In this document: positions 1 through 64,000 of the stretch, piece by piece | How the letters are laid out: each line of letters starts with the position of its first letter | Numbering within the stretch: the first letter of the stretch is position 1 | NCBI GenBank assembly: GCA_036930585.1 | Contig: GCA_036930585.1_3066.1 | Reading direction: 5' to 3' (one strand) | Length of the DNA: 64,000 nucleotides | Origin: a phage | Made by a program: the position numbers and the translations under genes | The notes under the pieces: model-generated | What the model saw: the letters and a program-made list of their open reading frames with translations, nothing else | Database searches by the model: none | Told to the model about the DNA's origin: nothing

Positions 1-524
<524 letters not shown>

Positions 525-551
525 AATAAAATGGGCCTTGCGGCCCACTCC

Positions 552-1054
552 TTAAAAGTATTTTTTAAAACTCATCATAACTTTATCATCAACATCATTA
601 TCAATCTGTGCAACAAGATAAGATGACAGTTCTACTTCTTGTGGCGCTGATTGAACATTATCAGAATTAAGATATTCACGAATCCAAGGATATGGATGTT
701 TAACCGGAGCATCGGTAATTGGGCATGGAAGACCACACTGTTTCATACGAGATACAGTTAAGTAATCAATAAAGCTCCACATGCTATTTGTATTTAATCC
801 AGGAACATCGCCATCTTTAAATAAATGAACTGCCCAATCTTTTTCTTGGCGGTTAACTTCCATGAAAATATCAACTGCTTCTTGTTCGCACTCTTGAGCA
901 ATTTTAACCCATTCATCGCCATCAGTGCCAAGTTGAAGTTGACGAATAATATATTGGGTGCCTTTAAGGTGAAGCTGCTCATCACGAGCAATGAACTTCA
1001 TAATCTTGGCATTACCTTCCATGATTTCCATGTTCTTATGGAAGTTAAAGGTAC
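552..1054 (-). CDS. nrdB: Ribonucleotide reductase small subunit NrdB, exon 2
   Basis: MEIMEGNAKIMKFIARDE... C-terminal half of class Ia R2; joins exon 1 across intron to give ...FYVSFAC|TFNFHKNMEIMEG. Confidence 0.85.
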
Positions 1055-1648
1055 CGTTATGTTCGATTGAGCTCGCTAATTCTCAACCCGTTCTCTTATG
1101 AACTGCTACATATTACTATGCAGACCAGACTATATCACAATCCCAGAGGGATTCTCCCCATTTCGAGTCGCTTGACCCTACGTCCGAAGACTAGTCGTTG
1201 AACCTTGCTTTGCAATTGTCGCCGTGCCATCGTTTATATGTTGATGGTGATAAATCTTTCTTATCACAATATGGACAATTCAATTGAATTCTATTTGGAT
1301 TTAATTTACATCTGTCATTATGTTTTAGATAAAATCCAGGACATTTACCAATGTGACCGCAGAAATCACATGTGATTTCTTTTTGTGCAGGATGGGTCCC
1401 GTTCTTAACCATTTCTAATGTTTTTGCTGATGTTCTTTTCTTATGGTCTTCCATCAGAATCTTTAGGTATAGGTCCGTTAGCATCTATCCAAATTTTTCT
1501 ATAGTTCAATTGTGCATCCTCTTAAAAGTATAATCATATTATACTAATTAAAGGTGCAAGCAAAACCTTGGCTGCTAGTTTTCCTATAAAGGACTTTCCA
1601 GCAATTAAAGGAGTTTTCGATAAACGTTACCGTTTAAAGGCGCATTTT
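1055..1648 (-). mobile_element. Group I intron in nrdB (594 nt) carrying a truncated homing endonuclease ORF
   Basis: Exon 1 ends in U (1649), intron ends in G (1055); splice restores the Cys codon and reading frame of conserved NrdB. Confidence 0.8.
1191..1484 (-). pseudogene. Intron-encoded endonuclease remnant (I-TevIII-like, 97 aa, zinc-finger part only)
   Basis: ORF inside nrdB intron with CxxC...CxxC motifs but no HNH catalytic region. Confidence 0.55.
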
Positions 1649-2324
1649 ACGCAAAAGATACATAAAAACGAATAGCTTCCAATGCATTGATTACATGGAG
1701 GCAAAGATAAAGAGACTTCATTAGTGCTCGTTTAGCTTCGGCTTCTTGTTTAATAGCTCGATTTAAACGAAAATCAGCATCAGGAGATTCTTTAGCTAGT
1801 TCTACAAATTCTTTAGCGTTTTCCCATTCACGGGTTTTAATCAGAACGTCATCATAATAACGTCCAATGGATTCAGCACGTTTCATGATAGCTTCATCTA
1901 ATACAATCTCATCAAATACCTTAGCAGGGTCATTGAACAAGTTACGCATGATATGGGTATATGAACGACTGTGAATAGTTTCGCTAAAAGTCCATGTAGC
2001 AACCCATGTATCAAGGCTTGGATCTGAAAGCAATGGCATAAGTACAGCAGACGGCGCACGCCCCTGGATGGAGTCTAACAATGACTGGTATTTTAAGTTA
2101 TTGATAAATATAGATTTTTGATGTTCTGGGAGCTTGTTAAATTGTGCAGCATCCATCATTAAGTTTACTTCTTCAGGCCGCCAGAAAAATGATAAAGATC
2201 GCTCAATAAGTTCTTCAAATACCTTATGTCGTTGAATATCATAACGTGCAATTCCAAGACCTGAACCGAAGAACATAGGTTCTGTTAAAACATCAACTGG
2301 ATTTGTATTAAAAACTGTAGACAT
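1649..2324 (-). CDS. nrdB: Ribonucleotide reductase small subunit NrdB, exon 1
   Basis: MSTVFNTNPVDV...EAIRFYVSFA; in-frame TAA immediately after 5' splice site. Confidence 0.85.
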
Positions 2325-2376
2325 TAATTTTTCCTCTTAGTTAATAGTTGGTGACTCGTCCGTGAGTCAAATTATA

Positions 2377-4641
2377 TCATAATTTACACGCTGCACAATC
2401 GTCGGCTTTAGGAGTTTCTATTTCATAATCATCAGTACCAGAACCATCACGGGTATTATGATAATAGAAATTTTTAATGCCATAATACCATCCGTATAAC
2501 ATGTCATCAATCATTATTGACATTGGAACCTTTCCTTTTGGAAAAATCTGCGGGTCATAGTATGTATTCGCTGAAGCTGATTGACATACCCATTTCAGCA
2601 TAATAGCTACCTGCGTAAGATAAGGTTTATTACCTTTCTTAGCTAATTTCCACGTATAATCATAGAGGTCTATGTTATGCTCAATATTGGGCACGACTTG
2701 ATTAAAGGAACCCTCTTTTGATTCTTTAACAGAGACTGGTCCACGTGGAGGCTCGATACCGTTTGTACTGTTAGAAACTTGGGAAGATGACTCACATGGC
2801 ATAAGTGCTGATAATGTGCTATTACGGATGCCAAAGAGCTTAAGGTCTTCCCGCAGCGACGACCAGTCACAAACGTATTTTGGAGCTGCGATTTGGTCAA
2901 TCTTTTTATTGTACCAGTCGATAGGTAATTCGCCTCGAGACCAACGAGTGTCTGAATAATATTCGCAAGGTCCTTTTTCTTTGGCGAGCTTAATGGATGC
3001 TTTAATGAGCCCATACTGTAATCTCTCAAATAGTTCATGTGTTAAATCGTTAGCATCTTCGTAAGAAGCAAAGTTACTTGCCAGCCAAGCTGCATAGTTA
3101 GTAACACCTACACCGAGGTTTCGACGCTTTTTAGCTTTTAAAGCTTCTGGAACTGGATATCCTTGGTAATCCAACAGATTATCAAGAGCACGAACTTGAA
3201 CTTCTGCCAATTCATTAATTTTATCTTGGTCTTGCCAGTCAAAATTATCTAGTACGAATGCAGAGAGAGTACACAATCCAATTTCAGCATCAGGACTATT
3301 CACATCATTTGTTGGAATAGCAATTTCACAGCACAAGTTACTCTGGCGAATAGGTGCCTTTTCACGAATAAACGGAGTATAGTTATTCGTATTATCAATG
3401 AACTGCACATAAATCCTTGCCGTTCCTGAACGTTCAGTCATGAGCAATTCAAATAGTTCACGGGCTTTAATACGCTTTTTGCGAATATTAGGGTCTTTTT
3501 CTGCTGCTTCGTATAATTCACGGAAACGGTCTTGGTCTTTAAAATAAGAATAATAAAGCTCTCCACCCATTTCATGCGGACTGAACAAAGTAATGTAATC
3601 ATTCTTTCCGAATCGTTCCATCATTAGGTCATTCAGTTGAACGCCATAATCCATATGACGGATACGGTTTTCTTCTACGCCTTTGTTATTTTTCAAAACG
3701 AGAAGATTTTCAACTTCCAAATGCCAAATAGGATAATAAGCAGTAGCAGCGCCGCCACGAATTCCACCCTGTGAGCATGATTTAACAGCAGTCTGAAAAT
3801 GTTTCCAAAAAGGAATAACACCAGTATGGCGTACTTCACCTGTGCCAATCTTAGAACCTTCAGCACGAATCATACCAACGTTAATACCAATTCCAGCGCG
3901 TTTAGAGATATATTCAACAATTGAAGCAGAAGCCTTATTGATAGACTTCAGTGAATCGCCTGCCTCAATAACAACACATGAACTAAACTGCCGAGTTGGA
4001 GTACGGCAACCAGCCATAATAGGAGTTGGTAATGAAATCTGTCGAGTAGATACCGCTTCATAAAAACGGATAACATGTTTTAATCTATCAACAGGTTCAT
4101 CTTGATGCAATGCCATTCCAATAGTCATAAATGCAAACTGTGGAGTTTCATAAATTTGACCAGTGGTTTTATCTTTAACTAGATATTTTTCTTTTAATTG
4201 CATCGCCCCGGAATAAGTAAATTCCATATCCCGCTCGTGCTTAATTTTTGATTCTAAAAATGTAATTTCTTCTGCTGAATATTTTGACAATAATTCAGGG
4301 TCATATTTACCTTCATTTACACAGTAAGAAATATGGTCAATAAATGAACGTGGTTCATACTGCCCATAAACATGCTTACGAAGAGCAAACATTAAACAGC
4401 GTGCAGCTACATATTGATAATCAGGCTCTTCAACCGAAATAGAATTCGCAGCGGCCTTAATGACAATAGTCTGAATGTCATCAGTTGTCATTCCATCACG
4501 GAGATATGATTTAATATTTTCATATAATTCATAAGGATCTACTGATGTTCCCTCAGATGCCCAAGATAAAACTTTAATAATTTTTTGCGGGTCAAAGCTC
4601 TGAGAAACACCACTACTTTTGATAACATTAATTAATTGCAT
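2377..4641 (-). CDS. nrdA: Ribonucleotide reductase large subunit NrdA (754 aa)
   Basis: 754-aa ORF with class Ia R1 features (C-terminal CxxC, active-site region); length matches T4 NrdA. Confidence 0.95.
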   Translation of the reverse strand: MQLINVIKSSGVSQSFDPQKIIKVLSWASEGTSVDPYELYENIKSYLRDGMTTDDIQTIVIKAAANSISVEEPDYQYVAARCLMFALRKHVYGQYEPRSFIDHISYCVNEGKYDPELLSKYSAEEITFLESKIKHERDMEFTYSGAMQLKEKYLVKDKTTGQIYETPQFAFMTIGMALHQDEPVDRLKHVIRFYEAVSTRQISLPTPIMAGCRTPTRQFSSCVVIEAGDSLKSINKASASIVEYISKRAGIGINVGMIRAEGSKIGTGEVRHTGVIPFWKHFQTAVKSCSQGGIRGGAATAYYPIWHLEVENLLVLKNNKGVEENRIRHMDYGVQLNDLMMERFGKNDYITLFSPHEMGGELYYSYFKDQDRFRELYEAAEKDPNIRKKRIKARELFELLMTERSGTARIYVQFIDNTNNYTPFIREKAPIRQSNLCCEIAIPTNDVNSPDAEIGLCTLSAFVLDNFDWQDQDKINELAEVQVRALDNLLDYQGYPVPEALKAKKRRNLGVGVTNYAAWLASNFASYEDANDLTHELFERLQYGLIKASIKLAKEKGPCEYYSDTRWSRGELPIDWYNKKIDQIAAPKYVCDWSSLREDLKLFGIRNSTLSALMPCESSSQVSNSTNGIEPPRGPVSVKESKEGSFNQVVPNIEHNIDLYDYTWKLAKKGNKPYLTQVAIMLKWVCQSASANTYYDPQIFPKGKVPMSIMIDDMLYGWYYGIKNFYYHNTRDGSGTDDYEIETPKADDCAACKL

Positions 4642-4775
4642 AAGTCCTCAACTTGAAAATCGTCTTTAAACAATCGGTTAACTATATGAGCTATTATATC
4701 ACCATGACACGGCTTTGGTTTACATGTGCATCCTAGCCTCATTCCACGTAAAGGCTCTAAATGTGCTTTAGTTAT

Positions 4776-4958
4776 TTATCCGGATTTAATTCGACGTATA
4801 AAATCTTTTTTGAATAATTCAATGGCAGCCTCCCGGCTGCCAGCATCTTTACCGACGTAATTTCCCCAAAATGTACCACGGTGAATATTAACATCAAAGT
4901 CGGATTTATATTTATTCACTACCTGGCATAGACGGCCCGCGCGGTGATAATTCGTCAT
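4776..4958 (-). CDS. Hypothetical small protein (DUF4326-like core [12 protein letters not shown])
   Basis: 60-aa ORF overlapping the next ORF by 47 nt in another frame. Confidence 0.45.
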
Positions 4959-5175
4959 ATTGTTTTTCCGTTAAAACAGTAATATCATAGTAACAATCAG
5001 AAGAAGTTTTAACTGTAGAAATTTTATTATCAAAATACTCACGAGTCATTTTATGAGTATAATATTTTTTGCCATAAATGATAATAGGCTGATTTGGTCC
5101 TGGAACTTCTAACTCACTTGGGTTAGGAAGTGTAAAAAGAACTACACCAGAAGTATCTTTAAATCGTAAAATCAT
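4912..5175 (-). CDS. Hypothetical protein (87 aa)
   Basis: ORF between td and nrdA; no recognisable motif. Confidence 0.45.
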
Positions 5176-5198
5176 AAATCCTCACAATTAAATTAAAA

Positions 5199-5510
5199 TT
5201 ACACCGCCATTTTTCCTTTCAAGACGCCGTGGGACTGATAATCTTTGAGAACGAAATCTTTAGGCCTGAGTTTAAGAATGTATTCCAATTGTTCTTTAGT
5301 AGAAAGATAGCGGAATTTATAAGGCAATCCGCCTATTACCAGTTCACAAAGCTCTTTAGGTTCACGACGCAAAATTTCTTTACATTGTTCTACGTGATTC
5401 ATATAGATGTGAGTATTACCACCGGAAAATATCAAATCTCCCGGAATAAGATTACACATCTTAGCTACAATATGAACTAACGTAGCATATGATGCAATAT
5501 TAAATGGAAG
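5199..5510 (-). CDS. td: Thymidylate synthase, exon 2
   Basis: LPFNIASYATLVHIVAKMCNL...GGNTHIYMNHVEQ, C-terminal part of ThyA-type TS. Confidence 0.9.
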   Translation of the reverse strand, partial: LPFNIASYATLVHIVAKMCNLIPGDLIFSGGNTHIYMNHVEQCKEILRREPKELCELVIGGLPYKFRYLSTKEQLEYILKLRPKDFVLKDYQSHGVLKGKMAV

Positions 5511-5830
5511 CATTATGTTCAGATAAGGTCGTTAATCTTACCCCGGAATTATATCCAGCTGCATGTCACCATGCAGATCAGACTATATCTTCAACTTGTT
5601 AAAGCAAGTTGTCTATCGTTTCGAGTCACTTGACCCTACTCCCCAAAGGGATAGTCGTTAGGCATTTATGTAGAACCAATTCCATTTATCAGATTTTACA
5701 CGGTAAGTAACTAATCCTGATGAAATTATTAAAGGGTAGTCCTACAATTTAGCACGGGATTGTCTACTAGAGAGGTCCCCCGTTTAGATAGATTACAAGT
5801 ATAAGTCACCTTATACCTAGGCCTCAATTA
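5511..5830 (-). mobile_element. td group I intron, ORF-less (320 nt)
   Basis: Intron starts UAAUUGAGGCC after exon ...UUGGGU and ends ...ACAUAAUG; only the last ~23 codons of an I-TevI-like ORF (..GLVTYRVKSDKWNWFYINA*) remain. Confidence 0.85.
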
Positions 5831-6379
5831 ACCCAAGAAAACATCTACACTGCGTTGATACCATTGTAAATCAAGATAACCATTACGCACATTAAACTGA
5901 TAGAACATATGACAAGGTGGTAATGCCATATATTTAAGTTCAGCTGGATTCCACGCAGAAACAATTTGACGCCTATCACTTGGTAGTTTTTTAATACGAT
6001 CAATAACTTCTATAATTTGGTCTACACCGCCAAAATCGCGCCACTGTTTTCCATAAATTGGGCCAAGTTCACCACTATGGTATCCTAAATCTTTTGCCTG
6101 ATTTTCGTAATTTTCATCCCAAACTGTTTTGCCTTGGATTAACGAATCATGCTGAATTAATCGTAAATCATTGACATTTGTGCTTCCTGATAAAAACCAA
6201 AGTAGCTCAGCAATGCAAGCTTTCCAGGCGAGCTTCTTAGTTGTTACCGCAGGAAAACCTTTAGTTAAATCCCAGCGTAATTTAGTACCGAATAAAGCAA
6301 TTGTTCCTGTGCCTGTTCGGTCATCGGTTTCATAGCCATTTTCAAAAATGTCTTTAATTAAATCTTGGTATTGTTTCAT
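5831..6379 (-). CDS. td: Thymidylate synthase, exon 1
   Basis: MKQYQDLIKDIFENGYETDDRTGTGT... 183 codons; exons 1+2 give 286 aa. Confidence 0.9.
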
Positions 6380-6424
6380 TTAGTACCTTATATAAATTAT
6401 AATACATTTTATGAAGCTAAATAA

Positions 6425-6772
6425 TCAATACGGTTTAGCATCAAATTTTCTCTCAATTTCAGGTGTGAAATATAATTCTTTACCACGTTTGGAAAAGCGA
6501 CCAATAATATGATAATTATTCTCATCAAACATGATATTACCAATATCCATAGCTTTCAACCAAATATCGATATTTCTATCCAGCTTTATGTCAAAATTCC
6601 AATACGGAGAACTATTACCGAAAATACTGCAAGCGGATTCAGTGAAACAACTGCTATAAATCTTGTCTTTAGGAACTACTAATTGATAGACACCTTTAAT
6701 AAACTGAGGACCCTGCCACTTTGGCTGTTTCGTGTCTTTTTCTAATAGAATAGGGTAATAATTAAAATTCAT
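6425..6772 (-). CDS. Hypothetical protein (115 aa) inserted between frd and td
   Basis: Intact ORF filling a ~410-bp gap between frd stop and td start; no recognisable motif. Confidence 0.5.
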   Translation of the reverse strand: MNFNYYPILLEKDTKQPKWQGPQFIKGVYQLVVPKDKIYSSCFTESACSIFGNSSPYWNFDIKLDRNIDIWLKAMDIGNIMFDENNYHIIGRFSKRGKELYFTPEIERKFDAKPY

Positions 6773-6791
6773 ATTTCCGCCACGCGTTATT

Positions 6792-7618
<827 letters not shown>

Positions 7619-7628
7619 ATTATTTTCC

Positions 7629-7871
7629 TTAAACAGACTTTTTCACAATTTTCCAATCAGCTTTAAACTGCTCGACGTCAGAATGGTAAATCCAAAATCC
7701 TGCGCTTTCTCCATCCTCATAAAGAGGGCATCCATCACATTCATCTTCCCATCCCATGTCACGTAAAAGATGTTCAGCTTTTTCAACAAGTTCAGAATCT
7801 TTACCGATGATATTAAAATACCATTTACCTCTAACTTCCGAATCTTTAATGCTCTGACGTTGTAATCTCAT
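7629..7871 (-). CDS. Hypothetical protein (frd.2-like, 80 aa)
   Basis: ORF track. Confidence 0.55.
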   Translation of the reverse strand: MRLQRQSIKDSEVRGKWYFNIIGKDSELVEKAEHLLRDMGWEDECDGCPLYEDGESAGFWIYHSDVEQFKADWKIVKKSV

Positions 7872-7980
7872 TTTATTCTCCTTAGCAAGCTTTAATCAAA
7901 AGATATAAACAAACCAACATAACTGCTGCCATAATATAAGGTGCTAACATTTTCTTTTCTCCATTAGTTTTGATAGGGTA

Positions 7981-8011
7981 ATAGTATCACACTACTACCC
8001 TGCTGTAAACT
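7981..8011 (-). promoter_or_regulatory. T4-type early promoter (GTTTAC -35, 17 nt, TACTAT -10)
   Basis: Minus strand reads GTTTACAGCAGGGTAGTAGTGTGATACTAT. Confidence 0.5.
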
Positions 8012-8411
8012 ACTTTTTGAAAGTTTTTCGCAAAAGTTCAATGATTTCATCTACATTGTTTTCGTCAACAATGCAGTGAATTTTTGTTACGCCAGAAACC
8101 TTGTCTTTGACTTCATCTTCTTCAGAAGTTGGTTCTTTATATTCGCGGAAACAATAAAACTCTTCTTCACTAAGTTCAAAATAATCATCACCCATACCAT
8201 CATCATTATAGATTTCACCATTAGCACAAATGATTTCGGTTACATAATCAAAGCCATCTAAACTTGATATTGATTTAACTTCAAACCAACCACCATTTTC
8301 TTGAATGATGCCGACCATATTAGCATTTGATGAACTAATATCAATGAAAGATTTAATACGGTGTGGATTTAACTCGTATTTTTTGCCGATTTCCATTTTG
8401 ATTTTCCTCAT
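8010..8411 (-). CDS. Hypothetical protein (frd.3-like, 133 aa)
   Basis: ORF track. Confidence 0.55.
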   Translation of the reverse strand: MRKIKMEIGKKYELNPHRIKSFIDISSSNANMVGIIQENGGWFEVKSISSLDGFDYVTEIICANGEIYNDDGMGDDYFELSEEEFYCFREYKEPTSEEDEVKDKVSGVTKIHCIVDENNVDEIIELLRKTFKK

Positions 8412-8441
8412 TTTAATAGGGGCTTAATAGCCCCTTGATAA

Positions 8442-8669
8442 TTATTGTTCAATCATTCCCATGTAAAATTCTGTGTCTTCAGCATCCATACCATCACAAT
8501 ATTCATTAGCCATAAAGCGGGTGAGGTCTTCAAGAGGACCTTCAATAACGATTTGAATACTCCAAAACTTAGAATCTTGCACGCTTGTGATACTAAGTTC
8601 AGGATAACGATTACGAATAATCTCTTCAATATATTCAAAATCAACGATGTCAATATCAACTTTAGCCAT
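8442..8669 (-). CDS. Hypothetical small acidic protein (75 aa)
   Basis: Start moved to ATG 8669 (MAKVDIDIV...) with AAAGAGGAAAACAAT spacer; track N-terminal extension overlaps the upstream promoter. Confidence 0.5.
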
Positions 8670-8712
8670 ATTGTTTTCCTCTTTAATCATCAGCAGTATT
8701 GCCGATAGTTGT

Positions 8713-8743
8713 ATAGTACCATGGAAGAACAAGGATGTAAACA
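8713..8743 (-). promoter_or_regulatory. T4-type early promoter with A/T-rich upstream element
   Basis: Minus strand AAAATTTTTCACAAAACTGTTTACA-17nt-TACTAT. Confidence 0.6.
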
Positions 8744-8760
8744 GTTTTGTGAAAAATTTT

Positions 8761-8791
8761 TAAAATAAAAAAGGGGACCTCTAGGGTCCCC
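8761..8791 (-). terminator. Intrinsic terminator downstream of gene 32
   Basis: GGGGACC/GGTCCCC stem-loop followed on minus strand by UUUUUUAUUUU. Confidence 0.7.
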
Positions 8792-8813
8792 AATTAATTA
8801 GTAATATAATCTA

Positions 8814-9722
8814 TTAAAGGTCATTCAAAAGGTCATCCAGGTCCGTGTCATCAGCACTAGATGAACTGTCAGAGCTTGAGCTCATAAAATCATCTTCAGT
8901 TTTTGTATTGAAGTCATCAACATTGAATGCATCCAAATCATCAGCAACTTTATCAGCTTTCTTAGCAGCAGTTGCAGCGGCACCGCCCATCACAGCAGTT
9001 CCCATAACTTGACCGAATTTAGTGCTCAGTTCTTCAAATGATTTGAATTTATCTTTAGAAGTCATTTCAGAAAGGTCAACCATTTGTTCGAACAGTTCTT
9101 TCTGGAAAGATTCATCGTCAATGTTTGGAATCGCAGATTGATTCAGGAATTTAGATTCGTCGTAGTTACTAAATCCAGAAACCTGTTTAACTTTCAGTAC
9201 AAAGTTAGCACCTTCCCACGGACAAGTTACATCAACCGGAGTTTCACCCATTTCAACATCAACCGCAATCATCGCGTTGATTTTATCCCAGATTTTCTTA
9301 CCGAAACGATATTTAAATACTTTACCTTCGTTTTCTGGAGCAGCTGGGTCTTTTACAACAAGAATGTTAGCCCAGTAAGAAGTTTTACGTTTAACAAGAC
9401 TGTACTCTTTATTGTCAGTGTTGTACAGATCATTTTTACTGATGTATTGACATACTGGGCAAGAATCGTAATCACCGTGGGTAGATGAACATGTTTCAAT
9501 ATACCATTTACCATTTTTCTTGAAACCGTGATTTACAAGAATTGCGAATGGTGCTTGTTCATCATTTTTAGACGGAAGAAAACGAATTACTGCTTGACCG
9601 TTACCCGCATTGTCGAGTTTCAGTTTCCACTCGCCTTTATCTTCAGAAGAAAAACCACCTTTATTTCCAGCCAGTTTAGCCATTTGTGCAGCGAGTTCAG
9701 CAGTAGATTTGCGTTTAAACAT
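8814..9722 (-). CDS. 32: Single-stranded DNA-binding protein gp32
   Basis: [17 protein letters not shown]... 302 aa with acidic C-terminal tail; matches T4 gp32 as recalled. Confidence 0.95.
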
Positions 9723-9800
9723 TTTTATTTCCTTTTTAATTTAATTAACAGTTGGTGCTATGACGATGTATGACCTCATAGCTGGTCAGTGAGATAATTA
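9723..9800 (-). promoter_or_regulatory. Gene 32 mRNA leader: autoregulatory operator (pseudoknot plus unstructured AAUUAAAUUAAAAAGGAAAUAAAAAUG)
   Basis: Sequence GCUAUGAGGUCAUACAUCGUCAUAGCACC... upstream of the gp32 ATG matches the known translational operator. Confidence 0.6.
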
Positions 9801-9805
9801 TAATC

Positions 9806-9813
9806 TATTTATA
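9806..9813 (-). promoter_or_regulatory. Late promoter TATAAATA upstream of gene 32
   Basis: Minus strand TATAAATA. Confidence 0.45.
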
Positions 9814-9821
9814 ATAAGCAA

Positions 9822-10475
9822 TTAATACTTGCAAGATTTCACAGTTTCAATGAAAACATTTTTAGCTTTCTGTGAATCAATATTTAAAATTTTTCTATAA
9901 GCCTTTAACTTTATAGAATAATTATTCCAGACTAAATTATCAGTCTGTTCATCATGTTTATCAATTATATTTAAAAACGAATCAAGCAAGATAAACGTCT
10001 CAAACGAAATTATATTCGATTGAAGTAGTTTAAAAATATAACTTGATTGAACTTTTGGATTATATTCAAAGATTTCTTTAAAAGCAGAAACTTCAACTTT
10101 TTTACTAAAATAGTAAATATTGCGAATATCTTCTTCAAACTTAAATTTAATTTGCTTTAAGCGTCCGATATATTCACGATAAAACACAAGTGCATCGGCG
10201 TCAGAGATGTCACCAATCCAAGCATCCTGGTTAGCAACAAGATTGCTTATAAAGATTAAAGCAAGTTCCTTTAATTTATATTTTTCTGATAACTTCTGGA
10301 AAAAATACTTATCCCTTCGCTTTTGATAAGCGGCATCAGACACCCGCATGCACCAATTATACTTAATTACATCATACTTTCCATTCATATGTTGTTTTAT
10401 CATTAAGTATAATTTATAAACTGATTTACCATCAATATATCTTTCACCACCAGCAGGCATGCGGAGTTTAATCAT
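9822..10475 (-). CDS. 59: Helicase loader gp59
   Basis: 217-aa ORF MIKLRMPAGGERYIDGKS...; length and sequence as T4 gp59. Confidence 0.9.
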   Translation of the reverse strand: MIKLRMPAGGERYIDGKSVYKLYLMIKQHMNGKYDVIKYNWCMRVSDAAYQKRRDKYFFQKLSEKYKLKELALIFISNLVANQDAWIGDISDADALVFYREYIGRLKQIKFKFEEDIRNIYYFSKKVEVSAFKEIFEYNPKVQSSYIFKLLQSNIISFETFILLDSFLNIIDKHDEQTDNLVWNNYSIKLKAYRKILNIDSQKAKNVFIETVKSCKY

Positions 10476-10810
10476 AGTAGAAAATCTAATGTATTAGTTT
10501 TTTCACAACGAACAACAGAAGGACGTAAAAGATTTTCGTCAATAGCTTCTGACTGAATTTTTTCAATTATACCCGAAGGAATAAATTTAGCAAATTGAGT
10601 TTCAGGAATAGAATTTTCTTCCAAGAATGCTGTTGTAGCTTCAAGATAACTCATTCCAAACTCTTCTACCATTTTTTCAATAATAAATCCATTTTCTTGG
10701 CGGTCAAGAAGTTTTGCTATTTCATCCTTTTCTTTCTTAATTGAAAGTTCTTTTTCTGAAAGACCGGTCTCATCGACCGGACGAATATCATTTAGAGAAA
10801 ACTGTGTCAT
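10472..10810 (-). CDS. 33: Late transcription co-activator gp33
   Basis: 112-aa product from ATG 10810 (MTQFSLNDIRP...). Confidence 0.85.
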   Translation of the reverse strand: MTQFSLNDIRPVDETGLSEKELSIKKEKDEIAKLLDRQENGFIIEKMVEEFGMSYLEATTAFLEENSIPETQFAKFIPSGIIEKIQSEAIDENLLRPSVVRCEKTNTLDFLL

Positions 10811-11057
10811 AAAGTTCAACTACCTCTTCGGTTTCAGCTTCAAACACATCACGGTTATCTTTATGATACAAAGCTAATAGACGATTAAACATCTTACCAT
10901 CAACGCCAAGTTCATCTTTGGCACGAATTCGAATATCTTTAATCAGTTCATTATAACCGGAAATTTTCAGTTTATGATCAGATGCTTCTTTAATAAATTT
11001 AGCCAAGTCTTCGCCATGGATAGCTTCATCAAATTCAACCATTTCTTTTTTAGCCAT
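10788..11057 (-). CDS. dsbA: dsDNA-binding protein DsbA (late transcription enhancer)
   Basis: 89-aa ORF MAKKEMVEFDEAIHGEDLAKF... Confidence 0.8.
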   Translation of the reverse strand: MAKKEMVEFDEAIHGEDLAKFIKEASDHKLKISGYNELIKDIRIRAKDELGVDGKMFNRLLALYHKDNRDVFEAETEEVVELYDTVFSK

Positions 11058-11065
11058 TATTCACC

Positions 11066-11983
11066 TCAAAATTCATTAATGCTATTAGTTAATTTAGAAA
11101 GACCCGCTTTTACAAAATATGAATAAATTTTGCCACGCGGTGGTAATTTATATGAATTATAGTAATTCACAATGTTTGAAGCAATATTATCAGGAATATA
11201 ATCAAAATCAATTAGAACTAAATTTTCTTTGTATCGATTATATTCAGATTCGGTGAGAAGCACCTTAGCTTGCTCACGGTCATTAGCAATAGCTTCAACG
11301 ATTGAAGTTTTCATTGAAGGGGTTCGTTCACCTTCAACTTTGGTAAACCAAAAGTCAGAACGTACTTTAACTGAAGCAACGTTATCCTTTTTGTCACCCT
11401 TAAGAATTTTAGTCATACAATCAATTTCAGCAGAACCGCTTTTAATTTTAACCCATTTCTTATGCATCGGTGACCATTGCTTAACATTTGGATATTTGTG
11501 AAGCTGTGTAAAGTCACCATCCGACGAAATGATTAAAATCTTGTGTCCTTCTAAAGAGAACTTTTTAACAAGAACAGCAATATGGTCATCTGCTTCATAC
11601 TTATCAATATCCATAACAATGTATGGCATATAAGCTTTCAATTCATCTATAACTTTATGACTGGATTCAAAATAACCTTCCCAGTCCCAAGTAGATTCTT
11701 CTCGTGCTTTTCCACGGTTTTTCTTATAATAATAAGCGAAATCACGACGCCAGTATCCAGATTTCGCGTTATCAATACACAGTACAATTTTAGTGTATCC
11801 AAGCGTTTTTGCTTTTTTGACATTAAACTTAATTGAGTTCAATATCAAATGACGAACCATTGATAAATTAATTTTTTCTTTATCTGGGAAGTTTACCAGA
11901 GCAGTTGAAAGAGCAATTTGACTAAAGTCAATAAAGCAAATTCCTTCTTTGTAATCTTCATCCAGCATCATTTCTAAATCCAT
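11066..11983 (-). CDS. rnh: RNase H (5'-3' exonuclease, FEN-1 family)
   Basis: 305-aa product from ATG 11983 (MDLEMMLDEDYKEG...). Confidence 0.9.
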   Translation of the reverse strand: MDLEMMLDEDYKEGICFIDFSQIALSTALVNFPDKEKINLSMVRHLILNSIKFNVKKAKTLGYTKIVLCIDNAKSGYWRRDFAYYYKKNRGKAREESTWDWEGYFESSHKVIDELKAYMPYIVMDIDKYEADDHIAVLVKKFSLEGHKILIISSDGDFTQLHKYPNVKQWSPMHKKWVKIKSGSAEIDCMTKILKGDKKDNVASVKVRSDFWFTKVEGERTPSMKTSIVEAIANDREQAKVLLTESEYNRYKENLVLIDFDYIPDNIASNIVNYYNSYKLPPRGKIYSYFVKAGLSKLTNSINEF

Positions 11984-12012
11984 ATGAACCTCGTTCAATT
12001 AGTGAGATTTCT

Positions 12013-12042
12013 ATTATATACCATCCAAATCTTAAAGTAAAC
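12013..12042 (-). promoter_or_regulatory. Early promoter for rnh (GTTTAC -35, TATAAT-like -10)
   Basis: Minus strand GTTTACTTTAAGATTTGGATGGTATATAAT. Confidence 0.55.
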
Positions 12043-12045
12043 AAG

Positions 12046-12053
12046 TATAAATA
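12046..12053 (+). promoter_or_regulatory. Late promoter TATAAATA for gene 34
   Basis: TATAAATA about 35 nt upstream of gp34 ATG, followed by AGGAG SD. Confidence 0.7.
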
Positions 12054-12087
12054 CTTATTATTGAAAACACAATAGGAGCCCGGGAGA

Positions 12088-15000
12088 ATGGCCGAGATTA
12101 AAAGAAAGTTCAGAGCAGAAGACGGTCTGGACGCAGGTGGCAATAAAATAATCAACGTAGCTTTAGCTGATCGTACCGTAGGAACTGACGGTGTTAACGT
12201 TGATTACTTAATTCAAGAAAACACAGTTCAGCAATATGATCCAACTCGTGGATATTTAAAAGATTTTGTAATCATTTATAATAATCGTTTTTGGGCAGCA
12301 ACGAATAATATTCCAAAACCTGCTGGAAATTTTAATAGAATTCGTTGGAAAGCATTACGTACTGATGCCGTATATACAACCGTATCATCTGGACCATATC
12401 AATTAAAATCCGGAGAAGCAATTTCAGTAGATACATCAGTTGGCAATGACATTGAGTTTACTTTACCACCTTCTCCGCTTGATGGAGAAACCGTAATAAT
12501 TCAAGATATCGGTGGAAAACCTGGCATAAATCAGGTTAAAATAAATTCTTCAAATCAGAGTATTGTCAATTTTAGAGGTGAACAGGTACGTTCAGTTTTA
12601 ATGACTCATCCAAAGTCACAGATGGTATTCATTTTTAATAATCGTTTGTGGCAAATGTATATTGCTGATTATAGCAGAGAAGCTGCGATTGTTACTCCAT
12701 CGACTGCGTATCAAGCACAATCTAATGATTTTATCGTACGTAGATTTACTTCCGCTGCGCCGATTAATATTAAACTTCCGAGATTTGCTAATCACGGCGA
12801 TATTATTAATTTCGTCGATTTGGACAAATTAAATCCACTTTATCATACAATTGTCACGACATATGATGAAACAACTTCAGTGCAAGAAGTTGGAACTCAT
12901 TCCATTGAAGGCCGTACATCGATTGATGGTTTCTTGATGTATGATGATAATGAAAAATTGTGGAGATTGTTTGACGGGGATAGTAAAGCACGTTTACGTA
13001 TTATAACAACTAATTCAAATATTCGTCCAAATGAAGAAGTCATGGTATTTGGCGCGAATAATGGAACAACCCAAACAATTGAACTTCAGCTTCCAACTGA
13101 TGTTTCTGTTGGTGATACTGTTAAAATTTCCATGAATTACATGAGAAAAGGCCAAACAGTTAAAATCAAAGCTGCTGGTGAAGATAAAATTGCTTCTTCA
13201 GTTCAATTGCTGCAATTCCCAAAACGTTCAGAATATCCACCTGAAGCTGAATGGGTGACTGTTCAAGAATTAGTTTTTAACGGCAAAACTAATTATGTTC
13301 CAGTTTTGGAGCTTGCTTATATAGAAGATTCTGATGGAAAATACTGGGTTGTACAGCAAAACGTTCCAACAGTTGAAAGAGTTGATTCTTTAAATGATTC
13401 TACTAGAGCAAGATTAGGCGTAATAGCTTTAGCTACACAAGCTCAAGCAAATGCTGATTTAGAAAATTCTCCGCAAAAAGAATTAGCAATTACTCCAGAA
13501 ACATTAGCTAACCGTACTGCTACAGAAACTCGTAGAGGTATCGCAAGAATAGCAACTACTGCCCAAGTGAACCAGGATACTACATTCTCTTTTGCTGATG
13601 ATATTATCGTCACTCCTAAAAAGCTGAATGAAAGAACTGCCACAGAAACTCGTAGAGGCGTTGCTGAAATTGCGACGCAGCAAGAAACTAACGCAGGTAC
13701 TGATGATACTACAATCATCACTCCTAAAAAGCTTCAAGCTCGTCAAGGTTCTGAATCATTATCTGGTATTGTAACCTTTGTATCTACTGCAGGAGCTACT
13801 CCAGCTTCTAGTCGTGAATTAAATGGTACAAACGTTTATAATAAAAACACTAATAATTTAGTTGTTTCGCCTAAAGCTCTGGATCAGTATAAAGCTACTC
13901 CAACCCAACAAGGCGCAGTAATTTTAGCAGTTGAAAGTGAAGTAATTGCTGGACAAAGCCAAGAAGGATGGGCAAATGCGGTTGTAACGCCAGAAACGTT
14001 ACATAAAAAGACATCAACTGATGCAAGAATTGGTTTAATTGAAATTGCTACGCAAAGTGAAGTTAATACAGGAACTGATTATACTCGTGCAGTCACTCCT
14101 AAAACTTTAAATGACCGTAAAGCAACTGAAAGTTTAAGTGGTATAGCTGAAATTGCTACGCAAGTTGAATTCGACGCAGGCGTCGACGATACTCGTATCT
14201 CTACACCATTAAAAATTAAAACCAGATTTAACAGTACTGATCGTACTTCTGTTGTTGCTCTATCTGGATTAGTTGAATCAGGAACTCTCTGGGACCATTA
14301 TACCCTCAATATTCTTGAAGCAAATGAGACACAGCGTGGTACACTTCGTGTAGCTACACAAGTTGAAGCTGCTGCAGGAACATTGGATAATGTTCTAATA
14401 ACTCCTAAAAAGCTTTTAGGTACTAAATCTACTGAAGCACAGGAAGGTGTCATTAAAGTTGCAACTCAGTCTGAAACTGTAACTGGAACGTCAGCAAATA
14501 CTGCTGTATCTCCAAAAAATTTAAAATGGATTGTGCAGAGTGAACCTACTTGGGCAGCTACTACTCTGGTAAGAGGTTTTGTTAAAACTTCATCTGGTTC
14601 AATTACATTTGTCGGTAATGATACAGTCGGTTCTACCCAAGATTTAGAACTGTATGAGAAAAATAGCTATGCAGTATCACCATATGAATTAAATCGCGTA
14701 TTAGCAAATTATTTGCCATTAAAAGCAAAAGCTGTAGATAGTAATTTACTGGATGGTCTAGATTCATCTCAGTTCATTCGTAGGGATATTGCACAAACGG
14801 TTAATGGTTCACTAACCTTAACCCAACAAACGAATCTGAGTGCCCCTCTTGTATCATCTAGTACTGCTACGTTTGGTGGATCAGTTTCAGCAAATAGTAC
14901 ACTAACCATTTCTAATACTGATGGAACAGCAACTCGTCTGATTTTTGAGAAAGGACCTCAAACTGGAACAAACCCAGCTCAAACGATGACAGTCAGAGTG

Positions 15001-15960
15001 TGGGGAAATCAATTTAGCGGGGAATCAGACACAACACGTTCTACCGTATTTGAAGTTAGTGATGAAACGTCTAGTCATTTTTATTCTCAGCGTAATAAAG
15101 CTGGAAATATAACATTTAATATCAACGGTACAGTAACACCGATAAATGTTAATGCTTCAGGAACATTGAATGCAAATGGTGTAGCAACATTTGGTAGTTC
15201 AGTTACAGCCAATGGTGAATTCATTAGCAAGTCTGCAAATGCTTTCAGAGCAATAAACGGTGATTATGGATTCTTTATCAGGAATGATGGCGGCAGCACA
15301 TATTTTATGCTTACTGCATCGGGTGATCAGACTGGCGGATTTAATGGATTACGTCCTTTAGCTATTAATAATGCATCTGGTCAAGTAACTATTGGTGAAA
15401 GCTTAATCATTGCCAAAGGTGCTACTATAAATTCAGGTGGTTTAACTGTTAACTCGAGAATTCGTTCTCAGGGCACTAAAACCTCTGATTTATATACCCG
15501 TGCGCCAACATCTGATACAGTAGGATTCTGGTCAATCGATATTAATGATTCAGCCACTTATAACCAGTTCCCGGGTTATTTTAAAATGGTTGAAAAAACT
15601 AATGAAGTGACTGGACTTCCATACTTAGAACGTGGTGAAGAAGTTAAATCTCCTGGTACATTGACTCAGTTTGGTAACACACTTGATTCACTTTACCAAG
15701 ATTGGATTACTTATCCAACGACCCCAGAAGCACGTACCACTCGCTGGACACGTACATGGCAGAAAACCAAAAACTCTTGGTCAAGTTTTGTTCAGGTATT
15801 TGACGGAGGTAACCCTCCTCAACCTTCAGATATAGGAGCGATCCCATCTGATAATGGAATAATAGGTAATCTTACTATTCGCGATTTCTTGCGAATTGGT
15901 AATGTTCGCATTGTTCCTGACCCAGTGAATAAAACGGTTAAATTTGAATGGGTTGAATAA
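12088..15960 (+). CDS. 34: Long tail fiber proximal subunit gp34
   Basis: 1290-aa ORF MAEIKRKFRAEDGLDAGGNKIINVALADRTVGTDGVN...; internal repeats. Confidence 0.95.
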   Translation: MAEIKRKFRAEDGLDAGGNKIINVALADRTVGTDGVNVDYLIQENTVQQYDPTRGYLKDFVIIYNNRFWAATNNIPKPAGNFNRIRWKALRTDAVYTTVSSGPYQLKSGEAISVDTSVGNDIEFTLPPSPLDGETVIIQDIGGKPGINQVKINSSNQSIVNFRGEQVRSVLMTHPKSQMVFIFNNRLWQMYIADYSREAAIVTPSTAYQAQSNDFIVRRFTSAAPINIKLPRFANHGDIINFVDLDKLNPLYHTIVTTYDETTSVQEVGTHSIEGRTSIDGFLMYDDNEKLWRLFDGDSKARLRIITTNSNIRPNEEVMVFGANNGTTQTIELQLPTDVSVGDTVKISMNYMRKGQTVKIKAAGEDKIASSVQLLQFPKRSEYPPEAEWVTVQELVFNGKTNYVPVLELAYIEDSDGKYWVVQQNVPTVERVDSLNDSTRARLGVIALATQAQANADLENSPQKELAITPETLANRTATETRRGIARIATTAQVNQDTTFSFADDIIVTPKKLNERTATETRRGVAEIATQQETNAGTDDTTIITPKKLQARQGSESLSGIVTFVSTAGATPASSRELNGTNVYNKNTNNLVVSPKALDQYKATPTQQGAVILAVESEVIAGQSQEGWANAVVTPETLHKKTSTDARIGLIEIATQSEVNTGTDYTRAVTPKTLNDRKATESLSGIAEIATQVEFDAGVDDTRISTPLKIKTRFNSTDRTSVVALSGLVESGTLWDHYTLNILEANETQRGTLRVATQVEAAAGTLDNVLITPKKLLGTKSTEAQEGVIKVATQSETVTGTSANTAVSPKNLKWIVQSEPTWAATTLVRGFVKTSSGSITFVGNDTVGSTQDLELYEKNSYAVSPYELNRVLANYLPLKAKAVDSNLLDGLDSSQFIRRDIAQTVNGSLTLTQQTNLSAPLVSSSTATFGGSVSANSTLTISNTDGTATRLIFEKGPQTGTNPAQTMTVRVWGNQFSGESDTTRSTVFEVSDETSSHFYSQRNKAGNITFNINGTVTPINVNASGTLNANGVATFGSSVTANGEFISKSANAFRAINGDYGFFIRNDGGSTYFMLTASGDQTGGFNGLRPLAINNASGQVTIGESLIIAKGATINSGGLTVNSRIRSQGTKTSDLYTRAPTSDTVGFWSIDINDSATYNQFPGYFKMVEKTNEVTGLPYLERGEEVKSPGTLTQFGNTLDSLYQDWITYPTTPEARTTRWTRTWQKTKNSWSSFVQVFDGGNPPQPSDIGAIPSDNGIIGNLTIRDFLRIGNVRIVPDPVNKTVKFEWVE

Positions 15961-15968
15961 GAGGTATT

Positions 15969-17087
15969 ATGGAAAAATTTATGGCAAAGTTTGGACAAGG
16001 ATATGTCCAAACGCCATTTTTATCGGAAAGCAATTCAGTAAGATATAAAATAAGCATAGCGGGCTCTTGCCCGCTTTCTACTGCAGAAGGACCATATGTT
16101 AAATTTCAGGATAATCCTGTTGGAAGTCAAACATTTAGCGCAGGCCTTCATTTAAGAGTTTTTGACCCTTCTACGGGAGCATTAGTTGATAGTAAGTCAT
16201 ATGCTTTTTCTGCTTCAAACAATACAACATCTGCCGCTTTTGTCAGTTTCATGAATTCTTTGTCAAACAATAGACTTGTTGCTATATTAACTAGCGGAAA
16301 GGTTAATTTTCCTCCTGAAGTGGTATCTTGGTTAAGGGGAGCAGGAACTTCAGTTTTTCCATCAGATTCAGTATTGTCAAGATTTGACGTGTCATATGCT
16401 GCTTTTTATACTTCTTCTAAAAGAGCTATTGCATTAGAGCATGTTAAACTAAGTAATAGAAAAAGCACAGATGATTATCAAACTATTTTAGATGTTGTAT
16501 TTGATAGTTTAGAAGACGTCGGAGCTACCGGGTTTCCAAGAAGAACGTATGAAAGCGTTGAGCAATTTATGTCAGCGGTTGGTGGAACTAATAACGAAAT
16601 TGCACGTCTACCAACTTCATCCGCGATAAGTAAATTATCTGATTATAATTTAATTCCTGGTGATGTTCTTTATCTTAAAGCACAACTATATGCTGATGCT
16701 GATTTACTTGATCTTGGAACTACAAATATATCTATTCGTTTTTATGATGCATCAAATGGATATATTTCTTCGACCCAAGCTGAGTTTACTGGGCAAGCTG
16801 GGTCTTGGGAATTAAAAGAAGACTATGTAGTTGTTCCAGAAAACGCCGTAGGATTTACGATATATGCACAAAGAACTGCTCAAGCAGGTCAAGGCGGCAT
16901 GAGAAATTTAAGTTTTTCTGAAGTATCAAGAAATGGCGGCATTTCAAAACCTGCCGAATTTGGCGTCAACGGTATTCGCGTTAATTATGTCTGTGAATCG
17001 GCTTCACCTCCAGATATAATGGTACTTCCTACACAAGCCTCTTCTAAAACTGGCAAAGTGTTTGGACAGGAATTTAGAGAAGTTTAA
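15969..17087 (+). CDS. 35: Long tail fiber hinge connector gp35
   Basis: 372-aa ORF directly downstream of 34. Confidence 0.9.
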   Translation: MEKFMAKFGQGYVQTPFLSESNSVRYKISIAGSCPLSTAEGPYVKFQDNPVGSQTFSAGLHLRVFDPSTGALVDSKSYAFSASNNTTSAAFVSFMNSLSNNRLVAILTSGKVNFPPEVVSWLRGAGTSVFPSDSVLSRFDVSYAAFYTSSKRAIALEHVKLSNRKSTDDYQTILDVVFDSLEDVGATGFPRRTYESVEQFMSAVGGTNNEIARLPTSSAISKLSDYNLIPGDVLYLKAQLYADADLLDLGTTNISIRFYDASNGYISSTQAEFTGQAGSWELKEDYVVVPENAVGFTIYAQRTAQAGQGGMRNLSFSEVSRNGGISKPAEFGVNGIRVNYVCESASPPDIMVLPTQASSKTGKVFGQEFREV

Positions 17088-17092
17088 ACTGA

Positions 17093-17119
17093 GGGAGCCT
17101 TCGGGTTCCCTTTTTCTTT
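17093..17119 (+). terminator. Stem-loop (UUCG loop) plus U-run downstream of gene 35
   Basis: GGGAGCC-UUCG-GGUUCCC then UUUUUCUUU. Confidence 0.55.
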
Positions 17120-17126
17120 ATAAATA
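17119..17126 (+). promoter_or_regulatory. Late promoter TATAAATA for gene 36
   Basis: TATAAATA 24 nt upstream of gp36 ATG. Confidence 0.7.
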
Positions 17127-17149
17127 ATATTAAAATAAAGGGGCATATA

Positions 17150-17800
17150 ATGGCTGATTTAAAAGTAGGTTCAACTGTGGGTGGATCTGTCATTTGGCAT
17201 CAAGGAAATTTTCCATTGAATTCAGCCGGTGACGATGTACTCTACAAATCATTTAAAATATATTCAGAATATAATAAACCGCAGGCAGCTGATAACGATT
17301 TCGTTTCTAAAGCTAATGGTGGTACTTACGCCGGTCCAATTACTATTAATTACGGGGTAAATAGTTATCTTCAATTAAGTAATAATGAAACCCCTATCCG
17401 AATTCGTTCTGATGGCGGCACTGGTAATACTCTTGTAGTTGGTGGCTCTTCTGGCGGTATTAGTTTTAGACCAGCAGGTAGTGAAATCACTACTGGACAA
17501 ATTACTATTACGCCAGAAGGTTTGACAACATTTACCAAAGCTGTAACGGCTCCATCTGTAACTGTTACATCTACTCCTTCCGCAGCATCTGATGTTACTC
17601 GCAAAGATTATGTTGATGGAGCAATAAATACTGTTACAGCAAATGCAAACTCTAGGGTATTACGCTCTGGAGACACTATGACAGGAAATTTAACTGCGCC
17701 AAACCTTTTTTCACAGAATCCTGCATCTCAACCTTCACACGTTCCACGATTTGACCAAATCGTAATGAAGGATTCTGTTCAAGATTTCGGCTATTATTAA
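17150..17800 (+). CDS. 36: Long tail fiber distal connector gp36
   Basis: 216-aa [32 protein letters not shown]... Confidence 0.9.
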
Positions 17801-17808
17801 GAGGACTT

Positions 17809-20754
17809 ATGGCTACTTTAAAACAAATACAATTTAAAAGAAGCAAAACTGCAGGTCAACGTCCTGCTGCTTCAGTATTAGCCGAAGGTGAATTGGCTAT
17901 AAACTTAAAAGATAAAACAATTTTCACAAAAGATGACTCAGGTAGTGTTATAGAATTAGGTTTAAAATATGGAGGAACTATAAATGGGTCTTTAGAGGTT
18001 ACAGAAAATATAACTGGAACTTTAATTGGAAATTCTAGCACAGCTACTAAATTGCAAACACCTAGGAAAATTAATGGTATATCTTTTGATGGGTCAAAGG
18101 ACATTACCTTAACTCCATCTGACATAAATGTCAATAGCACAACATTTATAAAAAATAATGGCGAATTACCTACTGATGCTAATTTAGATACGTATGGGCC
18201 CATTGAAGAATATCTTGGTGTTTGGTCGAAATCTACTTCAACAAATGCGCAACCAGCAAATAAATTCCCAGAAGAAAATGCCGTAGGTGTACTAGAAGTA
18301 TTTGTGGCCGGCCAATTTGCTGGCACTCAGCGTTATACTGTAAGATCTGGTAACGTCTATATTCGTTCCTTATCTGCTAAATGGAATGGCGTCGATGGTC
18401 CATGGGGTGTGTGGCGTAATGTTCAAGCGTCAACTCGTCCACTTTCACAAACGATTGACCTTGATAGCTTGGGAGAATTAGAACATTGTGGCTTATGGCG
18501 AAACAGTTCAAGCGCAATCGCATCATTTGATCGCCATTATCCAGAAGAAGGATCAGCCGCACAAGGATTTTTAGAAATATTTGAAGGTGGAAACTATTCT
18601 CGCACACAGAGATATACGACCAGATTTGGTGTTGTTTATACTCGTTGTCTCGCTGCTGCATGGGATGCTAGTGCACCTAAGTGGGAGGAATGGAAGCAGG
18701 TTGGTCATGGCACACCAGCGACTTTCTATGATGGAGATCTGAATGATTTTAAAACTCCCGGGTTATATAATATTTTAGGCACTGATGCCGTTATTAACTG
18801 TCCTACCGGTGAAGGTTTGCCGACTGTTATTGTTGGTTTGCTGGAAGTTAAACAGCGTGCTTCTGGTGGTGCTATTTTCCAAAAATTTACTACTGCCGGA
18901 ACAGGCGCAACTACTCGCGGACGTATTTTTGAGCGTGCATATACTGATGGTGCGTGGGGTGCATGGAACGAAGTATATACATCTTATTCTCTTCCAATTA
19001 CTTTGGGTATGGGTGGTATTAAAGCTCAATTAGCGGAGTTAGATTGGCAAACCTTTGATTTTGTTCCTGGTAGTATGTTTAGCGTTCCTTTGAACAAAAT
19101 AAAGAACATGCCAGCAAATATGGATTGGGGGACGATTGACGGAAACCTGGTTATGTTTTCCGTTGGTCCTAGTGAACACACTAGCACAGGGCGTACTGTT
19201 CAGGTTTGGCGCGGTACTGTATCCCAGACAAACTACCGTTATTTTGTCGTTCGTGTGTTCGGTAATTCTGGAAATAGAACTTGCACAGTCCGCCGTGTTG
19301 TTCTTGAAGACGGATCACATACTTGGACTGCTCAACAAAACTTTAGGGGATTGCTTAATATCACTGCTGCTGTTAATCTTGGTGCTAATCAGAAAATTTC
19401 ACTTGCTCCAGGAGCATATATTCAAGCCCCTGCTAGCGGTTCTGGTTCTAATACTTACGCAAATCAGAATACTACCATTGCGCCATTATATCAGGCTATT
19501 GACGATTCAAATAAAAACCAGTTTGCGCCAATTGTTAAACAGAAAAATACTGTAAGTAATATCACCTTTGCCACTGGTATGGCTATAGATACATCCGAAT
19601 ATAAGATCATTGCTCAGGGTGATTTATCCGCTGATGGAACAGCAGATGGGTTAAAACAGTGGACTTTCATGCCGTCAGGTTATTTTAAATCTCCAGGGCG
19701 TGTATATGTCGGTGATGCGTTCCTTAATACAGATGGTAATATTGCCGGTTCAATCTGGAAGAAATATAACAATGCGACAAATTTAGATGCTGCCTTGAAT
19801 ACTCGCGTAGGTAAAGGCGGTGATACGATGACAGGTCGGTTAACAATCAATGCACCTAATGATTCTATTGTATTATCAACGACTGCTAGTAATTCTTTGC
19901 ATATTCGTGGTGACATAGACGGGACTGGTAACTGGTATATTGGTAAAGGTGGTGCTGATAATGGATTAGCGTTCTATAGTTATGCTACTAATGCTGGTGT
20001 ATACATTACAAACGCAGGAGATATCTCGCTAAGTCCAAAGGGTGCCGAAACGGCTCAGGTCAATAACGTTCGATTATATATTCATGGTGAACGTTGGACC
20101 GCTAGTCAACCAGGTGATTGGGGCAACCAATGGCGAGTAGAAGCACCAATATTCGTTGATCATGGTTATGTTTCACAGGATTGTTATTATCCTATTCTTA
20201 AAGCAAGAAGCGTTATAGCCAATCAAGGATATAGCACCGCTGTTGACTTTGGTATGCGTCGTATTCCATCACAGTGGGGGCAAGCAATCATTCGTGTCGG
20301 ATCCACGGAGGCTTCTCCTGATGCTGGACACCCACAAGCTGTGTTTGAATTCCATCATGATGGATTCTTTTATACACCAGGAAATGGTAGCTTTAGCGAT
20401 GTGTATATTCGTTCTGACTCCCGTCTCAAGATTAATAAAGAAGAATTAGAATATGGAGCGGTCGAAAAAGTTTGCCGACTGAAAGTTTATATTTACGATA
20501 AAGTTAAGTCTATTAAAGACCGTAGTGTTATTAAACGTGAAGTTGGTATTATTGCTCAGGACCTTGAAAAGGAATTACCAGAAGCTGTATCTAAAGTTGA
20601 AGTTGATGGATCTGATGTTCTGACAATTTCTAACTCTGCTGTGAATGCTCTTTTAATTAAGGCTATTCAGGAAATGAGTGAAGAAATTAAAGAATTGAAA
20701 ACGCCTCTCTTTACTAAAATTGCTCGCAAAATTAGTAAATATTTTAAATTCTAA
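17809..20754 (+). CDS. 37: Long tail fiber distal subunit gp37, T2-like type with C-terminal intramolecular chaperone domain
   Basis: 981 aa; N-terminus [13 protein letters not shown]... conserved; diverges from T4 gp37 after ~50 aa; no His-box tip. Confidence 0.9.
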
Positions 20755-20760
20755 CAACAA

Positions 20761-20775
20761 GGGGGAAATGCCCCC
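20761..20775 (+). terminator. Short GC hairpin between genes 37 and 38 (weak terminator/attenuator)
   Basis: GGGGG-AAAUG-CCCCC followed by UUU only. Confidence 0.3.
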
Positions 20776-20790
20776 TTTGGAGTATAAATT

Positions 20791-21591
20791 ATGGCAGTAG
20801 TTGGTGTTCCTGGTTGGATTGGAAGTTCAGCCGCAAATGAAACAGGACAGCGCTGGATGAGTCAAGCGGCTGGTCAATTAAGATTGGGTGTTCCTTGCTG
20901 GATGAGTCAATTTGCAGGTCGCTCACGAGAAATTATTCACACGCTTGGAGCAGACCATAACTTCAATGGTCAATGGTTCCGAGATAGATGTTTTGAGGCA
21001 GGTAGTGCACCTATAGTGTTTAATATTACCGGAAATTTGGTATCATATTCTAGAGACGTTCCTTTATTCTTCATGTATGGAGATACACCTAATGAATATG
21101 TTCAGTTGAATATTGGTGGCGGCGTCCATATGTGGGGTAGAGGTGGACAAGGTGGATGGACCCATTCCGGCGGAAATGGTAATGGTCAACAAGGTGGTCA
21201 TTGTATTCAAAATGACATCGGTGGACGATTAAGAATTAATAACGGTGGAGTAATTTGTGGTGGAGGTGGAGGTGGAGGTGGTATCGCTTATCGTCCTCAC
21301 TCTGGTGCAAATTGGCAAGATATTGGTGGTGGTGGAGGAAGACCATTTGGCCCAGGAGGAGGCGGAGGTTATTCCGGCGGCGCAGCTTCTTATGATGGCC
21401 CAGGAGGTGGTTACCAATACGGAAATGCTCACTCTGGCCAGGGTGGTGGTGCCGGAGGAAATGGACAAAATGCCTGGTCTGATGGTGGTAAAGTTCTAAA
21501 AGTTGGAGCTGGTGGCGCTGCCGGATATGCTGTTATAGGATCAGCTCCAACATGGCAAAATGTTGGAGTAATATATGGTCCAAGAGTATAA
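20791..21591 (+). CDS. 38: Receptor-recognising adhesin gp38 (T2-type, glycine-rich motifs)
   Basis: 266 aa; [44 protein letters not shown]... with poly-Gly blocks. Confidence 0.85.
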
Positions 21592-21622
21592 TTTTGAATA
21601 AATACCCCTAAAAGGAGGGTCT

Positions 21623-22279
21623 ATGGCAGCACCTAGAATATCATTTTCGCCCTCTGATATTCTATTTGGTGTTCTAGATCGCTTGTTCAAAGATAACGCT
21701 ACCGGGAAAGTTCTTGCTTCCCGGGTAGCTGTCGTAATTCTTTTATTTATGATGGCGATTGTTTGGTATAGGGGAGATAGTTTCTTTGAGTACTATAAGC
21801 AATCAAAGTATGAAACATACAGTGAAATTATTGAAAAGGAAAGAAATGCACGCTTTGAATCTGTCGCCCTGGAACAACTCCAGATAGTTCATATATCATC
21901 TGAGGCAGACTTTAGTGCGGTGTATTCTTTCCGCCCTAAAAACTTAAACTATTTTGTTGATATTATAGCATATGAAGGAAAATTACCTTCAACAATAAGC
22001 GAAAAATCACTTGGAGGATATCCTGTTGATAAAACTATGGATGAATATGCAGTTCATTTAAATGGACATCATTATTATTCCAACTCAAAATTTGCTTTTT
22101 TACCAACCAAAAAGCCTACTCCTGAAATAAATTACATGTACAGTTGTCCATATTTCAATTTGGATAATATCTATGCTGGAACAATAACCATGTACTGGTA
22201 TAGAAATGATCATATAAGTAATGACCGCCTTGAATCAATATGTGCTCAGGCGGCCAGAATATTAGGAAGGGCTAAATAA
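21623..22279 (+). CDS. t: Holin T
   Basis: 218-aa ORF with one N-terminal TM segment and large periplasmic domain; strong AAAGGAGG SD. Confidence 0.9.
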   Translation: MAAPRISFSPSDILFGVLDRLFKDNATGKVLASRVAVVILLFMMAIVWYRGDSFFEYYKQSKYETYSEIIEKERNARFESVALEQLQIVHISSEADFSAVYSFRPKNLNYFVDIIAYEGKLPSTISEKSLGGYPVDKTMDEYAVHLNGHHYYSNSKFAFLPTKKPTPEINYMYSCPYFNLDNIYAGTITMYWYRNDHISNDRLESICAQAARILGRAK

Positions 22280-22552
22280 TTATTTGTTTGTATACATCTC
22301 TAGATATCGATATACACCCTCAAAACCCTCGTTGAATTCGTCGATGAGGGTTTTCTTATCTTCTTGAGTTAATTCAGAAACAATTTTACGGAATGAATTC
22401 TGATTCAACTTTCTACCTTCATGCGTTACTCCAATCTCATTCAGAAATGCAATAAAATTAGCACGATTCTCAACAATATCTTCTCTGGAAAATTTAATCA
22501 AAATAGATGCAACAGTAATAATTTCACGAACTGTATCAATGTTTTTATTCAT
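22280..22552 (-). CDS. asiA: Anti-sigma70 factor AsiA
   Basis: 90-aa ORF MNKNIDTVREIITVASILIKFSREDIVENRANFIAFLNEIGVTHEGRKL... Confidence 0.9.
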   Translation of the reverse strand: MNKNIDTVREIITVASILIKFSREDIVENRANFIAFLNEIGVTHEGRKLNQNSFRKIVSELTQEDKKTLIDEFNEGFEGVYRYLEMYTNK

Positions 22553-22713
22553 TAACTATACCACTCAATTAGTTGACTTTGTTATAATATCATCAGACGC
22601 TTGATTTGTAAACTGGTCTGTGTTATTTTCTTCAAAAATTTTTTCTACGAATTCCTTGAACGACTTACGTTCCTGAGCTACATTATGCTCGATTACTTTT
22701 TCAAGATTATGAC

Positions 22714-22992
22714 TCATTCGAAATAATCTTCAATTTCGTAATCATGGACATAAATCATTATAGTTTTTAATACATCATCAATACTTTTTCCTGGAGCTGG
22801 AATTACGTAAAAATATCCTGCTTTTGAGAGGTCTTTATAAGTTCCAATCAAGAAATCATTATTCTCAAGATGTAACTCTTCAACTAATTCATTGACAATT
22901 GAATGGTATAGGTTTGGTAGAAACTTATATAGCTTTTCTAGAATATCAATTTTGATTGTGTATTGAACCACGGACTGAGAATCAATAATCAT
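22714..22992 (-). CDS. arn: Anti-restriction nuclease Arn (acidic, 92 aa)
   Basis: 92-aa highly acidic ORF in the asiA-motA interval; length matches T4 Arn. Confidence 0.65.
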   Translation of the reverse strand: MIIDSQSVVQYTIKIDILEKLYKFLPNLYHSIVNELVEELHLENNDFLIGTYKDLSKAGYFYVIPAPGKSIDDVLKTIMIYVHDYEIEDYFE

Positions 22993-23069
22993 AGACCTTC
23001 CCCTTATGTTTCTGTTTGCGATTAGATTCTTTAAACGCTTTCTTCTTATCCTTATGGACAGAAGCTTTA

Positions 23070-23294
23070 TTAAAATTGTGTTTTGCGACTAAATTGTTCA
23101 TAGTGCTGAATTACCTCTCTCAAACACTTGCATGTGAATGAAAACTTTTTAGCTACACCACATTCAAATATATGTTCTCTTAAATCACGTGTGTCAGTAT
23201 ATCCCATCTCAACAATAAAATGTCTTATTAGATTTTTATCTTTATCATTGAGCGAATTAAAATAATCGGATTTTGAATTAATTTCCCTGGCCAA
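23070..23294 (-). CDS. Hypothetical protein (74 aa)
   Basis: ORF track. Confidence 0.45.
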   Translation of the reverse strand: MAREINSKSDYFNSLNDKDKNLIRHFIVEMGYTDTRDLREHIFECGVAKKFSFTCKCLREVIQHYEQFSRKTQF

Positions 23295-23574
23295 ATTGAA
23301 TCACCTTCAGTTGACGTTTTAGTTCTTTTATCATTTCTTCGTTCATCGCAATATAAAGATCGCGTAAAGCAGGTTTTAGCATTCCATTTACCGGAGAACT
23401 AAATGGGCATACATAATCTTTTCCTACAAGCTTTTTGGTAAATTCCATATCACAAAATTTAAATGCTGGCTCATTCGCATAAATTCCCCAATTAGTTGAC
23501 ATCATTTTATTGGCATATTCCAATGCCTGAATTTGATTCATAATTCCATCGATTTGAAACTTTTTAATATTCAT
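23278..23574 (-). CDS. Hypothetical protein (98 aa)
   Basis: ORF track. Confidence 0.45.
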   Translation of the reverse strand: MNIKKFQIDGIMNQIQALEYANKMMSTNWGIYANEPAFKFCDMEFTKKLVGKDYVCPFSSPVNGMLKPALRDLYIAMNEEMIKELKRQLKVIQFGQGN

Positions 23575-23768
23575 TAGTAAAGGTCCTCAGAGTAAAGTTC
23601 TTTTTCACTACCACCACGTTCAATACGTACTTGTCCAGCGTAAGTTGCAATAATGATTGCTTCTTCACGTGTCCAATAATTACTATATTGGTCAATAAAC
23701 CCTTGGTCATCATCACAAACTTGTTGAGTAACTAATTGAGGTTTAACTACATCTAAAACTTCGGCCAT
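23574..23768 (-). CDS. Hypothetical protein (64 aa); in frame with upstream 53-aa ORF across a TGA
   Basis: ORF track; frame stays open upstream to the TGA at 23877..23879. Confidence 0.45.
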
Positions 23769-23876
23769 ATCTTTAGAATAATGACGAGCACCTGGAATAA
23801 TAAGAGTTCGTCCATCTTTTAATTTAAAACGGTTGGCTGCGCAGACAATTCGTCGTTGATACTTTTGGTTTTCATC

Positions 23877-24038
23877 TCAATACGCAGTCTGCCAACATAT
23901 TTCAGGAACTTCTTTCAGAACATCTTCTTCCGTATAATTAGTATAACCTGCTGATTTAAATTTTTCGGCTAAACTCTCTGGAGTCTCACGAGATAATGCA
24001 ACGTTTAGCATTTCAAGTCTTTCTTCAAATGTTTTCAT
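23877..24038 (-). CDS. Hypothetical small protein (53 aa)
   Basis: ATG 24038 overlaps upstream stop as ATGA; [11 protein letters not shown]... Confidence 0.35.
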
Positions 24039-24379
24039 TTAAACCATTCCTTAATACGCTGCCACAAAGTTTTCTGATGAGCTTTGTTAACACCAATTGA
24101 ACAAATAACTGATTGAGATTCCTGGAATTCTTTATAATCAGCAAGGTAAATTTCGTAAGCTGCATCCGTAAATGAACTTATCGCTGCCATAAAGTTTTTA
24201 CGTACACCGCCTGGAGCTACTCCATTAGGGAATTCGGAATTTTCGAGAATAATTAAATATAACCCAGCTCTAACTTTAACGATAGTTCCAAGATAAGCCC
24301 CGTGGTACCAGATATCCCACCCCTCTTGAGTGGGTTCTGCACAACGACGAAGTTCATTAACAATTTCTAACTTGTTCAT
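24035..24379 (-). CDS. Hypothetical protein (motA.1-like, 114 aa)
   Basis: ORF track. Confidence 0.55.
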
Positions 24380-24389
24380 TATTTATTCC

Positions 24390-25025
24390 TCACAGTTCAG
24401 ATGCTACAGTGATTACAGCTTCAATGTTTTCTGCCGAGCGTTTAATGTCAAGATACACATTACCGTTTTTAGCGAGTTTACATGACATTCCGATATCAGT
24501 AAATTTCTGAATATGATGTTCCATCATTTTGTATCCAAAAATTCGCATATTTCCATTATTGTTAATTTCAAAATTACGAATTCCGTGAGTGCGTTTTTCT
24601 AAAATAGCAAGATAGTTACTGCGGTAAGTTTCAACCTTTTTAAGAACAAATCCATTTTCATCTAAAAGTTTTAGCATAAGGTCTTTATCTTCTTCCATAT
24701 CGGAAGTAATCTCACGAGCTTTACGAGTTGCTCGTTTTTTCAGTAGTTCAGGAGCATTTTCCTGTGCGTATAAAGTTGCTGCATTTGAAATAATATCCTG
24801 AGCTTCACCAGTAATGATTAATCCATCACCAGATTTCTCCACCAGGCCTTTTTTAATCAATACCCCAATATTACTATTAACTACTGCGTTACCTAAATCT
24901 GGATGCACCTCACGAACTTCTGCGGCTGTAATGAAATCTTTCTTAGCAATGGTAATTAAAATCGCAGCAGTTTTTTCATTCAGAACATCGTTAGAAGCTT
25001 TGATGATGTAAGTTACTTTAGACAT
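24390..25025 (-). CDS. motA: Middle-transcription activator MotA
   Basis: 211-aa ORF MSKVTYIIKASNDVLNEKTAAILITIAKKDFITAAEV... Confidence 0.9.
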   Translation of the reverse strand: MSKVTYIIKASNDVLNEKTAAILITIAKKDFITAAEVREVHPDLGNAVVNSNIGVLIKKGLVEKSGDGLIITGEAQDIISNAATLYAQENAPELLKKRATRKAREITSDMEEDKDLMLKLLDENGFVLKKVETYRSNYLAILEKRTHGIRNFEINNNGNMRIFGYKMMEHHIQKFTDIGMSCKLAKNGNVYLDIKRSAENIEAVITVASEL

Positions 25026-25062
25026 TTTAATCTCCGTTTCAGTTCATTTATTTGATAGTTGT

Positions 25063-25092
25063 ATAGTACCACAGTATGCTTTGGTTGTAAAC
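25063..25092 (-). promoter_or_regulatory. T4-type early promoter upstream of motA
   Basis: Minus strand GTTTACA-17nt-TACTAT with AAAATTTTTCACAAAAC upstream element. Confidence 0.6.
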
Positions 25093-25110
25093 CGTTTTGT
25101 GAAAAAATTT

Positions 25111-25143
25111 TTGAAATAAAAAAGGGAGAGCCGAGGCTCTCCC
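25111..25143 (-). terminator. Intrinsic terminator downstream of gene 52 cluster
   Basis: GGGAGAGCC/GGCTCTCCC stem then UUUUUUAUUU on minus strand. Confidence 0.6.
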
Positions 25144-25148
25144 TAAAA

Positions 25149-25298
25149 TTACTGCATGACTGTGATAACTATCATGATAACACGTTGAATTCCGAACGCA
25201 AGAAGACCTCCTGCTACGGCAGGAACAACACCTAAACCCGCCAGTAAAATGCCACCAGATACTAATGCAGCGCTTGTGATACCAATGAATGGACTCAT
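25149..25298 (-). CDS. Small hydrophobic membrane protein (49 aa)
   Basis: ATGA-coupled to gene 52 stop; MSPFIGITSAALVSGGILLAGLGVV... Confidence 0.4.
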   Translation of the reverse strand: MSPFIGITSAALVSGGILLAGLGVVPAVAGGLLAFGIQRVIMIVITVMQ

Positions 25299-26623
25299 TT
25301 GATTTCCTCTAAATCTTTGGTGTATTCTGTAACTACATCAGTAGTTTTCCAATATTCATTTTCTTCTTTTTTGGCTTTAGCTTCTTCAGCAAGTTTCTTT
25401 GCTTCGTCGGAAGTCATATGAAAAATGTTCATTCCAACTAGTTTATCAACATAAGAAGAATACATATCAATTTTAGAAAGTTCTTCGGTCAGTTCTTTGC
25501 GAGTTTTACCTTGTACAACAATTTCACCTGAAATTACTTTCTTAATGAAATGTGCCTTGGCAAAAGCTAAACGAAATGCTGATTCAGTTTCTTTGATTTT
25601 GTTATCAATTCGTTTTTGGACATAAGTTTTACGAACTTCAACGAAGTCTTTGATTAAATCAACTACATTATCGTAAACTTGCAGCTTTCCTTTCTCATTA
25701 ATGACGGTAATATTCTGGGAACGACGCTCAATCAACCCGAAGTCTTTCATAATTTTTGCATGGCGTTCTTCTTCATTATCGCTCAAAGAGTATTCTTTTC
25801 GGAATTTAACTTTGAAGCCAAAGCCATGCTCACCACAAGCATCATCCCATGTAATGAAGCCTTTATCTTCAAGTGGGTCTAAGATTTTACTCACGTAAGT
25901 TTCACGATCATACTTATATGGAATCTCAGTGATATGCATTTGAGTTCGTGAAGTAAACTTATATGTTCCACGAATTTCATATTGCCCATCAATTTCAACG
26001 ACTTCACCACGAAATTCTGGGAATTCTACCTTCGGTTTAGTTACTTTCTTTCCTTGAAGAGCTTGCAGTACAGCTTTCTTGACAGAAGAAACACTATGAG
26101 GAAGAATGTAAGTTGCATAACCAGTTGCAATACCGGAAACGCCATTAAGAAGAACAGTAGGAATAACAGGCAAATAGAAAGCAGGCGGAATGTGTTCTTT
26201 ATCTTGATGTACCGGAGCATATTCAGTATCTTTATATACGTTATAGAAATTTTTACTTACACGAGCAAAAATATAACGACTTGCTGCTGCCTTTTGGACA
26301 GTACGAGAACCAAAGTTTCCTTGACCGTCTAACAGAGGAAAGTTATTATTCCAAGTGTTAGCCATCAAAGCACCTGCGTCTTGCGCAGAGTTTTCGCCAT
26401 GATGATATCCAAGGTCCGCTACACCGCCTGCGATAGAAGCGAGTTTGTGAAACTTATCTTTATTTCCTCGTGCCAAATCAAGAGCTCGAGCAATAACAAA
26501 TCGTTGAACTGGCTTAAATCCATCAATCATATTTGGAATGGCACGATTTTCAACCGTGTACATAGCATAAGCCAATGCTTCATTATCAATGATACTTTTT
26601 AAATCACGATTATTCAGTTGCAT
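25295..26623 (-). CDS. 52: DNA topoisomerase II medium subunit gp52
   Basis: 442-aa ORF with GyrA-like active-site region. Confidence 0.95.
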   Translation of the reverse strand: MQLNNRDLKSIIDNEALAYAMYTVENRAIPNMIDGFKPVQRFVIARALDLARGNKDKFHKLASIAGGVADLGYHHGENSAQDAGALMANTWNNNFPLLDGQGNFGSRTVQKAAASRYIFARVSKNFYNVYKDTEYAPVHQDKEHIPPAFYLPVIPTVLLNGVSGIATGYATYILPHSVSSVKKAVLQALQGKKVTKPKVEFPEFRGEVVEIDGQYEIRGTYKFTSRTQMHITEIPYKYDRETYVSKILDPLEDKGFITWDDACGEHGFGFKVKFRKEYSLSDNEEERHAKIMKDFGLIERRSQNITVINEKGKLQVYDNVVDLIKDFVEVRKTYVQKRIDNKIKETESAFRLAFAKAHFIKKVISGEIVVQGKTRKELTEELSKIDMYSSYVDKLVGMNIFHMTSDEAKKLAEEAKAKKEENEYWKTTDVVTEYTKDLEEIK

Positions 26624-26627
26624 AAAT

Positions 26628-26768
26628 TTACCATACTAGTGAATGTAGTGCCATAATAACATCAGAAATGAAAAGCACGACTTGAATTAATCCGAACATT
26701 ATTCCGTAATATAATGCTATCAATAAAATAGCAAGGGCTAATGAATAGCCCAAGATTTTCTTAATCAT
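26628..26768 (-). CDS. Small membrane protein (46 aa; possibly ac-like)
   Basis: MIKKILGYSLALAILLIALYYG...; not in track (<60 aa). Confidence 0.35.
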   Translation of the reverse strand: MIKKILGYSLALAILLIALYYGIMFGLIQVVLFISDVIMALHSLVW

Positions 26769-26919
26769 TAGTAGATAACAACACAAATGTTAAATATGCA
26801 CACATACCCTGGGCTAAAGCTTGTGAAAACACACTGCTAGCATCGATACAGATAGTTAAAACACATGCTACTATCCAACAAATAAATGAAATAACTCCTA
26901 ATAATTTTGCGATATTCAT
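26761..26919 (-). CDS. Small membrane protein (52 aa)
   Basis: MNIAKLLGVISFICWIVACVL... with GAGGAAAATATG SD. Confidence 0.35.
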   Translation of the reverse strand: MNIAKLLGVISFICWIVACVLTICIDASSVFSQALAQGMCAYLTFVLLSTND

Positions 26920-26926
26920 ATTTTCC

Positions 26927-27007
26927 TCACTGGCGTCCGAAGACGCCTTTAGTTTTAAGATTATTACGATAGAACTGCATCACGTGTTCGTTGTGGAAAT
27001 TACTCAT
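26927..27007 (-). CDS. stp: Stp peptide (26 aa)
   Basis: Reads [26 protein letters not shown], the T4 Stp sequence as recalled; start overlaps ndd stop. Confidence 0.7.
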
Positions 27008-27465
27008 TAATATGCCTGCAAAACGAATTTAAAATTATCAGCCAACATACGGTTCATTTCTTCAAGTGTTTGATACTCAGAATGATGATTACGAGTAAAC
27101 GCTAAAGCTAGCTGTCCTTTTCCAAATCCCGTCGTCAGAGGTTTCATCTTAGAAGCAGGCAGATAAAATACTGTGTATACCATATTGTTATTTGCAATAG
27201 TACGTGCAAGCTGAGACCGACGTTGACGAATATGACTTAGAACTGCACTGAATCCTTGCTTAGAACGCTGATTACCTACATAAAATCGTGCAGACACGCA
27301 TGGATTACTAAATGGACGACCATCTAATTTACTCACTAAAAAGTAAAATCCAGGTTTAGATAAAAAGTCTTTATGCGGAGTTCCCAAAAACCATTCACCG
27401 TTCTTGATTGTACCAATAACAGTAGCGCCTGCATTATTCAAATCAGTAACAGTCATGTATTTCAT
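27007..27465 (-). CDS. ndd: Nucleoid disruption protein Ndd
   Basis: Start at ATG 27465 ([16 protein letters not shown]...) with GAGGAAA SD; ~151 aa. Confidence 0.85.
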
Positions 27466-27525
27466 ATTAATTTCCTCTAAATTATTTTCTACTCCAAGGC
27501 CGCATGAATACACACGGCCATTAAA

Positions 27526-27741
27526 TTAATCGTCGCAGTCGACGCTCAATTCCCAAAACTCTTCTACGGTATAAGTTTCAGTATCATTTTCAATACAGAA
27601 ACGTTCATTACTGTTATTTGCTAAAGTAGCATTAACTGTCGGTTTCTCGCTAGTGCTCTTAAGAGGTGAAATACGAATTAACTGATCACCGTTATCTAAA
27701 CAGAAAATTTCACCAACTTTTACATCTTTAAAGATTTTCAT
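27526..27741 (-). CDS. Hypothetical protein (71 aa)
   Basis: ORF track. Confidence 0.5.
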   Translation of the reverse strand: MKIFKDVKVGEIFCLDNGDQLIRISPLKSTSEKPTVNATLANNSNERFCIENDTETYTVEEFWELSVDCDD

Positions 27742-27749
27742 AATTCACC

Positions 27750-27860
27750 TCAAGGAATATAAAATCCGAATGCAGTTGTTGACCATCCCATCCAATATGG
27801 GAAATTTGCACCAATGTAAAACATGAGAATATAAAACCAACCGCTCAGCAAATTCATCAT
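27750..27860 (-). CDS. Small hydrophobic peptide (36 aa)
   Basis: MMNLLSGWFYILMFYIGANFPYW...; ATGA-coupled to upstream ORF. Confidence 0.3.
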   Translation of the reverse strand: MMNLLSGWFYILMFYIGANFPYWMGWSTTAFGFYIP

Positions 27861-28075
27861 TTTACACCATTCCAAATTGTTTCAACCACGGATTTTAAAC
27901 CATTTTGATGAATATCAATTCCGACTACCGTCATCAAATAAATTCCAACTACAACTGAACCTAAGGCAAAAATCAGCATGAAAATGAATAAAGCCGGAAA
28001 AATATTATCGAAAAACCATTCAATAAATGTAAAAGCACTGCGTTTACGCTTCATATTTTCCTCACATAAATCCAA
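27857..28075 (-). CDS. Small membrane protein (72 aa)
   Basis: ORF track; two hydrophobic segments. Confidence 0.45.
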   Translation of the reverse strand: MDLCEENMKRKRSAFTFIEWFFDNIFPALFIFMLIFALGSVVVGIYLMTVVGIDIHQNGLKSVVETIWNGVK

Positions 28076-28175
28076 AGTAAACGTTTAATACATTAATCAT
28101 TAAAACGATTGGGAATATACTCAAAACTATTAGTATTATAACTACATTCCATATAGCTTTAACAATCTTTTTCAT
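28062..28175 (-). CDS. Small membrane protein (37 aa)
   Basis: Start moved to ATG 28175 with CGGAGGAACAGAAA SD; track extension overlaps promoter. Confidence 0.35.
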   Translation of the reverse strand: MKKIVKAIWNVVIILIVLSIFPIVLMINVLNVYFGFM

Positions 28176-28203
28176 TTTCTGTTCCTCCGTAGTTGATAGG
28201 GTA

Positions 28204-28233
28204 ATAGTACCACGGAAGAACAGTCTTGTAAAC
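28204..28233 (-). promoter_or_regulatory. T4-type early promoter
   Basis: Minus strand GTTTACAAGACTGTTCTTCCGTGGTACTAT. Confidence 0.5.
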
Positions 28234-28418
28234 AACTTTTTTAAAAATATTCGTAATAAATGTGAATACCAACTACTACTGCCGAAACTTGTGCAACCCA
28301 CCATGCACACGCAATAAGTACAGAATTCAAAATTTTCATAATAACCTCATCACAAAAGTAAATGTTAAACAAATTACTGGAATACTAATTAACCAAACAA
28401 AACACCAACATAATGAAC

Positions 28419-28682
28419 TCATAGTTCAATCTCAACGATTTCCAAGTGTTTTTGTTTTATTGCCTTTTTAACACAATCATGGACTAAATATGACCATGAA
28501 TCATTATATTCTCCATTAACTAATCGTTGGAGATCTTCACGTGATGATAAGTAAGGTTGATCTGATTCCCATTTTGATAAAAATACTGCAGTAAAAATAT
28601 CTCCTTCATCTGTAGTTGAAGTCGTAAATGCAATAAATTCACCGGTAATTTTATGTTTAGCGTAATAAAATTTAAATTTCAT
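28419..28682 (-). CDS. Hypothetical protein (87 aa)
   Basis: Start moved to ATG 28682 (MKFKFYYAKHK...) with GGAGGAG SD. Confidence 0.45.
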   Translation of the reverse strand: MKFKFYYAKHKITGEFIAFTTSTTDEGDIFTAVFLSKWESDQPYLSSREDLQRLVNGEYNDSWSYLVHDCVKKAIKQKHLEIVEIEL

Positions 28683-28709
28683 TTTTACTCCTCCGTAGCT
28701 GATAGTTGT

Positions 28710-28739
28710 ATAGTACCACGGTCCTTGTGGTATGTAAAC
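28710..28739 (-). promoter_or_regulatory. T4-type early promoter
   Basis: Minus strand GTTTACATACCACAAGGACCGTGGTACTAT. Confidence 0.5.
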
Positions 28740-28755
28740 CATTTTGTGAAATTTT

Positions 28756-29313
28756 TTAAATAGAAAGATACCATCCGCTGTAGTTGCTTTTTCTTACAAC
28801 CTTACGAAGGTCTTCTCTGTCACCGATGAACTTCGGAGTGTACTGGATAACACCTGGATGAATTTCTTTAGTGTTGAATATAATTATACAGTCAGCGACT
28901 TGATGATTTAGAATGGGCCCTAGATTTATTCCAGAACCATATGGATACTCTCCGCTGCATCCTGTTGTCACCGAAATCCAACGTGAGTCAGTTTGATGTG
29001 TCTTAACTTCTACACGAAGCCCGCAGTATCTTGGATGCGCCAATACATCCCACGCGTATGTATATGGATCATCGACATCTTCTTGACCTTTATTAACATA
29101 CCCGCTTAGCCAATCTGCTACAAAAAACTCTGCGTATACAGCAATACGACATCTTTCAATAACTTCTGCTTTATCCTGGTTCGGGTTTTGTTTTAAAGAG
29201 TATCTTGCAGTATCAGCAATTTTGACCTTCATTTCGCTAGTCAAGTCACTGTTCGATAGGGTAAATGTCGGAATCTGAAATAGTCTCTGTAAACCCGGAT
29301 TCGTTTTCTGCAT
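28756..29313 (-). CDS. denB: Endonuclease IV (DenB)
   Basis: 185-aa ORF; length and position between ndd and rIIB. Confidence 0.85.
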   Translation of the reverse strand: MQKTNPGLQRLFQIPTFTLSNSDLTSEMKVKIADTARYSLKQNPNQDKAEVIERCRIAVYAEFFVADWLSGYVNKGQEDVDDPYTYAWDVLAHPRYCGLRVEVKTHQTDSRWISVTTGCSGEYPYGSGINLGPILNHQVADCIIIFNTKEIHPGVIQYTPKFIGDREDLRKVVRKSNYSGWYLSI

Positions 29314-29575
29314 TTAGACTTTCCTTTTTACCACTGAGATAAGCGTTATATACTTTAAGAGTGCCGTAATAAATTCGGTCATTTTCATCTAAAGACTCGC
29401 GGTCAAGTTCATCGAGCTCCTTTTTATCCATGACTATAACATCATTACAGTAAAGAAACCCAAGTTTTTCGTGACCAAACTCAAATTTATTACAGTACAC
29501 AATATTAGCGTGATGATTTCCGTGCAGTTTAATCTCTTTTATGTCGGAATCACCGATATTCATATAATAAATCAT
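29246..29575 (-). CDS. Hypothetical protein (109 aa)
   Basis: ORF track; 3' end overlaps denB start in another frame. Confidence 0.4.
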   Translation of the reverse strand: MIYYMNIGDSDIKEIKLHGNHHANIVYCNKFEFGHEKLGFLYCNDVIVMDKKELDELDRESLDENDRIYYGTLKVYNAYLSGKKESLNAENESGFTETISDSDIYPIEQ

Positions 29576-29592
29576 AATTTCTCTTAAAACAA

Positions 29593-29610
29593 AAGGGCCG
29601 AAGCCCTTAT
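29593..29610 (-). repeat. 18-nt hairpin repeat AAGGGCCGAAGCCCTTAT (copy 1)
   Basis: Identical to 29821..29838; GGGC-UUCG-GCCC hairpin followed by U-run. Confidence 0.8.
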
Positions 29611-29611
29611 T

Positions 29612-29806
29612 TTATTTGAATTGTGCAATTCTTTTCTCTAGACATTCAGCATAAGATTTCATTGAGATAAACTGCGAAAGTAACAGTTCTTGCTCAACTG
29701 CATTAACTGTTAGAAACTTTGCGCTTTCTAAAAATTTGCTCAGTGCATTAATTTTGAGCATTAATTGATCGTATTCTTCTTTTACTCGTGCTTGATAACC
29801 TAACAT
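29612..29806 (-). CDS. Hypothetical helical protein (64 aa)
   Basis: ORF track; flanked by identical hairpin repeats. Confidence 0.5.
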   Translation of the reverse strand: MLGYQARVKEEYDQLMLKINALSKFLESAKFLTVNAVEQELLLSQFISMKSYAECLEKRIAQFK

Positions 29807-29820
29807 AATTTTCCTCAGTT

Positions 29821-29838
29821 AAGGGCCGAAGCCCTTAT
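29821..29838 (-). repeat. 18-nt hairpin repeat AAGGGCCGAAGCCCTTAT (copy 2), directly after rIIB stop
   Basis: Exact copy of 29593..29610. Confidence 0.8.
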
Positions 29839-30773
29839 TTAAATTGTTCAGTAACGTCTTCAACTACTTCGTATTGGCAGGTACGCATTTTAGCATCGTT
29901 GTAATCAATCGGAATTGATACTACATCACGCGGATGTACTTTAACTTTTACAACTCGGCTAGTTGAACTGCCAAAGTGACGAATATAAGATTTAGAACAC
30001 ACATGCAGACCACGAGAACAAGTTTGTGTATCATCGTCATTCACACGAGTACGTGGCATTTTAACTACTTTACCCGGACTGTTATCAAAGGTGTTTGAGT
30101 GACAGTCAAAGTAGTTGTCACGAACTACTTTCCAAGCATAGAAGTAACCATCTTCTGTAATTTCAATATCATTTGCTACCAAGAAATCAAAGAGTCGAGA
30201 TACCGCTTTTTGGCTTGGGTTTTCCAGCAGATTTTCCAAGAACGGAAAATAAAATTCAAAGTTTTCACCTTTTTCCATCGAATCGAGAATACGATCAACC
30301 AGACCAGACCGTAATTCGATATTTTGATAGAACAAGCTTCCGCCTTCAATTCGAACATCACCAGAAATATATTTTTCAACAGCGCGACGAACATTAATTT
30401 TTTGTGCCGCTTCTTCCAACTTATCCGCTACAAGCAGATTAAGAATTTCCTGGAAGTTTGAATGAGTATTAGGAGTTGCGTTATAAGTTACACCGTCAAC
30501 AGTAATTGAAATGAATTTTTTAGATGCATTCCAAATAATGTCAGATTTAGCAACTGGAGCAATAGCTACATCGCTATTAACTTTAACTGTAATATCACCG
30601 CTAATAGTAACTTTAGAGCGTTTAGCTTCTTCAGCATTTTTCAAAACACGACGGATTGTGTCAACCGATACACCTTGCCAATCAGCCAATTCCTGTTGGG
30701 TGTAATTACCACTTGAATACAGCTTAACAATTTCAGCTTGTTCGTTTTTGGTCAGGCATTTAATATTGTACAT
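29835..30773 (-). CDS. rIIB: rIIB protein
   Basis: 312-aa ORF MYNIKCLTKNEQAEIVKLYSSGNYTQQELADWQGVSVDTIRR... Confidence 0.95.
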   Translation of the reverse strand: MYNIKCLTKNEQAEIVKLYSSGNYTQQELADWQGVSVDTIRRVLKNAEEAKRSKVTISGDITVKVNSDVAIAPVAKSDIIWNASKKFISITVDGVTYNATPNTHSNFQEILNLLVADKLEEAAQKINVRRAVEKYISGDVRIEGGSLFYQNIELRSGLVDRILDSMEKGENFEFYFPFLENLLENPSQKAVSRLFDFLVANDIEITEDGYFYAWKVVRDNYFDCHSNTFDNSPGKVVKMPRTRVNDDDTQTCSRGLHVCSKSYIRHFGSSTSRVVKVKVHPRDVVSIPIDYNDAKMRTCQYEVVEDVTEQFK

Positions 30774-30784
30774 AATTTTCCTTA

Positions 30785-32962
30785 TTAGGCCGCAAGGGCC
30801 TTCATAGTTTTAGCGATTTGGGAAACTTCATCATCGCTTAAAGAATTGCGATAACCGATGAAGTCGGAAACAATACGGAATTTCTTGGTAAACTCAGCAA
30901 CCATTTTATCACTATTTTTTGAAGCATTACGTGATAATTCATCAAAGAGATTAGTTACTGTCCAGATATCATGACCGATGGTATCTTTTCCACCATTGAA
31001 ATACACACCGCGTAATGAACTAACCATATTACCAAGTCGTGTATATTCTTCAGAAACTTCATCTGTACTGAAGTACTTCATCATAAAATCTAGTTCAGGA
31101 TACTTGATAATTTTATCAATATATCGTTGAGCTGAACTTGAATAACCTACGTACTTATCATAATCTACATCATCAAAAGCATCTACATATAAATCACGCA
31201 GAGTTTCAAAAATACATTGGCACTGACCGAGTTCTTTTACCTTTTTCTGTAAAAGCGGACGAATAACATAAAATTCATTAATGCCAATAAGATTAGCCAT
31301 ACGAATCAAAATATTCATAGATGGATGACAAAGTGATGTAGTACCATCCATAGAGAAAATATCAGAACGATGCATATACGCTACATACCCAGTAATTTCA
31401 TCTGCTTCTGATGTGAGCGTAAATAATTCCTCTTTTTCCCAGCGCCCATCTTTAATTTCAAACTTAAATGCTGTAGCAGCTTTAGGACGAGGAGCTTTAC
31501 TTTTAACTACCTTTGGAATATAGCTTTTAACTAAAGCTTCGATTTCTGACAAATAATGAATGTTAACTTCATCACTTTCAAACATCGCCATAATATCAGG
31601 GAGTAAATCAATCTGCGATTCTACTTCTGGATTAATAAACAGAAGGCGTTCGTTGTGATGAATATTCAAAGTGTTATTAAATTCACTATCATCTAACGCA
31701 TGTGCTAATCCACGGACAATATTAACACGATTTTTAATATTATCAATAACGATATTAATTTTTGTTGCATTAATACCAAACAGACGATAACTTGATGCAA
31801 CGGCTGAAGTTTCATGACTTTGCTTAATGCGCTTCAGTCGAGGGTCAAGATTTACTTCATACACAACTCCTGCATTGCATAACTTACTATCAGGTTCAAA
31901 CATGCTTTGCATCTTCTTATATGACAGATTTTTAGTCGTAAATTTGACTGAATTACTAATCATATAATCTCGAGCAGAATACCCCATCTTCATCAATTCA
32001 CGATATGTATGACGGGGAGATGTGGATTCTTTAAATCGTTTTACATCTTCATTAAATGCTTTCTCACTGAGTTCTTTAACTCGTTCAATAATATTTTTAC
32101 GAGTACGATCATCCAGTGAAAGAGCCTCGCGAGATGGAGCAATATCAAGTGAACCCATTGGAAACTTAATGTAATTCACTTCATTGCGAATGCTTAGCCA
32201 GTTACGGTCTCTAATAACACCATCGATAGGATAAACAATACCGCCATAGATAGCATATAATCCACCACGATCAGGCCAGTATCTTTCTGGATTTACACCG
32301 TAATAGTCATCAAAATCCGGAAAATAATCAATTTCGCGGTCAAGACCATTAATGATAGCCAAATCTTTGAACGGTCGCATGATATAAGAAACTTCATAAG
32401 CAAAGTTTCTAAAGTCTTTTTCTTCAACTGGAACTACGATTTCAATACCAGTTTTATCATCTGGACCCATTTCTTTTACGAATGTAGGTTTAATCTGTGG
32501 GCCATCACCATCCATGTAAGCTACATAACCACGAATTTCACCTTTATGATACGAAGTAATACTAAATGTATCAGTATAACTAAACGGAGATTTAGAACCT
32601 AAACCAAATCCGCCAATAAAGTCATTAGATTCAGCTTTAGATGAACTGAAGTATGAATTATACAACCCAGGAGAATTATCATCACCTTGAATATCAAAAT
32701 CGCTCATACCTGGACCAAAATCTCGACAAACAAATCGCGGATCTAATCGTCCTGGAACTTGAATGATAAATTTTTCAGGATTTCCATTGAGAGCATGGGC
32801 ATCAATCATGTTGGTAATCAATTCACGGACTACTGCGCGAATCTTGTTTGTATACAAATCAGATGACAGAATTTTGAATACTTTAGGAGATGCTGTGATG
32901 CTAAATGCCTTTGATTTAGAACCATTGCCAAGAATTGTTTCTTTTTCAGTGGTGATAATCAT
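30785..32962 (-). CDS. rIIA: rIIA protein
   Basis: 725-aa ORF with GHKL ATPase-like N-terminal region. Confidence 0.95.
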
Positions 32963-32972
32963 AATTTCCTCA

Positions 32973-33176
32973 TTAATTCATATTGCGTTTAATAACTTCA
33001 GCAACTTCTAGTAATTCATCTTTAGTTGCGGTGTCGGATTGAATTTTATCTCTAATAGCCTTAAAGCGGTTTTTAAACTCTTCGGCTTCTCCCATATCGA
33101 AAAAGCGTTGAATGATTCTATATTCTCGATGAACTGCTTTATCAAAAAGTTCTAAATTTACTTTATATGATTTCAT
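32973..33176 (-). CDS. Hypothetical protein (rIIA.1-like, 67 aa)
   Basis: ORF track. Confidence 0.5.
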
Positions 33177-33201
33177 TTCAATATCCTCATTTGCCCAATT
33201 A

Positions 33202-33231
33202 ATTATACCACATCCTTGTGGTAAAGTAAAC
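33202..33231 (-). promoter_or_regulatory. Early promoter (GTTTAC -35, TATAAT -10) inside 3' end of gene 60
   Basis: Minus strand GTTTACTTTACCACAAGGATGTGGTATAAT. Confidence 0.5.
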
Positions 33232-33763
33232 TACTGGCTCATCCATTCTTTACGAAGGTCAGCATTATCTCCCATGAGCATTTCAAAAAGTTCTTTCCAA
33301 TTCTCAGGAAGTTTAACAACATCATATACTGGATTTTGAATCATCTCACGATATTCAGATTTTTCCAAAGAGCCAAGTCCTTTAATATAACGGATGCTAT
33401 GTTTAGGTAGAGCATCTTTGGCACTCTCATATTCAGCGACTGTATAAAACCATTCTTGTTTTTTACCGACCTGAGCGATGATTACAGGAGTTTTGACGAA
33501 GCGAATTCTTCCTTGTTCAAACAGTTCTGGCCAATTACTAAAAAATCCGAGCAGAGAAGGATAAATAGAACCTAATCCAATAATCTCTTAATTATGAGGT
33601 ATTTCTATAGATAGCCCGAAGGCTATCCATCGTGATCTGCGTCTGTCATAATAGCGACATTCGCATAGTTCATTGAAGAGGATTTAATAGAACGACGAAC
33701 ATTGTTCTGCAATTTATATTTTTTCATATCAACGCTAGAAGAATCAATTTTTACAAATTTCAT
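33231..33763 (-). CDS. 60: Topoisomerase II subunit gp60, with 50-nt translational bypass
   Basis: Codons 1-46 (MKFVKIDSS...TDADHDG) end at GGA 33628..33626 followed by TAG; translation resumes at UUA 33575..33573 (LGSIYPSLLGFF...) to stop 33233..33231. Confidence 0.85.
33576..33625 (-). promoter_or_regulatory. Gene 60 coding gap (bypass element): take-off GGA, stop UAG, UUCG-loop hairpin, landing GGA
   Basis: GGA UAG CCUUCGGGCUA UCUAUAGAAAUACCUCAUAAUUAAGAGAUUAUUGGA UUA read directly from the minus strand. Confidence 0.85.
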
Positions 33764-34562
33764 TATACACCTCATAGAACTTTTCATCAGGAATCCAACC
33801 GCGTTTAAATTCATTAAATGCTCGGCCGAATAATTTTGAATTCACAGTTATATTATTAACTGATTTCCATTTAGCAACTCCCGTTCGTTTATAATGATCG
33901 GGGTCATATTTCGTGACGTACCATTCATATAAATTTGGTATTAATTTTACAGCCTCTGGATTTGTCGCTGATTTATTATACCATGGTTTCGCTTTTTCAA
34001 GTTCAGCTGCTTTTGCAGTAGCAGCAACAGTATTTCCAATACCAACTAATTTTTCAGCTTTAATGCGTGGGTCATTAACATGAAGACGAAAAACTTCGCC
34101 TTTTTCATTTTTAAAGCATGTCATGCCTTTAATTCCAGGAAGCTTAACACCTTTATTAACGCCGCACCATTCCTTTGGGTTAAATGATCCTTTAATTAAT
34201 AAGGCGCATTTACCCGATTTAATACTTCTCATTAAAACTTTATTTTTCATAAAGTTTTTTGACCATTCAGATACTGCTCTTTGATGGTAAATTCTAGCAA
34301 TTTCATATAATTTACTAGAACGTAAATATTTTTCAGTGTTTAACATTCTATTCATCGCATATGCCATTTCACGATTACGATGAATTTTATATAGTAGAAA
34401 ATGTGCTAAAAAGTGTTCACGAAAAGTCAGTTTCACCAAATTTTCTTTATCATCAGAACCTCCCATTGATCTTGGAAGGATATGATGAATTTCACCCTTA
34501 AATTTAGAAACGCGGGTTTTACCCCGCGCTATTAAGTCATTATAGATTTTTTCGTAATTCAC
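33744..34562 (-). CDS. mobA: HNH homing endonuclease MobA (272-aa ORF; start uncertain)
   Basis: Free-standing ORF between 39 and 60, overlapping both; HNH-like HH...N...H region (EIHHILPRSMGGSDDKENLVKLTFREHFLAH). Confidence 0.7.
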   Translation of the reverse strand: MNYEKIYNDLIARGKTRVSKFKGEIHHILPRSMGGSDDKENLVKLTFREHFLAHFLLYKIHRNREMAYAMNRMLNTEKYLRSSKLYEIARIYHQRAVSEWSKNFMKNKVLMRSIKSGKCALLIKGSFNPKEWCGVNKGVKLPGIKGMTCFKNEKGEVFRLHVNDPRIKAEKLVGIGNTVAATAKAAELEKAKPWYNKSATNPEAVKLIPNLYEWYVTKYDPDHYKRTGVAKWKSVNNITVNSKLFGRAFNEFKRGWIPDEKFYEVYNEICKN

Positions 34563-36093
34563 CTACTGTTATCCATTTACCATTAATCTGTACTTCATCA
34601 TTTTCATTTACGATAATTGTATCGCCATTTAGTTCGAAAGTAAACCACTCGCCATCTTCTTTTTCTTCAAACGCCTTTTCACCGAGAACTAATCCAGTGA
34701 TTGCGCAAATATCAAACAATTCTTTGTTTTTAAGCATATCAGCATATGACATACCCCAACTGTTGAGAACTTTACCGCGCAATGGATAACCACCATGAAG
34801 TTCTTTATCACGAACATCAATAAGATATCCGATAGCAGAATCACCCTCAGTCAAGAAAAGAGTAGTGTCAGCATCTTTACCGCAAAGATTCGCTTTAATG
34901 TGTTTATGAACCTTAGCTTTAGAAGCCTTTTTAGCTGCTTTAGTTTCTGCTGCCTTTTCTGCCGCCAATTTACGAGCCAAAGCAGCTTCAATAATCGGCA
35001 TTAGAATTGCTTCATTATTTAGAATAGCACGTGAAATCTTTTTAGCATCAAGTTGAATATGACTACGGATTTCACCAAATGGAGAAGTCAAACGCTCTTT
35101 AGTTTGAGAATCAAATCGCATGTTTTTCATATCACGGACAAACATAACGATAGTCAAACATTCTTTAACGCGTGCTTTAGTCACATCAATTTTGAACTTA
35201 CGTTTGATTTGTGGAATAAGGTCTTCACAAATATCATCCATAACACAGTCAATGTGATGGCCACCATTCTTAGTGTGAATGTTATTCACATAAGTTAATT
35301 GACGAAAACCATCCGGTGAACGACCAACCGCAATAGAGCAATTTTCTTGTTCTTGAACGATAGCATGTTCATCATATTGGCGTGCATATTTCTTAAAATT
35401 GCCCTGAACCTTTTTACCATTAAAGGTAAATTGAATATCAGGATAAACTACTGCAAGTGTCTGGAGACGATCTAGTGTAATGTCAAGATAAACTTGGGAC
35501 AGCTCATTAGTTTCAAATGACATAAAATCAGGAATGAAAGTAACACGAGTTCCTTTCCATTTTCCAGGAATAGTTTCCCATGATTTATTTTCCATGCCAT
35601 TTGAACAACGAACTACAATATTATTTTGACCATCACCAGTTTCACCGACAAACATCACAGAAAAAATGTTTGTCAAACTAGAACCAACACCATTCATACC
35701 ACCGGTGACACGTTCTTTATCATCACCAAAGTTACCACCTGCTTTTGGAATAGTCCAGGCAGCAACAGGACCAGGAATTTCTTCACCAGTAGGTGTTTTG
35801 ACCATCGCTTGTGGAATACCGCGACCGTTATCTTCAACTGTTACTTGATTGTTTTTAATAGTAACATTAATTTTATTTGCGAATTTAAACTTAGTACGAA
35901 TACCTTCATCTACTGAGTTATCGATAATTTCATCAATAAGCTTAACAAGACCAGGTACATACTGAACACTTTCCCATTTACCAAACAGAAAGCGCTCATG
36001 CATTTCATTAGCAGAAGAGCCAATATACATGCCGCTACGCTTTTTGATATGTTCAATATCGCTCAGAATTTTAATTTCATTCTTAATCATCAC
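34540..36093 (-). CDS. 39: DNA topoisomerase II large subunit gp39 (ATPase)
   Basis: 517-aa ORF with GHKL ATPase motifs (IDNSVDE, GxxGxG). Confidence 0.95.
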   Translation of the reverse strand: MMIKNEIKILSDIEHIKKRSGMYIGSSANEMHERFLFGKWESVQYVPGLVKLIDEIIDNSVDEGIRTKFKFANKINVTIKNNQVTVEDNGRGIPQAMVKTPTGEEIPGPVAAWTIPKAGGNFGDDKERVTGGMNGVGSSLTNIFSVMFVGETGDGQNNIVVRCSNGMENKSWETIPGKWKGTRVTFIPDFMSFETNELSQVYLDITLDRLQTLAVVYPDIQFTFNGKKVQGNFKKYARQYDEHAIVQEQENCSIAVGRSPDGFRQLTYVNNIHTKNGGHHIDCVMDDICEDLIPQIKRKFKIDVTKARVKECLTIVMFVRDMKNMRFDSQTKERLTSPFGEIRSHIQLDAKKISRAILNNEAILMPIIEAALARKLAAEKAAETKAAKKASKAKVHKHIKANLCGKDADTTLFLTEGDSAIGYLIDVRDKELHGGYPLRGKVLNSWGMSYADMLKNKELFDICAITGLVLGEKAFEEKEDGEWFTFELNGDTIIVNENDEVQINGKWITVGELRKNL

Positions 36094-36143
36094 TTATCCT
36101 CGTTTGGTTTCGGGAATATTATACTCCGGTAATCATAAAGCTA

Positions 36144-36161
36144 AAGGCCCGAAGGCCTTTT
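36144..36161 (-). other. GC hairpin AAAGGCC-CGAA-GGCCTTT between ORF 36160..36429 and gene 39
   Basis: Perfect 7-bp stem; weak U-tract. Confidence 0.4.
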
Positions 36162-36429
36162 ATTTAAAACGAATAGTCGAATCCTTGAAGAATAGTCCAG
36201 AACATACTGTTCCTTCTACTTTCTGCCCAGTAGGTCCAATAGCACGAAATCCAGTACGCTGGAAATCATTTTCAGAGCAACCGAACCAATTATATCCAGT
36301 GATTTCAATATTAGTAAAACCACTTGAAGACAAAACTTTGGTTGCATTATCAGCATCAGTACATCCTATTAAAGACACTGCTAATACTAATGCTGCGATA
36401 GAACGATTAATATATTTCATAATTTTCAC
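36160..36429 (-). CDS. Putative lipoprotein (89 aa)
   Basis: Signal peptide with lipobox LIGC. Confidence 0.5.
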   Translation of the reverse strand: MKIMKYINRSIAALVLAVSLIGCTDADNATKVLSSSGFTNIEITGYNWFGCSENDFQRTGFRAIGPTGQKVEGTVCSGLFFKDSTIRFK

Positions 36430-36797
36430 TTAAATTTAATGGCTTGAAGAAGACTAATAACTCTCAAGCGGCTTCTTTCATCTTTAACTGTAAAGGAAAG
36501 AGGGTCACCAGATTTCATAGTGATAGTGCATTCAAAATCAAAATCTTCGGGAACTTCTTCGAATAGATCAAATTCTTCATCATATATTAGAACATTACTC
36601 TGAAAACTGTGAAGAATTTTTCCGTCATTTCCAGATGCTGTACTAATCATTGTAACGTTATTACCTTTCATATCTTCAACGATAAATTCGCTTGTAGATA
36701 TTACATTACTAATAGAACCATTCCTATAAATAGCAGAAAATAGATATTTCTTTTCTTCACCTTCGCGAATGCGATATTTCTTACCGATTTTAAACAT
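36426..36797 (-). CDS. Hypothetical protein (123 aa)
   Basis: ORF track. Confidence 0.5.
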   Translation of the reverse strand: MFKIGKKYRIREGEEKKYLFSAIYRNGSISNVISTSEFIVEDMKGNNVTMISTASGNDGKILHSFQSNVLIYDEEFDLFEEVPEDFDFECTITMKSGDPLSFTVKDERSRLRVISLLQAIKFK

Positions 36798-36832
36798 AAT
36801 TACCCTTTAAGTAAGTCGTAAAATCCGCCATT

Positions 36833-36976
36833 CACATGCTTAGGGGCAGAGACTAACCGAATAGCAATCCGATGACAATCAGGACATACATCAGTATCTC
36901 TTTCAGAAATTTTCTTGATTTTTTCGTATTCTTTTGCGCAGTCTTTTGATTGACATTTATAATCATAAAGCGGCAT
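36833..36976 (-). CDS. Small zinc-ribbon protein (47 aa)
   Basis: MPLYDYKCQSKDC...CPDCH, two CxxC pairs; not in track. Confidence 0.35.
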
Positions 36977-36978
36977 AA

Positions 36979-37392
36979 TTATTCCTTAAAGTGAGCTTTC
37001 AACATCTGATACAAGGACCATGCCTGTTCATCATTTTCAATAGTAACTTTCATTACAGGGAATTTAGATTGATCAGTTATCGGTGCAGATTCTTCCTGCT
37101 CTTCAGCTGCCTGGTATGGATTTTCAACTTCATTAAAGAATTCAGCTTCATTCGATGAAAGCCAAATAAAATCTTCATCCAAAATATCTTTACCAGAAGA
37201 TAGTACTAAATTTCCAGCAAATGACATAATTTTAATAGGACGCCCAAGAGCATCCACATCTAAAATTTTAAAAGGATGCATGCCTAAACGGCGTGCATAG
37301 ATTCCGTTATCAGTATGGTCTTTAATAAAATTTTCTTGAGCTTGTTTATTTTTAAATTGATACCATTTATTAACTTCAAATTTAATAGCCAT
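36979..37392 (-). CDS. Hypothetical protein (goF/comC-alpha-like position, 137 aa)
   Basis: ORF track; position between 39 and cef. Confidence 0.5.
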
Positions 37393-37610
37393 TAATAAAT
37401 TTCCTTCCAGTAAGTTGTACCATCTTCAGTGATTTCACGAAATACACCGTAAATTGGTTGTTTATCCCCAACCTTTTCATACACATAAACCGAAGTCAAG
37501 TGAGTAAACTTAGCAGTGTGTTCCTTTTGAACTACTACCAAATCTGGATCGAATAACACATCTTCAAATTCATCATTAGTGCAATTCTGAATAATTTTAC
37601 GTTTCATCAT
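37392..37610 (-). CDS. Small protein at cef position (72 aa)
   Basis: ORF track; size matches T4 Cef. Confidence 0.5.
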
Positions 37611-37779
37611 AATTTCCTCATTAATTGAACATTGGAGCGATGCGTTTCAGAAGAGTAGCAGCACCTTTGGCAAATTTTCCATTTTATTCTCCAAGTTGTT
37701 TTCTGTATCAGTAGTTGATATTGATATAGTACCATAATCAACTACTGATGTATATAGTTTTATGAAAAAATTTTAAACT

Positions 37780-38271
37780 TTATGCATAGCGAGCTTTGCT
37801 GTAGTGTTTAATCCAACTTTCAGGAATGACTTTGTATGTTCCTAAAAATACCGCGTTGTATAACTTAACGCCATCTTCTACCCATTGATCAGTAATGTAT
37901 GCACACATAGCGCGAGTACGCCGAGGAAGTGGTTGTCCACCTTCGATAAATTCAAACTCATAAGGAGCAATGAACTTAATAGCTTGACCGAGTTTCCACT
38001 TAAAGTCTACACCTACATGCGAAGTATCAATCGTTTCAATTCCTTTAGCGGGAACAGCTTTCAAAAACGCAGATTCAAGAAATTTCGCGCGAACATAACC
38101 AAACTGAGGTTTAGACTTTCCATCTTTAGGAATGATACGCACTTTTACTTCAGAATCTTCATCTTTAACGCCGTGTTTAAGCTGAATGCTTACAATTTCG
38201 ACCAATTTTCCTGCTGCTTTAGAACGGGATTTATCAGATACACGAGCAATTTCACCAATATTAATAATCAT
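37780..38271 (-). CDS. motB: MotB (DNA-binding modifier of transcription)
   Basis: 163-aa ORF MIINIGEIARVSDKSRSKAAGKLVEIVSIQLKHG... Confidence 0.75.
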   Translation of the reverse strand: MIINIGEIARVSDKSRSKAAGKLVEIVSIQLKHGVKDEDSEVKVRIIPKDGKSKPQFGYVRAKFLESAFLKAVPAKGIETIDTSHVGVDFKWKLGQAIKFIAPYEFEFIEGGQPLPRRTRAMCAYITDQWVEDGVKLYNAVFLGTYKVIPESWIKHYSKARYA

Positions 38272-38316
38272 AGTTATCTCTCACTTGTTAAAAAGATTTT
38301 ATACTCCACAGGACCA

Positions 38317-38345
38317 TTATACTCTGGTCCCAAGAGTTTGTAAAC
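38317..38345 (-). promoter_or_regulatory. Early promoter upstream of motB (GTTTACA-17nt-TATAAT)
   Basis: Minus strand GTTTACAAACTCTTGGGACCAGAGTATAAT. Confidence 0.6.
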
Positions 38346-38347
38346 TA

Positions 38348-38893
38348 TTAATTCAAAATAGCTACCACCGCACTACGAGGTACTACACTAAAATCTCCTG
38401 CATGGACAACGTTCAGAAGCTCAACACCATCTTCAATCCACTGGTCTGTTACCCAACCACAGATAGGATTATCAAAAGGACGACGGATAGACACAGCAGC
38501 ACACAACAGGTCTGTAGGGTCTTGTTCTTCAACTTCTTGGAACAGGATGAACTCATCTTCATAAACCAGGTTTTTCTTTATTTTGTTATTATCTAACCGG
38601 CGACCGTGGATGACGTAAGATTTGTCAAACCACTCACTTTTGGCAAATTCTTCAACAATAAATTCGCCTTCGCCAAAAACATCAGTCAGAGTTTTATGAC
38701 CAGAAATCAAGGCATTAGTTTTAATTTTAGGTTCAACCAGTTTGTAGGTTTTGCCGATTTCAATAGCGGTAGTCATAGTAGGTTCCTTAATTTCCAGTGG
38801 TTTAACAGGGCATACATAAGTACTTACAACGTCAAAATCAATCAGTTTAGCTGCCGGATTCGGTGTGTATTCAGGATTATAATTAAATTTCAT
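38348..38893 (-). CDS. MotB paralog (181 aa)
   Basis: Shares C-terminal motif ..(Y/W)(I/V)TDQW(V/I)EDGV(K/E)L(Y/L)N(A/V)V.. with motB. Confidence 0.55.
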   Translation of the reverse strand: MKFNYNPEYTPNPAAKLIDFDVVSTYVCPVKPLEIKEPTMTTAIEIGKTYKLVEPKIKTNALISGHKTLTDVFGEGEFIVEEFAKSEWFDKSYVIHGRRLDNNKIKKNLVYEDEFILFQEVEEQDPTDLLCAAVSIRRPFDNPICGWVTDQWIEDGVELLNVVHAGDFSVVPRSAVVAILN

Positions 38894-38895
38894 AA

Positions 38896-39393
38896 TTATC
38901 TCATTTCAATAAAATCTACAAGTTCAGCATGGGATTTACGGAACATTACTTGATGCCCGCCAATGATAACTTGGTCATCTGGTACTTCGTATACAGCAAG
39001 ATAAAATCCTTTCGAAGCTAATTCTTCACGCTCTTCTCGTGTGAACCATCTCATCATATCATATTCGCTAGCGAAAGCAAAATGATAAAGAGCTATAAAC
39101 CATCCTGGAATATGATATTCTACTCCAACATAATCTTTCTTGAACTTAGTATTAATTACTATATTAGCGTTTTTAACTAATAGTTTATCTTCGTGTGGTA
39201 AAGGAATTCTTTTATTATCGCTATGATGCATAAAATTAGGTCTGTCATAACCTACGTGTAATAGCCACTCTTCGCTCCATGAATCTATTATACTCCTGTA
39301 CGGCGTTATTTGAACACAAAGATTTCGACGTATTGTTATAGCATCTTCACAATCAAGAATACTAAACGATGATTCAACACGATAAATTTTCAT
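38896..39393 (-). CDS. Hypothetical protein (165 aa)
   Basis: Start moved to ATG 39393 with GAGGATAATAAA SD; track extension overlaps promoter. Confidence 0.5.
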   Translation of the reverse strand: MKIYRVESSFSILDCEDAITIRRNLCVQITPYRSIIDSWSEEWLLHVGYDRPNFMHHSDNKRIPLPHEDKLLVKNANIVINTKFKKDYVGVEYHIPGWFIALYHFAFASEYDMMRWFTREEREELASKGFYLAVYEVPDDQVIIGGHQVMFRKSHAELVDFIEMR

Positions 39394-39420
39394 TTTATTA
39401 TCCTCAGTAGCTATGGTGTT

Positions 39421-39450
39421 ATAATACCACAACTAACCGAGGAAGTAAAC
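39421..39450 (-). promoter_or_regulatory. T4-type early promoter
   Basis: Minus strand GTTTAC...TATTAT. Confidence 0.45.
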
Positions 39451-39456
39451 AACTTT

Positions 39457-40140
39457 TTATCGTTTTGTTGGAAGAGATAGAGGATCGCAATCTTCCTCTG
39501 ATGGAGCATCTTCAAGACCCATAGCATATCGCAAAGCGTACTTCATCATCAGGATGTCTTTCGCACAGTCATGAATAGAATCATGCGCAACGAATCCATC
39601 TAAAGTTCCTTTTGGAAGAGGACACGTGGTCATATCACGAACAAGTAGAAGTGCTTCAATTCTGGTACGAATATCACGCTGATTCCAGAATTTACATGGT
39701 TCTAACTTAAATGTGTCAAGCTCATTCTCAGAAACACCATTAAGACGTTGAATATCACGAATGAGATCGACTAAAATTGGAAAATCAAACGACATTCCAC
39801 GGCACCAGCCTTGAGATTTCCAAGGATCGATATTATGTGCATTGATGTAATCATTAAATTTTGCAATACCATCGATAGTGCTTACATCTTCATCTGATGG
39901 TGCAATATTTTTTCGAGCTTCAGGAGATTGATTCTTCCACCATTCGATAGTGCTTTTAGTAAAAAGACGATGTCCTTTTTGGCTTTTTAAATCAAACTTG
40001 ATTTTAATGCCGCGTGAAACTAATTCATCAAATGTTTCAACTACTTCTGGATTAGGGTCAAAAGCAATTACAGCTAAATCAATAACAGCTGCTTTTTCAC
40101 CACTTCCCATTGTTTCAAAATCTATAATAAAATCAAACAT
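39457..40140 (-). CDS. dexA: Exonuclease A (DEDD-type 3'-5' exonuclease)
   Basis: 227-aa ORF MFDFIIDFETMGSGEKAAVIDLAVIAF... Confidence 0.9.
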   Translation of the reverse strand: MFDFIIDFETMGSGEKAAVIDLAVIAFDPNPEVVETFDELVSRGIKIKFDLKSQKGHRLFTKSTIEWWKNQSPEARKNIAPSDEDVSTIDGIAKFNDYINAHNIDPWKSQGWCRGMSFDFPILVDLIRDIQRLNGVSENELDTFKLEPCKFWNQRDIRTRIEALLLVRDMTTCPLPKGTLDGFVAHDSIHDCAKDILMMKYALRYAMGLEDAPSEEDCDPLSLPTKR

Positions 40141-40382
40141 TAAATTTTCCTTGCTAAATCGCGAATTTGACCTACAGTATAATCTTGAATATAAACTTTA
40201 TTAATAGGTTCATCAATAAATTTTGCCATAGATTCAATATCTTTTTGTATTTCTTCAAGACTGTATACTATCTTTAAAGCTTTTTCGCGAATAGTAATAT
40301 TTTCAGGACCCTGATTTTCTTCAATGACAGCTTTAACATTTGTCATAAGAGATTTAAACTGGTACCAACTCAATTCAATCAT
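40140..40382 (-). CDS. Hypothetical protein (80 aa)
   Basis: ORF track. Confidence 0.45.
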   Translation of the reverse strand: MIELSWYQFKSLMTNVKAVIEENQGPENITIREKALKIVYSLEEIQKDIESMAKFIDEPINKVYIQDYTVGQIRDLARKI

Positions 40383-40635
40383 TAATAATCGCCTTATAAA
40401 GATAGCTAATTTCGCCTAAAATATAATCATTGATTGTAACAGTTTTCACTTCACCACAAAAGAATTCTAACGCAATTAAATCTCGTTCAATTTCTTCTAA
40501 TTGAAGCCTCAACTTACTAGATTCTATTTTTACAGTTTCACGATTTTTGCTATAAGCAATTTCATAAATTTCGCTTACTTTATCTTGAAGAAGATAAAAC
40601 TGATCTTTAGTTATTTCCACGAATAGCTTCCTCAA
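40375..40635 (-). CDS. Hypothetical protein (86 aa)
   Basis: ORF track. Confidence 0.45.
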   Translation of the reverse strand: MRKLFVEITKDQFYLLQDKVSEIYEIAYSKNRETVKIESSKLRLQLEEIERDLIALEFFCGEVKTVTINDYILGEISYLYKAIIND

Positions 40636-40641
40636 ATTTAA

Positions 40642-41961
40642 TCATACATAAAACACATCATAACGACCACGGGTTACACCAACATAAAGAAGTTGTTGAG
40701 CCAATTCAGCATCTGCATAATGAATACAAGGCGTATAAATGAAAGCACGGTCTACAGACATGCCCTGTGCTTTATGGAATGTTGATGCAGGAAGTGCTTT
40801 CACTTTACTAAACTGTGATTTAGCATCCCAAAAATCACTCCACGGGGCTTTTCCGCCTTTATTCCAATTTTTATAAGTTTCTGCCGTTTTACCTAAAAAT
40901 AGGTTAAACTTATACAGTTCTTCATCAGATGAAATTATTTTAATCTTTTCACGATAATATTCATCATCGCCATAAGTTTCTACTGTTAAATCCCAATGAC
41001 GAATTAAGTATTCTCCAGGAACACCACGAGCTTTAACAAACGTCGATGTATACTCTGCTTCTATAATACGAACTAATTGTCCGTTATTAAAAATAATTTC
41101 TGACACAGGCTTTCCATCAATTTTATATGTTTTAATTAATGGTTCCTGCATTACAATAATTTCACCGACAATAAAATCTTTATCAGTTTCAAAAATCTTT
41201 TTACGAATAATGCTATTTAACTTGTCAACAGATTTATTCGTAAATGCCATTACGCGATTTTCAAACAAATCATCTAGTGATTTTACGATTGAAAAATAAT
41301 TTACCATAAAATCGCGTAAAGCGGTATCACCTGTAAATCCACGTACTCCATGCCCGTCAACAATTTTATCATAAATCCACTTACCGTTACGAACGTCAGT
41401 AGCTACATCAATAATAGGAGCATTACTGCGTTTAACTTCAGTAAGTTCACACTGATAAAAATCTTTGTGTGTAAAGAATGGACTGATATAAGCAGTGTTT
41501 TCTCCTGGGTCAACAGGTCTAATTTGCTTATTATCACCTATTCCAATTATAGTACACCAAGGTGGAATAGTTGAAAGCAGAATTTTAAATAGCTTTCTAT
41601 CATACATTGACACTTCGTCGCAGATTAATACCCTGCATTTAGCTAAATCTGGTACTTCCTTCTGTTCAAAAAGAACGTTTTCTTCATACGTAACTGGGTT
41701 AATTTTAAGAATACTGTGAATAGTATTCGCTTCTTTCCCCGACAGTTTTGAAAGAATCTTTTTAGCTGCATGTGTAGGAGCTGCCAAAATGATACCAGTT
41801 TCGCCTGTTGATATTAAAGCTTCAATGATGAACTTAGTAAGAGTAGTCTTACCAGTACCAGCAGGTCCATTAATAGTTACATGATGTTTCTTTTCTTTAA
41901 TAGCCCTCATAACGATGTTAAAGGCATTTTTCTGGCCTTCGGTCAAATCATCAAATGTCAT
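40642..41961 (-). CDS. dda: Dda DNA helicase (SF1B)
   Basis: 439-aa ORF with Walker A GPAGTGKTT and SF1 motifs. Confidence 0.95.
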   Translation of the reverse strand: MTFDDLTEGQKNAFNIVMRAIKEKKHHVTINGPAGTGKTTLTKFIIEALISTGETGIILAAPTHAAKKILSKLSGKEANTIHSILKINPVTYEENVLFEQKEVPDLAKCRVLICDEVSMYDRKLFKILLSTIPPWCTIIGIGDNKQIRPVDPGENTAYISPFFTHKDFYQCELTEVKRSNAPIIDVATDVRNGKWIYDKIVDGHGVRGFTGDTALRDFMVNYFSIVKSLDDLFENRVMAFTNKSVDKLNSIIRKKIFETDKDFIVGEIIVMQEPLIKTYKIDGKPVSEIIFNNGQLVRIIEAEYTSTFVKARGVPGEYLIRHWDLTVETYGDDEYYREKIKIISSDEELYKFNLFLGKTAETYKNWNKGGKAPWSDFWDAKSQFSKVKALPASTFHKAQGMSVDRAFIYTPCIHYADAELAQQLLYVGVTRGRYDVFYV

Positions 41962-42269
41962 CGGAAAGTCCCTGCAATTGGAATACTAACAATACGCCCA
42001 GTATCTAGAATTCGTTGATATAATCTTTGTGTATCTACATCAGGCTTAACATGTTTAACTTCTATTTTATTAAACCAAAACTTGCGTGGAGTCTCAACTA
42101 ATCTTGGAATTCCCTTACCTAAAGCTAATCGATACTGCTCTTTGAGAGTAGTAAAAACTCTATCAGCAATCTCTCTTTCAAAAAACACAGCAGGACGATG
42201 TTCATCAAGTGGAACTGGCGCCGTAAATCCGTCTTTGTCTCGGTAAACTATCGCATATACATAAACCAT
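41958..42269 (-). CDS. Hypothetical protein (103 aa)
   Basis: ORF track; ATGA-coupled to dda. Confidence 0.5.
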   Translation of the reverse strand: MVYVYAIVYRDKDGFTAPVPLDEHRPAVFFEREIADRVFTTLKEQYRLALGKGIPRLVETPRKFWFNKIEVKHVKPDVDTQRLYQRILDTGRIVSIPIAGTFR

Positions 42270-42270
42270 A

Positions 42271-43017
42271 TTATCCTCGGATAAGTTTAAAAATTGAACA
42301 ATTTAGCGGATATCCTCTTTTCAGTTTAAGTTTATCAATAAAAGACAAGTTTTGATACCGCTCTACACCTTGAATAATTTTATCACACATATCATATTGC
42401 ATTTCTGCTTCTGACAGCTTTTTCACAGTTTTCCAATCCGAGCCTTTAAGAAGAACGTTCAATTTAACAACTTCAGCGCCTTCTGCTATACGAGAACCAT
42501 CAATACGTGCTTTAAGTGCTATAATCCTTAGCTTAATGTCAGAGGTCTGTTTTGATTTAGAAAGCTGAGAAATGTGTTCAATTCGGTTTTCACGTTTTTT
42601 CTGTATAGCTTTAATTTGATTATAAGTCTTTTTGATTTTAGCCCATTTCTTTTCATCTAAATTTAGTTTATGAACTTTTTTCGCAGATGAACGACCAATT
42701 CGCAAAGCAAATAAATCACGCTTTTCAATCAACTCTTCTAAAGTATAATCAGAACGAAATGTATTATACTTTTTCTTTACTGCAATAACATTCCCTTTAA
42801 TGTATCCAACGTTATTATCAAAACGTTCTAATGATAATTTCTCTCCTTCAATACGATTATCAAAAGGTTCTCCTGAATAGGCACAAACTTTTTGATCTAA
42901 AATGTTCTTAATGTAATTGAAGTCTAAGTTAAAATCTTTAGAACGTCTTTTTGCAGATGCCTGAGTATGCTCTAGACGACGTTTAATTTTACGAATTTGG
43001 TTATTAGATAGCTTCAT
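42271..43017 (-). CDS. srd: Srd (sigma-like/anti-sigma protein)
   Basis: 248-aa basic ORF between dda and modA. Confidence 0.7.
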   Translation of the reverse strand: MKLSNNQIRKIKRRLEHTQASAKRRSKDFNLDFNYIKNILDQKVCAYSGEPFDNRIEGEKLSLERFDNNVGYIKGNVIAVKKKYNTFRSDYTLEELIEKRDLFALRIGRSSAKKVHKLNLDEKKWAKIKKTYNQIKAIQKKRENRIEHISQLSKSKQTSDIKLRIIALKARIDGSRIAEGAEVVKLNVLLKGSDWKTVKKLSEAEMQYDMCDKIIQGVERYQNLSFIDKLKLKRGYPLNCSIFKLIRG

Positions 43018-43140
43018 ATTTTTCTCACATCTTACGGACGGTTAACTACTTATACTATAACATTTTTACCTTAACTTGTAAACAACTTTATGTAAAAATG
43101 CTTTAAAACTTTCATGGTATAATGAATCTAAGTCCTTCCA

Positions 43141-43743
43141 TTATAGATTAAATCCTTCAAAATCAAGAGTATAGATAGTGTATGTTGAATACTTTTTGTA
43201 CTCATATCTATCTGCAATTCTAAATACACTTCCAGCTGGTATCATTACTTCTTGTTCATCTGAAACTAATTCCATATTACGATAACGATGGCTATCCGGA
43301 AACTTAAAGTTTGGATTGTATTCTTTACAACGTAGAGCTTTTATAGCATACTCCTGGAAATTGAATACCATAGGAGCTTTGAATTCAAAAATAACTTGTG
43401 TGTTATACTCTAAACCGGAAGCAAAATGTAGAGCTATATTTTTATCATATGAAGCTGATACGACTTTATCAAATGTAATAATATCAATTCCTTGATTTAA
43501 TACTCGCTTAGTCTCAGCTGGAACACCTCTCCAAAGAGGTTTATCGTTTGGTTCCAAACGAGATTTGATTATTTCATTTAACCAAATATGGTCATCTGGT
43601 TTATTAGTAATACAATGAATTAAAAGTTCAATTTCAGATAAATTAAACCCTTCAGAAAGTAATTCTTCACGAATAGAAGCACGCACCGATGCATCCATTG
43701 ATTTGATTTTAAAATCTTTTAATTGCATTGCTGAATATTTCAT
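43141..43743 (-). CDS. modA: ADP-ribosyltransferase ModA
   Basis: 200-aa ORF; paralogous to adjacent modB. Confidence 0.8.
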   Translation of the reverse strand: MKYSAMQLKDFKIKSMDASVRASIREELLSEGFNLSEIELLIHCITNKPDDHIWLNEIIKSRLEPNDKPLWRGVPAETKRVLNQGIDIITFDKVVSASYDKNIALHFASGLEYNTQVIFEFKAPMVFNFQEYAIKALRCKEYNPNFKFPDSHRYRNMELVSDEQEVMIPAGSVFRIADRYEYKKYSTYTIYTLDFEGFNL

Positions 43744-44363
43744 TCAACTACCTCAATATCATAAACTTTAAATGTTCCAAATGAATCGTGTAATTTTTCT
43801 TTTGAAATAGAAGTTATTCTATACTTTCCAATTGGAATCATCCATTCTTGTTCACGCACAATCATCATTAAGTTATCAGTACGCTCTGAATCTAGCCCAT
43901 CAGTATCTTCATACGTGTACTTAAACTCAGTATTAGGAGAAGAAAGTATAATATCGCTGATATGGTCAGAATAATTAAAAGCTTTATCAGTTTTTAAGCG
44001 AAATATTATTTCAGTGAAATACTCAACATAAGAAAAACCACATGCTGTGTGCAAACTAGTAGTAAATGAATCTACCCTATTCGTTGAAAACACTTCTCCA
44101 ACTTGTAAATCTTTAATGAGTTCTTTTGTCGATTTTGATATACCACGATATAACTGATAAGGTGATTTAGTTAAATGCTTTTTAACGATTTTATTCAACT
44201 GCCGATGAAGAGCTTCATTCTTTTTAGCTTCCATACATTGCCAAAGAATTGACTGCTCAAAGTCAGTAAATTTTTCACAGACTTTTTTATACATATCATA
44301 TTGAAAATCAACGCTTTCAGCTTTTATAGATAACTGTTCAACATCTGCAAGATTAATAATCAT
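43740..44363 (-). CDS. modB: ADP-ribosyltransferase ModB
   Basis: 207-aa ORF ATGA-coupled to modA. Confidence 0.8.
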   Translation of the reverse strand: MIINLADVEQLSIKAESVDFQYDMYKKVCEKFTDFEQSILWQCMEAKKNEALHRQLNKIVKKHLTKSPYQLYRGISKSTKELIKDLQVGEVFSTNRVDSFTTSLHTACGFSYVEYFTEIIFRLKTDKAFNYSDHISDIILSSPNTEFKYTYEDTDGLDSERTDNLMMIVREQEWMIPIGKYRITSISKEKLHDSFGTFKVYDIEVVE

Positions 44364-44430
44364 GATAGCCTCCGTATACTTCAGAAGCTATCATATCATC
44401 GTTAGAAAGGAAAGTAAACAACTTTTTGAA

Positions 44431-44613
44431 TTATTTTGCCCAGGGAGCCCAAGGCGGAGGGTCAAGATGGTATGAAGCTAGTTCTTCTAGAAGAGCATCT
44501 GGGGCTTCAATTCCATAATTCTGTAATACTATACGGTACTCTTTCTTATAATCACTAGAATCATTCTGGTTATTCGTAGAATGATTATCTTCTAACATCT
44601 CAAATAAATCCAT
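44431..44613 (-). CDS. Hypothetical protein (60 aa)
   Basis: ORF track. Confidence 0.4.
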   Translation of the reverse strand: MDLFEMLEDNHSTNNQNDSSDYKKEYRIVLQNYGIEAPDALLEELASYHLDPPPWAPWAK

Positions 44614-44621
44614 ATTAATTC

Positions 44622-45092
44622 CTAGCGATAAAAACCAAATTGACGATTAGCTTCAATAATCTTTCTTTCTTCTTCGGACATTCTCCAACGTAGTCCAACA
44701 TCAAAATGAGCCCAGACCATCTTAACAAATGCATTTATATCTTTAATATCTTCAATAATGAATGTTTTACTTTTAGAAGGTTGACTCACTAATTTAACTT
44801 TATCATCTTCAAACAGGTCAAAAAGACCATATTCATGAGCTCTTTTATAGCCTTTAATAGTTAAAGCTTCAGAAGAAGAAAACGGTGAATCTGTATTCTG
44901 CAAAATATCTTCAGTATGCTTTATAATTAGAATAACATTTTCTGGATATTTTCTTTCTTTTATATCTTTAATTAAAAAATCCGGATTTTCTGCTAAAGGA
45001 ATAATTAATGAGCATTTTTTACCAAGAGTATTTACTGATTTACCTTCTTTAGACATGAATTCTACTGAATAATGTTTTGCTACTTCAATCAT
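44622..45092 (-). CDS. Hypothetical protein (156 aa)
   Basis: ORF track. Confidence 0.5.
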
Positions 45093-45249
45093 GTGATTTC
45101 CTTTTGCCTACTAATGGACCATCGGGAATTTTGTTTTCCTGGATATATTTCTCATTTTCTTCCATCATTTTACTGCCAATTTTAAGAAGCAAATCCAGTG
45201 CTTCATTTGCTTTTGCTTTAGCCTCTTCTAACGTTATATCTTTGTTCAT
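45085..45249 (-). CDS. Hypothetical small protein (54 aa)
   Basis: [21 protein letters not shown]...; ATGA-coupled upstream; not in track. Confidence 0.35.
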
Positions 45250-45449
45250 GATTTATCACCATAGATGTCTCTCATCAATTTAAGCGCTGAGCGTTCTAAT
45301 TTCTTTTCTTTCTCAGCACTAATCATTGATTTCATCCATTCTTCCGATTCGTTCTGCATTTCTTTATTTGCTTGTTCAACCCAACCATCGTCAATATACA
45401 TTGAGTTTGGTCTATTGAACCATTCAAGAATCTTCTTGGGAGCTTTCAT
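45246..45449 (-). CDS. Hypothetical protein (67 aa)
   Basis: ORF track. Confidence 0.45.
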
Positions 45450-45921
45450 TTATTTTACCTAAAACAATAGTAGGAGCATCGTCAAATTTATGAATTTTTA
45501 GTAAATTTGGATTTAACTTATTCCATAAAGAGGTAATAAAATATGATAGCGCACTTTCGTCCGTAATTATAAATTTATTTCCTTTATCTATTTTCCAATC
45601 ATATATTGAATCATATGAATAGAAGGATAACGGTTTATTATTATAATATGCTTCACTAACATCAATATAGTTAGATTTAGTAAATGCTTGAATTGCCATA
45701 AATGGAGAATTTTGTACAGTTTCAATAATTCCGATCTTTTTAAGTTTTATTTCAACATCTTCTGGAATTGGCATTGAAATAAAATCTTCTACTAGATACA
45801 TGTTATTGTCATATCTTTTATCAATCATTACTGCTACGGTAATTGGAACATCCTTGACAAACGCCATACTAATACTATTGATAGACATTTCAAACAAAAT
45901 TGCTTCCATAATTTTCCTCAA
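45424..45921 (-). CDS. Hypothetical protein (165 aa; mrh-region)
   Basis: ORF track. Confidence 0.45.
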
Positions 45922-46259
45922 TCACAAGATGTAGATGAACAACTAGAATCACAAGAACTTCCACATGAATCACCTGCCCATACGTGAACAGGAACATTTG
46001 TATCATATGAATCAGAACTAGACTGTGTTTTCTGTGCATTAGATGATGTAGTAGGTATTGACCAGCGCCAAGGATTTTTATAATATTCTTGGGCTTCTTC
46101 ATAAGTCATAGTAACTGCTTCTACTGTTCCATCTCCCATATAAACATACTCAACTACAGTTAAAGGAAGGTAGTCATTTGAAATAGGAACTACACCTTCT
46201 CCGGGAGTTGTAGAGAAAAAATCCGTAAAGAAACTTTTAAACCAATTAAAGATAAACAT
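45918..46259 (-). CDS. Hypothetical protein (113 aa, Cys-rich C-terminus)
   Basis: ORF track. Confidence 0.45.
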
Positions 46260-46465
46260 TACAAAAAGCCTCTTTTGAATTCAACTTGCTTCTCACCATA
46301 ATCATATCGAATCTCTGCATTAAATTCAACAGAACCATCTGCGTACATCATAAATGAATGCACAACAACTTCTGTAGACCATGGTTGTAGTTCATATTTC
46401 TTCATTACGTGTCGTGAAATGATAATATCTAAATCTTCATTCGGTTTAATCCAACGATTTAACAT
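46259..46465 (-). CDS. Hypothetical protein (68 aa)
   Basis: ORF track. Confidence 0.45.
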   Translation of the reverse strand: MLNRWIKPNEDLDIIISRHVMKKYELQPWSTEVVVHSFMMYADGSVEFNAEIRYDYGEKQVEFKRGFL

Positions 46466-46493
46466 AGCGCTCTCCTCTATAAGATAATTCTAT

Positions 46494-46523
46494 TATACCA
46501 TACTCATTTTGGAAAGTAAACCA
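46494..46523 (-). promoter_or_regulatory. Early promoter (GTTTAC -35, TGnTATAAT extended -10)
   Basis: Minus strand GGTTTACTTTCCAAAATGAGTATGGTATAAT. Confidence 0.5.
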
Positions 46524-46527
46524 TTTA

Positions 46528-46554
46528 AATGAAAAAGGACTCCCGAAGGAGTCC
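46528..46554 (-). terminator. Intrinsic terminator downstream of soc
   Basis: GGACTCC-UUCG-GGAGUCC then UUUUUCAUUU on minus strand. Confidence 0.6.
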
Positions 46555-46580
46555 TTGAATTATTAACCACCAGTTACTTT

Positions 46581-46808
46581 TCACAAATCTTCGTTTGCAG
46601 CAATCCATTCAGTACGCTGATTTTCTTCATATACAGTAGTATATGCTGCTTTTTCTGAAGGGAACGTCTGGTAATGAGCACCAGAAATTTTGTGAACGTC
46701 AGAATAAAGAGGGAAAGCTACTGAAATTTCCTTTCCTTTAATTTTCTTATTTCCATCTAATTTCTGCTCAAATGTTTTGATATTAACATAACCGCGAGTA
46801 CTAGCCAT
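46581..46808 (-). CDS. soc: Small outer capsid protein Soc, ending at a TGA five to six codons early
   Basis: MASTRGYVNIKTFEQKLDGNKK...AANEDL then TGA; frame continues AAA GTA ACT GGT GGT TAA (KVTGG*). Confidence 0.8.
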   Translation of the reverse strand: MASTRGYVNIKTFEQKLDGNKKIKGKEISVAFPLYSDVHKISGAHYQTFPSEKAAYTTVYEENQRTEWIAANEDL

Positions 46809-46876
46809 GTAATTCTCCTTTTATTTAAATTACATGATTATTTATAATAAATTCTCGCGGCTTTTAAGACGAGCTG

Positions 46877-47392
46877 TTAATAACCTCGGTCTTGACGTTC
46901 AAAATTATGTTTGTTTTTCAAATAATAAAGTTTAAAGATTTCTTCCGCATTCATTCCAAGGCCAGCAAACATATTTAATACGAAATGAAATATATCCACA
47001 AGCTCAAATTTAATTTCGAGCTGATCTTCTGGGGACATTTCATCAATGCGTTTTTCTTGCGCTTCAATATAACGTGCTTTCCATTTTTTCCAAACTGCCG
47101 ATGCATCTTTTTCACCACGTGACATTTCACCAAGAGAAGTCAGAAGTTCGCGGAATTCATCGTCAATGCAGTCTTTTTGTTCACGCATCCAAGAAACAAC
47201 ATCACCGGCAGTTTCTAATTTATCTGGATGATAGCAGTATTCGCGGTCATTTGCTAAACGAATCTGCAGAGATTTCTGCATGTCAAGCATTACCTGCAGC
47301 GGGTCTTTTTCATCACCGAGAATATCCCAATATTCATTTTGAGCTTTATCAGCGCCTTCGATCAGTTGACTACATTCGTTAAAGTAAGCCAT
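46877..47392 (-). CDS. 56: dCTPase/dUTPase gp56
   Basis: 171-aa product from ATG 47392 (MAYFNECSQ...). Confidence 0.8.
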   Translation of the reverse strand: MAYFNECSQLIEGADKAQNEYWDILGDEKDPLQVMLDMQKSLQIRLANDREYCYHPDKLETAGDVVSWMREQKDCIDDEFRELLTSLGEMSRGEKDASAVWKKWKARYIEAQEKRIDEMSPEDQLEIKFELVDIFHFVLNMFAGLGMNAEEIFKLYYLKNKHNFERQDRGY

Positions 47393-47427
47393 TATTTTTC
47401 CTTTCAATTCATTAATAAGTTAAATAA

Positions 47428-48240
<813 letters not shown>

Positions 48241-48342
48241 TCATTTATTGCAGCAAAAAACGAATTATATAATTCTTCATCATATGTATTTGATAGTAAT
48301 ACTAACACGTTTTGCGATAAATATTAATTTAAAGGAGGACAT

Positions 48343-48543
48343 ATGGCACAAAAATTAATGGCACTTGTTAATGCCATCAAAGGTAATAAAAAACGTATAG
48401 CTTTTACTATTTCTGCTATGATAGGAATTTTACTTTGGAATTTTGTTTTATCGCCAGTTGCTATTGCTCATGGTGTTAGTATTCCAGTAGTTACTCTTGA
48501 TACATTCGTAGATCTAGCATTTGCTTTAGTTGGGTTAATTTAA
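48343..48543 (+). CDS. Small membrane protein (66 aa), opposite orientation to flanking early genes
   Basis: AAAGGAGG SD 6 nt before ATG; two hydrophobic segments; stop overlaps gene 61 stop. Confidence 0.5.
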   Translation: MAQKLMALVNAIKGNKKRIAFTISAMIGILLWNFVLSPVAIAHGVSIPVVTLDTFVDLAFALVGLI

Positions 48544-49571
48544 ATCTTGGCATATTTAGATAACCGCATTTTAGCCATTAACCCCTGGGCAATATTATTT
48601 TTCATATATTCCACAATTTGTTCAGGGGTTGCACCTTCCTTTCTAATCATATCATTAACATCTTTTGATTTCCAGGGAGATTTATCCCAAAACATAACCC
48701 TTTCTCCTGCATCAACTAATTTAGTCATTCGCTTGATAGTGTCAGGGTGACGAGGTTCATTATCTAAAACCCACACTCGTCTATCTTTAAATGGAACAAC
48801 TTCTAGGTCTAATTGACCACCCGTAATAGCTATACCATTTTCAATAAAAAGTGAATCTATAGGTCCTTCTAGAACATATACATCACCATCTTTAACTCGT
48901 TCGACTCCATATATTTTTGTTGCCTCAGGATAAGCTTTGATGGTGATATATTTTTGAGGAGCATCTTTCTTTAATGCACGTCCTTGAAAAGACTCAGCTT
49001 TTCCGTTAGCATTATAAATTGGAATAACAAGACGAGGCTCAGGTGTTTCCTTTTTATATGTTCCTGGAGCTATACTATTAACTAATTTAGGCCATTCAGT
49101 TGTAAACCAAAGATATTTCCATTTATCCTTTGGAATACAACGAGCTTTTACATATTTTATAATTGGATGGTCTTCCGCCAATTTATCTAATCTGATGCAT
49201 GACGGAAGAGATTTAATTATTTTCTTCTCAGGTTGTTTAGGAAGTTCTTTAGGTTTTTCTACTGGACGACTTTTACCTTTTTCTTTTCTTATTTCAAAGA
49301 TATACTCACGATATAAATCAGGTTCAAACTCCTTTAAATATATTCCGATTGGTGCATGATAGTTACAGTTATAACAATGAATATTTCCTTCATTATTATC
49401 ATCGCCATAATACCATCCACGGGCTTTATTTTGATCGGTTTTTGAATCTCCACAAACGGGACATCTAAACCGTAATTTAAAAGTTGAACTATTATTTACT
49501 TGTGCGAATTTAGGTAAATGAGCCAATGCACGGTATGCAAACTCATTATCAATCCAAGGTATTGATGACAT
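48540..49571 (-). CDS. 61: DNA primase gp61
   Basis: 343-aa ORF with N-terminal zinc ribbon (CPVCGDS...CYNC) and TOPRIM region. Confidence 0.95.
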   Translation of the reverse strand: MSSIPWIDNEFAYRALAHLPKFAQVNNSSTFKLRFRCPVCGDSKTDQNKARGWYYGDDNNEGNIHCYNCNYHAPIGIYLKEFEPDLYREYIFEIRKEKGKSRPVEKPKELPKQPEKKIIKSLPSCIRLDKLAEDHPIIKYVKARCIPKDKWKYLWFTTEWPKLVNSIAPGTYKKETPEPRLVIPIYNANGKAESFQGRALKKDAPQKYITIKAYPEATKIYGVERVKDGDVYVLEGPIDSLFIENGIAITGGQLDLEVVPFKDRRVWVLDNEPRHPDTIKRMTKLVDAGERVMFWDKSPWKSKDVNDMIRKEGATPEQIVEYMKNNIAQGLMAKMRLSKYAKI

Positions 49572-49573
49572 TT

Positions 49574-49738
49574 TTACTCTTCTTTTTCTTTAGATTCCTC
49601 TTTTTTCTTTTTAGGAATCTGTTCAGGACCTTTATTTACTACAGCGCCTGACGTTGTTCCAGTAGAGATATTTTCAGGACTACCACCTGAATCTCCAGCG
49701 ACCATATCTTCTTTGATAAATTCTTTATATGTTTTCAT
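49574..49738 (-). CDS. Hypothetical protein (61.1-like, 54 aa)
   Basis: MKTYKEFIKEDMVAGDSGG...; TAATATG junction with upstream gene. Confidence 0.45.
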   Translation of the reverse strand: MKTYKEFIKEDMVAGDSGGSPENISTGTTSGAVVNKGPEQIPKKKKEESKEKEE

Positions 49739-49784
49739 ATTAACCTCTATTCATAAAAGCATTAAAAATTTGGTCATCAATAGA
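49736..49784 (-). repeat. 49-bp direct repeat, copy 1 (3' end of the 61.2-paralog plus RBS/start of 61.1)
   Basis: 37-nt perfect match plus 12 nt with 2 mismatches to 50094..50142. Confidence 0.85.
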
Positions 49785-50096
49785 TGGCGCAGTAATATTT
49801 TCTGCATCATTTAGCAAATCATTAATTTCATCAGATAGCATAACACACGTACCTTTATTTCCTGTAATTGTTACTGCACAATTACGAACGTTTTCTTTAT
49901 CAAATTTTAGGTTAATATTTTCATAGTGAAAATCCTTTAATGCCGAATATATCTTTAAAATGAAATTGTCTTTTACTACAATAAACCCAACCTCACTATT
50001 AAAACGCGGTTCATGGAAACTGTAATAAACCTTTTCATCTATAAAATCGTATGAAATTTTTTCCATTTTTAAATATGAAAATTCAGAACTATACAT
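49740..50096 (-). CDS. 61.2-like single-domain paralog (118 aa)
   Basis: Homologous to C-terminal half of 61.2 (…EVGFIVVKDNFILKIY…) and identical last 13 aa SIDDQIFNAFMNRG. Confidence 0.6.
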   Translation of the reverse strand: MYSSEFSYLKMEKISYDFIDEKVYYSFHEPRFNSEVGFIVVKDNFILKIYSALKDFHYENINLKFDKENVRNCAVTITGNKGTCVMLSDEINDLLNDAENITAPSIDDQIFNAFMNRG

Positions 50097-50142
50097 ATTA
50101 ACCTCTATTCATAAAAGCATTAAAAATTTGATCGTCAATAGA
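50094..50142 (-). repeat. 49-bp direct repeat, copy 2 (3' end of 61.2 plus RBS/start of the paralog)
   Basis: See copy 1. Confidence 0.85.
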
Positions 50143-50730
50143 AACTTTTACTTTAGGCTGTTCTTCAAACGGTAATTCATATCCACATATTACAATTTTG
50201 TGATCGATACCAAAATACACAGAAGCAATATGATTAATGATGTTTTCAGTAAAGTCTAAATTAACATCAATATCTTTTTGACCACAGCCCAAAGGATAAA
50301 TAATGCGAGTAATTCGATTATCTTTAACAAATATTCCACCGACATACTCTGTGCTGCGTTTAAAGTTTACACGTTTCCTAAATGAAAAATATTCAGGTTC
50401 TTTATGGGCTCGACTCATAGGGCTTAAAGTGTATTCCGAATATGAAATATCAAATCCTACACCTTCAATATGAGCCAAAGTGTCATGATTAAACCAATTA
50501 TAATCGTATGCCAAATCCATTAAATTGTAATATGTGAAAGGCACCGGATTAACATCATATGTTGTACCTTTAAAATCTGCCCAGGCAACGATTTCGTTAT
50601 CTTTAACAATTACAAAAATTGTGCCAATAAGATATCCACGGTTATTTTCATCGGGCGTTATATTATAACATTGTGCATCAGGAAATTTACCGTATTTAAA
50701 CGGTGGATTTTTGTGCATATAATAAATCAT
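50098..50730 (-). CDS. 61.2: Gene 61.2 protein (two-domain, 210 aa)
   Basis: Two internally repeated ~100-aa domains each with G(I/F)(F/V)VKDN motif; position next to sp. Confidence 0.65.
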   Translation of the reverse strand: MIYYMHKNPPFKYGKFPDAQCYNITPDENNRGYLIGTIFVIVKDNEIVAWADFKGTTYDVNPVPFTYYNLMDLAYDYNWFNHDTLAHIEGVGFDISYSEYTLSPMSRAHKEPEYFSFRKRVNFKRSTEYVGGIFVKDNRITRIIYPLGCGQKDIDVNLDFTENIINHIASVYFGIDHKIVICGYELPFEEQPKVKVSIDDQIFNAFMNRG

Positions 50731-50731
50731 A

Positions 50732-51025
50732 TTATTCGCCTGTGATTTCGGTTACGATATTTTTATTATTGAAGTTTTTATCACAATACAGAACGTAATT
50801 ATACTGCATTACACCACCAGACTTAAGCTGTTTTTGTACTTCAGCTTTCATTTCAGGACGATCACGTTCAACGATATTCATAATATCCGCTTCAATTTGA
50901 GTTTCAACTTCAGTCTGATCTGCAGTCATAGACCATTCGCACAAATCTTTGTCATAACCCGCCATAGCAGGCTGAGCAGCGCAAGAAGATAAAGCAAAAA
51001 TTGCAGCAAAGATAAATTTTTTCAT
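50732..51025 (-). CDS. sp: Spackle (periplasmic inhibitor of superinfecting phage lysozyme)
   Basis: 97-aa ORF with signal peptide MKKFIFAAIFALSSCAAQPAMA. Confidence 0.8.
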   Translation of the reverse strand: MKKFIFAAIFALSSCAAQPAMAGYDKDLCEWSMTADQTEVETQIEADIMNIVERDRPEMKAEVQKQLKSGGVMQYNYVLYCDKNFNNKNIVTEITGE

Positions 51026-51085
51026 GATAATCTCCTCAGTAGTTTATGTTTATATAGTATCTCAATTTCCAACAAAAGTAAATAG

Positions 51086-51343
51086 TTATTTTAAAACTTC
51101 TGCATAATCACATGTTACAAACTGTTTCTCTAACTTGGCGATTTTACGAAAGTATCTTTTGCATTGACGAATCTGTCGCTTTGTAGGGCGCACAGCAAAC
51201 TTAATAAATTCCACTCGACCAAATGGAGGGCTTTCTTCTGCCGGAATATCTAATACTAATTCCCACGTATCCGCAATAAGCGCTTTGAATTGCGTATTTT
51301 TCCTGACGTTATACGGAGTAGGTTTAAATAAAACAATATGCAT
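51086..51343 (-). CDS. 61.4: Gene 61.4 protein (85 aa)
   Basis: Start moved to ATG 51343 (TAATATG junction with dmd, GAGGA SD). Confidence 0.55.
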   Translation of the reverse strand: MHIVLFKPTPYNVRKNTQFKALIADTWELVLDIPAEESPPFGRVEFIKFAVRPTKRQIRQCKRYFRKIAKLEKQFVTCDYAEVLK

Positions 51344-51344
51344 A

Positions 51345-51527
51345 TTATCCTCGGCAATCCACTTCACATACCTTCTTGTCATCAATGAAAGCTTTAACTA
51401 GTGCTTTATTAACTTCAGCATATTGAGTAGTAGCCCATTGAACGTCATCTTTCATCATTGTGGTTTCTTTAGTAAACATGCTTTCATTCTTAAACCACCC
51501 CATAAAAACTACCTTTACCAATTCCAT
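51345..51527 (-). CDS. dmd: Dmd (antitoxin against RnlA/LsoA-type toxins)
   Basis: 60-aa ORF MELVKVVFMGWFKNESMFTKE... Confidence 0.85.
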   Translation of the reverse strand: MELVKVVFMGWFKNESMFTKETTMMKDDVQWATTQYAEVNKALVKAFIDDKKVCEVDCRG

Positions 51528-51555
51528 AACAATCTCCTCATTTAACCAACAAGAC

Positions 51556-51586
51556 TACTATACCATAGTCTTGTCAGCTTGTAAAC
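51556..51586 (-). promoter_or_regulatory. T4-type early promoter upstream of dmd
   Basis: Minus strand GTTTACAAGCTGACAAGACTATGGTATAGT. Confidence 0.5.
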
Positions 51587-53013
51587 TAAAATTTTAATTC
51601 ATTTGCCAAAGCATCTAACTGAGCTCGAGTGGATTCATTTCTTTGATAGCGATTCTGTTCAGCCTGAATCTGTTGTGAACCTGCTACTTCACTCACTTCG
51701 GTTGGAGTAGAATCTTGTTCAATTTCTACCCATTTTTGATTTCCTTTTTGAACACCCATCAAAAACTTATTCCACTTATTCTTATCACCATATCGTGATT
51801 TGATTTGCTTAATGAGTTGCTGTTCAGCAGCTGCTAGCTCCTCTGTTTCAATGACCGCAAGCATAAAATCAGCTGTCGCAGGAAGTCCGGCAGACTCTGC
51901 AATATCGCTCATGTTAACATCAGAAGAATCCCAAGCTTGTTTACCAACCTGTGCCGCAGTCCAAAGAACAGTTTCTGTTTCAACAGCCAAAGCACGCAAT
52001 TCCTCTGCAATAGCTTTAACAGTTGTGTAACTGTTTTCTGAATAAACTCTGATGCGACAAGATTTACAAATACCTAGATAGTCGACAATAATGATTGTTG
52101 GAACAAAATTCTTCTTGAGCTTCAATTCGTTTAAAAGTGATCGAAATGTATTAGCATCTGCTCCACCAGTAGGATACTGTTTAACGATTAAACGGCCGAG
52201 AGTAGATTTCTCACGCCATTTTTCCATTTTTCCTTTATATTCAGCGTAAGAAATATGCCCATCATCAATGTCATCAAGAGAAACATCAAGCATGTTAGCG
52301 TCAATACGCTTAGCACAGACTTCTTCTGCCATTTCCATGGAGATATAAAGAACGTTATGACCAAGCTGTAAATAATCCGCTGCTAATGAACAAAGTCCTA
52401 ATGATTTACCAACGTTAACACCAGCCATTAAAACGTTCAGTGTTCCAGTCTCAGCTCCGCCTTTAGTAATTTTGTTTAGAATTCTGAGTTTAAATGGAAC
52501 CTTACGAGCTTTATTCATATAAGATAGCCAACGTGCTTCGTAGTCATCCATCCAATCATGACCAACGTAGCTATCAAATGAAATTGATAATGCTTGACGC
52601 ATGATATCAGGAATAGCACCTACATCTGGCATTTTCTTATTTCGTTTTTCCGGAGGAAGCTCAGCATTGGTTTGAATTTCGATTATTTTAGACGTAGCAT
52701 TAAACATCGCCCTTTGCTGAACATATTTTTCTGTTTCTTTTATTAACCAGCTGTGGTCTTCCGGAGAATCAACTAGTTTTGAAATAAGTGTTTTTACACC
52801 AGAATATTCTGTTTCAGTAAATGAACTATTTTCTAATGCAACATTTAACGCATTAATAGATGGAACGCTATGGTACTCATTAACATGAGATTTAATTAAT
52901 TTGAATGTATTTTTAGCTGGACCACTTTCAAAATATTCTGAATCCATATATGGCCAAACTTTTGAAAAATAAGCTTGATCAAATATGAGATGAGAAAGAA
53001 TAATTTCTACCAC
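51586..53013 (-). CDS. 41: Replicative DNA helicase gp41
   Basis: 475-aa DnaB-family ORF (Walker A GVNVGKS). Confidence 0.95.
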   Translation of the reverse strand: MVEIILSHLIFDQAYFSKVWPYMDSEYFESGPAKNTFKLIKSHVNEYHSVPSINALNVALENSSFTETEYSGVKTLISKLVDSPEDHSWLIKETEKYVQQRAMFNATSKIIEIQTNAELPPEKRNKKMPDVGAIPDIMRQALSISFDSYVGHDWMDDYEARWLSYMNKARKVPFKLRILNKITKGGAETGTLNVLMAGVNVGKSLGLCSLAADYLQLGHNVLYISMEMAEEVCAKRIDANMLDVSLDDIDDGHISYAEYKGKMEKWREKSTLGRLIVKQYPTGGADANTFRSLLNELKLKKNFVPTIIIVDYLGICKSCRIRVYSENSYTTVKAIAEELRALAVETETVLWTAAQVGKQAWDSSDVNMSDIAESAGLPATADFMLAVIETEELAAAEQQLIKQIKSRYGDKNKWNKFLMGVQKGNQKWVEIEQDSTPTEVSEVAGSQQIQAEQNRYQRNESTRAQLDALANELKF

Positions 53014-53022
53014 ACTTACTCC

Positions 53023-53385
53023 TTAAAAGAATTTAAATTTTTTCTTTGACCTTTTATTAAATGCATCTTGCAGTTGCATTGTAATACATTTTTCTACATG
53101 AGGAGCTAACTCAGCTTTTCTTTCTTGGTCAAGAACAGCAAAGTCCATTACGACTTTTCCATCAACCCAATCTAATTTTGTCACATACACAATGTGTGTA
53201 GAACCATCTTCTAGTTTAATGACAATCTCCTGGATAACATTTTCCATAGCGGATTTAATTATCTTAAGAGATTCATTAAAAAGACGTTCTTTTCTTTCTT
53301 CTTCCCCCTCCGAAGAGGGGGATTCATCGATAATTTCTAGATCTAAGTCTAAATCATCTTTATTCATTAAATTCTTCCATATCAC
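53023..53385 (-). CDS. 40: gp40 (head assembly accessory protein)
   Basis: 120-aa ORF between uvsX and 41. Confidence 0.65.
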   Translation of the reverse strand: MIWKNLMNKDDLDLDLEIIDESPSSEGEEERKERLFNESLKIIKSAMENVIQEIVIKLEDGSTHIVYVTKLDWVDGKVVMDFAVLDQERKAELAPHVEKCITMQLQDAFNKRSKKKFKFF

Positions 53386-54535
53386 TTAACTGCTCGAGGT
53401 CAGTTTCTAAATCAGCAGCTGATTTACTTTTACTTTCTGGAGATTTAAATTTTTCAACCTTTGAGTTAATCAATTCATCAACTTCAGCTTCAACAATTTC
53501 ATTACTATCAATAGCACCTAACTGATAAGCACGTTTAATAGCATCTCGGAATGGTTGATGCTTAAATAAAGGACCCCAGAATGTAGTGCAGTTAGTATCT
53601 TTTGCACGCCAAGATTTTTCTTCGCGAATCATCTCGCCGGTTTCTTCGTCAAGAAATTCACGAGCATACCAACCATTCTTAGGTTTTACTACAAATCCTA
53701 ATTCTAGAGCCATATCTAACAATCCAGAATAAGGATCGATACCACCGTCAAATTTAACATCAATAAAGAATTTACTTTTTTCTTTAACGGTACGAGATTT
53801 TTCTACATTTAGAACAAATTGATACCCCTGAAGATCAGAACCATCTTTAATCTGACGTTTACCGATAATGAATACAGTATCAGCCGAATACATCGGTCCA
53901 GTACCACCTCCCATAACTGTTTTACTAAACATTTCTTGTGTTTCGTATGTATGGTTAATAGCAATACATGGAATATTTTTAGTACTAAAATAGGGAGTTA
54001 CGATACGAAATAAGCTTTTCATTGTTTTAGCTCTAGTCATATCACTAACAACTTTTTCATTTAAAGCATCTTCAGTTTCTTTCTTAGAAGCTAAGTTACC
54101 AAGTGAATCGATAAAAACGACTACCTTTTCGCCGCGTTCAATTGCATCCAATTGATTAACCATGTCAATACGTAATTGCTCAAGTGATTGAACCGGAGTA
54201 TGAATTACTCGTTCTGGATCGACTCCCATAGACCGCAAATAAGCAGGAGTAATACCAAATTCACTATCATAAAACAAACATACTGCATCAGGATATTGAC
54301 GCATGTAAGATGACACCATTGTTAATCCAAAGTTTGATTTAAATGATTTCGATGGACCTGCCAAAATTAACAGACCAGATTGCATACCACCAGTAATTTC
54401 ACCAGAAAGTGCAATATTCATCATAGGAATTTTTGTTCGAACTACATCTTTTTCATTAAAGAATTTAGATGCTGTTAATTCTGCAGTCAATTTAGAAGTA
54501 GAAGCTTTAATCAAACGAGATTTTAAATCAGACAT
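53360..54535 (-). CDS. uvsX: Recombinase UvsX (RecA/Rad51 family)
   Basis: 391-aa ORF MSDLKSRLIKASTSKLTAELTASKFFNEKD... with Walker A GPSKSFKS. Confidence 0.95.
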   Translation of the reverse strand: MSDLKSRLIKASTSKLTAELTASKFFNEKDVVRTKIPMMNIALSGEITGGMQSGLLILAGPSKSFKSNFGLTMVSSYMRQYPDAVCLFYDSEFGITPAYLRSMGVDPERVIHTPVQSLEQLRIDMVNQLDAIERGEKVVVFIDSLGNLASKKETEDALNEKVVSDMTRAKTMKSLFRIVTPYFSTKNIPCIAINHTYETQEMFSKTVMGGGTGPMYSADTVFIIGKRQIKDGSDLQGYQFVLNVEKSRTVKEKSKFFIDVKFDGGIDPYSGLLDMALELGFVVKPKNGWYAREFLDEETGEMIREEKSWRAKDTNCTTFWGPLFKHQPFRDAIKRAYQLGAIDSNEIVEAEVDELINSKVEKFKSPESKSKSAADLETDLEQLSDMEEFNE

Positions 54536-54543
54536 ATAATACC

Positions 54544-55209
54544 TTATAGTAGTGTTCTTGTTCCACGAAATACTTCGAGCATTCTTGCATAAGATTTATT
54601 TGGAAATCCAGCTTCAATTGCTAATTTTTTAAGCTTAATAGCACCGGGTTTTCCAGAGTTTTCCCATATTTCTTTAATCTTTTCAATGTTATCCCACATT
54701 ATTGGGTCACGTTTATGTGATGGTTTATTTCTATTATAACCATATGGATTATTAAGCAAAGCTTCTTTTCGTTTTGCTTTAGTTTCTTCTGACTGCTTTT
54801 TGCCTAGCTGGGCTTTCCGGCAAACATCACTAAATCCAAGATGTTTTGGTTTTCCTTTTTGAGCTTTTGAAATTTTTTCTTTGGTTTCTGATGAAACTCT
54901 ATAACCAATTCTTCTACCACCCTCTCCACCAATTTTTAAATTATAAGTCATAGGATCATTTACCACATCTATTGTTACTAATTCTCTTTCAGCATCACGG
55001 GCTGATTTAAAATCTTTATAAAACCCAAGAATGCTTAAATTAAAATTTTTCTTACCATACTTTTTCTTGGCTTGTGCTAATAAAGTTCCTGATCCCATAT
55101 AACCATCATTTAAATCATCGGTTGAATGAGTTCCATAGTAAATTTTATTATTAACTAAATTAGTTATAACATAAGTATAATTATATTTCTTTTCTTTATG
55201 TCTTTTCAT
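54544..55209 (-). CDS. segA: GIY-YIG homing endonuclease SegA-like
   Basis: Start at ATG 55209 (MKRHKEKKYNYTYVITNLVNNKIYYGTH...); GIY-YIG motif. Confidence 0.75.
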   Translation of the reverse strand: MKRHKEKKYNYTYVITNLVNNKIYYGTHSTDDLNDGYMGSGTLLAQAKKKYGKKNFNLSILGFYKDFKSARDAERELVTIDVVNDPMTYNLKIGGEGGRRIGYRVSSETKEKISKAQKGKPKHLGFSDVCRKAQLGKKQSEETKAKRKEALLNNPYGYNRNKPSHKRDPIMWDNIEKIKEIWENSGKPGAIKLKKLAIEAGFPNKSYARMLEVFRGTRTLL

Positions 55210-55213
55210 GTCA

Positions 55214-56062
55214 TTAATCAACTGCTATTGGATGAATAGCATTAAACTTATGAAATGCTTCTGATTTTTCTTTACGCGAAACACACATGCGAAGAACCTT
55301 TAATGGTTCGTCTTCTTCACCCAACGATTTTCGTTTTTCAATATTAGAAGTTTTCCAACGAGCTTGCTCTGGAAACTCTCTATTGATTTGCTCAAGCGCT
55401 CTATTATGTTTAGAATTACTACGAATTGAACTACACCCGCCAGGAGCTTGTGCTTTTCCAGATACAACCAGATATTTGAACAAGGCCAAATGCGGATAAC
55501 CTTGATTAATTAAATTGAGAAATGCATACATATCTTCGCACAAATCAATTTTTCCATACCCAATTTGTTCTGTCGTAAGTTTTCCGAGGTCATACCATGT
55601 ATTCGTGAATCCATATGAATTTTCACGATAATTACCCCAAGATGAAGTAATTTTAAAAATAGGTAGGCGAGCATGACCGTGATAATACCCGCAATCCATG
55701 GCATCTTCGACGTATTGAATCAATTCATAGAACTGTTCATGAGTCAATTGATTGACTTTATCTACACAGCGACGATCATCTTTCTTTCGCATTGAACTCA
55801 TACGAATAGTAGTATCATCGTCAATCATCCAGATTCGTTGACCTGCATACATATCAGTAATCGCTTTACGAGTACCAGCAATTCCATTAACATCATCAGG
55901 AATAGTTATAATTTTAGCTCTAGAGCCATAAGCGTCATAATAAGCTTTTTCTTCGTGTTCACGTACTACAATATGTGGTTCATAATCAGTCGGAAACATA
56001 TCAAGGGCAGAAACTGCCCCTACGCGTTGATAACTTGGAATTACGAATTGAATCATTTCCAT
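55214..56062 (-). CDS. Glycosyltransferase (GT-A fold, DxD motif) in the beta-gt position; probably T2/T6-type HMC-glucosyl transferase
   Basis: 282-aa ORF with IWMIDDDTTI; unlike the 351-aa T4 beta-gt. Confidence 0.55.
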   Translation of the reverse strand: MEMIQFVIPSYQRVGAVSALDMFPTDYEPHIVVREHEEKAYYDAYGSRAKIITIPDDVNGIAGTRKAITDMYAGQRIWMIDDDTTIRMSSMRKKDDRRCVDKVNQLTHEQFYELIQYVEDAMDCGYYHGHARLPIFKITSSWGNYRENSYGFTNTWYDLGKLTTEQIGYGKIDLCEDMYAFLNLINQGYPHLALFKYLVVSGKAQAPGGCSSIRSNSKHNRALEQINREFPEQARWKTSNIEKRKSLGEEDEPLKVLRMCVSRKEKSEAFHKFNAIHPIAVD

Positions 56063-56793
56063 TCACCGTTATAATCTTTTTTCGCAATATGAGTTTCACC
56101 AGTGTTCCACCAATGGTCAACTAAATAAAACTGATTTTCGTACACATGAAGACTTCCAACGTTCCATATAATAGAACCTGCTTTATATTGCCGCGATGGG
56201 TCGCCTGCATTCAAATCAGATACTAATTTATCTAGTACGTATTTTTGCCAAGCATAATCATTACGATAGCCTGCCCAGCAATCATTGCTTCTCATGCTAA
56301 CAACCGCATTGACTTTCTTATCACGAATCAGGTACTGTACTGTATTAGTACACATGAAATCTGACATACCATCTTTATTGTAGTCAAATTGCATGGATGG
56401 ACGAGTATAAATCATGATACCACGTCGAGAATCAGGATTTTGACCAAGTTCAGCTAAACACATATCATACTGGGCATAGTTATCTTCTGACCAAATAGCC
56501 CAACCATAATTCGAGTTAATTTCGCCTTTAGAAGATGCTACCTGCTGCCAAATCTTTGGTGTTTCACCTGGAATATCTTTAACAAACAAACTCTTAGATT
56601 TATACCATTCAAGTTCACGCTGAATGTATTCATCATTAAGAGCGCCAAAAATAAACGGTTCATCTGCTATAAATGATGCGCCAATAATTTCAATAGTTTT
56701 AACGCCAGTTTTATCAACTACGAAATCTTTTTCCTTTAATGCAAGCCCCAAATGAAGACGGATTTCTTCAACTGTCATAGAGTCACTAATCAT
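56053..56793 (-). CDS. 42: dCMP hydroxymethylase gp42
   Basis: 246-aa thymidylate-synthase-fold ORF MISDSMTVEEIRLHLGLALKEKDF... Confidence 0.95.
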   Translation of the reverse strand: MISDSMTVEEIRLHLGLALKEKDFVVDKTGVKTIEIIGASFIADEPFIFGALNDEYIQRELEWYKSKSLFVKDIPGETPKIWQQVASSKGEINSNYGWAIWSEDNYAQYDMCLAELGQNPDSRRGIMIYTRPSMQFDYNKDGMSDFMCTNTVQYLIRDKKVNAVVSMRSNDCWAGYRNDYAWQKYVLDKLVSDLNAGDPSRQYKAGSIIWNVGSLHVYENQFYLVDHWWNTGETHIAKKDYNGEWK

Positions 56794-56800
56794 TTAAACC

Positions 56801-56950
56801 TCAATTGATACATTCATATTTAACTTGTAACAGTAATAAACCCCACCCTATGATAAAAGTTGGAATCATAAGAGGAACCGTTACACTATAGTATATACTT
56901 ATTATAATCATCAAGATTAAAAGCAACACTGTTATAATTTTGCTTTTCAT
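56801..56950 (-). CDS. Small membrane protein (49 aa)
   Basis: MKSKIITVLLLILMIIISIYYSV...; ATGA-coupled to imm; not in track. Confidence 0.35.
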   Translation of the reverse strand: MKSKIITVLLLILMIIISIYYSVTVPLMIPTFIIGWGLLLLQVKYECIN

Positions 56951-57198
56951 TCCTTCTCTCTGATGATAATTACCTGATTTGGCTGTGCAGACTTTTTAGT
57001 TTCACCCGCAATTGACCAAATAAATGTAATAAACCAACCAATAATTGACCAGTTAAACAGTAAAGATGTGAAAAAGATTCCTACTGTCGATTTTGACCCA
57101 CGCATCAAGGCAATGAACCATGGAAGCATGTATATAATAATAGCCAACACACCTGAAACTAAAACCATAAAAATTGAACCTGCTACTAAAGTTTCCAT
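56947..57198 (-). CDS. imm: Immunity (superinfection exclusion) membrane protein Imm
   Basis: 83-aa two-TM ORF METLVAGSIFMVLVSGVLAIIIYML... Confidence 0.8.
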   Translation of the reverse strand: METLVAGSIFMVLVSGVLAIIIYMLPWFIALMRGSKSTVGIFFTSLLFNWSIIGWFITFIWSIAGETKKSAQPNQVIIIREKE

Positions 57199-57205
57199 GT
57201 TTTCC

Positions 57206-57586
57206 TCACTTAGTCAAATTTTTTACACATGAATTATAAGAATTCACTACATACTCCATCGGAGCATTTTTACCAGTACGCCATTGGTAATTATTAGCCC
57301 AATTAGCCCAAAGCTCGGCGCAGTAGTTTTCAATTTTTTCTTCGCGTGTAATTACATCTGAATTACGATATGCTTGAGCAGATTCATCTGGACGAATAGC
57401 TTCGTCAAAATTCGCCTGCATTTGTTCTACTGTTTGCTTTGGAGCTTCTTTATAACACTTGACATTAGGATTATAAAACTTGCTTGAACAGTTTACAATT
57501 TTTCCTGCATCAGACTGATTTACTACCGGTCCTTGAGCTACACAACCAGTAAGACCTAATGCAATAACCAAAATAGCGATTTTCAT
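57206..57586 (-). CDS. Putative lipoprotein (126 aa)
   Basis: Signal peptide with lipobox LTGC. Confidence 0.5.
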   Translation of the reverse strand: MKIAILVIALGLTGCVAQGPVVNQSDAGKIVNCSSKFYNPNVKCYKEAPKQTVEQMQANFDEAIRPDESAQAYRNSDVITREEKIENYCAELWANWANNYQWRTGKNAPMEYVVNSYNSCVKNLTK

Positions 57587-57596
57587 AATAATTTCC

Positions 57597-57845
57597 TCAA
57601 ATGCAAGTAGTAATTACTCCAGTAGTGCTTATGCAGGTATTACCCATTTGCACACCTAAAGATCCATTTGTATTCACATGAAGATTATCATCAATTTTAA
57701 CTGATATTTTACCATTAGTGTGAATAACGGTGCTAGATTCAATCACAGGTTGAGTATCATTTTCAACACTAACAAATGGAACTGCTGCTAATGCAACTAA
57801 ACAAACTGCTAAGCATCCCATAACAATTTTCATTTCATTCTCCAA
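57597..57845 (-). CDS. Small secreted/membrane protein (82 aa)
   Basis: N-terminal signal-like hydrophobic segment. Confidence 0.45.
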   Translation of the reverse strand: MENEMKIVMGCLAVCLVALAAVPFVSVENDTQPVIESSTVIHTNGKISVKIDDNLHVNTNGSLGVQMGNTCISTTGVITTCI

Positions 57846-57870
57846 ATCCGTATCAGTAGTTGATAGTTGT

Positions 57871-57900
57871 ATAGTACCATAGAAGAACAGGGATGTAAAC
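57871..57900 (-). promoter_or_regulatory. T4-type early promoter (near-identical to copy at 8713..8743)
   Basis: Minus strand AAAATTTTTTCACAAAACTGTTTACA-17nt-TACTAT. Confidence 0.6.
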
Positions 57901-57980
57901 AGTTTTGTGAAAAAATTTTTAGGGAATCCAAAGGGTCCAGAATCATCTCTTTTTCATAAGTATAGATTTATATTACTTGT

Positions 57981-58005
57981 ATGAAAAAGGGACCTGGAGG
58001 TCCCT
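57981..58005 (-). terminator. Intrinsic terminator downstream of gene 43
   Basis: AGGGACC-loop-GGUCCCU then UUUUUC. Confidence 0.6.
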
Positions 58006-58017
58006 AGATTTATTCTA

Positions 58018-60714
58018 TCAGCCAAACAGGAAGTCTAACGAAGCTTTTTCTTCATAGTCCATACCTGCCGATTCACACATACCCGCAAGCGGTTTAACAA
58101 ACGATTTTTGGAACAAAGTTGAGTGGTCAATCCAAGATAGCACATCAGAACGAATTTCTTTTGGAAGTTCTGTACCCGATGGCCAAGCAATGCACTTGTC
58201 ACCAAATGGATTTCCTTCACGTAATGGAAGAACCATTACTTTATTTCCATCCAAAATTGGAGCTACACCCAGACCACTAACAGCTCGACGATAAGTTAGC
58301 ACACCGCGAATATGGAACGGGCATTTAAATCCTGGCCAACCTTTATCATCATATTTCGCTATATCGTTCGCAGTTTTTACTTCAGCAATAACTTTATAGT
58401 CAAGTTGACGATATTCTTTCTCGAAGTTCTTGTAGTATTCTTGGACAGACTCTTCACCTTCTTGAAGAATACGACGAATACTTTCTTCGAGAGCTTCTTG
58501 CACTGCTTTTGGTGTTGAACTCTGCTGAGTTTCCATACCCATGATTTTTAGATGCGGTTCAGCAAATCGTTTATCTTCCATATCATAAACGTTCAGAGCA
58601 TAACGCTTTTTCGCTTTCCAAAATCCACCAACACCCTTTGAACCAAGTGGAGGGCAAGAAATAGCTTCACGGTCCATATGCATCAGATGCTCGCGGTTAT
58701 TCATATAATCACATAACTCACGATATGCAGCATCAATCATAGGTTCCATCTTTTTCTTACCGAACTGATTCATGAATTCAACTAAATCGTTCTGCTCTTT
58801 GAATCGGTCAAGACCAACTTTTTCAATAACTTTATCTACACAAACATATACCGAATCAGTATCACCTGCTGCGATGAAATCTTCACCATTAGTTCCGCAT
58901 ACTTTATTCAGATATTCATTAATTTTACGAGCAATCCACTGAATACCAACTTGGCCGAAAATTGTGATAGCAGTAGCATTTCGCAAATCATAGTAACGGA
59001 AATGAATATTACCAAGAGCACCGTAAAGACTGTTAATAAGAATTTTACGGTTCAGCTGATTTGTGTTAGCAAGTGTAGCTGCTTTTTCACATTCTTCAAT
59101 CAAACTATTGAGAACAGATTCGGTGTAATTCGATAGTTCATTTAAGAAATCATCACTGAACTTAACATATCGTTCAACTTCAGGTTTAGTTGAACAAGAC
59201 CCTGCGCCTTTCATAATAATCTTTTTGATAGCTTCGGCATTCATTTCTTCAGCGAACATTTTCTTTTTCCAGTCTTTACGCTGGAAAAATACTTTAGCGA
59301 TTTCCTTTGGAATGATACCTTCTTGATGCTTATCATACATCCATCCATTCGGAGAACAAGAATATTCATCACTTGGTTTAGGAGCTGTTCCTGCGATATA
59401 TTCATGAATTGGATGAACTTTAAACTGACCACGAATAGTCTCAGGACTAATGTTAACCTGACGAATAATGCTCGGATACAGAGACGTCAAGTCAAAACTC
59501 ATAATATATCGACGAGCAATTGGTTTAGGTTCAAATACGAATGCACCCGGAAAACTCTGTTTAACGTGCGAACCTTGTTGAGGAATAACCTTATGTTCAC
59601 CTTTCAATGAGTTAAAAATAATAGCATCCCAAGTTTTAATAGGACTCATTACACCAGAAAAAGGCATTTTAGCGTAATAAGACATACTTAAAACTAGATC
59701 GATAAACCCGCGAATTTTATCAATTGCTTGAACTGATTCTACGTCAATGATGTTATAACTAATGTATCGTTGATGATTAGTCTCACGAAGTTTATTAATA
59801 GGACCGTCGTATGGTAATTTACCTTTTTTGGTTTCATGTTGAGCAACTGATTCCAAAGAGAATGACGGCAAATTAGTAAAAGCGAATTTCTTGTACAAAT
59901 CTAAATAATCAAGAATAGATACGCCATCAATAGAATAAATTTCTTTGCTACCGTACACATTTTGAATTAGTTTAGATTTTACCCGACCGATTGGAGAGAA
60001 ACGTTTCATACTACGTTCACCGAGAACCATTTTAACACGATTCATGATATACGGAACGTCAAATCCCTCAATATTCCAACCAGTAAAAATAGCAGGTCGT
60101 TTCTGTTCCCAAAGATTAATATATTCCATGAGCATATCACGCTCATTATCGAATGGCATATAAATTACTCGGTCAAGAATTTCTTGAGGAACTTCATCAC
60201 CACCTTCACAGTCAAGCTTAGCAGCTAACTTTGCATCCCATTTTGATACTGAACCGTACATTGAATTCAAAAGGTCGAAAACATAAAAACGATCATCAAT
60301 TGAATCATAATGAGTAATAGCATCAATTTCATATTCTGCTTTCATTGGGTCAGGAAATTTATCACCAGTAACCTCAATGTCACAGTTAGCTACACGAACA
60401 AATTTTCGGTCATAAACAATTTCTGAACCGTATGTATCACTGATATAAGCGAGTTTAAAATCGTTCATACCAAGAGCTTCGAGACCGATGTCTTCCATTC
60501 GCTTCATCCAATCTTGAGCATCTTTCATTGATGGAAATTTTTGAGGAGCACAGTTTTTACCATAGATGTCTTTGTACTTTGACTCTTCCTTACAATGCCT
60601 AAACATAGTCGGAAGATATTCTACTTCACGAGTACGTTCCTTTCCGTTTTCATCAATATAACGTTCAACAATGTTATTTCCGACTGTTTCGATAGAGATA
60701 TAAAATTCTTTCAT
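58018..60714 (-). CDS. 43: DNA polymerase gp43 (family B)
   Basis: 898-aa ORF with exo and pol motifs (DIE, SLYPS, DTDS). Confidence 0.97.
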   Translation of the reverse strand: MKEFYISIETVGNNIVERYIDENGKERTREVEYLPTMFRHCKEESKYKDIYGKNCAPQKFPSMKDAQDWMKRMEDIGLEALGMNDFKLAYISDTYGSEIVYDRKFVRVANCDIEVTGDKFPDPMKAEYEIDAITHYDSIDDRFYVFDLLNSMYGSVSKWDAKLAAKLDCEGGDEVPQEILDRVIYMPFDNERDMLMEYINLWEQKRPAIFTGWNIEGFDVPYIMNRVKMVLGERSMKRFSPIGRVKSKLIQNVYGSKEIYSIDGVSILDYLDLYKKFAFTNLPSFSLESVAQHETKKGKLPYDGPINKLRETNHQRYISYNIIDVESVQAIDKIRGFIDLVLSMSYYAKMPFSGVMSPIKTWDAIIFNSLKGEHKVIPQQGSHVKQSFPGAFVFEPKPIARRYIMSFDLTSLYPSIIRQVNISPETIRGQFKVHPIHEYIAGTAPKPSDEYSCSPNGWMYDKHQEGIIPKEIAKVFFQRKDWKKKMFAEEMNAEAIKKIIMKGAGSCSTKPEVERYVKFSDDFLNELSNYTESVLNSLIEECEKAATLANTNQLNRKILINSLYGALGNIHFRYYDLRNATAITIFGQVGIQWIARKINEYLNKVCGTNGEDFIAAGDTDSVYVCVDKVIEKVGLDRFKEQNDLVEFMNQFGKKKMEPMIDAAYRELCDYMNNREHLMHMDREAISCPPLGSKGVGGFWKAKKRYALNVYDMEDKRFAEPHLKIMGMETQQSSTPKAVQEALEESIRRILQEGEESVQEYYKNFEKEYRQLDYKVIAEVKTANDIAKYDDKGWPGFKCPFHIRGVLTYRRAVSGLGVAPILDGNKVMVLPLREGNPFGDKCIAWPSGTELPKEIRSDVLSWIDHSTLFQKSFVKPLAGMCESAGMDYEEKASLDFLFG

Positions 60715-60720
60715 AGATAT

Positions 60721-60741
60721 TCCTTAGTTTATAGCCCGAGT
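60721..60741 (-). promoter_or_regulatory. Gene 43 translational operator hairpin (gp43 autoregulation)
   Basis: Minus strand GAGCCUAAUAACUCGGGCUAU followed by AAACUAAGGAAUAUCUAUG. Confidence 0.7.
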
Positions 60742-60764
60742 TATTAGGCTCTTGATATATTATA

Positions 60765-60778
60765 CTCCAATTAAGGGG
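60765..60778 (-). other. GGGGC-UUCG-GCCCC hairpin upstream of gene 43 operator
   Basis: Perfect 5-bp stem with UUCG tetraloop; weak U-tract. Confidence 0.4.
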
Positions 60779-60792
60779 CCGAAGCCCCTTGC

Positions 60793-61014
60793 TTAAATTA
60801 GTACTATTTGTCGGGTGAAAATTGTCAATCCATCTGCATTAATTGACTTAACGACCGCGGTAAAGTGTTTTTGTTCTGGGTGAACTAATTTTTGAAATTC
60901 TACCTGAAATTTTAGTTGAAGGTTTTCTGGTAAATCGAAAAGTGTTTCTGTTGCAGAAAGATTATATTTTTCTTTAAGAGACGCCATGTATTCTTGCGGA
61001 GTTATAGCAGTCAT
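60793..61014 (-). CDS. Hypothetical protein (74 aa)
   Basis: Start moved to ATG 61014 (TAATATG junction with regA). Confidence 0.4.
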   Translation of the reverse strand: MTAITPQEYMASLKEKYNLSATETLFDLPENLQLKFQVEFQKLVHPEQKHFTAVVKSINADGLTIFTRQIVLI

Positions 61015-61015
61015 A

Positions 61016-61384
61016 TTAATTACCAATCGTATATTTAGGAACGAGTTTCCATTCATGTTTTTGTTTAAAAGAAATAACTCGGAAATTATTAGTTAAATCT
61101 TTCATAAAAGTTCTTTGACCAGGAACGATTTCAATCAGTCCCCAATCTTCTAACAGCCATGCAATCGAATCACGACGAACTTCATCTTCTTCTGTCATTT
61201 CAACTTGACGGCCATCCATACGAAGCATTTCTTTAAAATGAACGATATAGTATAGTCCTTTTTTCTGAAGAATATGACAGGACTGATACAGAACTTTATC
61301 TTTATTATTAGCAATTCCCATACGAGTCAAAGTTTCTTTTACTTTCAGAAAATCTTCAGGTTTTTTAAGAGTAATTTCAATCAT
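61016..61384 (-). CDS. regA: Translational repressor RegA
   Basis: 122-aa ORF MIEITLKKPEDFLKVKETLTRMGIANN... Confidence 0.9.
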   Translation of the reverse strand: MIEITLKKPEDFLKVKETLTRMGIANNKDKVLYQSCHILQKKGLYYIVHFKEMLRMDGRQVEMTEEDEVRRDSIAWLLEDWGLIEIVPGQRTFMKDLTNNFRVISFKQKHEWKLVPKYTIGN

Positions 61385-61385
61385 T

Positions 61386-61949
61386 TTACCATTCCAATGC
61401 TAGTTTTTTGAGTTGTTTCTGTTCTTTTACGTTCTTAGTCACTTCTTTCAAAAAATCATCCGTGACTAAACCTTTAAGTTCTTTTAATACTAAAGGTAGT
61501 TTTCCATTTTTAGTAAGAATTGATTTATAGTTAATTGCATCATTTGTATTAACTTGATACCGTTTAGCAAGTAACTTAATAATCAATACTTCGGTGGAAT
61601 CTTCAACCAGTTTTGCCCATTTACCATATCTTTTACCACGAGGAACTGCAGCCATTAGATAATTAAAATGAGCTTCATCACTTAATCCAGAACCGATTAA
61701 ATTCATTGCATACACTGCTGGCATGCACTCTGGAAATTGTGATAATGCATTTTCGACCATGAATTTTGAATAATCTTTTTGAGCAATAGAGCATTTAGTT
61801 TTATTATTGATAGCTCCAATTATTTCAAAAAACTCATTTTCAGCTTTTTCTTTAAAAGAATCAGCAGCAGATTGGACAGCTGTCCAATCTTTTGAATACC
61901 AAGCAACTTGATGCTCGTTTAATTGAATATCATCTTCAAATAAGCTCAT
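61386..61949 (-). CDS. 62: Clamp loader small subunit gp62
   Basis: 187-aa product from ATG 61949 ([14 protein letters not shown]...). Confidence 0.85.
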
Positions 61950-61950
61950 A

Positions 61951-62910
61951 TCACTTCCACTGCATTTCACATGCTAATTGAATGAAAAGATAAGCTAGAT
62001 GCAATTCAGTATTAGCTGCAATACCATGATACTGATTATTTTCGCCGACAATTTCGTACATACGAATAATACTCGGTGGAGTTACACGTGAATAGATTTC
62101 TTCGGCAAGTTTACCCACGAACCACGAATAATCGGCTGCATATTTTGGTGCTAAAGCTCTGAGTTGTTTAACATCTTTATTTTTGAGAGACTCAAGAACA
62201 TCATCAATAGCACCACGATCGTTAGTAACCAGTGATAAAATACCAGCATCCAAAACACCTTTAGATGAATAACTATCGAGCTCGCCAATAGTTTTACGAA
62301 AATCAGGAAAATTCTTTTTAACCAAAGCTGCTACAACTTTCATATCAGCTATAGCAATTCCTTCATGCTTACAGATTTCAGTCAATCGACGAATCATCTG
62401 CTTCATCATTTCAATTTTATCTTCATCGGTCGGTTGACCGAACGTAATAACTCGGCAGCGTGACTGAAGTGGTTTAATAATACCATCAATATTATTAGCA
62501 GTAATAATAATACTACAGTTTGAACTATAAGCTTCCATAAAGGAACGAAGATGTCGCTGAGATTCTGCTAAACCTGAACGGTCAAATTCATCAATAACGA
62601 TTACTTTTTGACGACCATCAAATGAAGCGGCGCTGGCAAAATTAGTCAAAGGACCACGAACGAAATCAATTTTACAATCTGAACCATTCACAAACATCAT
62701 ATCAGCATTTACATCATGACACAATGCTTTTGCTACAGTTGTTTTACCTGTTCCTGGAGAAGGAGAATGAAGAATAATATGTGGAATCTTACCTTTACTT
62801 GTAATAGATTTAAAGGTTTCTTTATCAAAGGCGGGAAGAATACATTCATCGATAGTAGATGGACGATATTTCTGTTCAAGAATGTGTTCTTTTTCATTTA
62901 CGGTAATCAT
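61951..62910 (-). CDS. 44: Clamp loader ATPase gp44 (AAA+)
   Basis: 319-aa product from ATG 62910 (MITVNEKEH...); Walker A SPGTGKTT. Confidence 0.9.
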
Positions 62911-62942
62911 AATTTCCTCATTCAAGTTTTAGTGTAAATTAT

Positions 62943-62960
62943 AAAGGGCCGAAGCCCTTT
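62943..62960 (-). other. AAAGGGC-CGAA-GCCCTTT hairpin between genes 45 and 44
   Basis: 17/18 match to the 29593/29821 hairpin repeat. Confidence 0.45.
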
Positions 62961-62961
62961 A

Positions 62962-63648
62962 TTAAAAATCGTGGGTAGAATCAGCTTCAAGAGCTACCAC
63001 ATAATTCGCGTGTTCACCTTCAAATTTAGCAGCACCTTGTTTACCTTTTGCCCAGAGCAGAAGTTTATAATTTCCTGGTTGCATTTTCATATTTGCCATA
63101 TTGATAATGAAATTAAATGTGTTTTCACCATCATAATCACCAAGAGTCAAAGAATATTTAACACGAGTCAAAGCAGAATCTTCTACTTTATTAAAACCGT
63201 TAATTACGATTTTACCTTCTTTTACTGTGATAGCAATTGTATCAATCTGCAGACCGCGAGATACACGCAACAGCTGTTGAAGGTCTTCAGCTTTAATTTC
63301 GGTAACAACAGATGCTACCGGGAATGGAATTGGTTTATTAGGAGCAACTACTGTACTCGGATCGGCTGCTGGCCAAAAAATTGTTGAACGAGCATCAGCA
63401 ATTTTAATATTTCCATCTTCTGACTGAGAAATTTCTGCATCATCATTAACTAGCGACAGAATACCGAGAAAACCGTTCAAATCGTAAATTGCTACATCAA
63501 AATCAATAACGTCAGAAATATTTGCTTCCGCATAAGTTGTACCATTAACTGCGCGAGTCATAATAAATTGACCGGATTTAAGCATAATGCCAGAGTTAAT
63601 AGTAGCGAAATTTTTAAGCAGAGCAGTAGTATCTTTAGACAGTTTCAT
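62962..63648 (-). CDS. 45: Sliding clamp gp45
   Basis: 228-aa ORF MKLSKDTTALLKNFATINSGIMLKSGQFIMTRAVNGTTYAEA... Confidence 0.95.
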   Translation of the reverse strand: MKLSKDTTALLKNFATINSGIMLKSGQFIMTRAVNGTTYAEANISDVIDFDVAIYDLNGFLGILSLVNDDAEISQSEDGNIKIADARSTIFWPAADPSTVVAPNKPIPFPVASVVTEIKAEDLQQLLRVSRGLQIDTIAITVKEGKIVINGFNKVEDSALTRVKYSLTLGDYDGENTFNFIINMANMKMQPGNYKLLLWAKGKQGAAKFEGEHANYVVALEADSTHDF

Positions 63649-63703
63649 GTAATTTCCTTCAATTCAAATGAGATTTAATTTTATAACTAATTTAATAAAG
63701 CAA

Positions 63704-64000
63704 TTAACGATTAAAATCAGCCGCAATTGTTTCCGCAACAATTTGTGCAGCAACAATTAGACGTTCATCTGCATTACCGCAATAATCATCTTCAAGACGT
63801 TCACCACATGAAGTCATAATAAATTTAGCACCGGCGTTTAGGGATTCTGTAGTATGTTTGCGCATTAGTTCAATCCATTTATTACTTACTTCACGATCGA
63901 TAGCTTCATAATACGCATGACGAGCAGGTGCAGATTTAATTTTGTTCTGAATAACTTCCATTGCGTTATCAGAAAGAGACAAAACCCATGCTCGACGAAT
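63704..64000 (-). CDS. rpbA: RNA polymerase-binding protein RpbA, C-terminal part (N-terminus beyond window end)
   Basis: Frame stays open to position 64000; track start at 63982 is a TTG, not the true start. Confidence 0.6.

Follow-up and report, generated by a model that had tools for sequence, protein, structure and literature searches.

The early genes around the nucleoid-disruption gene ndd of phage T4 (NC_000866, positions 165209-166996) were already on the T4 map in the 1990s, and there is separate literature on Stp, on Ndd and on Ac; little is added here to the annotation. The block belongs to the 'D region' that is lost in sa deletions, and T4 can lose the whole of it in such deletions and stay viable. 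In sa-delta-9, the genes from 52.1 through denB are missing; the phage is viable and no longer stimulates phosphatidylglycerol synthesis (PMC6071114). In T4, the transcripts of the block all fall into the early class. The primary role of Stp is anti-restriction against type Ic enzymes, and the activation of PrrC by Stp is a counter-move of the host (PMC3014915). Loss-of-function mutations of Stp cluster in residues 4-14, within the N-terminal 18 residues (Penner et al. 1995, reviewed in PMC3014915). The ac phenotype, acriflavine sensitivity, has been known since the 1960s, and a block of AcrAB-TolC has recently been proposed to underlie it (bioRxiv 10.1101/2025.06.30.662393; PMC13250531); this mechanism is a preprint proposal (bioRxiv 10.1101/2025.06.30.662393). 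In the hyperplastic regions of T4-type phages, small accessory genes are preceded by repeated PeSL cassettes, which combine an AT-rich tract and a strong early promoter with a Shine-Dalgarno site and a start codon (PMC2839356, PMC4122927).

The window, the whole stretch of 64,000 nt that was analysed, is a Tequatrovirus (T4-like) genome. The region studied is 98% identical in DNA sequence to many Tequatrovirus genomes, and between positions 26628 and 28422 it carries the T4 genes 52.1, ac, stp, ndd, ndd.1, ndd.2, ndd.2a/ndd.3, ndd.4, ndd.5 and ndd.6 in the T4 order on the minus strand, on which all features described below are located. The block consists of real genes that are already known and annotated around ndd in T4 and its near relatives. 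T4 has the same gene order, strand, overlaps and promoters, and every product is 93-100% identical to its T4 counterpart at the amino-acid level, Stp and Ndd.5 being identical. The differences are that ndd.2a and ndd.3 are one 65-aa gene here, that Ac has one additional Thr and Ndd one additional residue, and that ndd.4 starts at a conserved MKK, whereas the call in the T4 reference is longer. It is highly probable that the block corresponds, in this Tequatrovirus, to the early-gene block 52.1-ndd.6 of T4.

A preliminary description had placed a cluster of small hydrophobic peptide genes and stp around ndd, and the T4 gene order and PHROG family matches at full length for every product confirm this. 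It had also recognised ndd, stp and the tiny membrane-peptide genes correctly, in agreement with an uncharged stretch of 20-36 residues in seven of the nine small products, the exceptions being Stp and Ndd.1. Four reading frames that it had listed as lying below an ORF-track cut-off are exact minus-strand gene calls, namely 52.1 (26628..26768), ac (26761..26919), ndd.2 (27750..27860) and ndd.4 (28062..28175), but these frames are not unannotated: T4 has names for all of them, and Pfam or PHROG families exist for them. The end of the cluster had been set at 28310, which is wrong; it lies at 28422, or at 28682 if an upstream 87-aa ORF is counted. The position 28310 results from an 82-aa ORF that is a GTG-extended reading of ndd.4; as a gene this ORF is over-extended, crossing the ndd.4 promoter and halving ndd.5. 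Likewise, the 72-aa ORF that marked the upper size limit is an over-extended, TTG-start version of the 65-aa gene.

Chance alone often produces ORFs of 26-50 aa, about five arising per 1.8 kb in shuffled sequences, and the very small ORFs, or some of them, could be chance frames in AT-rich DNA that are annotated by T4 precedent and never translated. Mass spectrometry of T4 detected neither the hydrophobic peptides nor Stp, Ndd and Ndd.1 being the only products of the block found (Ndd.1 as an early protein); GeneMarkS and Glimmer did not predict 52.1 and stp in RB32; 52.1 and ndd.4 give no clean pN/pS signal; and T4 'ndd.3' proved to be an artefact. Against this stands the tiling of one strand. 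Between 26628 and 28422, ATG-initiated ORFs with a minimum length of 26 aa occupy 95% of the minus strand and 12% of the plus strand, whereas 1000 shuffles that preserved the dinucleotides gave 31 +/- 11%, with 69% as the maximum. Every start has either a Shine-Dalgarno site or a coupling overlap: seven are preceded by GAGG or GGAGG at a suitable distance, and the remaining four overlap an upstream stop codon. Variation is concentrated in the third positions of codons, and eight genes (ac, stp, ndd, ndd.1, ndd.2, the 65-aa gene, ndd.5 and ndd.6) have a pN/pS of 0.01-0.18, the alternative frames generally giving values near or above 1. The Pfam matches (DUF7396, PF08133, PF06591, DUF7248) are well above their cut-offs. 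Furthermore, 52.1, stp, ndd.4 and ndd.6 recur in other Tevenvirinae genera, often unannotated, with 44-89% amino-acid identity across genera for 52.1, ndd.4 and ndd.6, and both stp and ac have genetic phenotypes. Chance reading frames are thus an extremely improbable explanation, and the orphan peptides are real genes that are often missed or misnamed by automatic annotation.

Among the genes treated in this way are, in T2, stp and ac; in Bp7, stp, ndd.4 and ndd.6; and in PhAPEC2, ndd.6. A scan of IMG/VR with Ndd gave only five near-identical loci, and the diversity was therefore taken from GenBank phage records. An NCBIfam search of the products gave nothing significant, an Rfam scan of 26000-29500 had no matches at E <= 1, no paper on T4 ribosome profiling was found, and neither literature searches for the ndd.N gene names nor two papers on genome-wide T4 essentiality yielded anything specific to these genes. 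In an all-against-all BLASTP comparison of the hydrophobic peptides, the only match was between the two ac allele types; judged by their sequences, the hydrophobic peptides are not a duplicated family.

The stp gene (26927..27007) lies between ndd and ac as in T4, and the stop codon of ndd runs into its ATG (TAATG at 27007). It encodes a basic soluble peptide of 26 aa with a pN/pS of 0.01. The peptide scores 75.3 bits against PF08133 (Pfam 'anticodon nuclease activator'; cut-off 25) and shares 26 of 26 residues with T4 Stp, including the N-terminal 18, so that the two proteins do not differ at all. The preliminary description had correctly stated that Stp activates PrrC in T4. With the function transferred from T4 by sequence identity, Stp of this phage would inhibit type Ic restriction enzymes and activate PrrC: it would bind to and inhibit enzymes such as EcoprrI and EcoR124I, and in prr+ hosts this inhibition would release the latent PrrC tRNA-Lys anticodon nuclease. 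The tRNA-repair genes pnk and rnl1 of the phage are located outside the window. The last six codons of stp (GVFGRQ) form a C(UUCG)G tetraloop hairpin, GGCGUCUUCGGACGCC, at 26932..26947, with a minimum free energy of -12.3 kcal/mol and a z-score of -2.7, and this hairpin is placed 3 nt upstream of the ac Shine-Dalgarno site. It is kept in 13 of 14 related Tequatrovirus sequences and is replaced in T2, where the C-terminus of Stp is also different.

The ac gene is preceded by a GAGG Shine-Dalgarno site, has a pN/pS of 0.06 and encodes a 52-aa protein that matches phrog_2501 at 3.7e-25 over residues 1-51 and is 96% identical to T4 Ac. Two hydrophobic helices, seen as uncharged stretches at residues 6-25 and 27-51, are joined at D26-A27. 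Ac of this phage has G38, the residue whose replacement by Arg gives resistance (bioRxiv 10.1101/2025.06.30.662393; PMC13250531), and carries an extra Thr before the C-terminal ND as in the PP01-type allele, which is reported to leave the phenotype unchanged (bioRxiv 10.1101/2025.06.30.662393). The name 'acridine resistance protein' is a misnomer, because wild-type ac confers sensitivity. The near-identity to the protein described in the literature suggests that Ac sensitises infected cells to acriflavine here too: as a two-helix inner-membrane peptide, it would make infected cells accumulate acridines. AcrZ, a small inner-membrane regulator of bacteria, is comparable in its way of working only. 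A size of 28-65 aa, a single or double hydrophobic helix and action via a larger membrane machine are shared, whereas there is no sequence relationship between AcrZ and these peptides, none of which, Ac included, matches AcrZ or another cellular small-protein family in Pfam at E <= 1. A binding partner has been proposed for Ac alone.

The ndd gene (27007..27465) encodes the nucleoid disruption protein of 152 aa, which matches PF06591 with 312.9 bits (cut-off 25) and is 95% identical to T4 Ndd. From this near-identity to the protein described in the literature, Ndd would disrupt the host nucleoid. Upstream of it, ndd.1 (27526..27741) has a GAGGTGA Shine-Dalgarno site and a pN/pS of 0.09 and encodes a 71-aa product that belongs to phrog_2183. 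Ndd.1 is an acidic soluble protein with a pI of 4.3; it is neither hydrophobic nor a membrane peptide. An AlphaFold2 model of Ndd.1, built from a shallow alignment of sequences with at least 77% identity, is all-beta at low confidence (pLDDT 61), which is too weak to serve for a fold search. In some annotation Ndd.1 is misnamed 'naphthalene 1,2-dioxygenase'.

The functions of the small products had been described as largely unknown, which holds for 52.1, ndd.2, the 65-aa gene, ndd.4, ndd.5 and ndd.6 but not for Ac, which has a phenotype and a mechanistic proposal, or for Stp, which has an anti-restriction role. The 52.1 gene encodes a hydrophobic membrane peptide of 46 aa (phrog_3595) that matches DUF7396 with 78.3 bits (gathering score 27), residues 1-46 aligning to the 46-position model. 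It is 93% identical to T4 gp52.1, 89% to the Bp7 protein and 70% to the PhAPEC2 protein. Its pN/pS of 0.30 is ambiguous, as one other frame gives the same value. Since 52.1 has no Shine-Dalgarno site and shares its first 8 nt with the end of ac, its translation is probably coupled to that of ac. Ndd.2 is a 36-aa product (phrog_4135, pN/pS 0.12) with zero charged residues and 33% aromatic residues, and the start of its gene overlaps the upstream stop codon (ATGA).

The 65-aa gene (27857..28054), which corresponds to T4 'ndd.3' plus 'ndd.2a', has a GAGG Shine-Dalgarno site and a pN/pS of 0.11, and its product matches DUF7248 with 68.1 bits (gathering score 27; model positions 4-57 of 58). This protein has KRKR at its N-terminus, then an uncharged segment at residues 17-46 and an amphipathic C-terminal tail, and its predicted topology is N-in, single-pass. 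Basic N-termini are also found in 52.1 and Ndd.4. The reading frame is continuous in 14 of 14 sequences other than the T4 reference (T2: in-frame nonsense codon) and is intact in re-sequenced T4; on this comparison, T4 'ndd.3' is a false gene that results from a one-base error in the T4 reference genome.

Ndd.4 is a 37-aa member of phrog_3098, in which the N-terminal MKKIVK is followed by an uncharged stretch of 31 residues. Only five sites vary in ndd.4, all non-synonymous and none at a third position, so that the pN/pS test is not decisive; its status as a gene is based on the GGAGG Shine-Dalgarno site, the PHROG family and an unannotated homologue in the Dhakavirus Bp7 that is 58% identical. 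The ndd.5 gene (28241..28339) has a GAGG Shine-Dalgarno site and encodes 32 aa with one hydrophobic stretch at residues 3-29 (phrog_5011); 10 of its 11 variable sites are at the third codon position, and its pN/pS is 0.05. The ndd.6 gene (28336..28422) encodes 28 aa with one hydrophobic stretch (phrog_8851, pN/pS 0.18), and it is linked to the 87-aa ORF upstream by an ATGA in which its start and the stop codon of that ORF overlap. Homologues of ndd.6 in Bp7 and PhAPEC2 are unannotated, 44-50% identical and in the same coupled position. The 'predicted outer membrane' labels given in T4 to ndd.2, ndd.5 and ndd.6 were rejected as prediction artefacts; the segments concerned are short, alpha-helical and hydrophobic.

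It had been suggested that the small peptides may include superinfection-exclusion factors; such factors would block DNA entry or receptor function of later phages. Early expression and a predicted envelope location are compatible with such a role, as is a lipobox-like L-I-A-C at residues 8-11 of Ndd.5, reminiscent of small exclusion lipoproteins of other phages. As a signal peptide, however, the segment before the Cys would have only 10 residues, too short to span the membrane, and the putative mature part is itself a hydrophobic helix, so that Ndd.5 was rejected as a lipoprotein. Exclusion in T4 maps to imm and sp, elsewhere in the genome. None of the products matched an exclusion family in Pfam (E <= 1), PHROGs or NCBIfam, and the suggestion found no support. 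Moreover, the sa-delta-9 paper, in which the whole block is removed, reports the loss of phosphatidylglycerol stimulation and leaves exclusion unmentioned (PMC6071114). An exclusion function of these peptides is thus considered very unlikely.

The promoter architecture of the block is as described in PMC2988021. The T4 early-promoter motif has two perfect matches in the region and 10 in the window, all on the minus strand, compared with 0.19 expected. A T4-type early promoter for ndd.4 (28233..28204) consists of an A-tract, GTTTACA, 13 nt and GTGGTACTAT. A second one (28710..28739), 80% identical to the ndd.4 promoter region, precedes the 87-aa soluble ORF (28419..28682), which has a GGAGG Shine-Dalgarno site and heads the ndd.6-ndd.5 unit. 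Homologues of this ORF occur at 11 of 16 related loci compared, including Bp7 and PhAPEC2. T4 has lost the ORF by a deletion and keeps its last codons alone, as a remnant ending in ...KIAEIEL, whereas the ORF here has its own early promoter. Host sigma-70 RNA polymerase would transcribe the block leftward directly after infection, as suggested by the sequence and supported by the T4 transcript data. Transcription would start at the strong UP/-35/TGn/-10 early promoters at 28739 and 28233, and each of the end-to-end genes would be translated either with a GAGG or GGAGG site of its own or through coupling to the gene before it.

The two promoters belong to elements that resemble PeSL cassettes (28233..28173 and 28739..28680), each with an AT-rich tract, the promoter, a Shine-Dalgarno site and the start codon of a small accessory gene, and insertions and deletions between relatives adjoin these elements, as in other hyperplastic regions. 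The PeSL papers describe a terminator-like stem-loop upstream of the promoter, whereas a terminator scan found none upstream of either promoter here, and the only strong stem is formed by a promoter spacer and the downstream Shine-Dalgarno site. Within the element 28179..28233, the spacer of the ndd.4 promoter can, in the folding model, pair over 15 bp with the Shine-Dalgarno region of ndd.4 itself (stem-loop 28223..28179; -22.7 kcal/mol, z -4.9; duplex z -6.2).

Such repeated cassettes raise the possibility that the block is mainly evolutionary cargo, namely ORFan cassettes that are shuffled at PeSL-type promoters and whose individual peptides have little or no function. This fits the literature on PeSL (PMC2839356, PMC4122927), the repetition of the promoter regions and the variable gene content: the 87-aa ORF is missing from T4, Shfl2 and ESh26 have acquired an ORF of 57 aa with two helices exactly between ndd and stp, the ac allele of RB32 and Shfl2 is of the RB69 type, and Mosigvirus lacks stp and ndd.2-ndd.5. 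However, most of the genes are under purifying selection, and 52.1 and ndd.6 persist across three genera. Modular mobility explains the distribution of the genes but not their maintenance, and it is compatible with a functional early-gene block rather than an alternative to it; cargo as the main explanation is considered unlikely.

As components of the counterpart of the T4 early block, 52.1, Ndd.2, the 65-aa Ndd.2a/3, Ndd.4, Ndd.5 and Ndd.6 would be alpha-helical inner-membrane micro-proteins of 28-65 aa, kept by purifying selection and dispensable in the laboratory. By analogy with the proposal for Ac, we infer that these six orphan peptides most likely act by binding to and modulating host envelope proteins. 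The orphans are early, predicted to be embedded in the membrane, under purifying selection and mutually unrelated, and they are encoded inside the mapped sa-delta-9 interval. A more specific and rather doubtful idea is that at least one orphan may be a dedicated modulator of a host inner-membrane enzyme or transporter, and that one may be the sa-delta-9 factor that stimulates phosphatidylglycerol synthesis after T4 infection. The six membrane micro-proteins, a compact and dispensable set, would be the first candidates to consider for those membrane phenotypes of sa deletions that are still unmapped.

The genome of the window is T4-like (Tequatrovirus), and the region 26400-28500 shares 98% DNA identity with many T4-type phages of Escherichia, Shigella and Yersinia, with 493 records spanning at least 80% of it. 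Comparison with the annotated T4 reference and phage JK08 assigns the ORFs, all on the minus strand, one-to-one to T4 genes: 52.1 (26628..26768, 46 aa), ac (26761..26919, 52 aa), stp (26927..27007, 26 aa), ndd (27007..27465, 152 aa), ndd.1 (27526..27741, 71 aa), ndd.2 (27750..27860, 36 aa), one gene comprising T4 ndd.2a and ndd.3 (27857..28054, 65 aa), ndd.4 (28062..28175, 37 aa), ndd.5 (28241..28339, 32 aa) and ndd.6 (28336..28422, 28 aa). The 52.1-ndd.6 block is already known and annotated. A preliminary description had recognized a cluster of tiny genes around ndd and stp; the cluster is confirmed, the interpretation of the block is supported, and the four coordinate pairs quoted for 52.1, ac, ndd.2 and ndd.4 agree exactly with the gene calls. 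Its cluster end at 28310 and upper size of 72 aa came from reading two ORFs as extended to TTG or GTG codons, and the true end is 28422. Many phage and E. coli GenBank records label Ndd.1 homologues as naphthalene 1,2-dioxygenase, and one Ac homologue is labelled as a sugar ABC transporter permease; both labels are propagated annotation errors.

ORFs of at least 26 aa starting with ATG cover 95% of the minus strand and 12% of the plus strand, compared with 31 ± 11% (maximum 69%) in 1000 dinucleotide-preserving shuffles. Properly spaced GAGG or GGAGG sites precede ac, ndd, ndd.1, the 65-aa gene, ndd.4, ndd.5 and an 87-aa ORF (28419..28682, minus strand), and the starts of 52.1, stp, ndd.2 and ndd.6 overlap the stop codon of the preceding gene, the usual layout for translational coupling. 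Over 15 Tequatrovirus sequences, pN/pS is 0.06 for ac, 0.01 for stp, 0.12 for ndd, 0.09 for ndd.1, 0.12 for ndd.2, 0.11 for the 65-aa gene, 0.05 for ndd.5 and 0.18 for ndd.6, and is generally about 1 or above in the two alternative frames. The value of 0.30 for 52.1 does not settle its coding status; 52.1 retains 70-89% identity in other genera, and ndd.4 retains 58% in another genus. Dhakavirus Bp7 and Mosigvirus PhAPEC2 both have an unannotated ndd.6-like ORF of 44-50% identity that is likewise coupled to the 87-aa ORF ahead of it, and stp, too, is present without annotation in Bp7. All products have full-length matches to PHROG families, and four exceed the Pfam threshold (DUF7396, PF08133, PF06591 and DUF7248).

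The 87-aa ORF encodes a soluble product, is served by an early promoter of its own and a GGAGG site, and is translationally coupled to ndd.6. It is present in most of the Tequatrovirus sequences compared, highly diverged (55-57% identity), and in Bp7 and PhAPEC2, but T4 has lost it except for the C-terminal codons ...KIAEIEL. Shfl2 (L012 795-968) and ESh26 (L014 801-974) carry an extra 57-aa two-helix hydrophobic ORF (MKALFVMGYLLVLALF...) inserted precisely where ndd ends and stp begins, with both stop/start overlaps preserved, and this slot seems open to small membrane-peptide genes. The ac allele of RB32 (L003 962-1117) and Shfl2 (L012 562-714) has about 45% identity to the T4-type allele and is nearer to that of RB69 and Mosigvirus. 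Its neighbours 52.1 and stp are nearly identical, making this a mosaic in which one gene of 150 bp has been replaced.

One G is missing from the T4 reference in codon 2 or 3 of the 65-aa gene (28020-28075, minus strand; 6549-6650 in the T4 NC_000866 locus), and this deletion splits the gene into 'ndd.3' and a truncated 'ndd.2a'. Among the matches listed, the perfect T4-reference 60-mer occurs only in X75802, the original deposit, and in AF158101 and NC_000866, the reference records derived from it. The remaining records listed carry the extra base, as do the re-sequenced T4 records KJ477684, HM137666, OZ209023 and OZ209057; in re-sequenced T4 strains such as KJ477684 and HM137666 the 65-aa protein, Ndd.2a/3, is intact. 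T4 'ndd.3' is an artefact; the reference probably lacks the G through a sequencing error, and annotation and omics tables still carry the split. The sequenced T2 (AP018813, L011) has in-frame stops at codon 11 of ac (565-717) and codon 33 of the 65-aa gene (1668-1862), and its record leaves 52.1, ac, stp and most ndd.N genes unannotated.

Two T4-type early promoters on the minus strand, at 28739..28710 and 28233..28204, are perfect copies of the pattern (A-tract, GTTTACA, 13 nt, GTGGTACTAT). Their architecture is the UP/-35/TGn/-10 type known from T4 early promoters (PMC2988021). Where 0.19 matches to the pattern would be expected, the window has 10, every one of them on the minus strand. Tryptic mass spectrometry detects tiny hydrophobic peptides poorly, so that their non-detection in T4 does not argue against translation. 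The T4 transcripts of all block genes are classed as early, and only Ndd and Ndd.1 were detected as proteins, 52.1, Ac, Stp and Ndd.2-Ndd.6 being entered as 'NA' (Wolfram-Schauerte et al. 2022, Supplementary Table S2). A literature search found no ribosome-profiling study of T4.

Over 15 bp, the ndd.4 promoter spacer can pair with the region of the ndd.4 Shine-Dalgarno site (28179-28233, minus strand), in a stem of -22.7 kcal/mol (z -4.9; duplex z -6.2 against shuffled spacers). RNA read through from upstream would mask the Shine-Dalgarno site and hide ndd.4 from translation, and RNA begun at the proximal promoter would lack the 5' arm, leaving the site unmasked. Of nine early promoters of the window, three show such spacer-to-leader pairing, which in two of them covers the Shine-Dalgarno site; it is equally strong at 39421-39450 and 37726-37755. 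Among 15 phages, variation in the stem is one-sided and mostly pairing-preserving, mainly U/C opposite G. In the published PeSL promoter cassettes of T4-type hyperplastic regions (PMC2839356, PMC4122927), a terminator stem lies upstream of the promoter, whereas here the spacer itself pairs with the Shine-Dalgarno region, an arrangement for which no description was found in these PeSL papers. In the same 15 phages, ndd.4 has no variable third codon position, against 10-22 in neighbouring genes, and its only five variable sites are all non-synonymous and conservative. It lies in a diversity trough (27970-28150; nucleotide diversity down to 0.01-0.02), and the adjoining promoter is more variable. 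A recent sweep, recombinational homogenisation or nucleotide-level constraint are possible explanations of the trough.

The last six stp codons (GVFGRQ) form a GGCGUC-UUCG-GACGCC hairpin with a C(UUCG)G tetraloop (26932-26947, minus strand), placed 3 nt ahead of the Shine-Dalgarno site of ac; read on the plus strand, the palindrome is followed by a T-rich run, giving it a terminator-like look. In T2 the hairpin is absent and the C-terminus of Stp differs, in agreement with published data that the C-terminal eight residues of Stp are dispensable. The ndd.1-ndd intergenic region (27466-27525, minus strand) contains a conserved GC-rich palindrome (GGCCGYRU...AUGCGGCC) with no U-run after it; in some phages both arms carry base changes that look compensatory.

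The small ORFs had been described as mostly transmembrane peptides. This holds for seven of the nine small products, which have uncharged stretches of 20-36 residues, but not for Stp, which is basic and soluble, or Ndd.1, which is acidic and soluble. The N-termini of 52.1, the 65-aa protein and Ndd.4 carry 2-4 basic residues, predicting an N-in orientation. In Ac, D26-A27 joins two hydrophobic helices, and Ndd.2 has no charged residue and is one-third aromatic. An all-against-all comparison found no relatedness among the peptides. The 'predicted outer membrane' labels of T4 do not fit short alpha-helical hydrophobic segments, and we infer that the hydrophobic products are inner-membrane micro-proteins.

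The sequence itself shows the gene identities and promoters, the coupling, the purifying selection and the hydrophobic character of the products; the functions of Stp, Ndd and Ac are transferred from the literature by identity. Stp, identical here to T4 Stp and unchanged both in its conserved first 18 residues and at the critical positions 4-14, would inhibit type Ic restriction and thereby release PrrC. In agreement with the role given in the preliminary description, T4 Stp is necessary and sufficient for activation of the latent tRNA-Lys anticodon nuclease PrrC, which it achieves through binding to EcoprrI, the type Ic restriction enzyme with which the nuclease is associated; EcoR124I is a further target of its inhibition, whereas type Ia enzymes are not affected (reviewed by Uzan and Miller, PMC3014915), so that Stp is foremost an anti-restriction peptide. 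Ndd would disrupt the nucleoid, and Ac would cause acridine accumulation. Loss of ac makes T4 acriflavine-resistant and Ac expression sensitises E. coli to acriflavine; Ac has been proposed to enter the membrane and obstruct AcrAB-TolC (2025 preprint, bioRxiv 10.1101/2025.06.30.662393), a view restated in PMC13250531. Here, Ac retains G38 and carries the additional Thr that has been reported for PP01.

Functions of the small peptides had been called largely unknown, which holds for the six orphan peptides 52.1, Ndd.2, Ndd.2a/3, Ndd.4, Ndd.5 and Ndd.6. They match no exclusion-type or other known family in Pfam, PHROGs or NCBIfam, leaving the suggested superinfection exclusion without support. 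The T4 sa-delta-9 deletion, which removes everything from 52.1 to denB, roughly halves the phage yield without loss of viability and abolishes the infection-induced stimulation of phosphatidylglycerol synthesis (PMC6071114). The six orphan peptides may act as inner-membrane modulators of host envelope proteins.

Follow-up and report, generated by a model that had tools for sequence, protein, structure and literature searches.

Why does a small gene of a T4-like phage lie between two identical hairpin-forming sequences, and do these mark the ends of a movable unit or act in the RNA of the genes that they separate? The preliminary description of this DNA had drawn attention to an 18-mer, AAGGGCCGAAGCCCTTAT, found at 29593..29610 and again at 29821..29838 of the window (the whole stretch of 64,000 nucleotides analyzed here), and had taken it to suggest either a hairpin-bounded mobile or exchangeable gene cassette or RNA-stability hairpins. 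Here we conclude that the two copies are very probably RNA-level punctuation elements of the known T4 UUCG hairpin class and not the ends of a mobile cassette. The class has been known since 1988 and both hairpins are already annotated in GenBank; recognizing an eye-catching exact repeat around a small open reading frame (ORF) in a T4-like genome as regulatory punctuation is mainly of value for annotation.

A search of the window confirmed both exact occurrences of the 18-mer, which had no match in any of 100 dinucleotide-preserving shuffles. The exact repeat comprises 20 nt (29593..29612 and 29821..29840), the identity over an extended repeat is 24 of 26 positions, and the two copies are 228 bp apart. 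The repeat is thus far beyond chance for random sequence, yet it is unsurprising within the hairpin class described below. A third copy, reported as a 17/18 match at 62943..62960, proved to be a 16/18 ungapped match at 62944..62961. The window is a segment of a Tequatrovirus (T4-like) genome; the 2.2-kb region around the repeats shares 97.5% identity with phage ESCO58 and about 95-96% with T4 and T2.

All genes here are encoded on the minus strand, so that the RNA reads AAGGGC-UUCG-GCCCUU, a C(UUCG)G tetraloop hairpin. The proposed hairpin GGGC-UUCG-GCCC is therefore correct for the minus (sense) strand and incorrect for the plus strand. The 64-aa ORF at 29612..29806, likewise on the minus strand, does lie between the repeats as described, with rIIB on one side and the denB-proximal genes on the other. 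In the direction of transcription, the features of the interval are as follows, the two hairpins being termed hp1 and hp2.

30785..32962, minus strand: rIIA.
29835..30773, minus strand: rIIB (312 aa), the upstream gene, whose stop codon is embedded in hp1.
29820..29837, minus strand: hp1, UAAGGGC-UUCG-GCCCUUA, whose base includes the rIIB stop codon (29835..29837).
29612..29806, minus strand: denB.1 (64 aa), a conserved small gene.
29593..29608, minus strand: hp2, AAGGGC-UUCG-GCCCUU, starting 3 nt past the denB.1 stop codon.
29583..29592, minus strand: U-rich tail of hp2, which together with the stem's own 3′ UU reads UUUUGUUUU and is followed by AAG.
After the hp2 tail: a GAGAAA Shine-Dalgarno sequence, then the ATG of the 109-aa ORF at 29575.
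29246..29575, minus strand: the 109-aa ORF (DUF7418, PF24193, phrog_2237), downstream of hp2 and overlapping the denB start.
28756..29313, minus strand: denB, encoding endonuclease IV (185 aa).

The small ORF corresponds to the annotated T4 gene denB.1 (NP_049888). Its product belongs to Pfam family PF21825 (crAss001_48-related, 5e-19) and to phrog_774 (2e-22), and a homolog is present in 661 phage records. Distant homologs occur in crAss-like Bacteroides phages and in one Providencia phage. A comparison of the DenB.1 sequence with the PDB gave nothing significant, and literature searches returned nothing relevant on denB.1 function. Many GenBank records label DenB.1 as an "endonuclease", apparently propagated from the adjoining denB; no nuclease domain was detected in DenB.1.

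hp1 has a perfect 7-bp stem with a predicted energy of -10.1 kcal/mol, hp2 a perfect 6-bp stem with a predicted energy of -8.8 kcal/mol, and the minimum-free-energy fold of the 311-nt context contains both. hp1 overlaps the end of rIIB, starting 3 nt before the stop codon ends, and the sequence on its 3′ side, ACUGAGGAAAAUUAUG, provides denB.1 with its Shine-Dalgarno sequence and start codon. The next ATG lies 13 nt after hp1 and 17 nt after hp2. The spacers between stop codon and ATG amount to 28 nt and 36 nt, 16-18 nt of which are taken up by the hairpin in each case.

As a G+C-rich stem-loop followed by a sense-strand U-tract (tail UUGUUUU), hp2 agrees with the sequence definition of an intrinsic terminator, and it is the sole minus-strand terminator-like call in the rIIB-denB interval (AAGGGCUUCGGCCCUU, then UUGUUUUAAG). 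hp1 falls outside this definition; its tail, ACUGAGGAAA, lacks a U-tract, and the scan calls only the antisense strand. In NC_054915 both sites are annotated as "putative transcriptional terminator", several other T4-like GenBank records likewise mark both as putative terminators, and X75802 annotates hp2 as a stem_loop. An Rfam scan of 28500..31000 at E<=1 yielded only a chance SraG match (21.9 bits against a gathering score of 50).

The T4 reference sequence differs at both hairpins. One G is missing from hp1 (GGC/GCCC) in NC_000866 and in the T4 entries X04376 and X75802, which date from the 1980s-90s, and one C is missing from hp2 (GGGC/GCC) in NC_000866 and X75802. A recent T4 assembly, OZ209023, has perfect stems; in it denB.1 codon 3 is GGT instead of GCT. 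Since the stems are perfect in the recent assembly, we rejected the idea that the T4 hairpins are truly imperfect or non-identical, and the T4 reference probably carries 1-nt compression errors from old sequencing in both hairpins.

The two hairpins have company in the window. A scan of both strands of the 64 kb for CUUCGG hairpins with a stem of at least 6 bp returned nine on the minus (sense) strand and none on the plus strand. The nine, with stems of 6-9 bp, are the following.

62941..62962, minus strand: a third near-identical hairpin, AUAAAGGGC-UUCG-GCCCUUUAU, with a 9-bp stem, unlinked to the pair and 33 kb away, located between a 228-aa ORF and a 319-aa ORF.
60773, minus strand: a hairpin at another unrelated junction.
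53303..53322, minus strand: the strongest hairpin, UCCCCCUC-UUCG-GAGGGGGA (-15.9 kcal/mol), 37 nt past a 391-aa ORF, within the span of a 114-aa ORF call (53023..53367), its tail being A/G-rich and not U-rich.
46535, minus strand: a hairpin with a U-rich tail.
36143, minus strand: a CUUCGG hairpin.
33610, minus strand: a CUUCGG hairpin.
29820, minus strand: hp1.
29593, minus strand: hp2, with its U-rich tail.
26932, minus strand: a CUUCGG hairpin.

The 228-aa and 319-aa ORFs around the hairpin at 62941 presumably represent T4 genes 45 and 44, which they match in sizes and order. Seven of the nine hairpins start between -5 and +3 nt from the preceding stop codon, A-rich 5′ and U-rich 3′ extensions are present in six, and the GGGC-UUCG-GCCC core is common to four, including those at the unrelated junctions 62941 and 60773. 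U-rich tails follow only 29593 and 46535, which indicates that most of the nine are not canonical terminators.

These properties are those of a class described earlier for T4. Throughout the T4 genome, CUUCGG hairpins are found on the sense strand only (PMC7165471), and T4 intergenic stem-loops, for example terminators, "often" have a UUCG loop (PMC1702504). PMC8948821, citing Tuerk et al. (1988), describes such hairpins as "especially abundant in T4", located for the most part between genes, and able to halt reverse transcriptase; citing Gorski et al. (1985), it adds that the gene 32 mRNA is stabilized by a 5′ CUUCGG hairpin. As relayed in PMC8948821 and PMC7165471, the intercistronic C(UUCG)G hairpins of Tuerk et al. 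(1988, PNAS 85:1364) consist of CUUCGG closed by G+C-rich arms, are confined to the sense strand and to intergenic sites directly past stop codons, and are abundant in T4-type genomes. hp1 and hp2 share all of this and show no material difference from the class so described, other than that they merely have the same stem and flank one small gene. They have its sequence-defined features, namely the hexamer with its arms, the sense strand, the intergenic position and a selected structure. Unusual thermal stability is a further mark of the class, for which hp1 and hp2 have the predicted energies given above.

The selected structure is apparent from a survey of 55 loci, made up of the window itself, 13 regions from GenBank and 41 loci retrieved from IMG/VR by means of a rIIB profile. 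The arrangements between rIIB and denB are given below.

Tequatrovirus, 12 loci: hp1, denB.1, hp2, DUF7418.
Dhaka-, Kanagawa- and Marfavirus-type, 20 loci: hp1, denB.1 and DUF7418, with -1 to 7 nt between the last two and no hp2.
Winklervirus-type, 3 loci: two hairpins with different stems (AAGGAGAC, AAGGCC).
L047-49 (IMG/VR), 3 loci: the rIIB stop overlaps the denB.1 start (...GCTAATG...) and hp1 is absent; a UUCG hairpin and a U-run follow denB.1 (AAAGCCC-UUCG-GGGCUUU), the punctuation being shifted by one gene.
L041, 1 locus: denB.1 (42% identical) flanked by hairpins whose loops are UCAG and GCAA; DUF7418 missing.
Mosigvirus (RB69) and Jiaodavirus, 8 loci: one hairpin and DUF7418, no denB.1; in RB69 the single hairpin is followed by UUUUUUCUUU.
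L051, L052, L054, L056 and L058, 5 loci: one hairpin, with denB directly next.
L050, L055 and L057, 3 loci: other inserts.

Over deep time the rIIB-denB interval is thus plastic, holding zero, one or two small ORFs. A hairpin follows the rIIB stop codon in 50 of the 55 loci, from at least eight genera, and in 43 of the 55 it carries a C(UUCG)G loop. The stems of this post-rIIB hairpin vary (AAGGGC, GGAGGC, GGGGC, GGGGAC, AGGAGCC, AAGGAGAC, AAAGGGCC), and they vary in a compensated manner. Among 28 distinct loop-anchored sequences, 96.4% of the cells are paired, compared with 31-69% in slid controls; compensatory double changes affect four of the six pairs (the pair beside the closing pair, for example, occurs as G-C, A-U and C-G), the closing C-G pair is invariant, and none of 500 shuffles reached the observed covariation score. 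This full covariation count applies to hp1 only; hp2 was seen in Tequatrovirus, in the Winklervirus-type loci and in L047-49, with different stems. Weak stems of 4-5 bp located 18-27 nt past the denB.1 stop codon in some genera fall within the following ORF, and we did not class them as hp2. The covariation data set for the post-rIIB hairpin and the map of the rIIB-denB interval across genera are by-products of this survey.

Why, then, are the two copies identical in Tequatrovirus? In the best reading of the data, hp1 and hp2 are independent members of the class, and their identity reflects a narrow class consensus and not cassette ends. This consensus would consist of a TAA stop codon or an A-rich lead-in, GGGC-UUCG-GCCC, and UU. 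The copies vary independently of one another: L019 and L022 have the loop UUUG in hp1 and UUCG in hp2, and the stem extensions also differ, hp1 being longer in T2 and FriedrichZschokke and hp2 in ESCO58 and L019.

Alternatively, the hp2 of Tequatrovirus could be a copy of hp1 placed in the denB.1/DUF7418 junction, or hp1 a copy of hp2, the shared sequence being a relic of this local duplication whatever the hairpins do today. In keeping with this, the copies share an exact 20 nt at a distance of 228 bp, and the loci of the Dhaka-, Kanagawa- and Marfavirus types, in which denB.1 abuts the next gene and hp2 is missing, indicate that hp2 is a derived insertion of about 35 nt. However, the GGGC-UUCG-GCCC core with A/U flanks recurs at the unrelated positions 62941 and 60773, so that convergence on a preferred hairpin suffices to explain the identity, and the two copies show no concerted evolution. 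We also considered as a duplication signature that the repeat runs into both coding ends (CAATTYAAATAA, Q-F-K-stop) and rejected it as coincidence, since the rIIB ending ...EDVTEQF(K) and the denB.1 ending ...RIxxF are each ancestral to their own family, which accounts for the extension on both sides. We regard a local duplication as unlikely.

The next two alternatives ascribe to the hairpins a role in recombination. According to one, bare promoter-less UUCG hairpins could be minimal recombination linkers, and rare exchanges between them would have made the genus-level rIIB-denB patchwork. If this were true, a modular insertion of denB.1 would have left hp1 and hp2 behind as scars, or else the two hairpins would be the substrate from which Mosigvirus and Jiaodavirus lost the gene. 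We consider this very unlikely, at a probability somewhat under one in ten.

The other, a worked-out form of the cassette suggested in the preliminary description, holds that hp1 and hp2 serve as recombination sites, in the manner of the PeSLs (promoter-early stem-loops) but without a promoter, and that through them denB.1 is excised, inserted or exchanged, for example via mini-circles. Several observations are in keeping with it. Across genera the interval holds zero, one or two small ORFs with hairpins at the unit boundaries; the order rIIB-hairpin-DUF7418 in Mosigvirus and Jiaodavirus is exactly what recombination between hp1 and hp2 would be expected to produce; in RB49 and phi1, crossovers at PeSL stem-loops have been documented; and PeSL-mediated exchange has been proposed for ndd.4/.5 in T4 vs PST, only about 1 kb away.

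Within the genus, however, a search for empty sites found no natural one. In an alignment of the window with T4, T2, ESCO58, UKE3-1, FriedrichZschokke and PhiZZ6, both hairpins and denB.1 are present in all seven sequences. A census was conducted with a 541-nt query comprising hp2, denB.1, hp1 and 265 nt of rIIB, of which no more than about 58% could be matched by a site without denB.1, and non-intact records were identified by stepped E-value cut-offs. Earlier synthetic junction queries (126 nt and 64 nt), which join the halves of filled sites, were superseded by this census. hp1, denB.1 and hp2 formed one uninterrupted piece in 495 of 498 Tequatrovirus-level GenBank records, and the three others are explained: the PBM-1 record begins within the region and carries denB.1 at the opposite end, X75802 is a partial T4D entry ending inside the region, and X04376 (T4) joins the rIIB stop, hp1 and ACTAAGGAAA to the TTTATG of gene 52. 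The deletion in X04376 removes about 3.2 kb, from denB.1 through the genes upstream of 52, and its joint lies in a Shine-Dalgarno/ATG microhomology (GGAAAATTATG vs GGTAAATTTATG) on the 3′ side of the hairpin, not in the hairpin; we presume it to be a laboratory D-region deletion used in cloning strains. The joint, at 500..540 of X04376, involves positions 29806..29822 and 26621..26640 of the window. An exact-pattern scan of IMG/VR for the empty junction returned no match, and the filled-site control detected only four contigs.

Thus, denB.1 is a fixed, conserved gene of Tequatrovirus, and a mobile or exchangeable cassette finds no support within the T-even phages. The preliminary description had itself named the invariance of the ORF and both hairpins in T-even genomes as refuting its reading, and this invariance is what we found within the genus; relatives with one hairpin and no ORF, for which it had advised looking, were not found as natural alleles among the 498 Tequatrovirus-level records and are present at genus distance, in Mosigvirus (RB69) and Jiaodavirus.

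The element that does vary among T-evens is the 109-aa DUF7418 ORF, not denB.1. In T4, T2, UKE3-1, FriedrichZschokke and PhiZZ6, it contains an in-frame deletion of about 213 bp, which splits BLAST hits and has the microhomology TAAAAG/TAAAAAG at its edges, not the hairpins. A remnant ORF of about 37 aa is left, with Shine-Dalgarno sequence and ATG unchanged, in a stretch annotated in the T4 reference as non-coding spacer between denB.1 and denB. The indels seen near the hairpins use other microhomologies, namely TAAAAG in the DUF7418 ORF and Shine-Dalgarno/ATG in the rIIB-52 deletion. A translation-initiation string, GUGAGGAAAAUAUGAA, is repeated exactly over 16 nt at 26915..26930 and 28050..28065, and a 13/15 variant of it, UUAACUGAGGAAAAU, follows hp1 at 29808..29822. 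At two of the three sites the string comes immediately after a UUCG hairpin (26932 and 29820), and the rIIB-52 deletion used microhomology of just this kind.

The survey also speaks against the cassette. No downstream hairpin is present at 20 of the 39 loci that carry denB.1 and no upstream hairpin at 3 of the 39. Hence, 23 of 39 carriers miss one hairpin, paired hairpins are not needed for having denB.1, and gain and loss of the gene are independent of them. Outside Tequatrovirus, paired hairpins are not identical where both exist, as in the Winklervirus-type loci (AAGGAGAC vs AAGGCC). In addition, the available homology is only 20 nt, and a promoter cannot fit into spacers of 28 nt and 36 nt.

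The comparison with PeSLs (Arbiol et al. 2010, PMC2839356; Comeau et al. 2014, PMC4122927) leads to the same assessment. Like hp1 and hp2, PeSLs contain intergenic stem-loops flanking small non-essential ORFs in a plastic early region, and a terminator or attenuator role has been proposed for their stem-loops (PMC2839356, PMC4122927). By contrast, hp1 and hp2 have no sigma-70 promoter, and no minus-strand promoter match was found in 29576..29611 or 29807..29834. They share 20-26 nt, not about 100 bp, and are not associated with indels among close relatives, denB.1 being absent only at genus distance. hp1 and hp2 are not PeSLs, and their acting as cassette ends is very unlikely.

Least credible of all, with only a few chances in a hundred, is that the palindromes act at the DNA level, for example by forming a cruciform, by binding a protein or as a signal for a nuclease or for replication. 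Palindromes do by nature occupy both DNA strands, and terminator-like calls were obtained for both sites on the plus strand as well. Against this reading, the loop is asymmetric (UUCG in the sense strand, CGAA in the other), the class occurs nine times on the sense strand against zero on the other, and stems that covary freely around a fixed loop fit an RNA tetraloop and not a sequence-specific DNA site.

We return to hp1 and hp2 as RNA punctuation. The alternative offered in the preliminary description, RNA-stability hairpins, is borne out in kind by the restriction to the sense strand, the covariation with a conserved UUCG loop and the location at stop codons; as to which hairpin terminates and which stabilizes, we infer the activities from sequence features. 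hp2 resembles intrinsic terminators in being a G+C-rich stem-loop downstream of a gene, followed by UUUUGUUUU. Unlike typical intrinsic terminators, both hairpins have short stems (6-7 bp), and hp1 is followed only by UU before the next Shine-Dalgarno sequence. Stabilizing 5′ or 3′ stem-loops of bacterial and phage mRNAs, among them the hairpin in the leader of T4 gene 32 (Gorski et al. 1985, as cited in PMC8948821), are also very stable hairpins at cistron boundaries and able to block exonucleases or 5′-end-dependent decay, whereas the stabilizing role is putative for hp1 and hp2. Literature searches for T4 3′-end maps or stability data covering the hp1/hp2 locus found none.

On these grounds we propose a division of labour between the hairpins, to which we give roughly even chances. 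hp2 would most likely serve as a partial Rho-independent terminator or attenuator and as a barrier to 3′-exonucleases after denB.1, and would thereby control how much transcription continues into the DUF7418 ORF, denB and the ndd genes. A sequence scan showed no promoter between hp2 and denB; with no evident promoter of their own for the downstream genes, termination at hp2 can only be partial. Moreover, four genera (20 loci) manage without hp2, which is therefore dispensable for expression of the operon. hp1 would most likely be an mRNA-stabilizing, insulating hairpin at the rIIB/denB.1 boundary, which may shield the rIIB message from 3′-to-5′ decay after processing, or else the 5′ end of the denB.1 message. 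The rIIB stop codon forms part of the hp1 stem, which would therefore be melted for a moment by each terminating ribosome. The role of hp1, which has no U-tract and lies outside the simple terminator definition, is the least certain part of the proposal.

Repeats with promoter-like sites are found nearby as separate elements. A 40-nt repeat of 80% identity occurs on the minus strand at 28176..28215 and 28682..28721, the copies being 506 bp apart; they flank small ORFs downstream of denB and are located 1-1.5 kb downstream of the hairpins. Each copy lies just downstream of a promoter-like site (28232..28204 and 28738..28710; TTTACA-N17-TACTAT, TG-extended) and contains the leader CUACGGAGGA, whose GGAG Shine-Dalgarno sequence is the RegB-type motif. 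These repeats look like the early-promoter/PeSL-type cassettes of T4 and PST, and X75802 annotates promoters in the homologous region of T4.

Follow-up and report, generated by a model that had tools for sequence, protein, structure and literature searches.

The textbook example of ribosomes that pass over a long segment of mRNA is gene 60 of bacteriophage T4; the MobA cassette that accompanies it explains how it spreads. According to published T4 work, the bypassing occurs on the ribosome and needs the nascent peptide, tRNA-Gly and EF-G; on the T4 sequence, to which the one described here is identical, its efficiency is about 50-60%, and a single gp60 polypeptide across the gap was long ago shown by experiment. 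The residues of the nascent-peptide signal given in the literature are KKYK..., Y16, Q19, V22, R24, Y33, M39, T40 and D45, and the 3' stem-loop has been described as poorly conserved, host-encoded and possibly dispensable (preprint, doi 10.1101/2022.08.31.505936). Clade 1 MobA elements have been reported to measure 1097-1106 nt, with 64 nt deleted and 9 extra nt (Manning & Atkins 2022, doi 10.1101/2022.08.31.505936), and mobA of laboratory T4 is treated as pseudogenised in the same 2022 preprint. Bonocora et al. (2011 PNAS), as cited in that preprint, reported for T4 and T2 the nicking of the cassette-free gene 39 by MobA and a protective effect of the 50-nt insert; the nick site is placed in homR by the literature.

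The DNA analysed here is a 64,000-nt stretch from a phage (GCA_036930585.1), referred to as the window. A gene 60 bypass element with an adjacent HNH endonuclease cassette had been predicted in it at 33231-34562. It is almost certain, in our judgement, that this locus is an intact clade 1 MobA element of T4-type phages in the topoisomerase II large-subunit gene and that its gp60 would be made by a 50-nt bypass; no feature of the sequence speaks against this reading. The gene 60 element is already fully described and the window holds another clade 1 carrier; what it adds is one more phage that carries the cassette naturally, with mobA intact and a backbone other than that of T4.

Gene 60 and its 50-nt gap

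The positions of all the features are given in Table 1. The ATG of gene 60 is at 33763, with GAGG ahead of it. ORF1 ended in ...GAU CAC GAU GGA and was followed by UAG; on the minus strand the gap read UAG CCUUCGGGCUAUCUAUAGAAAUACCUCAUAAUUAAGAGAUUAUU GGA, after which the sequence continued as UUA GGU UCU.... The take-off GGA at codon 46, the UAG, the UUCG-loop hairpin, the gap of 47 nt between the take-off and landing GGA codons and the landing GGA itself, all parts of the original prediction, were each found in place on the minus strand. Inspection of 33576-33625 for a continuous reading frame found none, as a script showed each of the three frames to be closed by stop codons, with UAG at gap nt 1 and 19 and UAA at 32 and 36. 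By the same kind of search GGA occurred only once in the gap, as the landing codon, and A+U reached 78% in gap nt 25-47, the 3' half of the gap. The distance of 6 nt from the GAG to the landing codon lies within the 5-7 nt characteristic of T4-type bypassing.

Table 1. Features of the gene 60-mobA-gene 39 region and its neighbours, in coordinates of the window
Feature	Position	Strand	Remarks
rIIB	29835-30773	minus	
rIIA	30785-32962	minus	
rIIA.1	32973-33176	minus	
Gene 60	33231-33763	minus	next in order: mobA, gene 39
Gene 60 ORF2	33231-33575	minus	codons 47-160 and stop codon; Toprim C-terminal part; LGSIYPSLL...EWMSQ then stop (translation)
BLAST anchor, ACG-C40 gene 39 nt 1483-1818	33566-33231		99.4% identity
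Predicted post-landing stem-loop	33508-33559	minus	encoded by the host phage, not the element; candidate 3' stem-loop or 'forward slippage barrier'
Whole MobA mobile element, 1106 nt	33567-34672	minus	BLAST against unsplit gene 39 of ACG-C40
50-nt non-coding gap, UAG through landing GGA	33576-33625	minus	frame resumes at 33575
Landing GGA	33576-33578	minus	
Mini-Shine-Dalgarno GAG	33585-33587	minus	gap nt 39-41, 6 nt 5' of landing GGA
Take-off stem-loop, 10 bp	33607-33630	minus	UUCG tetraloop 33617-33620; 5' arm holds take-off GGA and UAG
UAG directly 3' of codon 46	33623-33625	minus	
Take-off GGA, codon 46	33626-33628	minus	
Gene 60 ORF1	33626-33763	minus	codons 1-46, MKFV...DADHDG then stop (translation)
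homR, divergent copy of replaced gene 39 part	33627-33672	minus	78% identity to ACG-C40
BLAST anchor, ACG-C40 gene 39 nt 1427-1472	33672-33627		78% identity
Predicted 5' stem-loop upstream of take-off, GCGAAUGUCGCUAUUAUGACAGACGC	33638-33665	minus	from fold; sequence identical to T4
Nascent-peptide signal core, codons 14-30, KKYKLQNNVRRSIKSSS	33674-33724	minus	identical to T4; role from literature
mobA, free-standing HNH homing-endonuclease gene, intact	33744-34562	minus	272 aa; GTG start right after in-frame TAG
Gene 39, N-terminal part of topoisomerase II large subunit	34540-36090	minus	516 aa from ATG; Pfam HATPase_c and DNA_gyraseB; T4T annotation
BLAST anchor, ACG-C40 gene 39 nt 1-1418	36090-34673		99.0% identity

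A comparison with phages that have a continuous gene 39 had been proposed as a check, and ORF2 proved colinear with aa 492-605 of ACG-C40 after removal of exactly 50 nt. The GGA|UUA join rebuilt the Toprim acidic motif DxDxDG (...AIMTDADHDG-LGSIYPSLLGFF...) exactly as it stands in the continuous ACG-C40 gp39: the protein of ACG-C40 reads ...NIAIMTDADHDGLGSIYPSLLGFF... at this place and the joined gp60 of the window reads ...NVAIMTDADHDG|LGSIYPSLLGFF.... The joined gp60 also matched Pfam TOPRIM_C. Since the removal of exactly these 50 nt restores both the motif and the colinearity, this is the strongest comparative argument for the hop as the sole decoding route.

The UAG right after codon 46 could also mean that gene 60 is simply broken, with only the 46-aa peptide made, or with the C-terminal part produced separately by re-initiation, and no single polypeptide. 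Such a reading draws some support from the literature, according to which termination or drop-off at the gap claims about half of the ribosomes, and from the GAG mini-Shine-Dalgarno inside the gap. However, the script found no ATG, GTG or TTG in the downstream frame between the gap UAA and 33368, so that re-initiation could yield nothing longer than 45 aa, and this without the Toprim part. In addition, the conserved DxDxDG is rebuilt exactly at the junction and ORF2 differed from T4 at eight positions, all of them synonymous, which indicates that the ORF2 frame is under purifying selection. We therefore consider a broken gene 60 extremely improbable.

The RNA signals associated with bypassing in T4 could also be recognised. 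The take-off hairpin GAUGGAUAGCC-UUCG-GGCUAUCUAU had a predicted energy of -14.7 kcal/mol (z = -4.7), with one of 200 shuffled sequences as stable, and it recurred in the fold of its 101-nt context. The nascent-peptide signal of the literature was present, as ORF1 matched residues 1-46 of T4 gp60 over their full length; the same residues matched the full-length 46-aa nascent chain of PDB 5np6 (E = 2.4e-23), which is a ribosome stalled at take-off with its nascent chain modelled.

The predicted post-landing stem-loop was weaker, with -11.0 kcal/mol here against -15.5 kcal/mol in T4T in a proxy comparison of the folds of the window and T4T, and it was no better than shuffled sequence. Substitutions relative to T4T at 33524, 33516 and 33509 lower its predicted stability. 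The exact 221-nt combination present in the window occurred in no public record, four records being one base away. On these folding predictions, the weaker post-landing stem-loop would be the only difference from T4 that could matter.

Removal of the 50 nt from the RNA, as a small intron or by other processing, followed by ordinary translation, would give the same gp60, and this phage does use RNA splicing, since it carries a self-splicing group I intron in td (5559-5840). Nevertheless, the Rfam library that finds the td intron gave no match in 32900-34700 at E up to 1, 50 nt come nowhere near the length that the ribozyme core of a group I or group II intron needs, and the published T4 work on the identical sequence puts the bypassing on the ribosome. 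RNA processing is thus hardly conceivable as the explanation of gp60, and a hop by the ribosome is by far the better one. The Rfam search also implied that no curated RNA family covers the bypass element. A self-splicing group I intron at the gap was evaluated as a candidate in its own right and discarded, as the covariance models detected no ribozyme core in 32900-34700 at E up to 1. A scan of 32900-36400 for promoters and terminators found fewer promoter-like sites than in shuffled sequence and was uninformative for the element.

MobA element and its empty site

The boundaries of the element were defined by comparison with ACG-C40, the cassette-free reference, in which a single 605-aa gene is annotated as 'gp60plus39'. 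The element lies at the conserved Toprim site of the large-subunit gene, where its 1106 nt replace 64 nt (nt 1419-1482 of the ACG-C40 gene 39). They contain the C-terminal extension of gp39, mobA, the N-terminal extension of gp60 with the homologous region, and the 50-nt gap together with the 9 nt that follow it. The gp39 protein was colinear with aa 1-473 of ACG-C40 and then departed into FEEKEDGEW...RKNL, its last 43 aa (34540-34672, 133 nt) being an element-encoded C-terminal extension; on the other side, the element supplies a 46-aa N-terminal extension to gp60. These figures are those published for clade 1, and the replaced length lies within the 55-75 nt of MobA elements. The interval 33231-34562 of the original prediction contained both the bypass and mobA, but the element ends at 34672, 110 nt further on, so that the last 133 nt of gene 39 had been missed. 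In the annotation, gene 60 should be entered as a coding sequence joined from two parts, and the end of gene 39 should be marked as derived from the element. The ORF list started gene 39 at a GTG at 36093, one codon upstream of the ATG at 36090 that T4T and ACG-C40 annotate and where the similarity to ACG-C40 begins.

A free-standing HNH ORF, mobA, had been predicted between genes 39 and 60, and its identity was corroborated by a motif and by a protein family. The motif EIHHILPRSMGGSDDKENLV...H (aa 23-51) aligned with HNH nucleases in PDB, and MobA matched PHROG 655 'homing endonuclease' nearly end to end (aa 1-265, E = 1e-57). The Pfam HNH score of 20.1 bits was just under the gathering cut-off of 21.4, and an NCBIfam scan gave a weak match of the HNH region to IscB and nothing else. 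The length of 272 aa falls within the 269-279 aa expected of the HNH-family ORF of the element. The gene shares 23 nt with gene 39 and 20 nt with gene 60, in a different frame from either, and its product shows three amino acid differences from MobA of T4T.

Compared with T4T and the window, mobA of the T4 reference AF158101 (2145-2974, equivalent to window 33744-34562) contains 11 single-base insertions at scattered positions, and because of them the record annotates a mobA pseudogene and '60.1'. Their pattern resembles old sequencing error more than true damage to the gene, although the literature treats mobA of laboratory T4 as a pseudogene.

Distribution among phages and genome background

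The locus had been predicted to hold the classic 50-nt ribosome-hopping element, and its sequence was indeed identical to that of the T4 gene 60 bypass. When it was aligned with T4T and the T4 reference, not one base differed between the 3' end of mobA and a point 52 nt beyond the first base of the landing codon. The T4T annotation has the same layout: a two-part gene 60, a 'non-coding translational bypass region', mobA labelled an H-N-H homing endonuclease, and gene 39. The joined 160-aa gp60 was identical to the gp60 part of the T4 topoisomerase II chain in PDB 8yo3.

The 197 nt at 33567-33763, which comprise the N-terminal extension and the gap, were 100% identical in 27 public records including T4 and T4T, and were present at >=97.5% identity in 42; diverged homologues were found in 12 further records (Salmonella S16-like, Proteus, Shewanella Thanatos and others). 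The distribution of the cassette is patchy, in agreement with the expectation that only a subset of phages would carry it: 42 of the 503 matching records covered it and the rest matched the flanks only, these figures referring to the GenBank phage collection only. The exact 53-nt GGA...GGA string had no match in IMG/VR viral contigs. That the interruption is a sequencing or assembly artefact has a negligible probability. In its favour, the old T4 record does hold 11 single-base insertions in mobA (legacy error or strain difference). Against it, 27 records deposited independently of one another had the same 50 nt with 100% identity, 42 reached at least 97.5%, and the Salmonella S16, Proteus and Shewanella phage clades contain diverged homologues.

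One of the cassette-bearing records, PQ349265.1 (phage CJY920), has 5115 nt where window 32000-36200 has 4201 nt. The roughly 0.9 kb of extra DNA lies somewhere in the interval from rIIA to gene 39 and may be another inserted element; the record is unannotated.

The cassette had been taken to mark this phage as T4-like at this locus. This held for the locus itself, but the flanks and the wider window were closer to cassette-free phages, which were the best matches over 25 kb. Within the element there were 7 mismatches to T4T in 1106 nt (0.6%), against 3.5% (49 mismatches) over the remainder of gene 39 and 2.4% (8 mismatches) over ORF2; over the same outside stretches ACG-C40 showed 14 mismatches in gene 39 and 2 in ORF2. 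T4-like sequence gave way to ACG-C40-like sequence no more than about 20 nt from the 5' boundary, where the element meets gene 39, and no more than 43 nt from the 3' boundary in gene 60. A sequence that is T4-like at the cassette locus only fits a mobile cassette.

Several other differences from T4T were observed elsewhere in the window. The set of selfish endonucleases differs from that of T4 gene by gene: mobE, the I-TevI ORF, segG and segF are absent, the usual sites of mobE, segG and segF having been examined at window 2320-2380, 9786-9820 and 46847-46889, whereas mobA and segA are present. At window 5514-5827 a short group I intron (Rfam Intron_gpI, 5559-5840, minus strand, 70.3 bits, full model) interrupts td. 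It has no endonuclease ORF, whereas in T4 the td intron contains I-TevI, which makes T4T 689 nt longer here; the arrangement in the window was 99.9% identical to that of phages U115, HP3 and ESh30. A 282-aa beta-glucosyl-HMC-alpha-glucosyltransferase of the T2/T6 type (55214-56062, minus strand; PHROG 842, E = 2e-89) replaces the T4 beta-gt, suggesting that DNA modification in this phage probably differs from that of T4.

Three segments, 6383-6786, 36425-36794 and 17943-21597, had no megablast match to T4T. The first contains, between td and frd, an ORF of 115 aa (6425-6772, PHROG 1928) and the second an ORF of 123 aa (36426-36797, PHROG 622, weakly goF-like), both with function unassigned, and the third corresponds to the diverged tail-fibre adhesin region, genes 37/38.

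Mechanism and relation to known systems

The sequence of events proposed below is modelled on published T4 experiments with the identical sequence, and bypass, its efficiency, and nicking and homing by MobA would apply to this phage by that analogy. The element splits the large-subunit gene into gene 39 and gene 60, and codons 46 and 47 of gene 60 are thereby separated by 50 nt that cannot be translated. During translation, peptidyl-tRNA-Gly would pause on the GGA of codon 46 with UAG in the A site, while the nascent peptide, KKYKLQNNVRRSIKSSS together with neighbouring residues, would grip the exit tunnel, slow the ribosome and anchor the peptidyl-tRNA-Gly. The top of the UUCG hairpin may then fold in the A site, the anticodon would detach from GGA, and an EF-G-driven pseudo-translocation would slide the ribosome some 50 nt without decoding, the 5' stem-loop presumably refolding behind it to confer directionality. 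The same tRNA would re-pair at the second GGA, aided by the GAG mini-Shine-Dalgarno and the downstream stem-loop, and decoding would restart at UUA (Leu47), giving a single gp60 of 160 aa and about 18.6 kDa.

As for its spread, in a mixed infection MobA, as an HNH homing endonuclease, would nick gene 39 of the phage that lacks the cassette, where this gene is unsplit, and repair would copy the element in; the 50-nt insert would make the DNA of the carrier resistant to MobA. We further propose, as a tentative and somewhat doubtful idea, that the sharply bounded T4-type patch in a non-T4 backbone reflects natural homing with almost no co-conversion of the flanks, by which T4 bypass signals would have become paired with a host-encoded post-landing stem-loop predicted to be weaker, and that bypass efficiency or landing fidelity might differ measurably from T4. 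The locus offers at most a natural downstream stem-loop variant for the measurement of bypass efficiency and opens no new question.

Among the known systems, the closest is the bypass of T4 gene 60 itself (Huang et al. 1988; Weiss et al. 1990; later work of the Atkins, Rodnina and Puglisi groups). The sequence through the landing site and the gp60 protein are identical here, and the differences, all from 33524 downstream, consist of the eight synonymous substitutions in ORF2, three of which fall in the predicted post-landing stem-loop.

The element as a whole agrees with the clade 1 MobA element (Bonocora et al. 2011; Manning & Atkins 2022, doi 10.1101/2022.08.31.505936) in its size, the 64-nt replacement, both extensions, the 9 nt and the out-of-frame overlaps of mobA. 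It differs from T4T at seven nucleotides, its mobA is intact whereas that of the T4 reference is annotated as a pseudogene, and the overlap of mobA with gene 39 is 23 nt, counted from the GTG start, against the 1-20 nt quoted in the preprint.

The phages with an unsplit gene 39 (ACG-C40, RB14 and T2) encode one 605-aa protein, without mobA or the gap, and show the target site as it is when empty and sensitive to MobA. The flanks of the element were 99.0% and 99.4% identical to gene 39 of ACG-C40, and the protein was colinear once the element and the gap were removed.

More distant parallels share only part of this organisation. The 'byp' inserts of Magnusiomyces capitatus mitochondria are likewise short (27-55 nt), mobile, situated in coding genes and hopped between matched codons, but their sequence is unrelated, they have no Shine-Dalgarno, stop codon (an unreadable sense codon takes its place) or endonuclease gene, and they are present in many copies per genome. 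In phage Aeh1, MobE in nrdA is also a free-standing HNH homing endonuclease that splits an essential gene, with added terminal tails that let the halves reassemble; in contrast to gene 60 it has no translational bypass element, and mobE is absent from this window.

Follow-up and report, generated by a model that had tools for sequence, protein, structure and literature searches.

A private opal codon near the 3' end of soc in a Tequatrovirus genome, probably a recent lineage-specific mutation

T4 mutants defective in soc were reportedly described by Ishii and Yanagida in 1977. Amber and deletion alleles of soc are used in the hoc- soc- strains for T4 display. The protein Soc attaches to the expanded gp23* lattice and forms trimers at quasi-threefold axes, with a normal Soc:gp23* ratio of about 870:930. 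It is a dispensable clamp located between gp23* hexamers, to which it binds as a trimerising protein, and a capsid has about 870 copies; soc-null mutants grow normally and lose viability at pH 10.6, where Soc restores survival approximately 10^4-fold (PMC3012670, PMC9958956, PMC9546572). Soc-defective T4 is thus viable, but its capsid is less stable when pH and temperature are high (PMC3012670, PMC9958956). Premature termination of soc has also been observed in a wastewater isolate, vB_EcoM-fHoEco02 (MG781191), by comparison with a 99.96%-identical sister phage (PMC5981032). The authors credit small indels, whereas in our alignment the substitution CAG>TAG is the only difference.

We analysed a stretch of phage DNA of 64,000 nucleotides (the window), in which soc is terminated by an opal codon close to its 3' end. 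As in the T4 mutants, this is a nonsense mutation in a dispensable gene. However, the T4 mutants are null, whereas the late opal leaves 75 of 81 residues and the allele may be only hypomorphic; it also sits in a non-T4 Tequatrovirus, with a second substitution, E24K, beside it. The soc DNA of fHoEco02 is 99% identical to that of the window, but the stop of fHoEco02 is an early amber at codon 15 (CAG>TAG) and effectively null, whereas that of the window is TGG>TGA at codon 76, and the two are independent events. With the window stop, the long-known class of soc-defective T4-like phages gains a new allele. It carries little weight for basic biology, since soc is dispensable, phages null for soc were already known in 1977 and the literature contains a soc stop from a field isolate. 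No paper was found that connects Soc with premature stops in evolved phages.

The product of the 75-codon soc is MASTRGYVNIKTFEQKLDGNKKIKGKEISVAFPLYSDVHKISGAHYQTFPSEKAAYTTVYEENQRTEWIAANEDL, with the C-terminus ...WIAANEDL. A search of 5.8 billion proteins yielded 22 Soc homologues, all of which contain the PF16855 domain and the best of which is 93% identical to the window protein; comparison with T4 Soc from PDB by phmmer gave E-values from 4e-50 to 3e-49. The gene is flanked by gene 56 (dCTPase) and mrh.2, and the same neighbours are found in U115, Pinarejo, fFiEco06 and AR1. Upstream of soc there is an octamer TATAAATA, which we take to be a late promoter from the known T4 consensus. The candidate expression signals, that is, this predicted promoter and the Shine-Dalgarno box, are intact. 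An intrinsic terminator follows the gene, and a terminator is annotated at the equivalent place downstream of soc in G2540. As soc is the final gene of the transcript, the nonsense codon should be without polar effect. Homology, conserved position and expression signals (the promoter being a predicted one) place this gene in the Soc family, and what is missing is the C-terminal part of the family pattern, namely an aromatic or hydrophobic position 76 with five or more residues after it. The window soc is a truncated allele of a Soc gene and not a normal member of the family. The coordinates of all features are given in Table 1.

Table 1. Features of the soc locus and other sites of private change in the window
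Feature	Position	Strand	Basis or comparison
soc, truncated CDS (75 codons and opal stop)	46808..46581	minus	ORF list and translation
Premature opal TGA at ancestral Trp76 (TGG)	46583..46581	minus	alignment with five relatives
Stranded in-frame tail AAA GTA ACT GGT GGT (KVTGG)	46580..46566	minus	same as the last five codons of relatives
Ancestral soc terminator, tandem TAA TAA	46565..46563 and 46562..46560	minus	sequence
Second private soc change, GAA>AAA (Glu24Lys), base 46739	46737..46739	minus	alignment with relatives
Predicted late promoter, T4 consensus TATAAATA	46846..46839	minus	read from sequence; identical in relatives
Shine-Dalgarno box AAGGAG, upstream of ATG at 46808	46820..46815	minus	read from sequence; identical in relatives
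Intrinsic terminator hairpin AAGGACTCC-TTCG-GGAGTCCTT and T-run, just 3' of soc	46556..46535	minus	terminator scan
dam, -1 frameshift	47545 (dam 47428-48231)	minus	homopolymer A5 on coding strand; in Logan contig
arn.3, opal TGG>TGA at Trp54	23877-23879 (arn.3 23577-24038)	minus	Sf23 has TGG
Small ORF between nrdA and td, ochre GAA>TAA	4776-4778 (ORF 4635-4958)	minus	homologue U115_241
Dda S79N, ModA Q80R and T53I, unique missense	41726, 43505, 43586		alleles absent from phage records
gp38 deletion site; window without deletion (266 aa, 251 aa in Logan)	20853-20911 (gp38 20791-21591)	plus	Logan comparison

The soc region (401 bp) matched 493 phage records, none of which was identical, the best being 99.5% identical. 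It was aligned with the corresponding regions of Pinarejo, U115, fFiEco06, fHoEco02 and a T4 isolate (T4_ev240). Only two bases in the 401 bp separate the window from its closest relatives, both of them G>A on the coding strand within soc. The opal codon results from the change at 46581 (C>T on the plus strand) and has A as the +4 base. The annotated soc genes of Pinarejo, U115, fFiEco06 and T4_ev240 have 81 codons with TGG at codon 76, and T4 Soc in PDB entries 5VF3/7VS5 and 9MKB reads ...ANEDLWKVTG. A preliminary description of this DNA had placed the TGA at a tryptophan position of the T4 protein and proposed a G-to-A change, and both the near-identical relatives with TGG and the T4 protein in PDB bear this out. 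Its reading of the following frame as AAA GTA ACT GGT GGT TAA was also correct, positions 46563-46583 covering exactly the TGA through the ancestral TAA, and the loss that it had put at five or six residues amounts to six, residues 76-81 (WKVTGG). The KVTGG codons are translated only upon read-through of UGA: the truncated protein ends in ...TEWIAANEDL, and the read-through form in ...TEWIAANEDLWK. These codons are still identical to those of the relatives and the TAA TAA pair is intact, which points to a very recent event.

To assess the uniqueness of the alleles, we used 41-mers with the variant base in the middle, which forces any 28-base megablast seed to span it. The 41-mer with the TGA allele was found in none of 50,697 phage records, whereas the otherwise identical 41-mer with G was found in 161 records. 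The 41-mer with the E24K mutation also had no match in the phage record collection. No mutant 20-mer was found in IMG/VR, where the wild-type control matched only two contigs, this collection being too thin in close relatives. The soc TGA is a private derived allele, and neither a chance feature nor a shared polymorphism. Lysine at position 24 is native in 8 of the 22 database sequences, mostly more divergent homologues, and E24K is probably harmless, as judged from these sequences.

A look-up of the window Dda, which carries the unique substitution S79N, led to a Logan contig encoding it, SRR28171614_299, built from the reads of one SRA run. This contig (12,075 bp) is 100.000% identical to positions 37691-49765 of the window without a gap, so that the soc TGA and E24K, the frameshift in dam and the unique substitutions in dda and modA are all present in it. 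Two other contigs of the run, SRR28171614_270 and SRR28171614_148, are 100% identical to positions 1361-7996 and 19990-28379, respectively, except for a deletion in gp38 in the latter. It is an in-frame deletion of 45 nt (15 aa) in the gp38 adhesin, situated between 14-nt direct repeats GCTGGATGAGTCAA. This difference shows that the window sequence was not copied from the Logan assembly, and yet the TGA is present in both. The difference in gp38 also suggests that the population is heterogeneous at the receptor-binding protein, or that a sister sample was sequenced. Exact-product look-ups of the 75-aa Soc and the 200-aa ModA gave no match, although a Logan contig encodes both; these are false negatives and were given no weight. 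The soc TGA is almost certainly not an artefact of assembly or polishing. The Logan contigs may come from the same reads as the source genome of the window, and a systematic read-level error would then be conceivable; bubble popping in the assembly may also mask a wild-type minority at soc. Neither a citing paper nor sample metadata were found for SRR28171614.

The ORFs of relatives were compared with the whole window by tblastn, followed by codon-level checks. Together with the soc stop, the window has at least four unique mutations that disrupt genes. The opal codon in arn.3 splits the gene into ORFs of 53 aa and 64 aa; Sf23, which is 99.2% identical, has TGG at this codon, and the opal is reproduced in Logan contig SRR28171614_148. 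The ochre codon is codon 61 of a 108-codon ORF (approximately codon 48 from the annotated start in U115), is the sole difference from U115 over 327 nt and is reproduced in SRR28171614_270. The homopolymer run in dam, A5 in the window, is A6 in the relatives examined and A7 in Pinarejo, where dam is also split, and it looks like a slippage hotspot. The frameshifted dam product has 267 aa and an aberrant C-terminus, and an identical 41-mer was absent among 169 matching records. No phage record contained an exact match to the arn.3 opal, ochre or dam frameshift alleles.

A region of 12.4 kb around soc was screened against 12 relatives, and then against the whole phage collection by 41-mers. Five nonsynonymous substitutions (soc W76* and E24K, dda S79N, modA Q80R and T53I) and the dam frameshift are unique. 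Nine synonymous sites were private with respect to the panel of 12 relatives, and at least seven of them occur in other phages. The unique changes are thus almost all nonsynonymous, which is a signature of recent, unpurged mutation. Among the seven unique substitutions that were characterised there are six transitions, and GC>AT changes account for five of the seven. A mutation spectrum derived from four relatives only was discarded, as it was dominated by ordinary mosaic polymorphism with no C>T excess, and only the panel of 12 relatives together with the 41-mer tests across the collection singled out the unique changes. Another argument, that the four disruptions all fall in dispensable genes and hence are real, was also set aside: the probability is about 0.16 if approximately 37% of the window is essential (an estimate from knowledge of T4), and thus this argument is not decisive.

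One possibility is that the phage truly has TGG and the TGA is an artefact of sequencing, assembly or polishing. The allele is a singleton, both soc substitutions extend an A-run (TGGAAAG>TGAAAAG and TTGAAGG>TTAAAGG), and the homopolymer-length frameshift in dam lies 1 kb away; besides, modified cytosines of T-even DNA can disturb some sequencing platforms. However, the three Logan contigs match the window at every unique change, although they were assembled separately from raw reads, as seen from the gp38 deletion. The single frameshift among the ORFs surveyed across 64 kb argues against an error-prone assembly, no stop or frameshift was flagged in gp34-37, gp43, gp41, gp61 or gp32, and the arn.3 TGA and the ochre codon are outside homopolymer contexts. 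We consider an artefact very unlikely. Even less likely, and in effect refuted already, is a natural short form, that is, a T4-like clade whose Soc ends at ...NEDL, even though the C-terminal tails of homologues do differ in length and sequence. Such a clade would be expected to show the allele in some record, and none has it; the unchanged codons after the TGA and the intact TAA TAA point to a very recent event instead. In the intact homologues position 76 is invariably occupied by W, Y, F or L, with five or more residues after it, and shorter database entries are frameshifted or partial. The preliminary description had named natural Soc proteins ending at NEDL as the observation that would speak against it, and no intact one occurs among the 22 homologues. 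It had left open a real nonsense allele, a sequencing error and partial read-through, and the first of these is strongly favoured, the TGA being reproduced in SRR28171614.

If TGA were decoded as tryptophan, owing to a reassigned code of the kind known from genetic code 4 and certain recoded phages, an opal suppressor tRNA of the phage with a UCA anticodon or a suppressor host, full-length Soc would be the normal product. The tRNA clusters of T4-like phages can give rise to opal suppressors, and two independent in-frame TGAs, in soc and arn.3, are at ancestral Trp codons. On the other hand, 30 of the 91 ORFs with 60 aa or more end in TGA, among them those of DNA polymerase (gp43), nrdA, gene 52 and dda, and the survey revealed only these two in-frame TGAs, whereas under reassignment they would be widespread and TGA would not serve as a terminator. 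All 161 relatives with the matching local sequence have TGG; the third nonsense codon, a TAA that replaces a Glu codon, is beyond rescue by an opal suppressor; and no tRNA genes were found in the 64-kb window, the usual T4 tRNA cluster falling outside it. Since TGG is the only sense codon that a single G>A turns into a stop, two Trp>opal events are unsurprising under a G>A bias. Normal decoding as tryptophan is thus very unlikely, and equally small is the chance that the two opals, in soc and arn.3, are tolerated and perhaps even maintained because they are read efficiently as tryptophan through a suppressor tRNA in a T4-type cluster or a host with weak RF2. Were it so, full-length Soc would be made in substantial amounts, and through these nonsense alleles the host would set the degree of capsid decoration, as with a dimmer switch. 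Of a different kind is an origin in the laboratory (chemical mutagenesis, serial passage, experimental evolution or host-range training) instead of nature, as it is compatible with a genuine mutation. The load of unique, mostly nonsynonymous changes is unusual, with three nonsense codons and one frameshift in 64 kb, and the reads are apparently heterogeneous for the in-frame deletion in gp38, a typical target of host-range selection. The unique knock-outs (soc, dam, arn.3 and the nrdA-td ORF), together with the gp38 heterogeneity, suggest a bottlenecked or laboratory-passaged stock. However, natural isolates also bear rare deleterious singletons, as exemplified by the soc stop of the wastewater isolate fHoEco02, and the GC>AT bias also fits spontaneous mutation. 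A laboratory origin is possible but less likely than not.

We conclude that the opal codon is, with good probability, a genuine lineage-specific TGG>TGA change in soc, a recent private mutation with probable loss of function. The G>A transition at Trp76 would have arisen in the Tequatrovirus stock sequenced in SRR28171614. It would belong to a set of recent, not yet purged point mutations of this lineage, mostly GC>AT transitions and almost all nonsynonymous; the three nonsense codons and the frameshift of this set all fall in genes that T4 can do without or for which no essential role is known. Translation would end six residues early, with the loss of Trp76 and of an ordered C-terminal segment.

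The structural context of the lost segment was considered using an AlphaFold model of a full-length homologue with 93% identity (mean pLDDT 83). Trp76 in the model immediately follows the C-terminal helix 62-74, and there is a beta-bridge at 78-79. Of the 80 residues of capsid-bound T4 Soc (5VF3, 9MKB), 79 are modelled, and the AlphaFold model superposes on all of these with TM of 0.91-0.94. Since nearly the whole protein is thus resolved on the capsid, the part deleted here is ordered in situ rather than a floppy tail. The ordered state of this segment and the conserved aromatic residue 76 suggest that the truncated Soc is probably hypomorphic or null. It may fold, bind or trimerise less well, and the phage would resemble soc-minus T4 in being fully viable but under-decorated, with less resistance to high pH and heat. 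However, N- and C-terminal fusions to Soc leave capsid binding unchanged (PMC3012670). Additions are thus tolerated at the very C-terminus, and the truncated protein might retain normal binding. A search of the literature gave no data on deletion of residues 76-81, and these residues are not discussed in the Soc reviews and a PNAS paper of 2022.

A low level of full-length protein may be retained. A context effect on UGA read-through by tRNA-Trp was reportedly described by Engelberg-Kulka in 1981. Read-through of UGA by Trp-tRNA-Trp is about 2-4% in E. coli K-12 (PMC10570021), and UGA followed by A is the context reported to be the most prone to misreading by tRNA-Trp (PMC5289835). By sequence context, a small fraction of full-length Soc would be expected from tryptophan read-through of UGA-A: roughly 1-5% of ribosomes might insert tryptophan and proceed for five codons to the TAA TAA pair. 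The read-through product would be authentic full-length Soc, Lys24 aside. This resembles the A1 read-through of phage Q-beta, where a leaky UGA is likewise read as tryptophan, the UGA-A of the window being expected to be misread at the percent level. However, the leaky stop of Q-beta is conserved and its C-terminal extension is functional, whereas the stop in soc is private and read-through just restores six ancestral residues. Programmed read-through would imply a leaky stop conserved in relatives, which have TGG, and a functional extension, whereas the five codons here are simply the ancestral C-terminus. No sign of selection for leakiness at the soc stop was seen.

In annotation, the gene should carry a flag as a truncated allele, so that it is not taken for a normal 75-aa Soc. 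Should the phage be a candidate for therapy or display, an under-decorated capsid could lower stability in storage, heat and alkaline conditions. The apparent bottleneck or passage of the stock is worth knowing before the genome serves as a wild-type reference.

Several other genes of the window are interrupted. The gene for the topoisomerase large subunit is split (33234-36090, minus strand), whereas U115, Pinarejo and fFiEco06 have a single gene 39. The insert of approximately 1.1 kb (33579-34671) contains an ORF of 240 aa (33744-34466), and the arrangement resembles the T4-type layout of gene 39, mobile endonuclease and gene 60 in 215Ecol030PP. The nrdB gene is split (555-1052 and 1650-2324) by an insert of about 600 nt, for which Rfam gave no call at the gathering threshold. 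As in T4, td contains a group I catalytic intron (Rfam RF00028, 70 bits; 5559-5840, minus strand).

Follow-up and report, generated by a model that had tools for sequence, protein, structure and literature searches.

A single-domain relative of the anti-DarT factor AdfA in the anti-toxin gene cluster of T4-like phages

The published ‘anti-TA island’ of T4 comprises dmd, tifA (61.4) and adfA, whose products act on different toxins: Dmd on RnlA, TifA on ToxN and AdfA on DarT (PMC9391042). An early promoter drives dmd-tifA, and T4 gains and loses DNA in this region by short-homology recombination (PMC9391042). Few inhibitors of the DarTG toxin-antitoxin defence have been characterised; among them is AdfA (T4 gp61.2; Pfam PF23813; ‘DUF7184’ at NCBI). 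This protein works through its binding to DarT1, which depends on residue 164 (Arg to His in RB69) (PMC11257639/PMC11825919). Among 17 Tevenvirinae, 13 encode adfA, while T2 is described as a phage that ‘naturally lacks an adfA homolog’ (PMC11825919). The locus described here carries adfA together with a second, shorter gene, which the first-pass annotation had taken for a recent partial copy of its neighbour, and whose surroundings it had described, in agreement with the literature just cited, as counter-defence genes.

Gene order and distribution of the 118-residue gene

The window, as the whole 64,000-nucleotide stretch of DNA analysed here is called, is T4-like (Tequatrovirus) phage genome. 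On its minus strand the genes follow in the order gene 41, dmd, 61.4/tifA, sp, 61.2, X, 61.1 and the primase gene 61 (48540–49571), where X denotes the ORF of 118 aa at 49740–50096, which is present with an ATG start as first reported. All features of the cluster given here lie on the minus strand. Upstream of dmd stands a candidate sigma-70-like early promoter (51557–51585), proposed from its match to the consensus (TTTACA, 17 nt, TG, TATAGT). It is followed by dmd itself (51345–51527; Pfam Dmd, E = 1.8e-45), encoding the antitoxin against RnlA/LsoA, and by 61.4 (51086–51343; Pfam DUF7279), identified as tifA, the ToxN inhibitor, from PMC9391042, with its start adopted from the 258-nt annotation in the records of close relatives. 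Next come sp (spackle; 50732–51025; Pfam T4_Spackle) and adfA, gene 61.2 (50098–50730), whose 210-aa product scores 455.8 bits against PF23813 and consists of two domain copies and a C-terminal tail. Downstream of X lies 61.1 (49574–49738; 54 aa), its start translationally coupled to the tail of X. The genes of the cluster lie close together and are joined by TAATATG overlaps; nothing resembling a terminator came to light from the promoter candidate to gene 61, and no convincing promoter or terminator was found for X itself. X occupies the place of the AdfA family within the cluster gene 41-dmd-61.4-sp-[slot]-61.1-61, and in every lineage examined the slot directly after sp holds one or two family members bearing the tail. 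The nearest public records are 98–99% identical to the locus over 1.7 kb; in PV857777, 61.2 bears the label ‘anti-DarT factor A’ and X that of a hypothetical protein.

Two features outside the cluster are recorded in passing. A hydrophobic ORF of 66 aa lies on the plus strand between dam and gene 61 (48343–48543), overlapping the end of gene 61 by 4 nt; related records label it RB69ORF029w-like, a predicted membrane protein or a ‘holin family protein’. The dam methyltransferase ORF (47428–48231, minus strand) has an aberrant C-terminus around 47500–47540. The residues that normally close T4 Dam are encoded in the window in a different frame, beyond a run of A (TCTAAAAATATAATG); this suggests either a frameshift of 1 nt or an error in sequencing.

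X is already known, as a common accessory gene carried as a hypothetical 61.2-like ORF since 2006, and is not a new kind of system. It is RB32ORF033c, entered in the RB32 genome in that year as unknown and ‘similar to gp61.2’, and it falls into PHROG 4122 (E = 2e-72). The T2 gene labelled ‘gp61.2’ is 97.5% identical to it and is the sole family member in T2; RB32ORF033c, T2 ‘gp61.2’ and PHROG 4122 are the same gene as X, 97.5–99% identical and in the same position. A tblastn search finds X in 338 phage records, with identity of at least 90% in 294, including T2, RB27 and RB14 and many isolates from Escherichia, Shigella, Yersinia, Salmonella and Citrobacter. The identical protein is found on 159 contigs, on all of which it is named ‘hypothetical’.

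Beyond this genus, orthologues of X with 46% identity are present in Gaprivervirus, and X therefore predates the split between Tequatrovirus and Gaprivervirus. Purifying selection is evident from dN/dS values of 0.03–0.30 over at least 7 orthologue pairs, and 30 residues are invariant among 14 diverse X sequences. Across 1.84 billion representatives, exhaustive searching with HMMER matched 6 proteins. Source or context was checked for four of these, and each belongs to a T4-like phage or a contig of one; the remaining two are a protein of 119 aa and a fragment of 63 aa. Word-indexed searches gave 5–18 clusters. No distant cellular homologue of X appears among the four HMMER matches examined in this way, and the AdfA family is restricted to T4-like phages.

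This distribution bears directly on the first explanation offered for X, a recent tandem duplication of the 3′ half of 61.2 with the 49-bp direct repeats described below as its boundaries. The two genes are indeed adjacent, on the same strand and identical at their 3′ ends, but that explanation is already refuted by the distribution and divergence of X and now has almost no probability: nucleotide identity is limited to the 49 bp (no other repeat of 17 nt or more links X and 61.2) while the bodies are highly diverged, X is present at 95–100% identity in about 276 other phages and at 46% in another genus, it is under purifying selection, T2 has X without AdfA, and the core of X matches both AdfA domains. 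Equally remote is the idea that X is a decaying or functionless remnant kept by a tightly coupled operon, for although X is dispensable in nature, T4-type phages being without it, its dN/dS is low, an uninterrupted frame is seen in about 300 records and in different genera, 30 residues are invariant as noted above, its AlphaFold2 model is confident (pLDDT 82.7), and in phage Elenatom adfA is broken while X is intact. Judged from the sequence comparisons, X did not arise by a recent duplication but is an ancient and conserved protein of the AdfA family with a single domain, and the anatomy and evolutionary history given here are very probably correct.

Similarity of X to AdfA and to other occupants of the slot

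The similarity between X and AdfA is unevenly distributed. BLASTP aligns X with AdfA residues 98–210 at 34% identity (E = 5e-10), a result largely driven by the tail, and X scores 31.9 bits against the Pfam AdfA model PF23813 (cut-off 27), with residues 22–118 placed on HMM positions 113–211. Most of that score also derives from the tail. When the last 14 residues are removed, the Pfam match is lost, the remaining body of 104 aa giving no hit to the AdfA model at E ≤ 1; in the X of VR25 and in P0014, Pfam aligns the tail alone. Such results are what would be seen if the body of X were unrelated to AdfA and had acquired its 3′ end by recombination, making the Pfam match an artefact. The tails also appear to exchange between paralogues, and hhalign, run on tail-less family alignments, pairs X with the N-terminal domain of AdfA at E = 0.0015 with a probability of only 16.7%.

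Capture of the tail by an unrelated protein is nevertheless improbable, because the bodies can still be matched without it. A profile of tail-less X scores 9.3–12.2 bits on five tail-less AdfA proteins, a level reached by 0–3 of 10,000 composition-matched shuffles, so that the profile beats 9,997–10,000 of 10,000 on every AdfA tested. The same region of the profile (about 27–73) aligns to both halves of each of these proteins. Two motifs, G-x-I-x-V-K-D-N and then F-x3-N-x3-A, occur in the same order and 22–24 residues apart in X and in both AdfA domains, and the predicted order of strands and helices is also the same. Direct Smith-Waterman alignment of tail-less X with AdfA gives z = 4.3–4.9, with 1–4 of 2000 shuffles reaching the score. 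Outside the 14-residue tail, the likeness appears weak but real, and consistent from one comparison to the next. The core motif G-x-I/F-x-VKDN, pointed out at the start, occurs in all three domain copies.

Structure predictions agree with this picture. The AlphaFold2 model of X (pLDDT 82.7) has five strands, a helix, a strand, a helix and a terminal tail helix, and the model of AdfA, which is of low confidence (pLDDT 67), shows two successive five-strand-helix-strand units and then a terminal helix; the same strand and helix order is found in X and in each half of AdfA. A Foldseek search of BFVD with the X model retrieves an RB69-type AdfA (E = 1.4e-4) and a 145-aa protein of VR25 (E = 1.1e-3), as well as the Gaprivervirus orthologue. 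A sequence search of the PDB with X and AdfA found no solved relative; no recognisable fold was identified, and NCBIfam had no model.

The proposal that the 118-aa protein is a paralogue of 61.2/AdfA is upheld by the agreement of the Pfam score, the body-only profile and the predicted order of secondary structure. Its narrower form, that X copies the C-terminal domain of its neighbour, is not supported, since the core matches both AdfA domains about equally. The two-domain architecture of about 210 aa is absent; X is a single domain of 118 aa and therefore a paralogue within the family, not an AdfA orthologue. We conclude that X is a genuine but deep paralogue, with one copy of the domain that AdfA carries twice. 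The two have in common adjoining positions in the slot between sp and 61.1, the tail and the core motifs. They differ in size and build (two domains and 206–216 aa in AdfA, one domain and 118 aa in X), with a body identity of about 20–25%, and in orthologous group (PHROG 3781 against PHROG 4122). Binding to DarT1 is known from AdfA.

Other small proteins occupy the same slot, and the AdfA family comprises at least four subfamilies: the two-domain AdfA, X (PHROG 4122), a 145-aa protein (PHROG 8539) and a 120-aa protein of the P0032 type. In Gaprivervirus the X orthologue is preceded not by AdfA but by the tail-bearing 145-aa protein (VR7ORF039c; VR25 locus L006, 1559–1996, and also L009, L010 and L011), which takes the adfA position in Gaprivervirus and Dhakavirus (86 records) and ends in SVDDQIFNAFMKRD. 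In other T4-like contigs a single tail-bearing protein of 120 or 125 aa directly follows sp. The 145-aa and 120-aa types share with X the slot after sp, the tail and the TAATATG coupling to the next gene, but their bodies have no detectable sequence likeness to X or AdfA. For the 145-aa body in particular no significant sequence similarity to either was found, and it is connected to the family by the tail and the fold-level Foldseek match only. One record calls the 145-aa protein a ‘serine/threonine protein kinase’, a label that nothing here supports.

The conserved tail and three arrangements of the slot

The 49-bp direct repeats noted in the first-pass annotation are as described, with 47 of 49 positions identical, 37 nt being perfect and followed by 12 nt with 2 mismatches. 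In the first copy (49736–49784, minus strand) the final 14 codons of X (SIDDQIFNAFMNRG) are followed by TAA, a single base and the start codon ATG of 61.1; in the second (50094–50142, minus strand) the final 14 codons of adfA, which encode the same peptide, are followed by TAA, a single base and the start codon ATG of X. The identical C-terminal stretch is therefore of 14 residues and not 13 as first counted. The perfect 37-mer occurs exactly twice in the 64-kb window and in none of 100 shuffles. Both mismatches are synonymous changes in Asp codons (GAT/GAC), and on the coding strand of each copy a Shine-Dalgarno sequence, GAGG, lies inside the Arg-Gly codons of the tail.

The tail DDQIFNAFM(N/K)R(G/D), predicted to form a terminal helix, is conserved in 20 of 20 family genes compared, is identical in the X and AdfA of the window, and is invariant across all of the subfamilies, four or more, found in the slot behind sp. 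The peptide stays constant while its synonymous codons vary (RB69, Gaprivervirus, P0014, P0032), and since these codons differ between genera, selection acts on the tail peptide itself. The same DNA also holds the stop, Shine-Dalgarno and start signals for the following gene (TAA-N-ATG). The 49-bp repeats are conserved functional gene ends of the AdfA family and not scars of an insertion or of a recent duplication.

Some features of the tails vary with lineage. In Tequatrovirus the tails of both paralogues have GCT and AAT-AGA (N-R), and those of Gaprivervirus have mostly GCC (7 of 8 tails) and AAG or AAA-CGA (K-R), with combinations of CAA/CAG and TTT/TTC shuffled among the Gaprivervirus genes. 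That both paralogues have the same lineage-specific states suggests gene conversion, with shared base composition or selection as the alternative. The near-identity of the tails between paralogues would then be kept by selection on the peptide, by selection on the ribosome-binding site and, as a third force, by concerted evolution, the tails recombining with or converting one another. Translation of the next gene is coupled through the stop, Shine-Dalgarno and start signals, which overlap, and the tail DNA would provide a natural crossover point at which family members are gained, lost or swapped. At the RNA level, a TCTATT/AATAGA hairpin over the Shine-Dalgarno sequence is possible in one repeat copy; folding of the two junctions gave z-scores of −1.05 and +0.72, neither significant, and Rfam had no match in 49400–51100.

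The unit of 358 bp encodes X alone, with no other Pfam or PHROG domain. A self-mobile element, such as a homing endonuclease, a transposon or an integron-like cassette, was considered and rejected, the unit containing no nuclease, recombinase or dedicated site.

Three arrangements of the slot are found among Tequatrovirus-type genomes: AdfA only as in T4, X only as in T2, and both as in RB32 and the window. Junction searches returned about 158 records with AdfA next to X, 141 with the T2-type junction of sp to X, and at most 180 with the T4-type junction of AdfA to 61.1, so that the three are about equally common. The search for presence or absence among T-even genomes that had been suggested at the outset shows X to be variably present, missing from T4 and replacing AdfA in T2. 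Nor is the two-gene arrangement universal or already annotated in T4, from which it is absent, but it is common and has been annotated since RB32.

The T4 junction of AdfA to 61.1 contains exactly one copy of the repeat, the product expected of a crossover between both. The T2 junction of sp to X keeps a 14-nt relic of the end of a tail (TAGAGGTTAGTATG) upstream of X, which suggests that T2-type phages arose from two-gene ancestors that lost adfA. In T2 (locus L002, 1989–2003) sp and X are separated by 12 nt, TTAGAGGTTAGT, ahead of the ATG; these resemble the closing bases of the tail, ATAGAGGTTAAT, and look like the remains of an upstream family gene that has been deleted. The repeated junction is precisely where the arrangements differ, which makes recombination there a plausible route of gain and loss, and a crossover at the tails would account for the AdfA-only, X-only and two-gene states. 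The earlier idea of a cassette gained or lost at the junction survives to this extent, although the repeats themselves are not insertion scars. The amplification of tifA in T4 (Srikant et al. 2022) is similar in that it concerns the same neighbourhood and changes gene content via recombination at short repeats. It differs in that those events used microhomologies of 2–10 bp and were of laboratory origin, whereas the X locus has a conserved 49-bp module of coding and translation signals and a polymorphism that is natural and old.

Exchange is also suggested by the adfA allele of the window. Over about the first 60 columns, its product is identical to RB69 AdfA at 49 of 59 positions and to T4 AdfA at 24 of 60, and in the C-terminal domain the relation is reversed (76 of 83 for T4, 61 of 85 for RB69). 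By these identities the allele is a mosaic, with an RB69-like N-terminal part of about 60 aa and a T4-like C-terminal domain. The residue in it that corresponds to RB69 residue 164 is His167. A likeness to RB69 also seems to extend to the last codons of sp (3′ end, about 50732–50760), so that a block running from the 3′ end of sp into the 5′ end of adfA may have been exchanged.

Two further genomes are of interest for the slot. In Elenatom (locus L005, 1368–1664 and 1796–1990), adfA is split into an N-terminal piece of 98 aa and a C-terminal piece of 64 aa beside an intact X-type gene (75% identical); either adfA was inactivated in nature while X was kept, or the assembly is at fault. RB69 (locus L008, 3593–4001) is without X and has two unrelated small ORFs between adfA and 61.1, RB69ORF033c of 65 aa and ORF032c of 63 aa, as well as imm and imm.1 between sp and 61.4; the content of the slot therefore varies between genera.

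Possible function of X and meaning for the family

As a member of the family in an anti-toxin cluster, X is a plausible anti-defence candidate, and recombination at its junction is plausible too. It would be made early, from the dmd/tifA/sp/adfA cluster, and would, like AdfA, bind a toxin of the host and block it, with its variable body setting the specificity for a variant, of DarT type or of another toxin, that differs from the tested E. coli DarT1. That X is a stoichiometric toxin binder of this kind, with a specificity unlike that of AdfA, is the most likely role, put forward tentatively, at somewhat less than even odds. Genetic data place a bound on it. T2, which carries X and no AdfA, cannot plaque on DarTG1 cells without adfN, and crosses of T2 with RB69 selected on DarTG1 transferred the adfN region only (PMC11825919). 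X therefore does not neutralise that DarT1 at native levels. In its native T4 context the AdfA of T4 is equally ineffective against the same DarT1, and the T2 result therefore limits the proposal of toxin binding by X but does not refute it.

The strongest competitor is that X is a functional family member with a role other than inhibition of DarT, which is rather doubtful but far from negligible. X might act on another toxin or defence target, modulate AdfA via the tail, or take part in superinfection exclusion with sp and 61.1. The full sensitivity to DarTG1 of T2 without adfN, despite X, is in its favour, as are the very different targets of the neighbouring genes (RnlA, ToxN and gp5 lysozyme). 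Where AdfA needs His for binding to DarT1, X has Asn72, in the first helix, aligned to residue 164 of RB69 in an alignment that is uncertain at such divergence; orthologues of X have Asn, His (Elenatom/P0005 type) or Asp (Gaprivervirus) there. Against such a role, the sole family member with a known activity binds DarT1. Modulation of AdfA has a further difficulty, as X stands alone in T2-type phages and so is not an obligate partner of AdfA.

Toxin binding with an altered specificity may be joined to the history of the tail in a single, more elaborate reading, in which DDQIFNAFM is both a functional module, common to several otherwise very dissimilar proteins of the slot behind sp, and a dedicated recombination joint, and X is the ‘missing’ AdfA of the T2-type phages. 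The tail helix could dock on DarT-like toxins at a conserved site, or else on a partner, from host or phage, that the proteins have in common, T-even phages would swap specificity bodies at the tail DNA, and X would neutralise a toxin variant not covered by AdfA, AdfN or AdfM. As a whole this joint reading is unlikely. The best overall explanation, which combines the anatomy and history of X with a toxin-binding function, is favoured with modest confidence.

For the published view of the island, the main consequence concerns T2. In the sense of a family member, the statement that T2 lacks an adfA homologue is incorrect, as T2-type phages have a relative of AdfA; the single-domain paralogue at the adfA locus of T2 was apparently not counted in PMC11825919. 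About 60% of phages in the T4 genus carry the single-domain member. What is added to the earlier records of X is the modularity of the family and an invariant tail that doubles as a joint for translational coupling and recombination. One or two variable domains joined to an invariant tail give a simple account of the variation of the anti-toxin island, and the modular AdfA family may offer natural variants that differ in their specificity for DarT homologues and other toxins.
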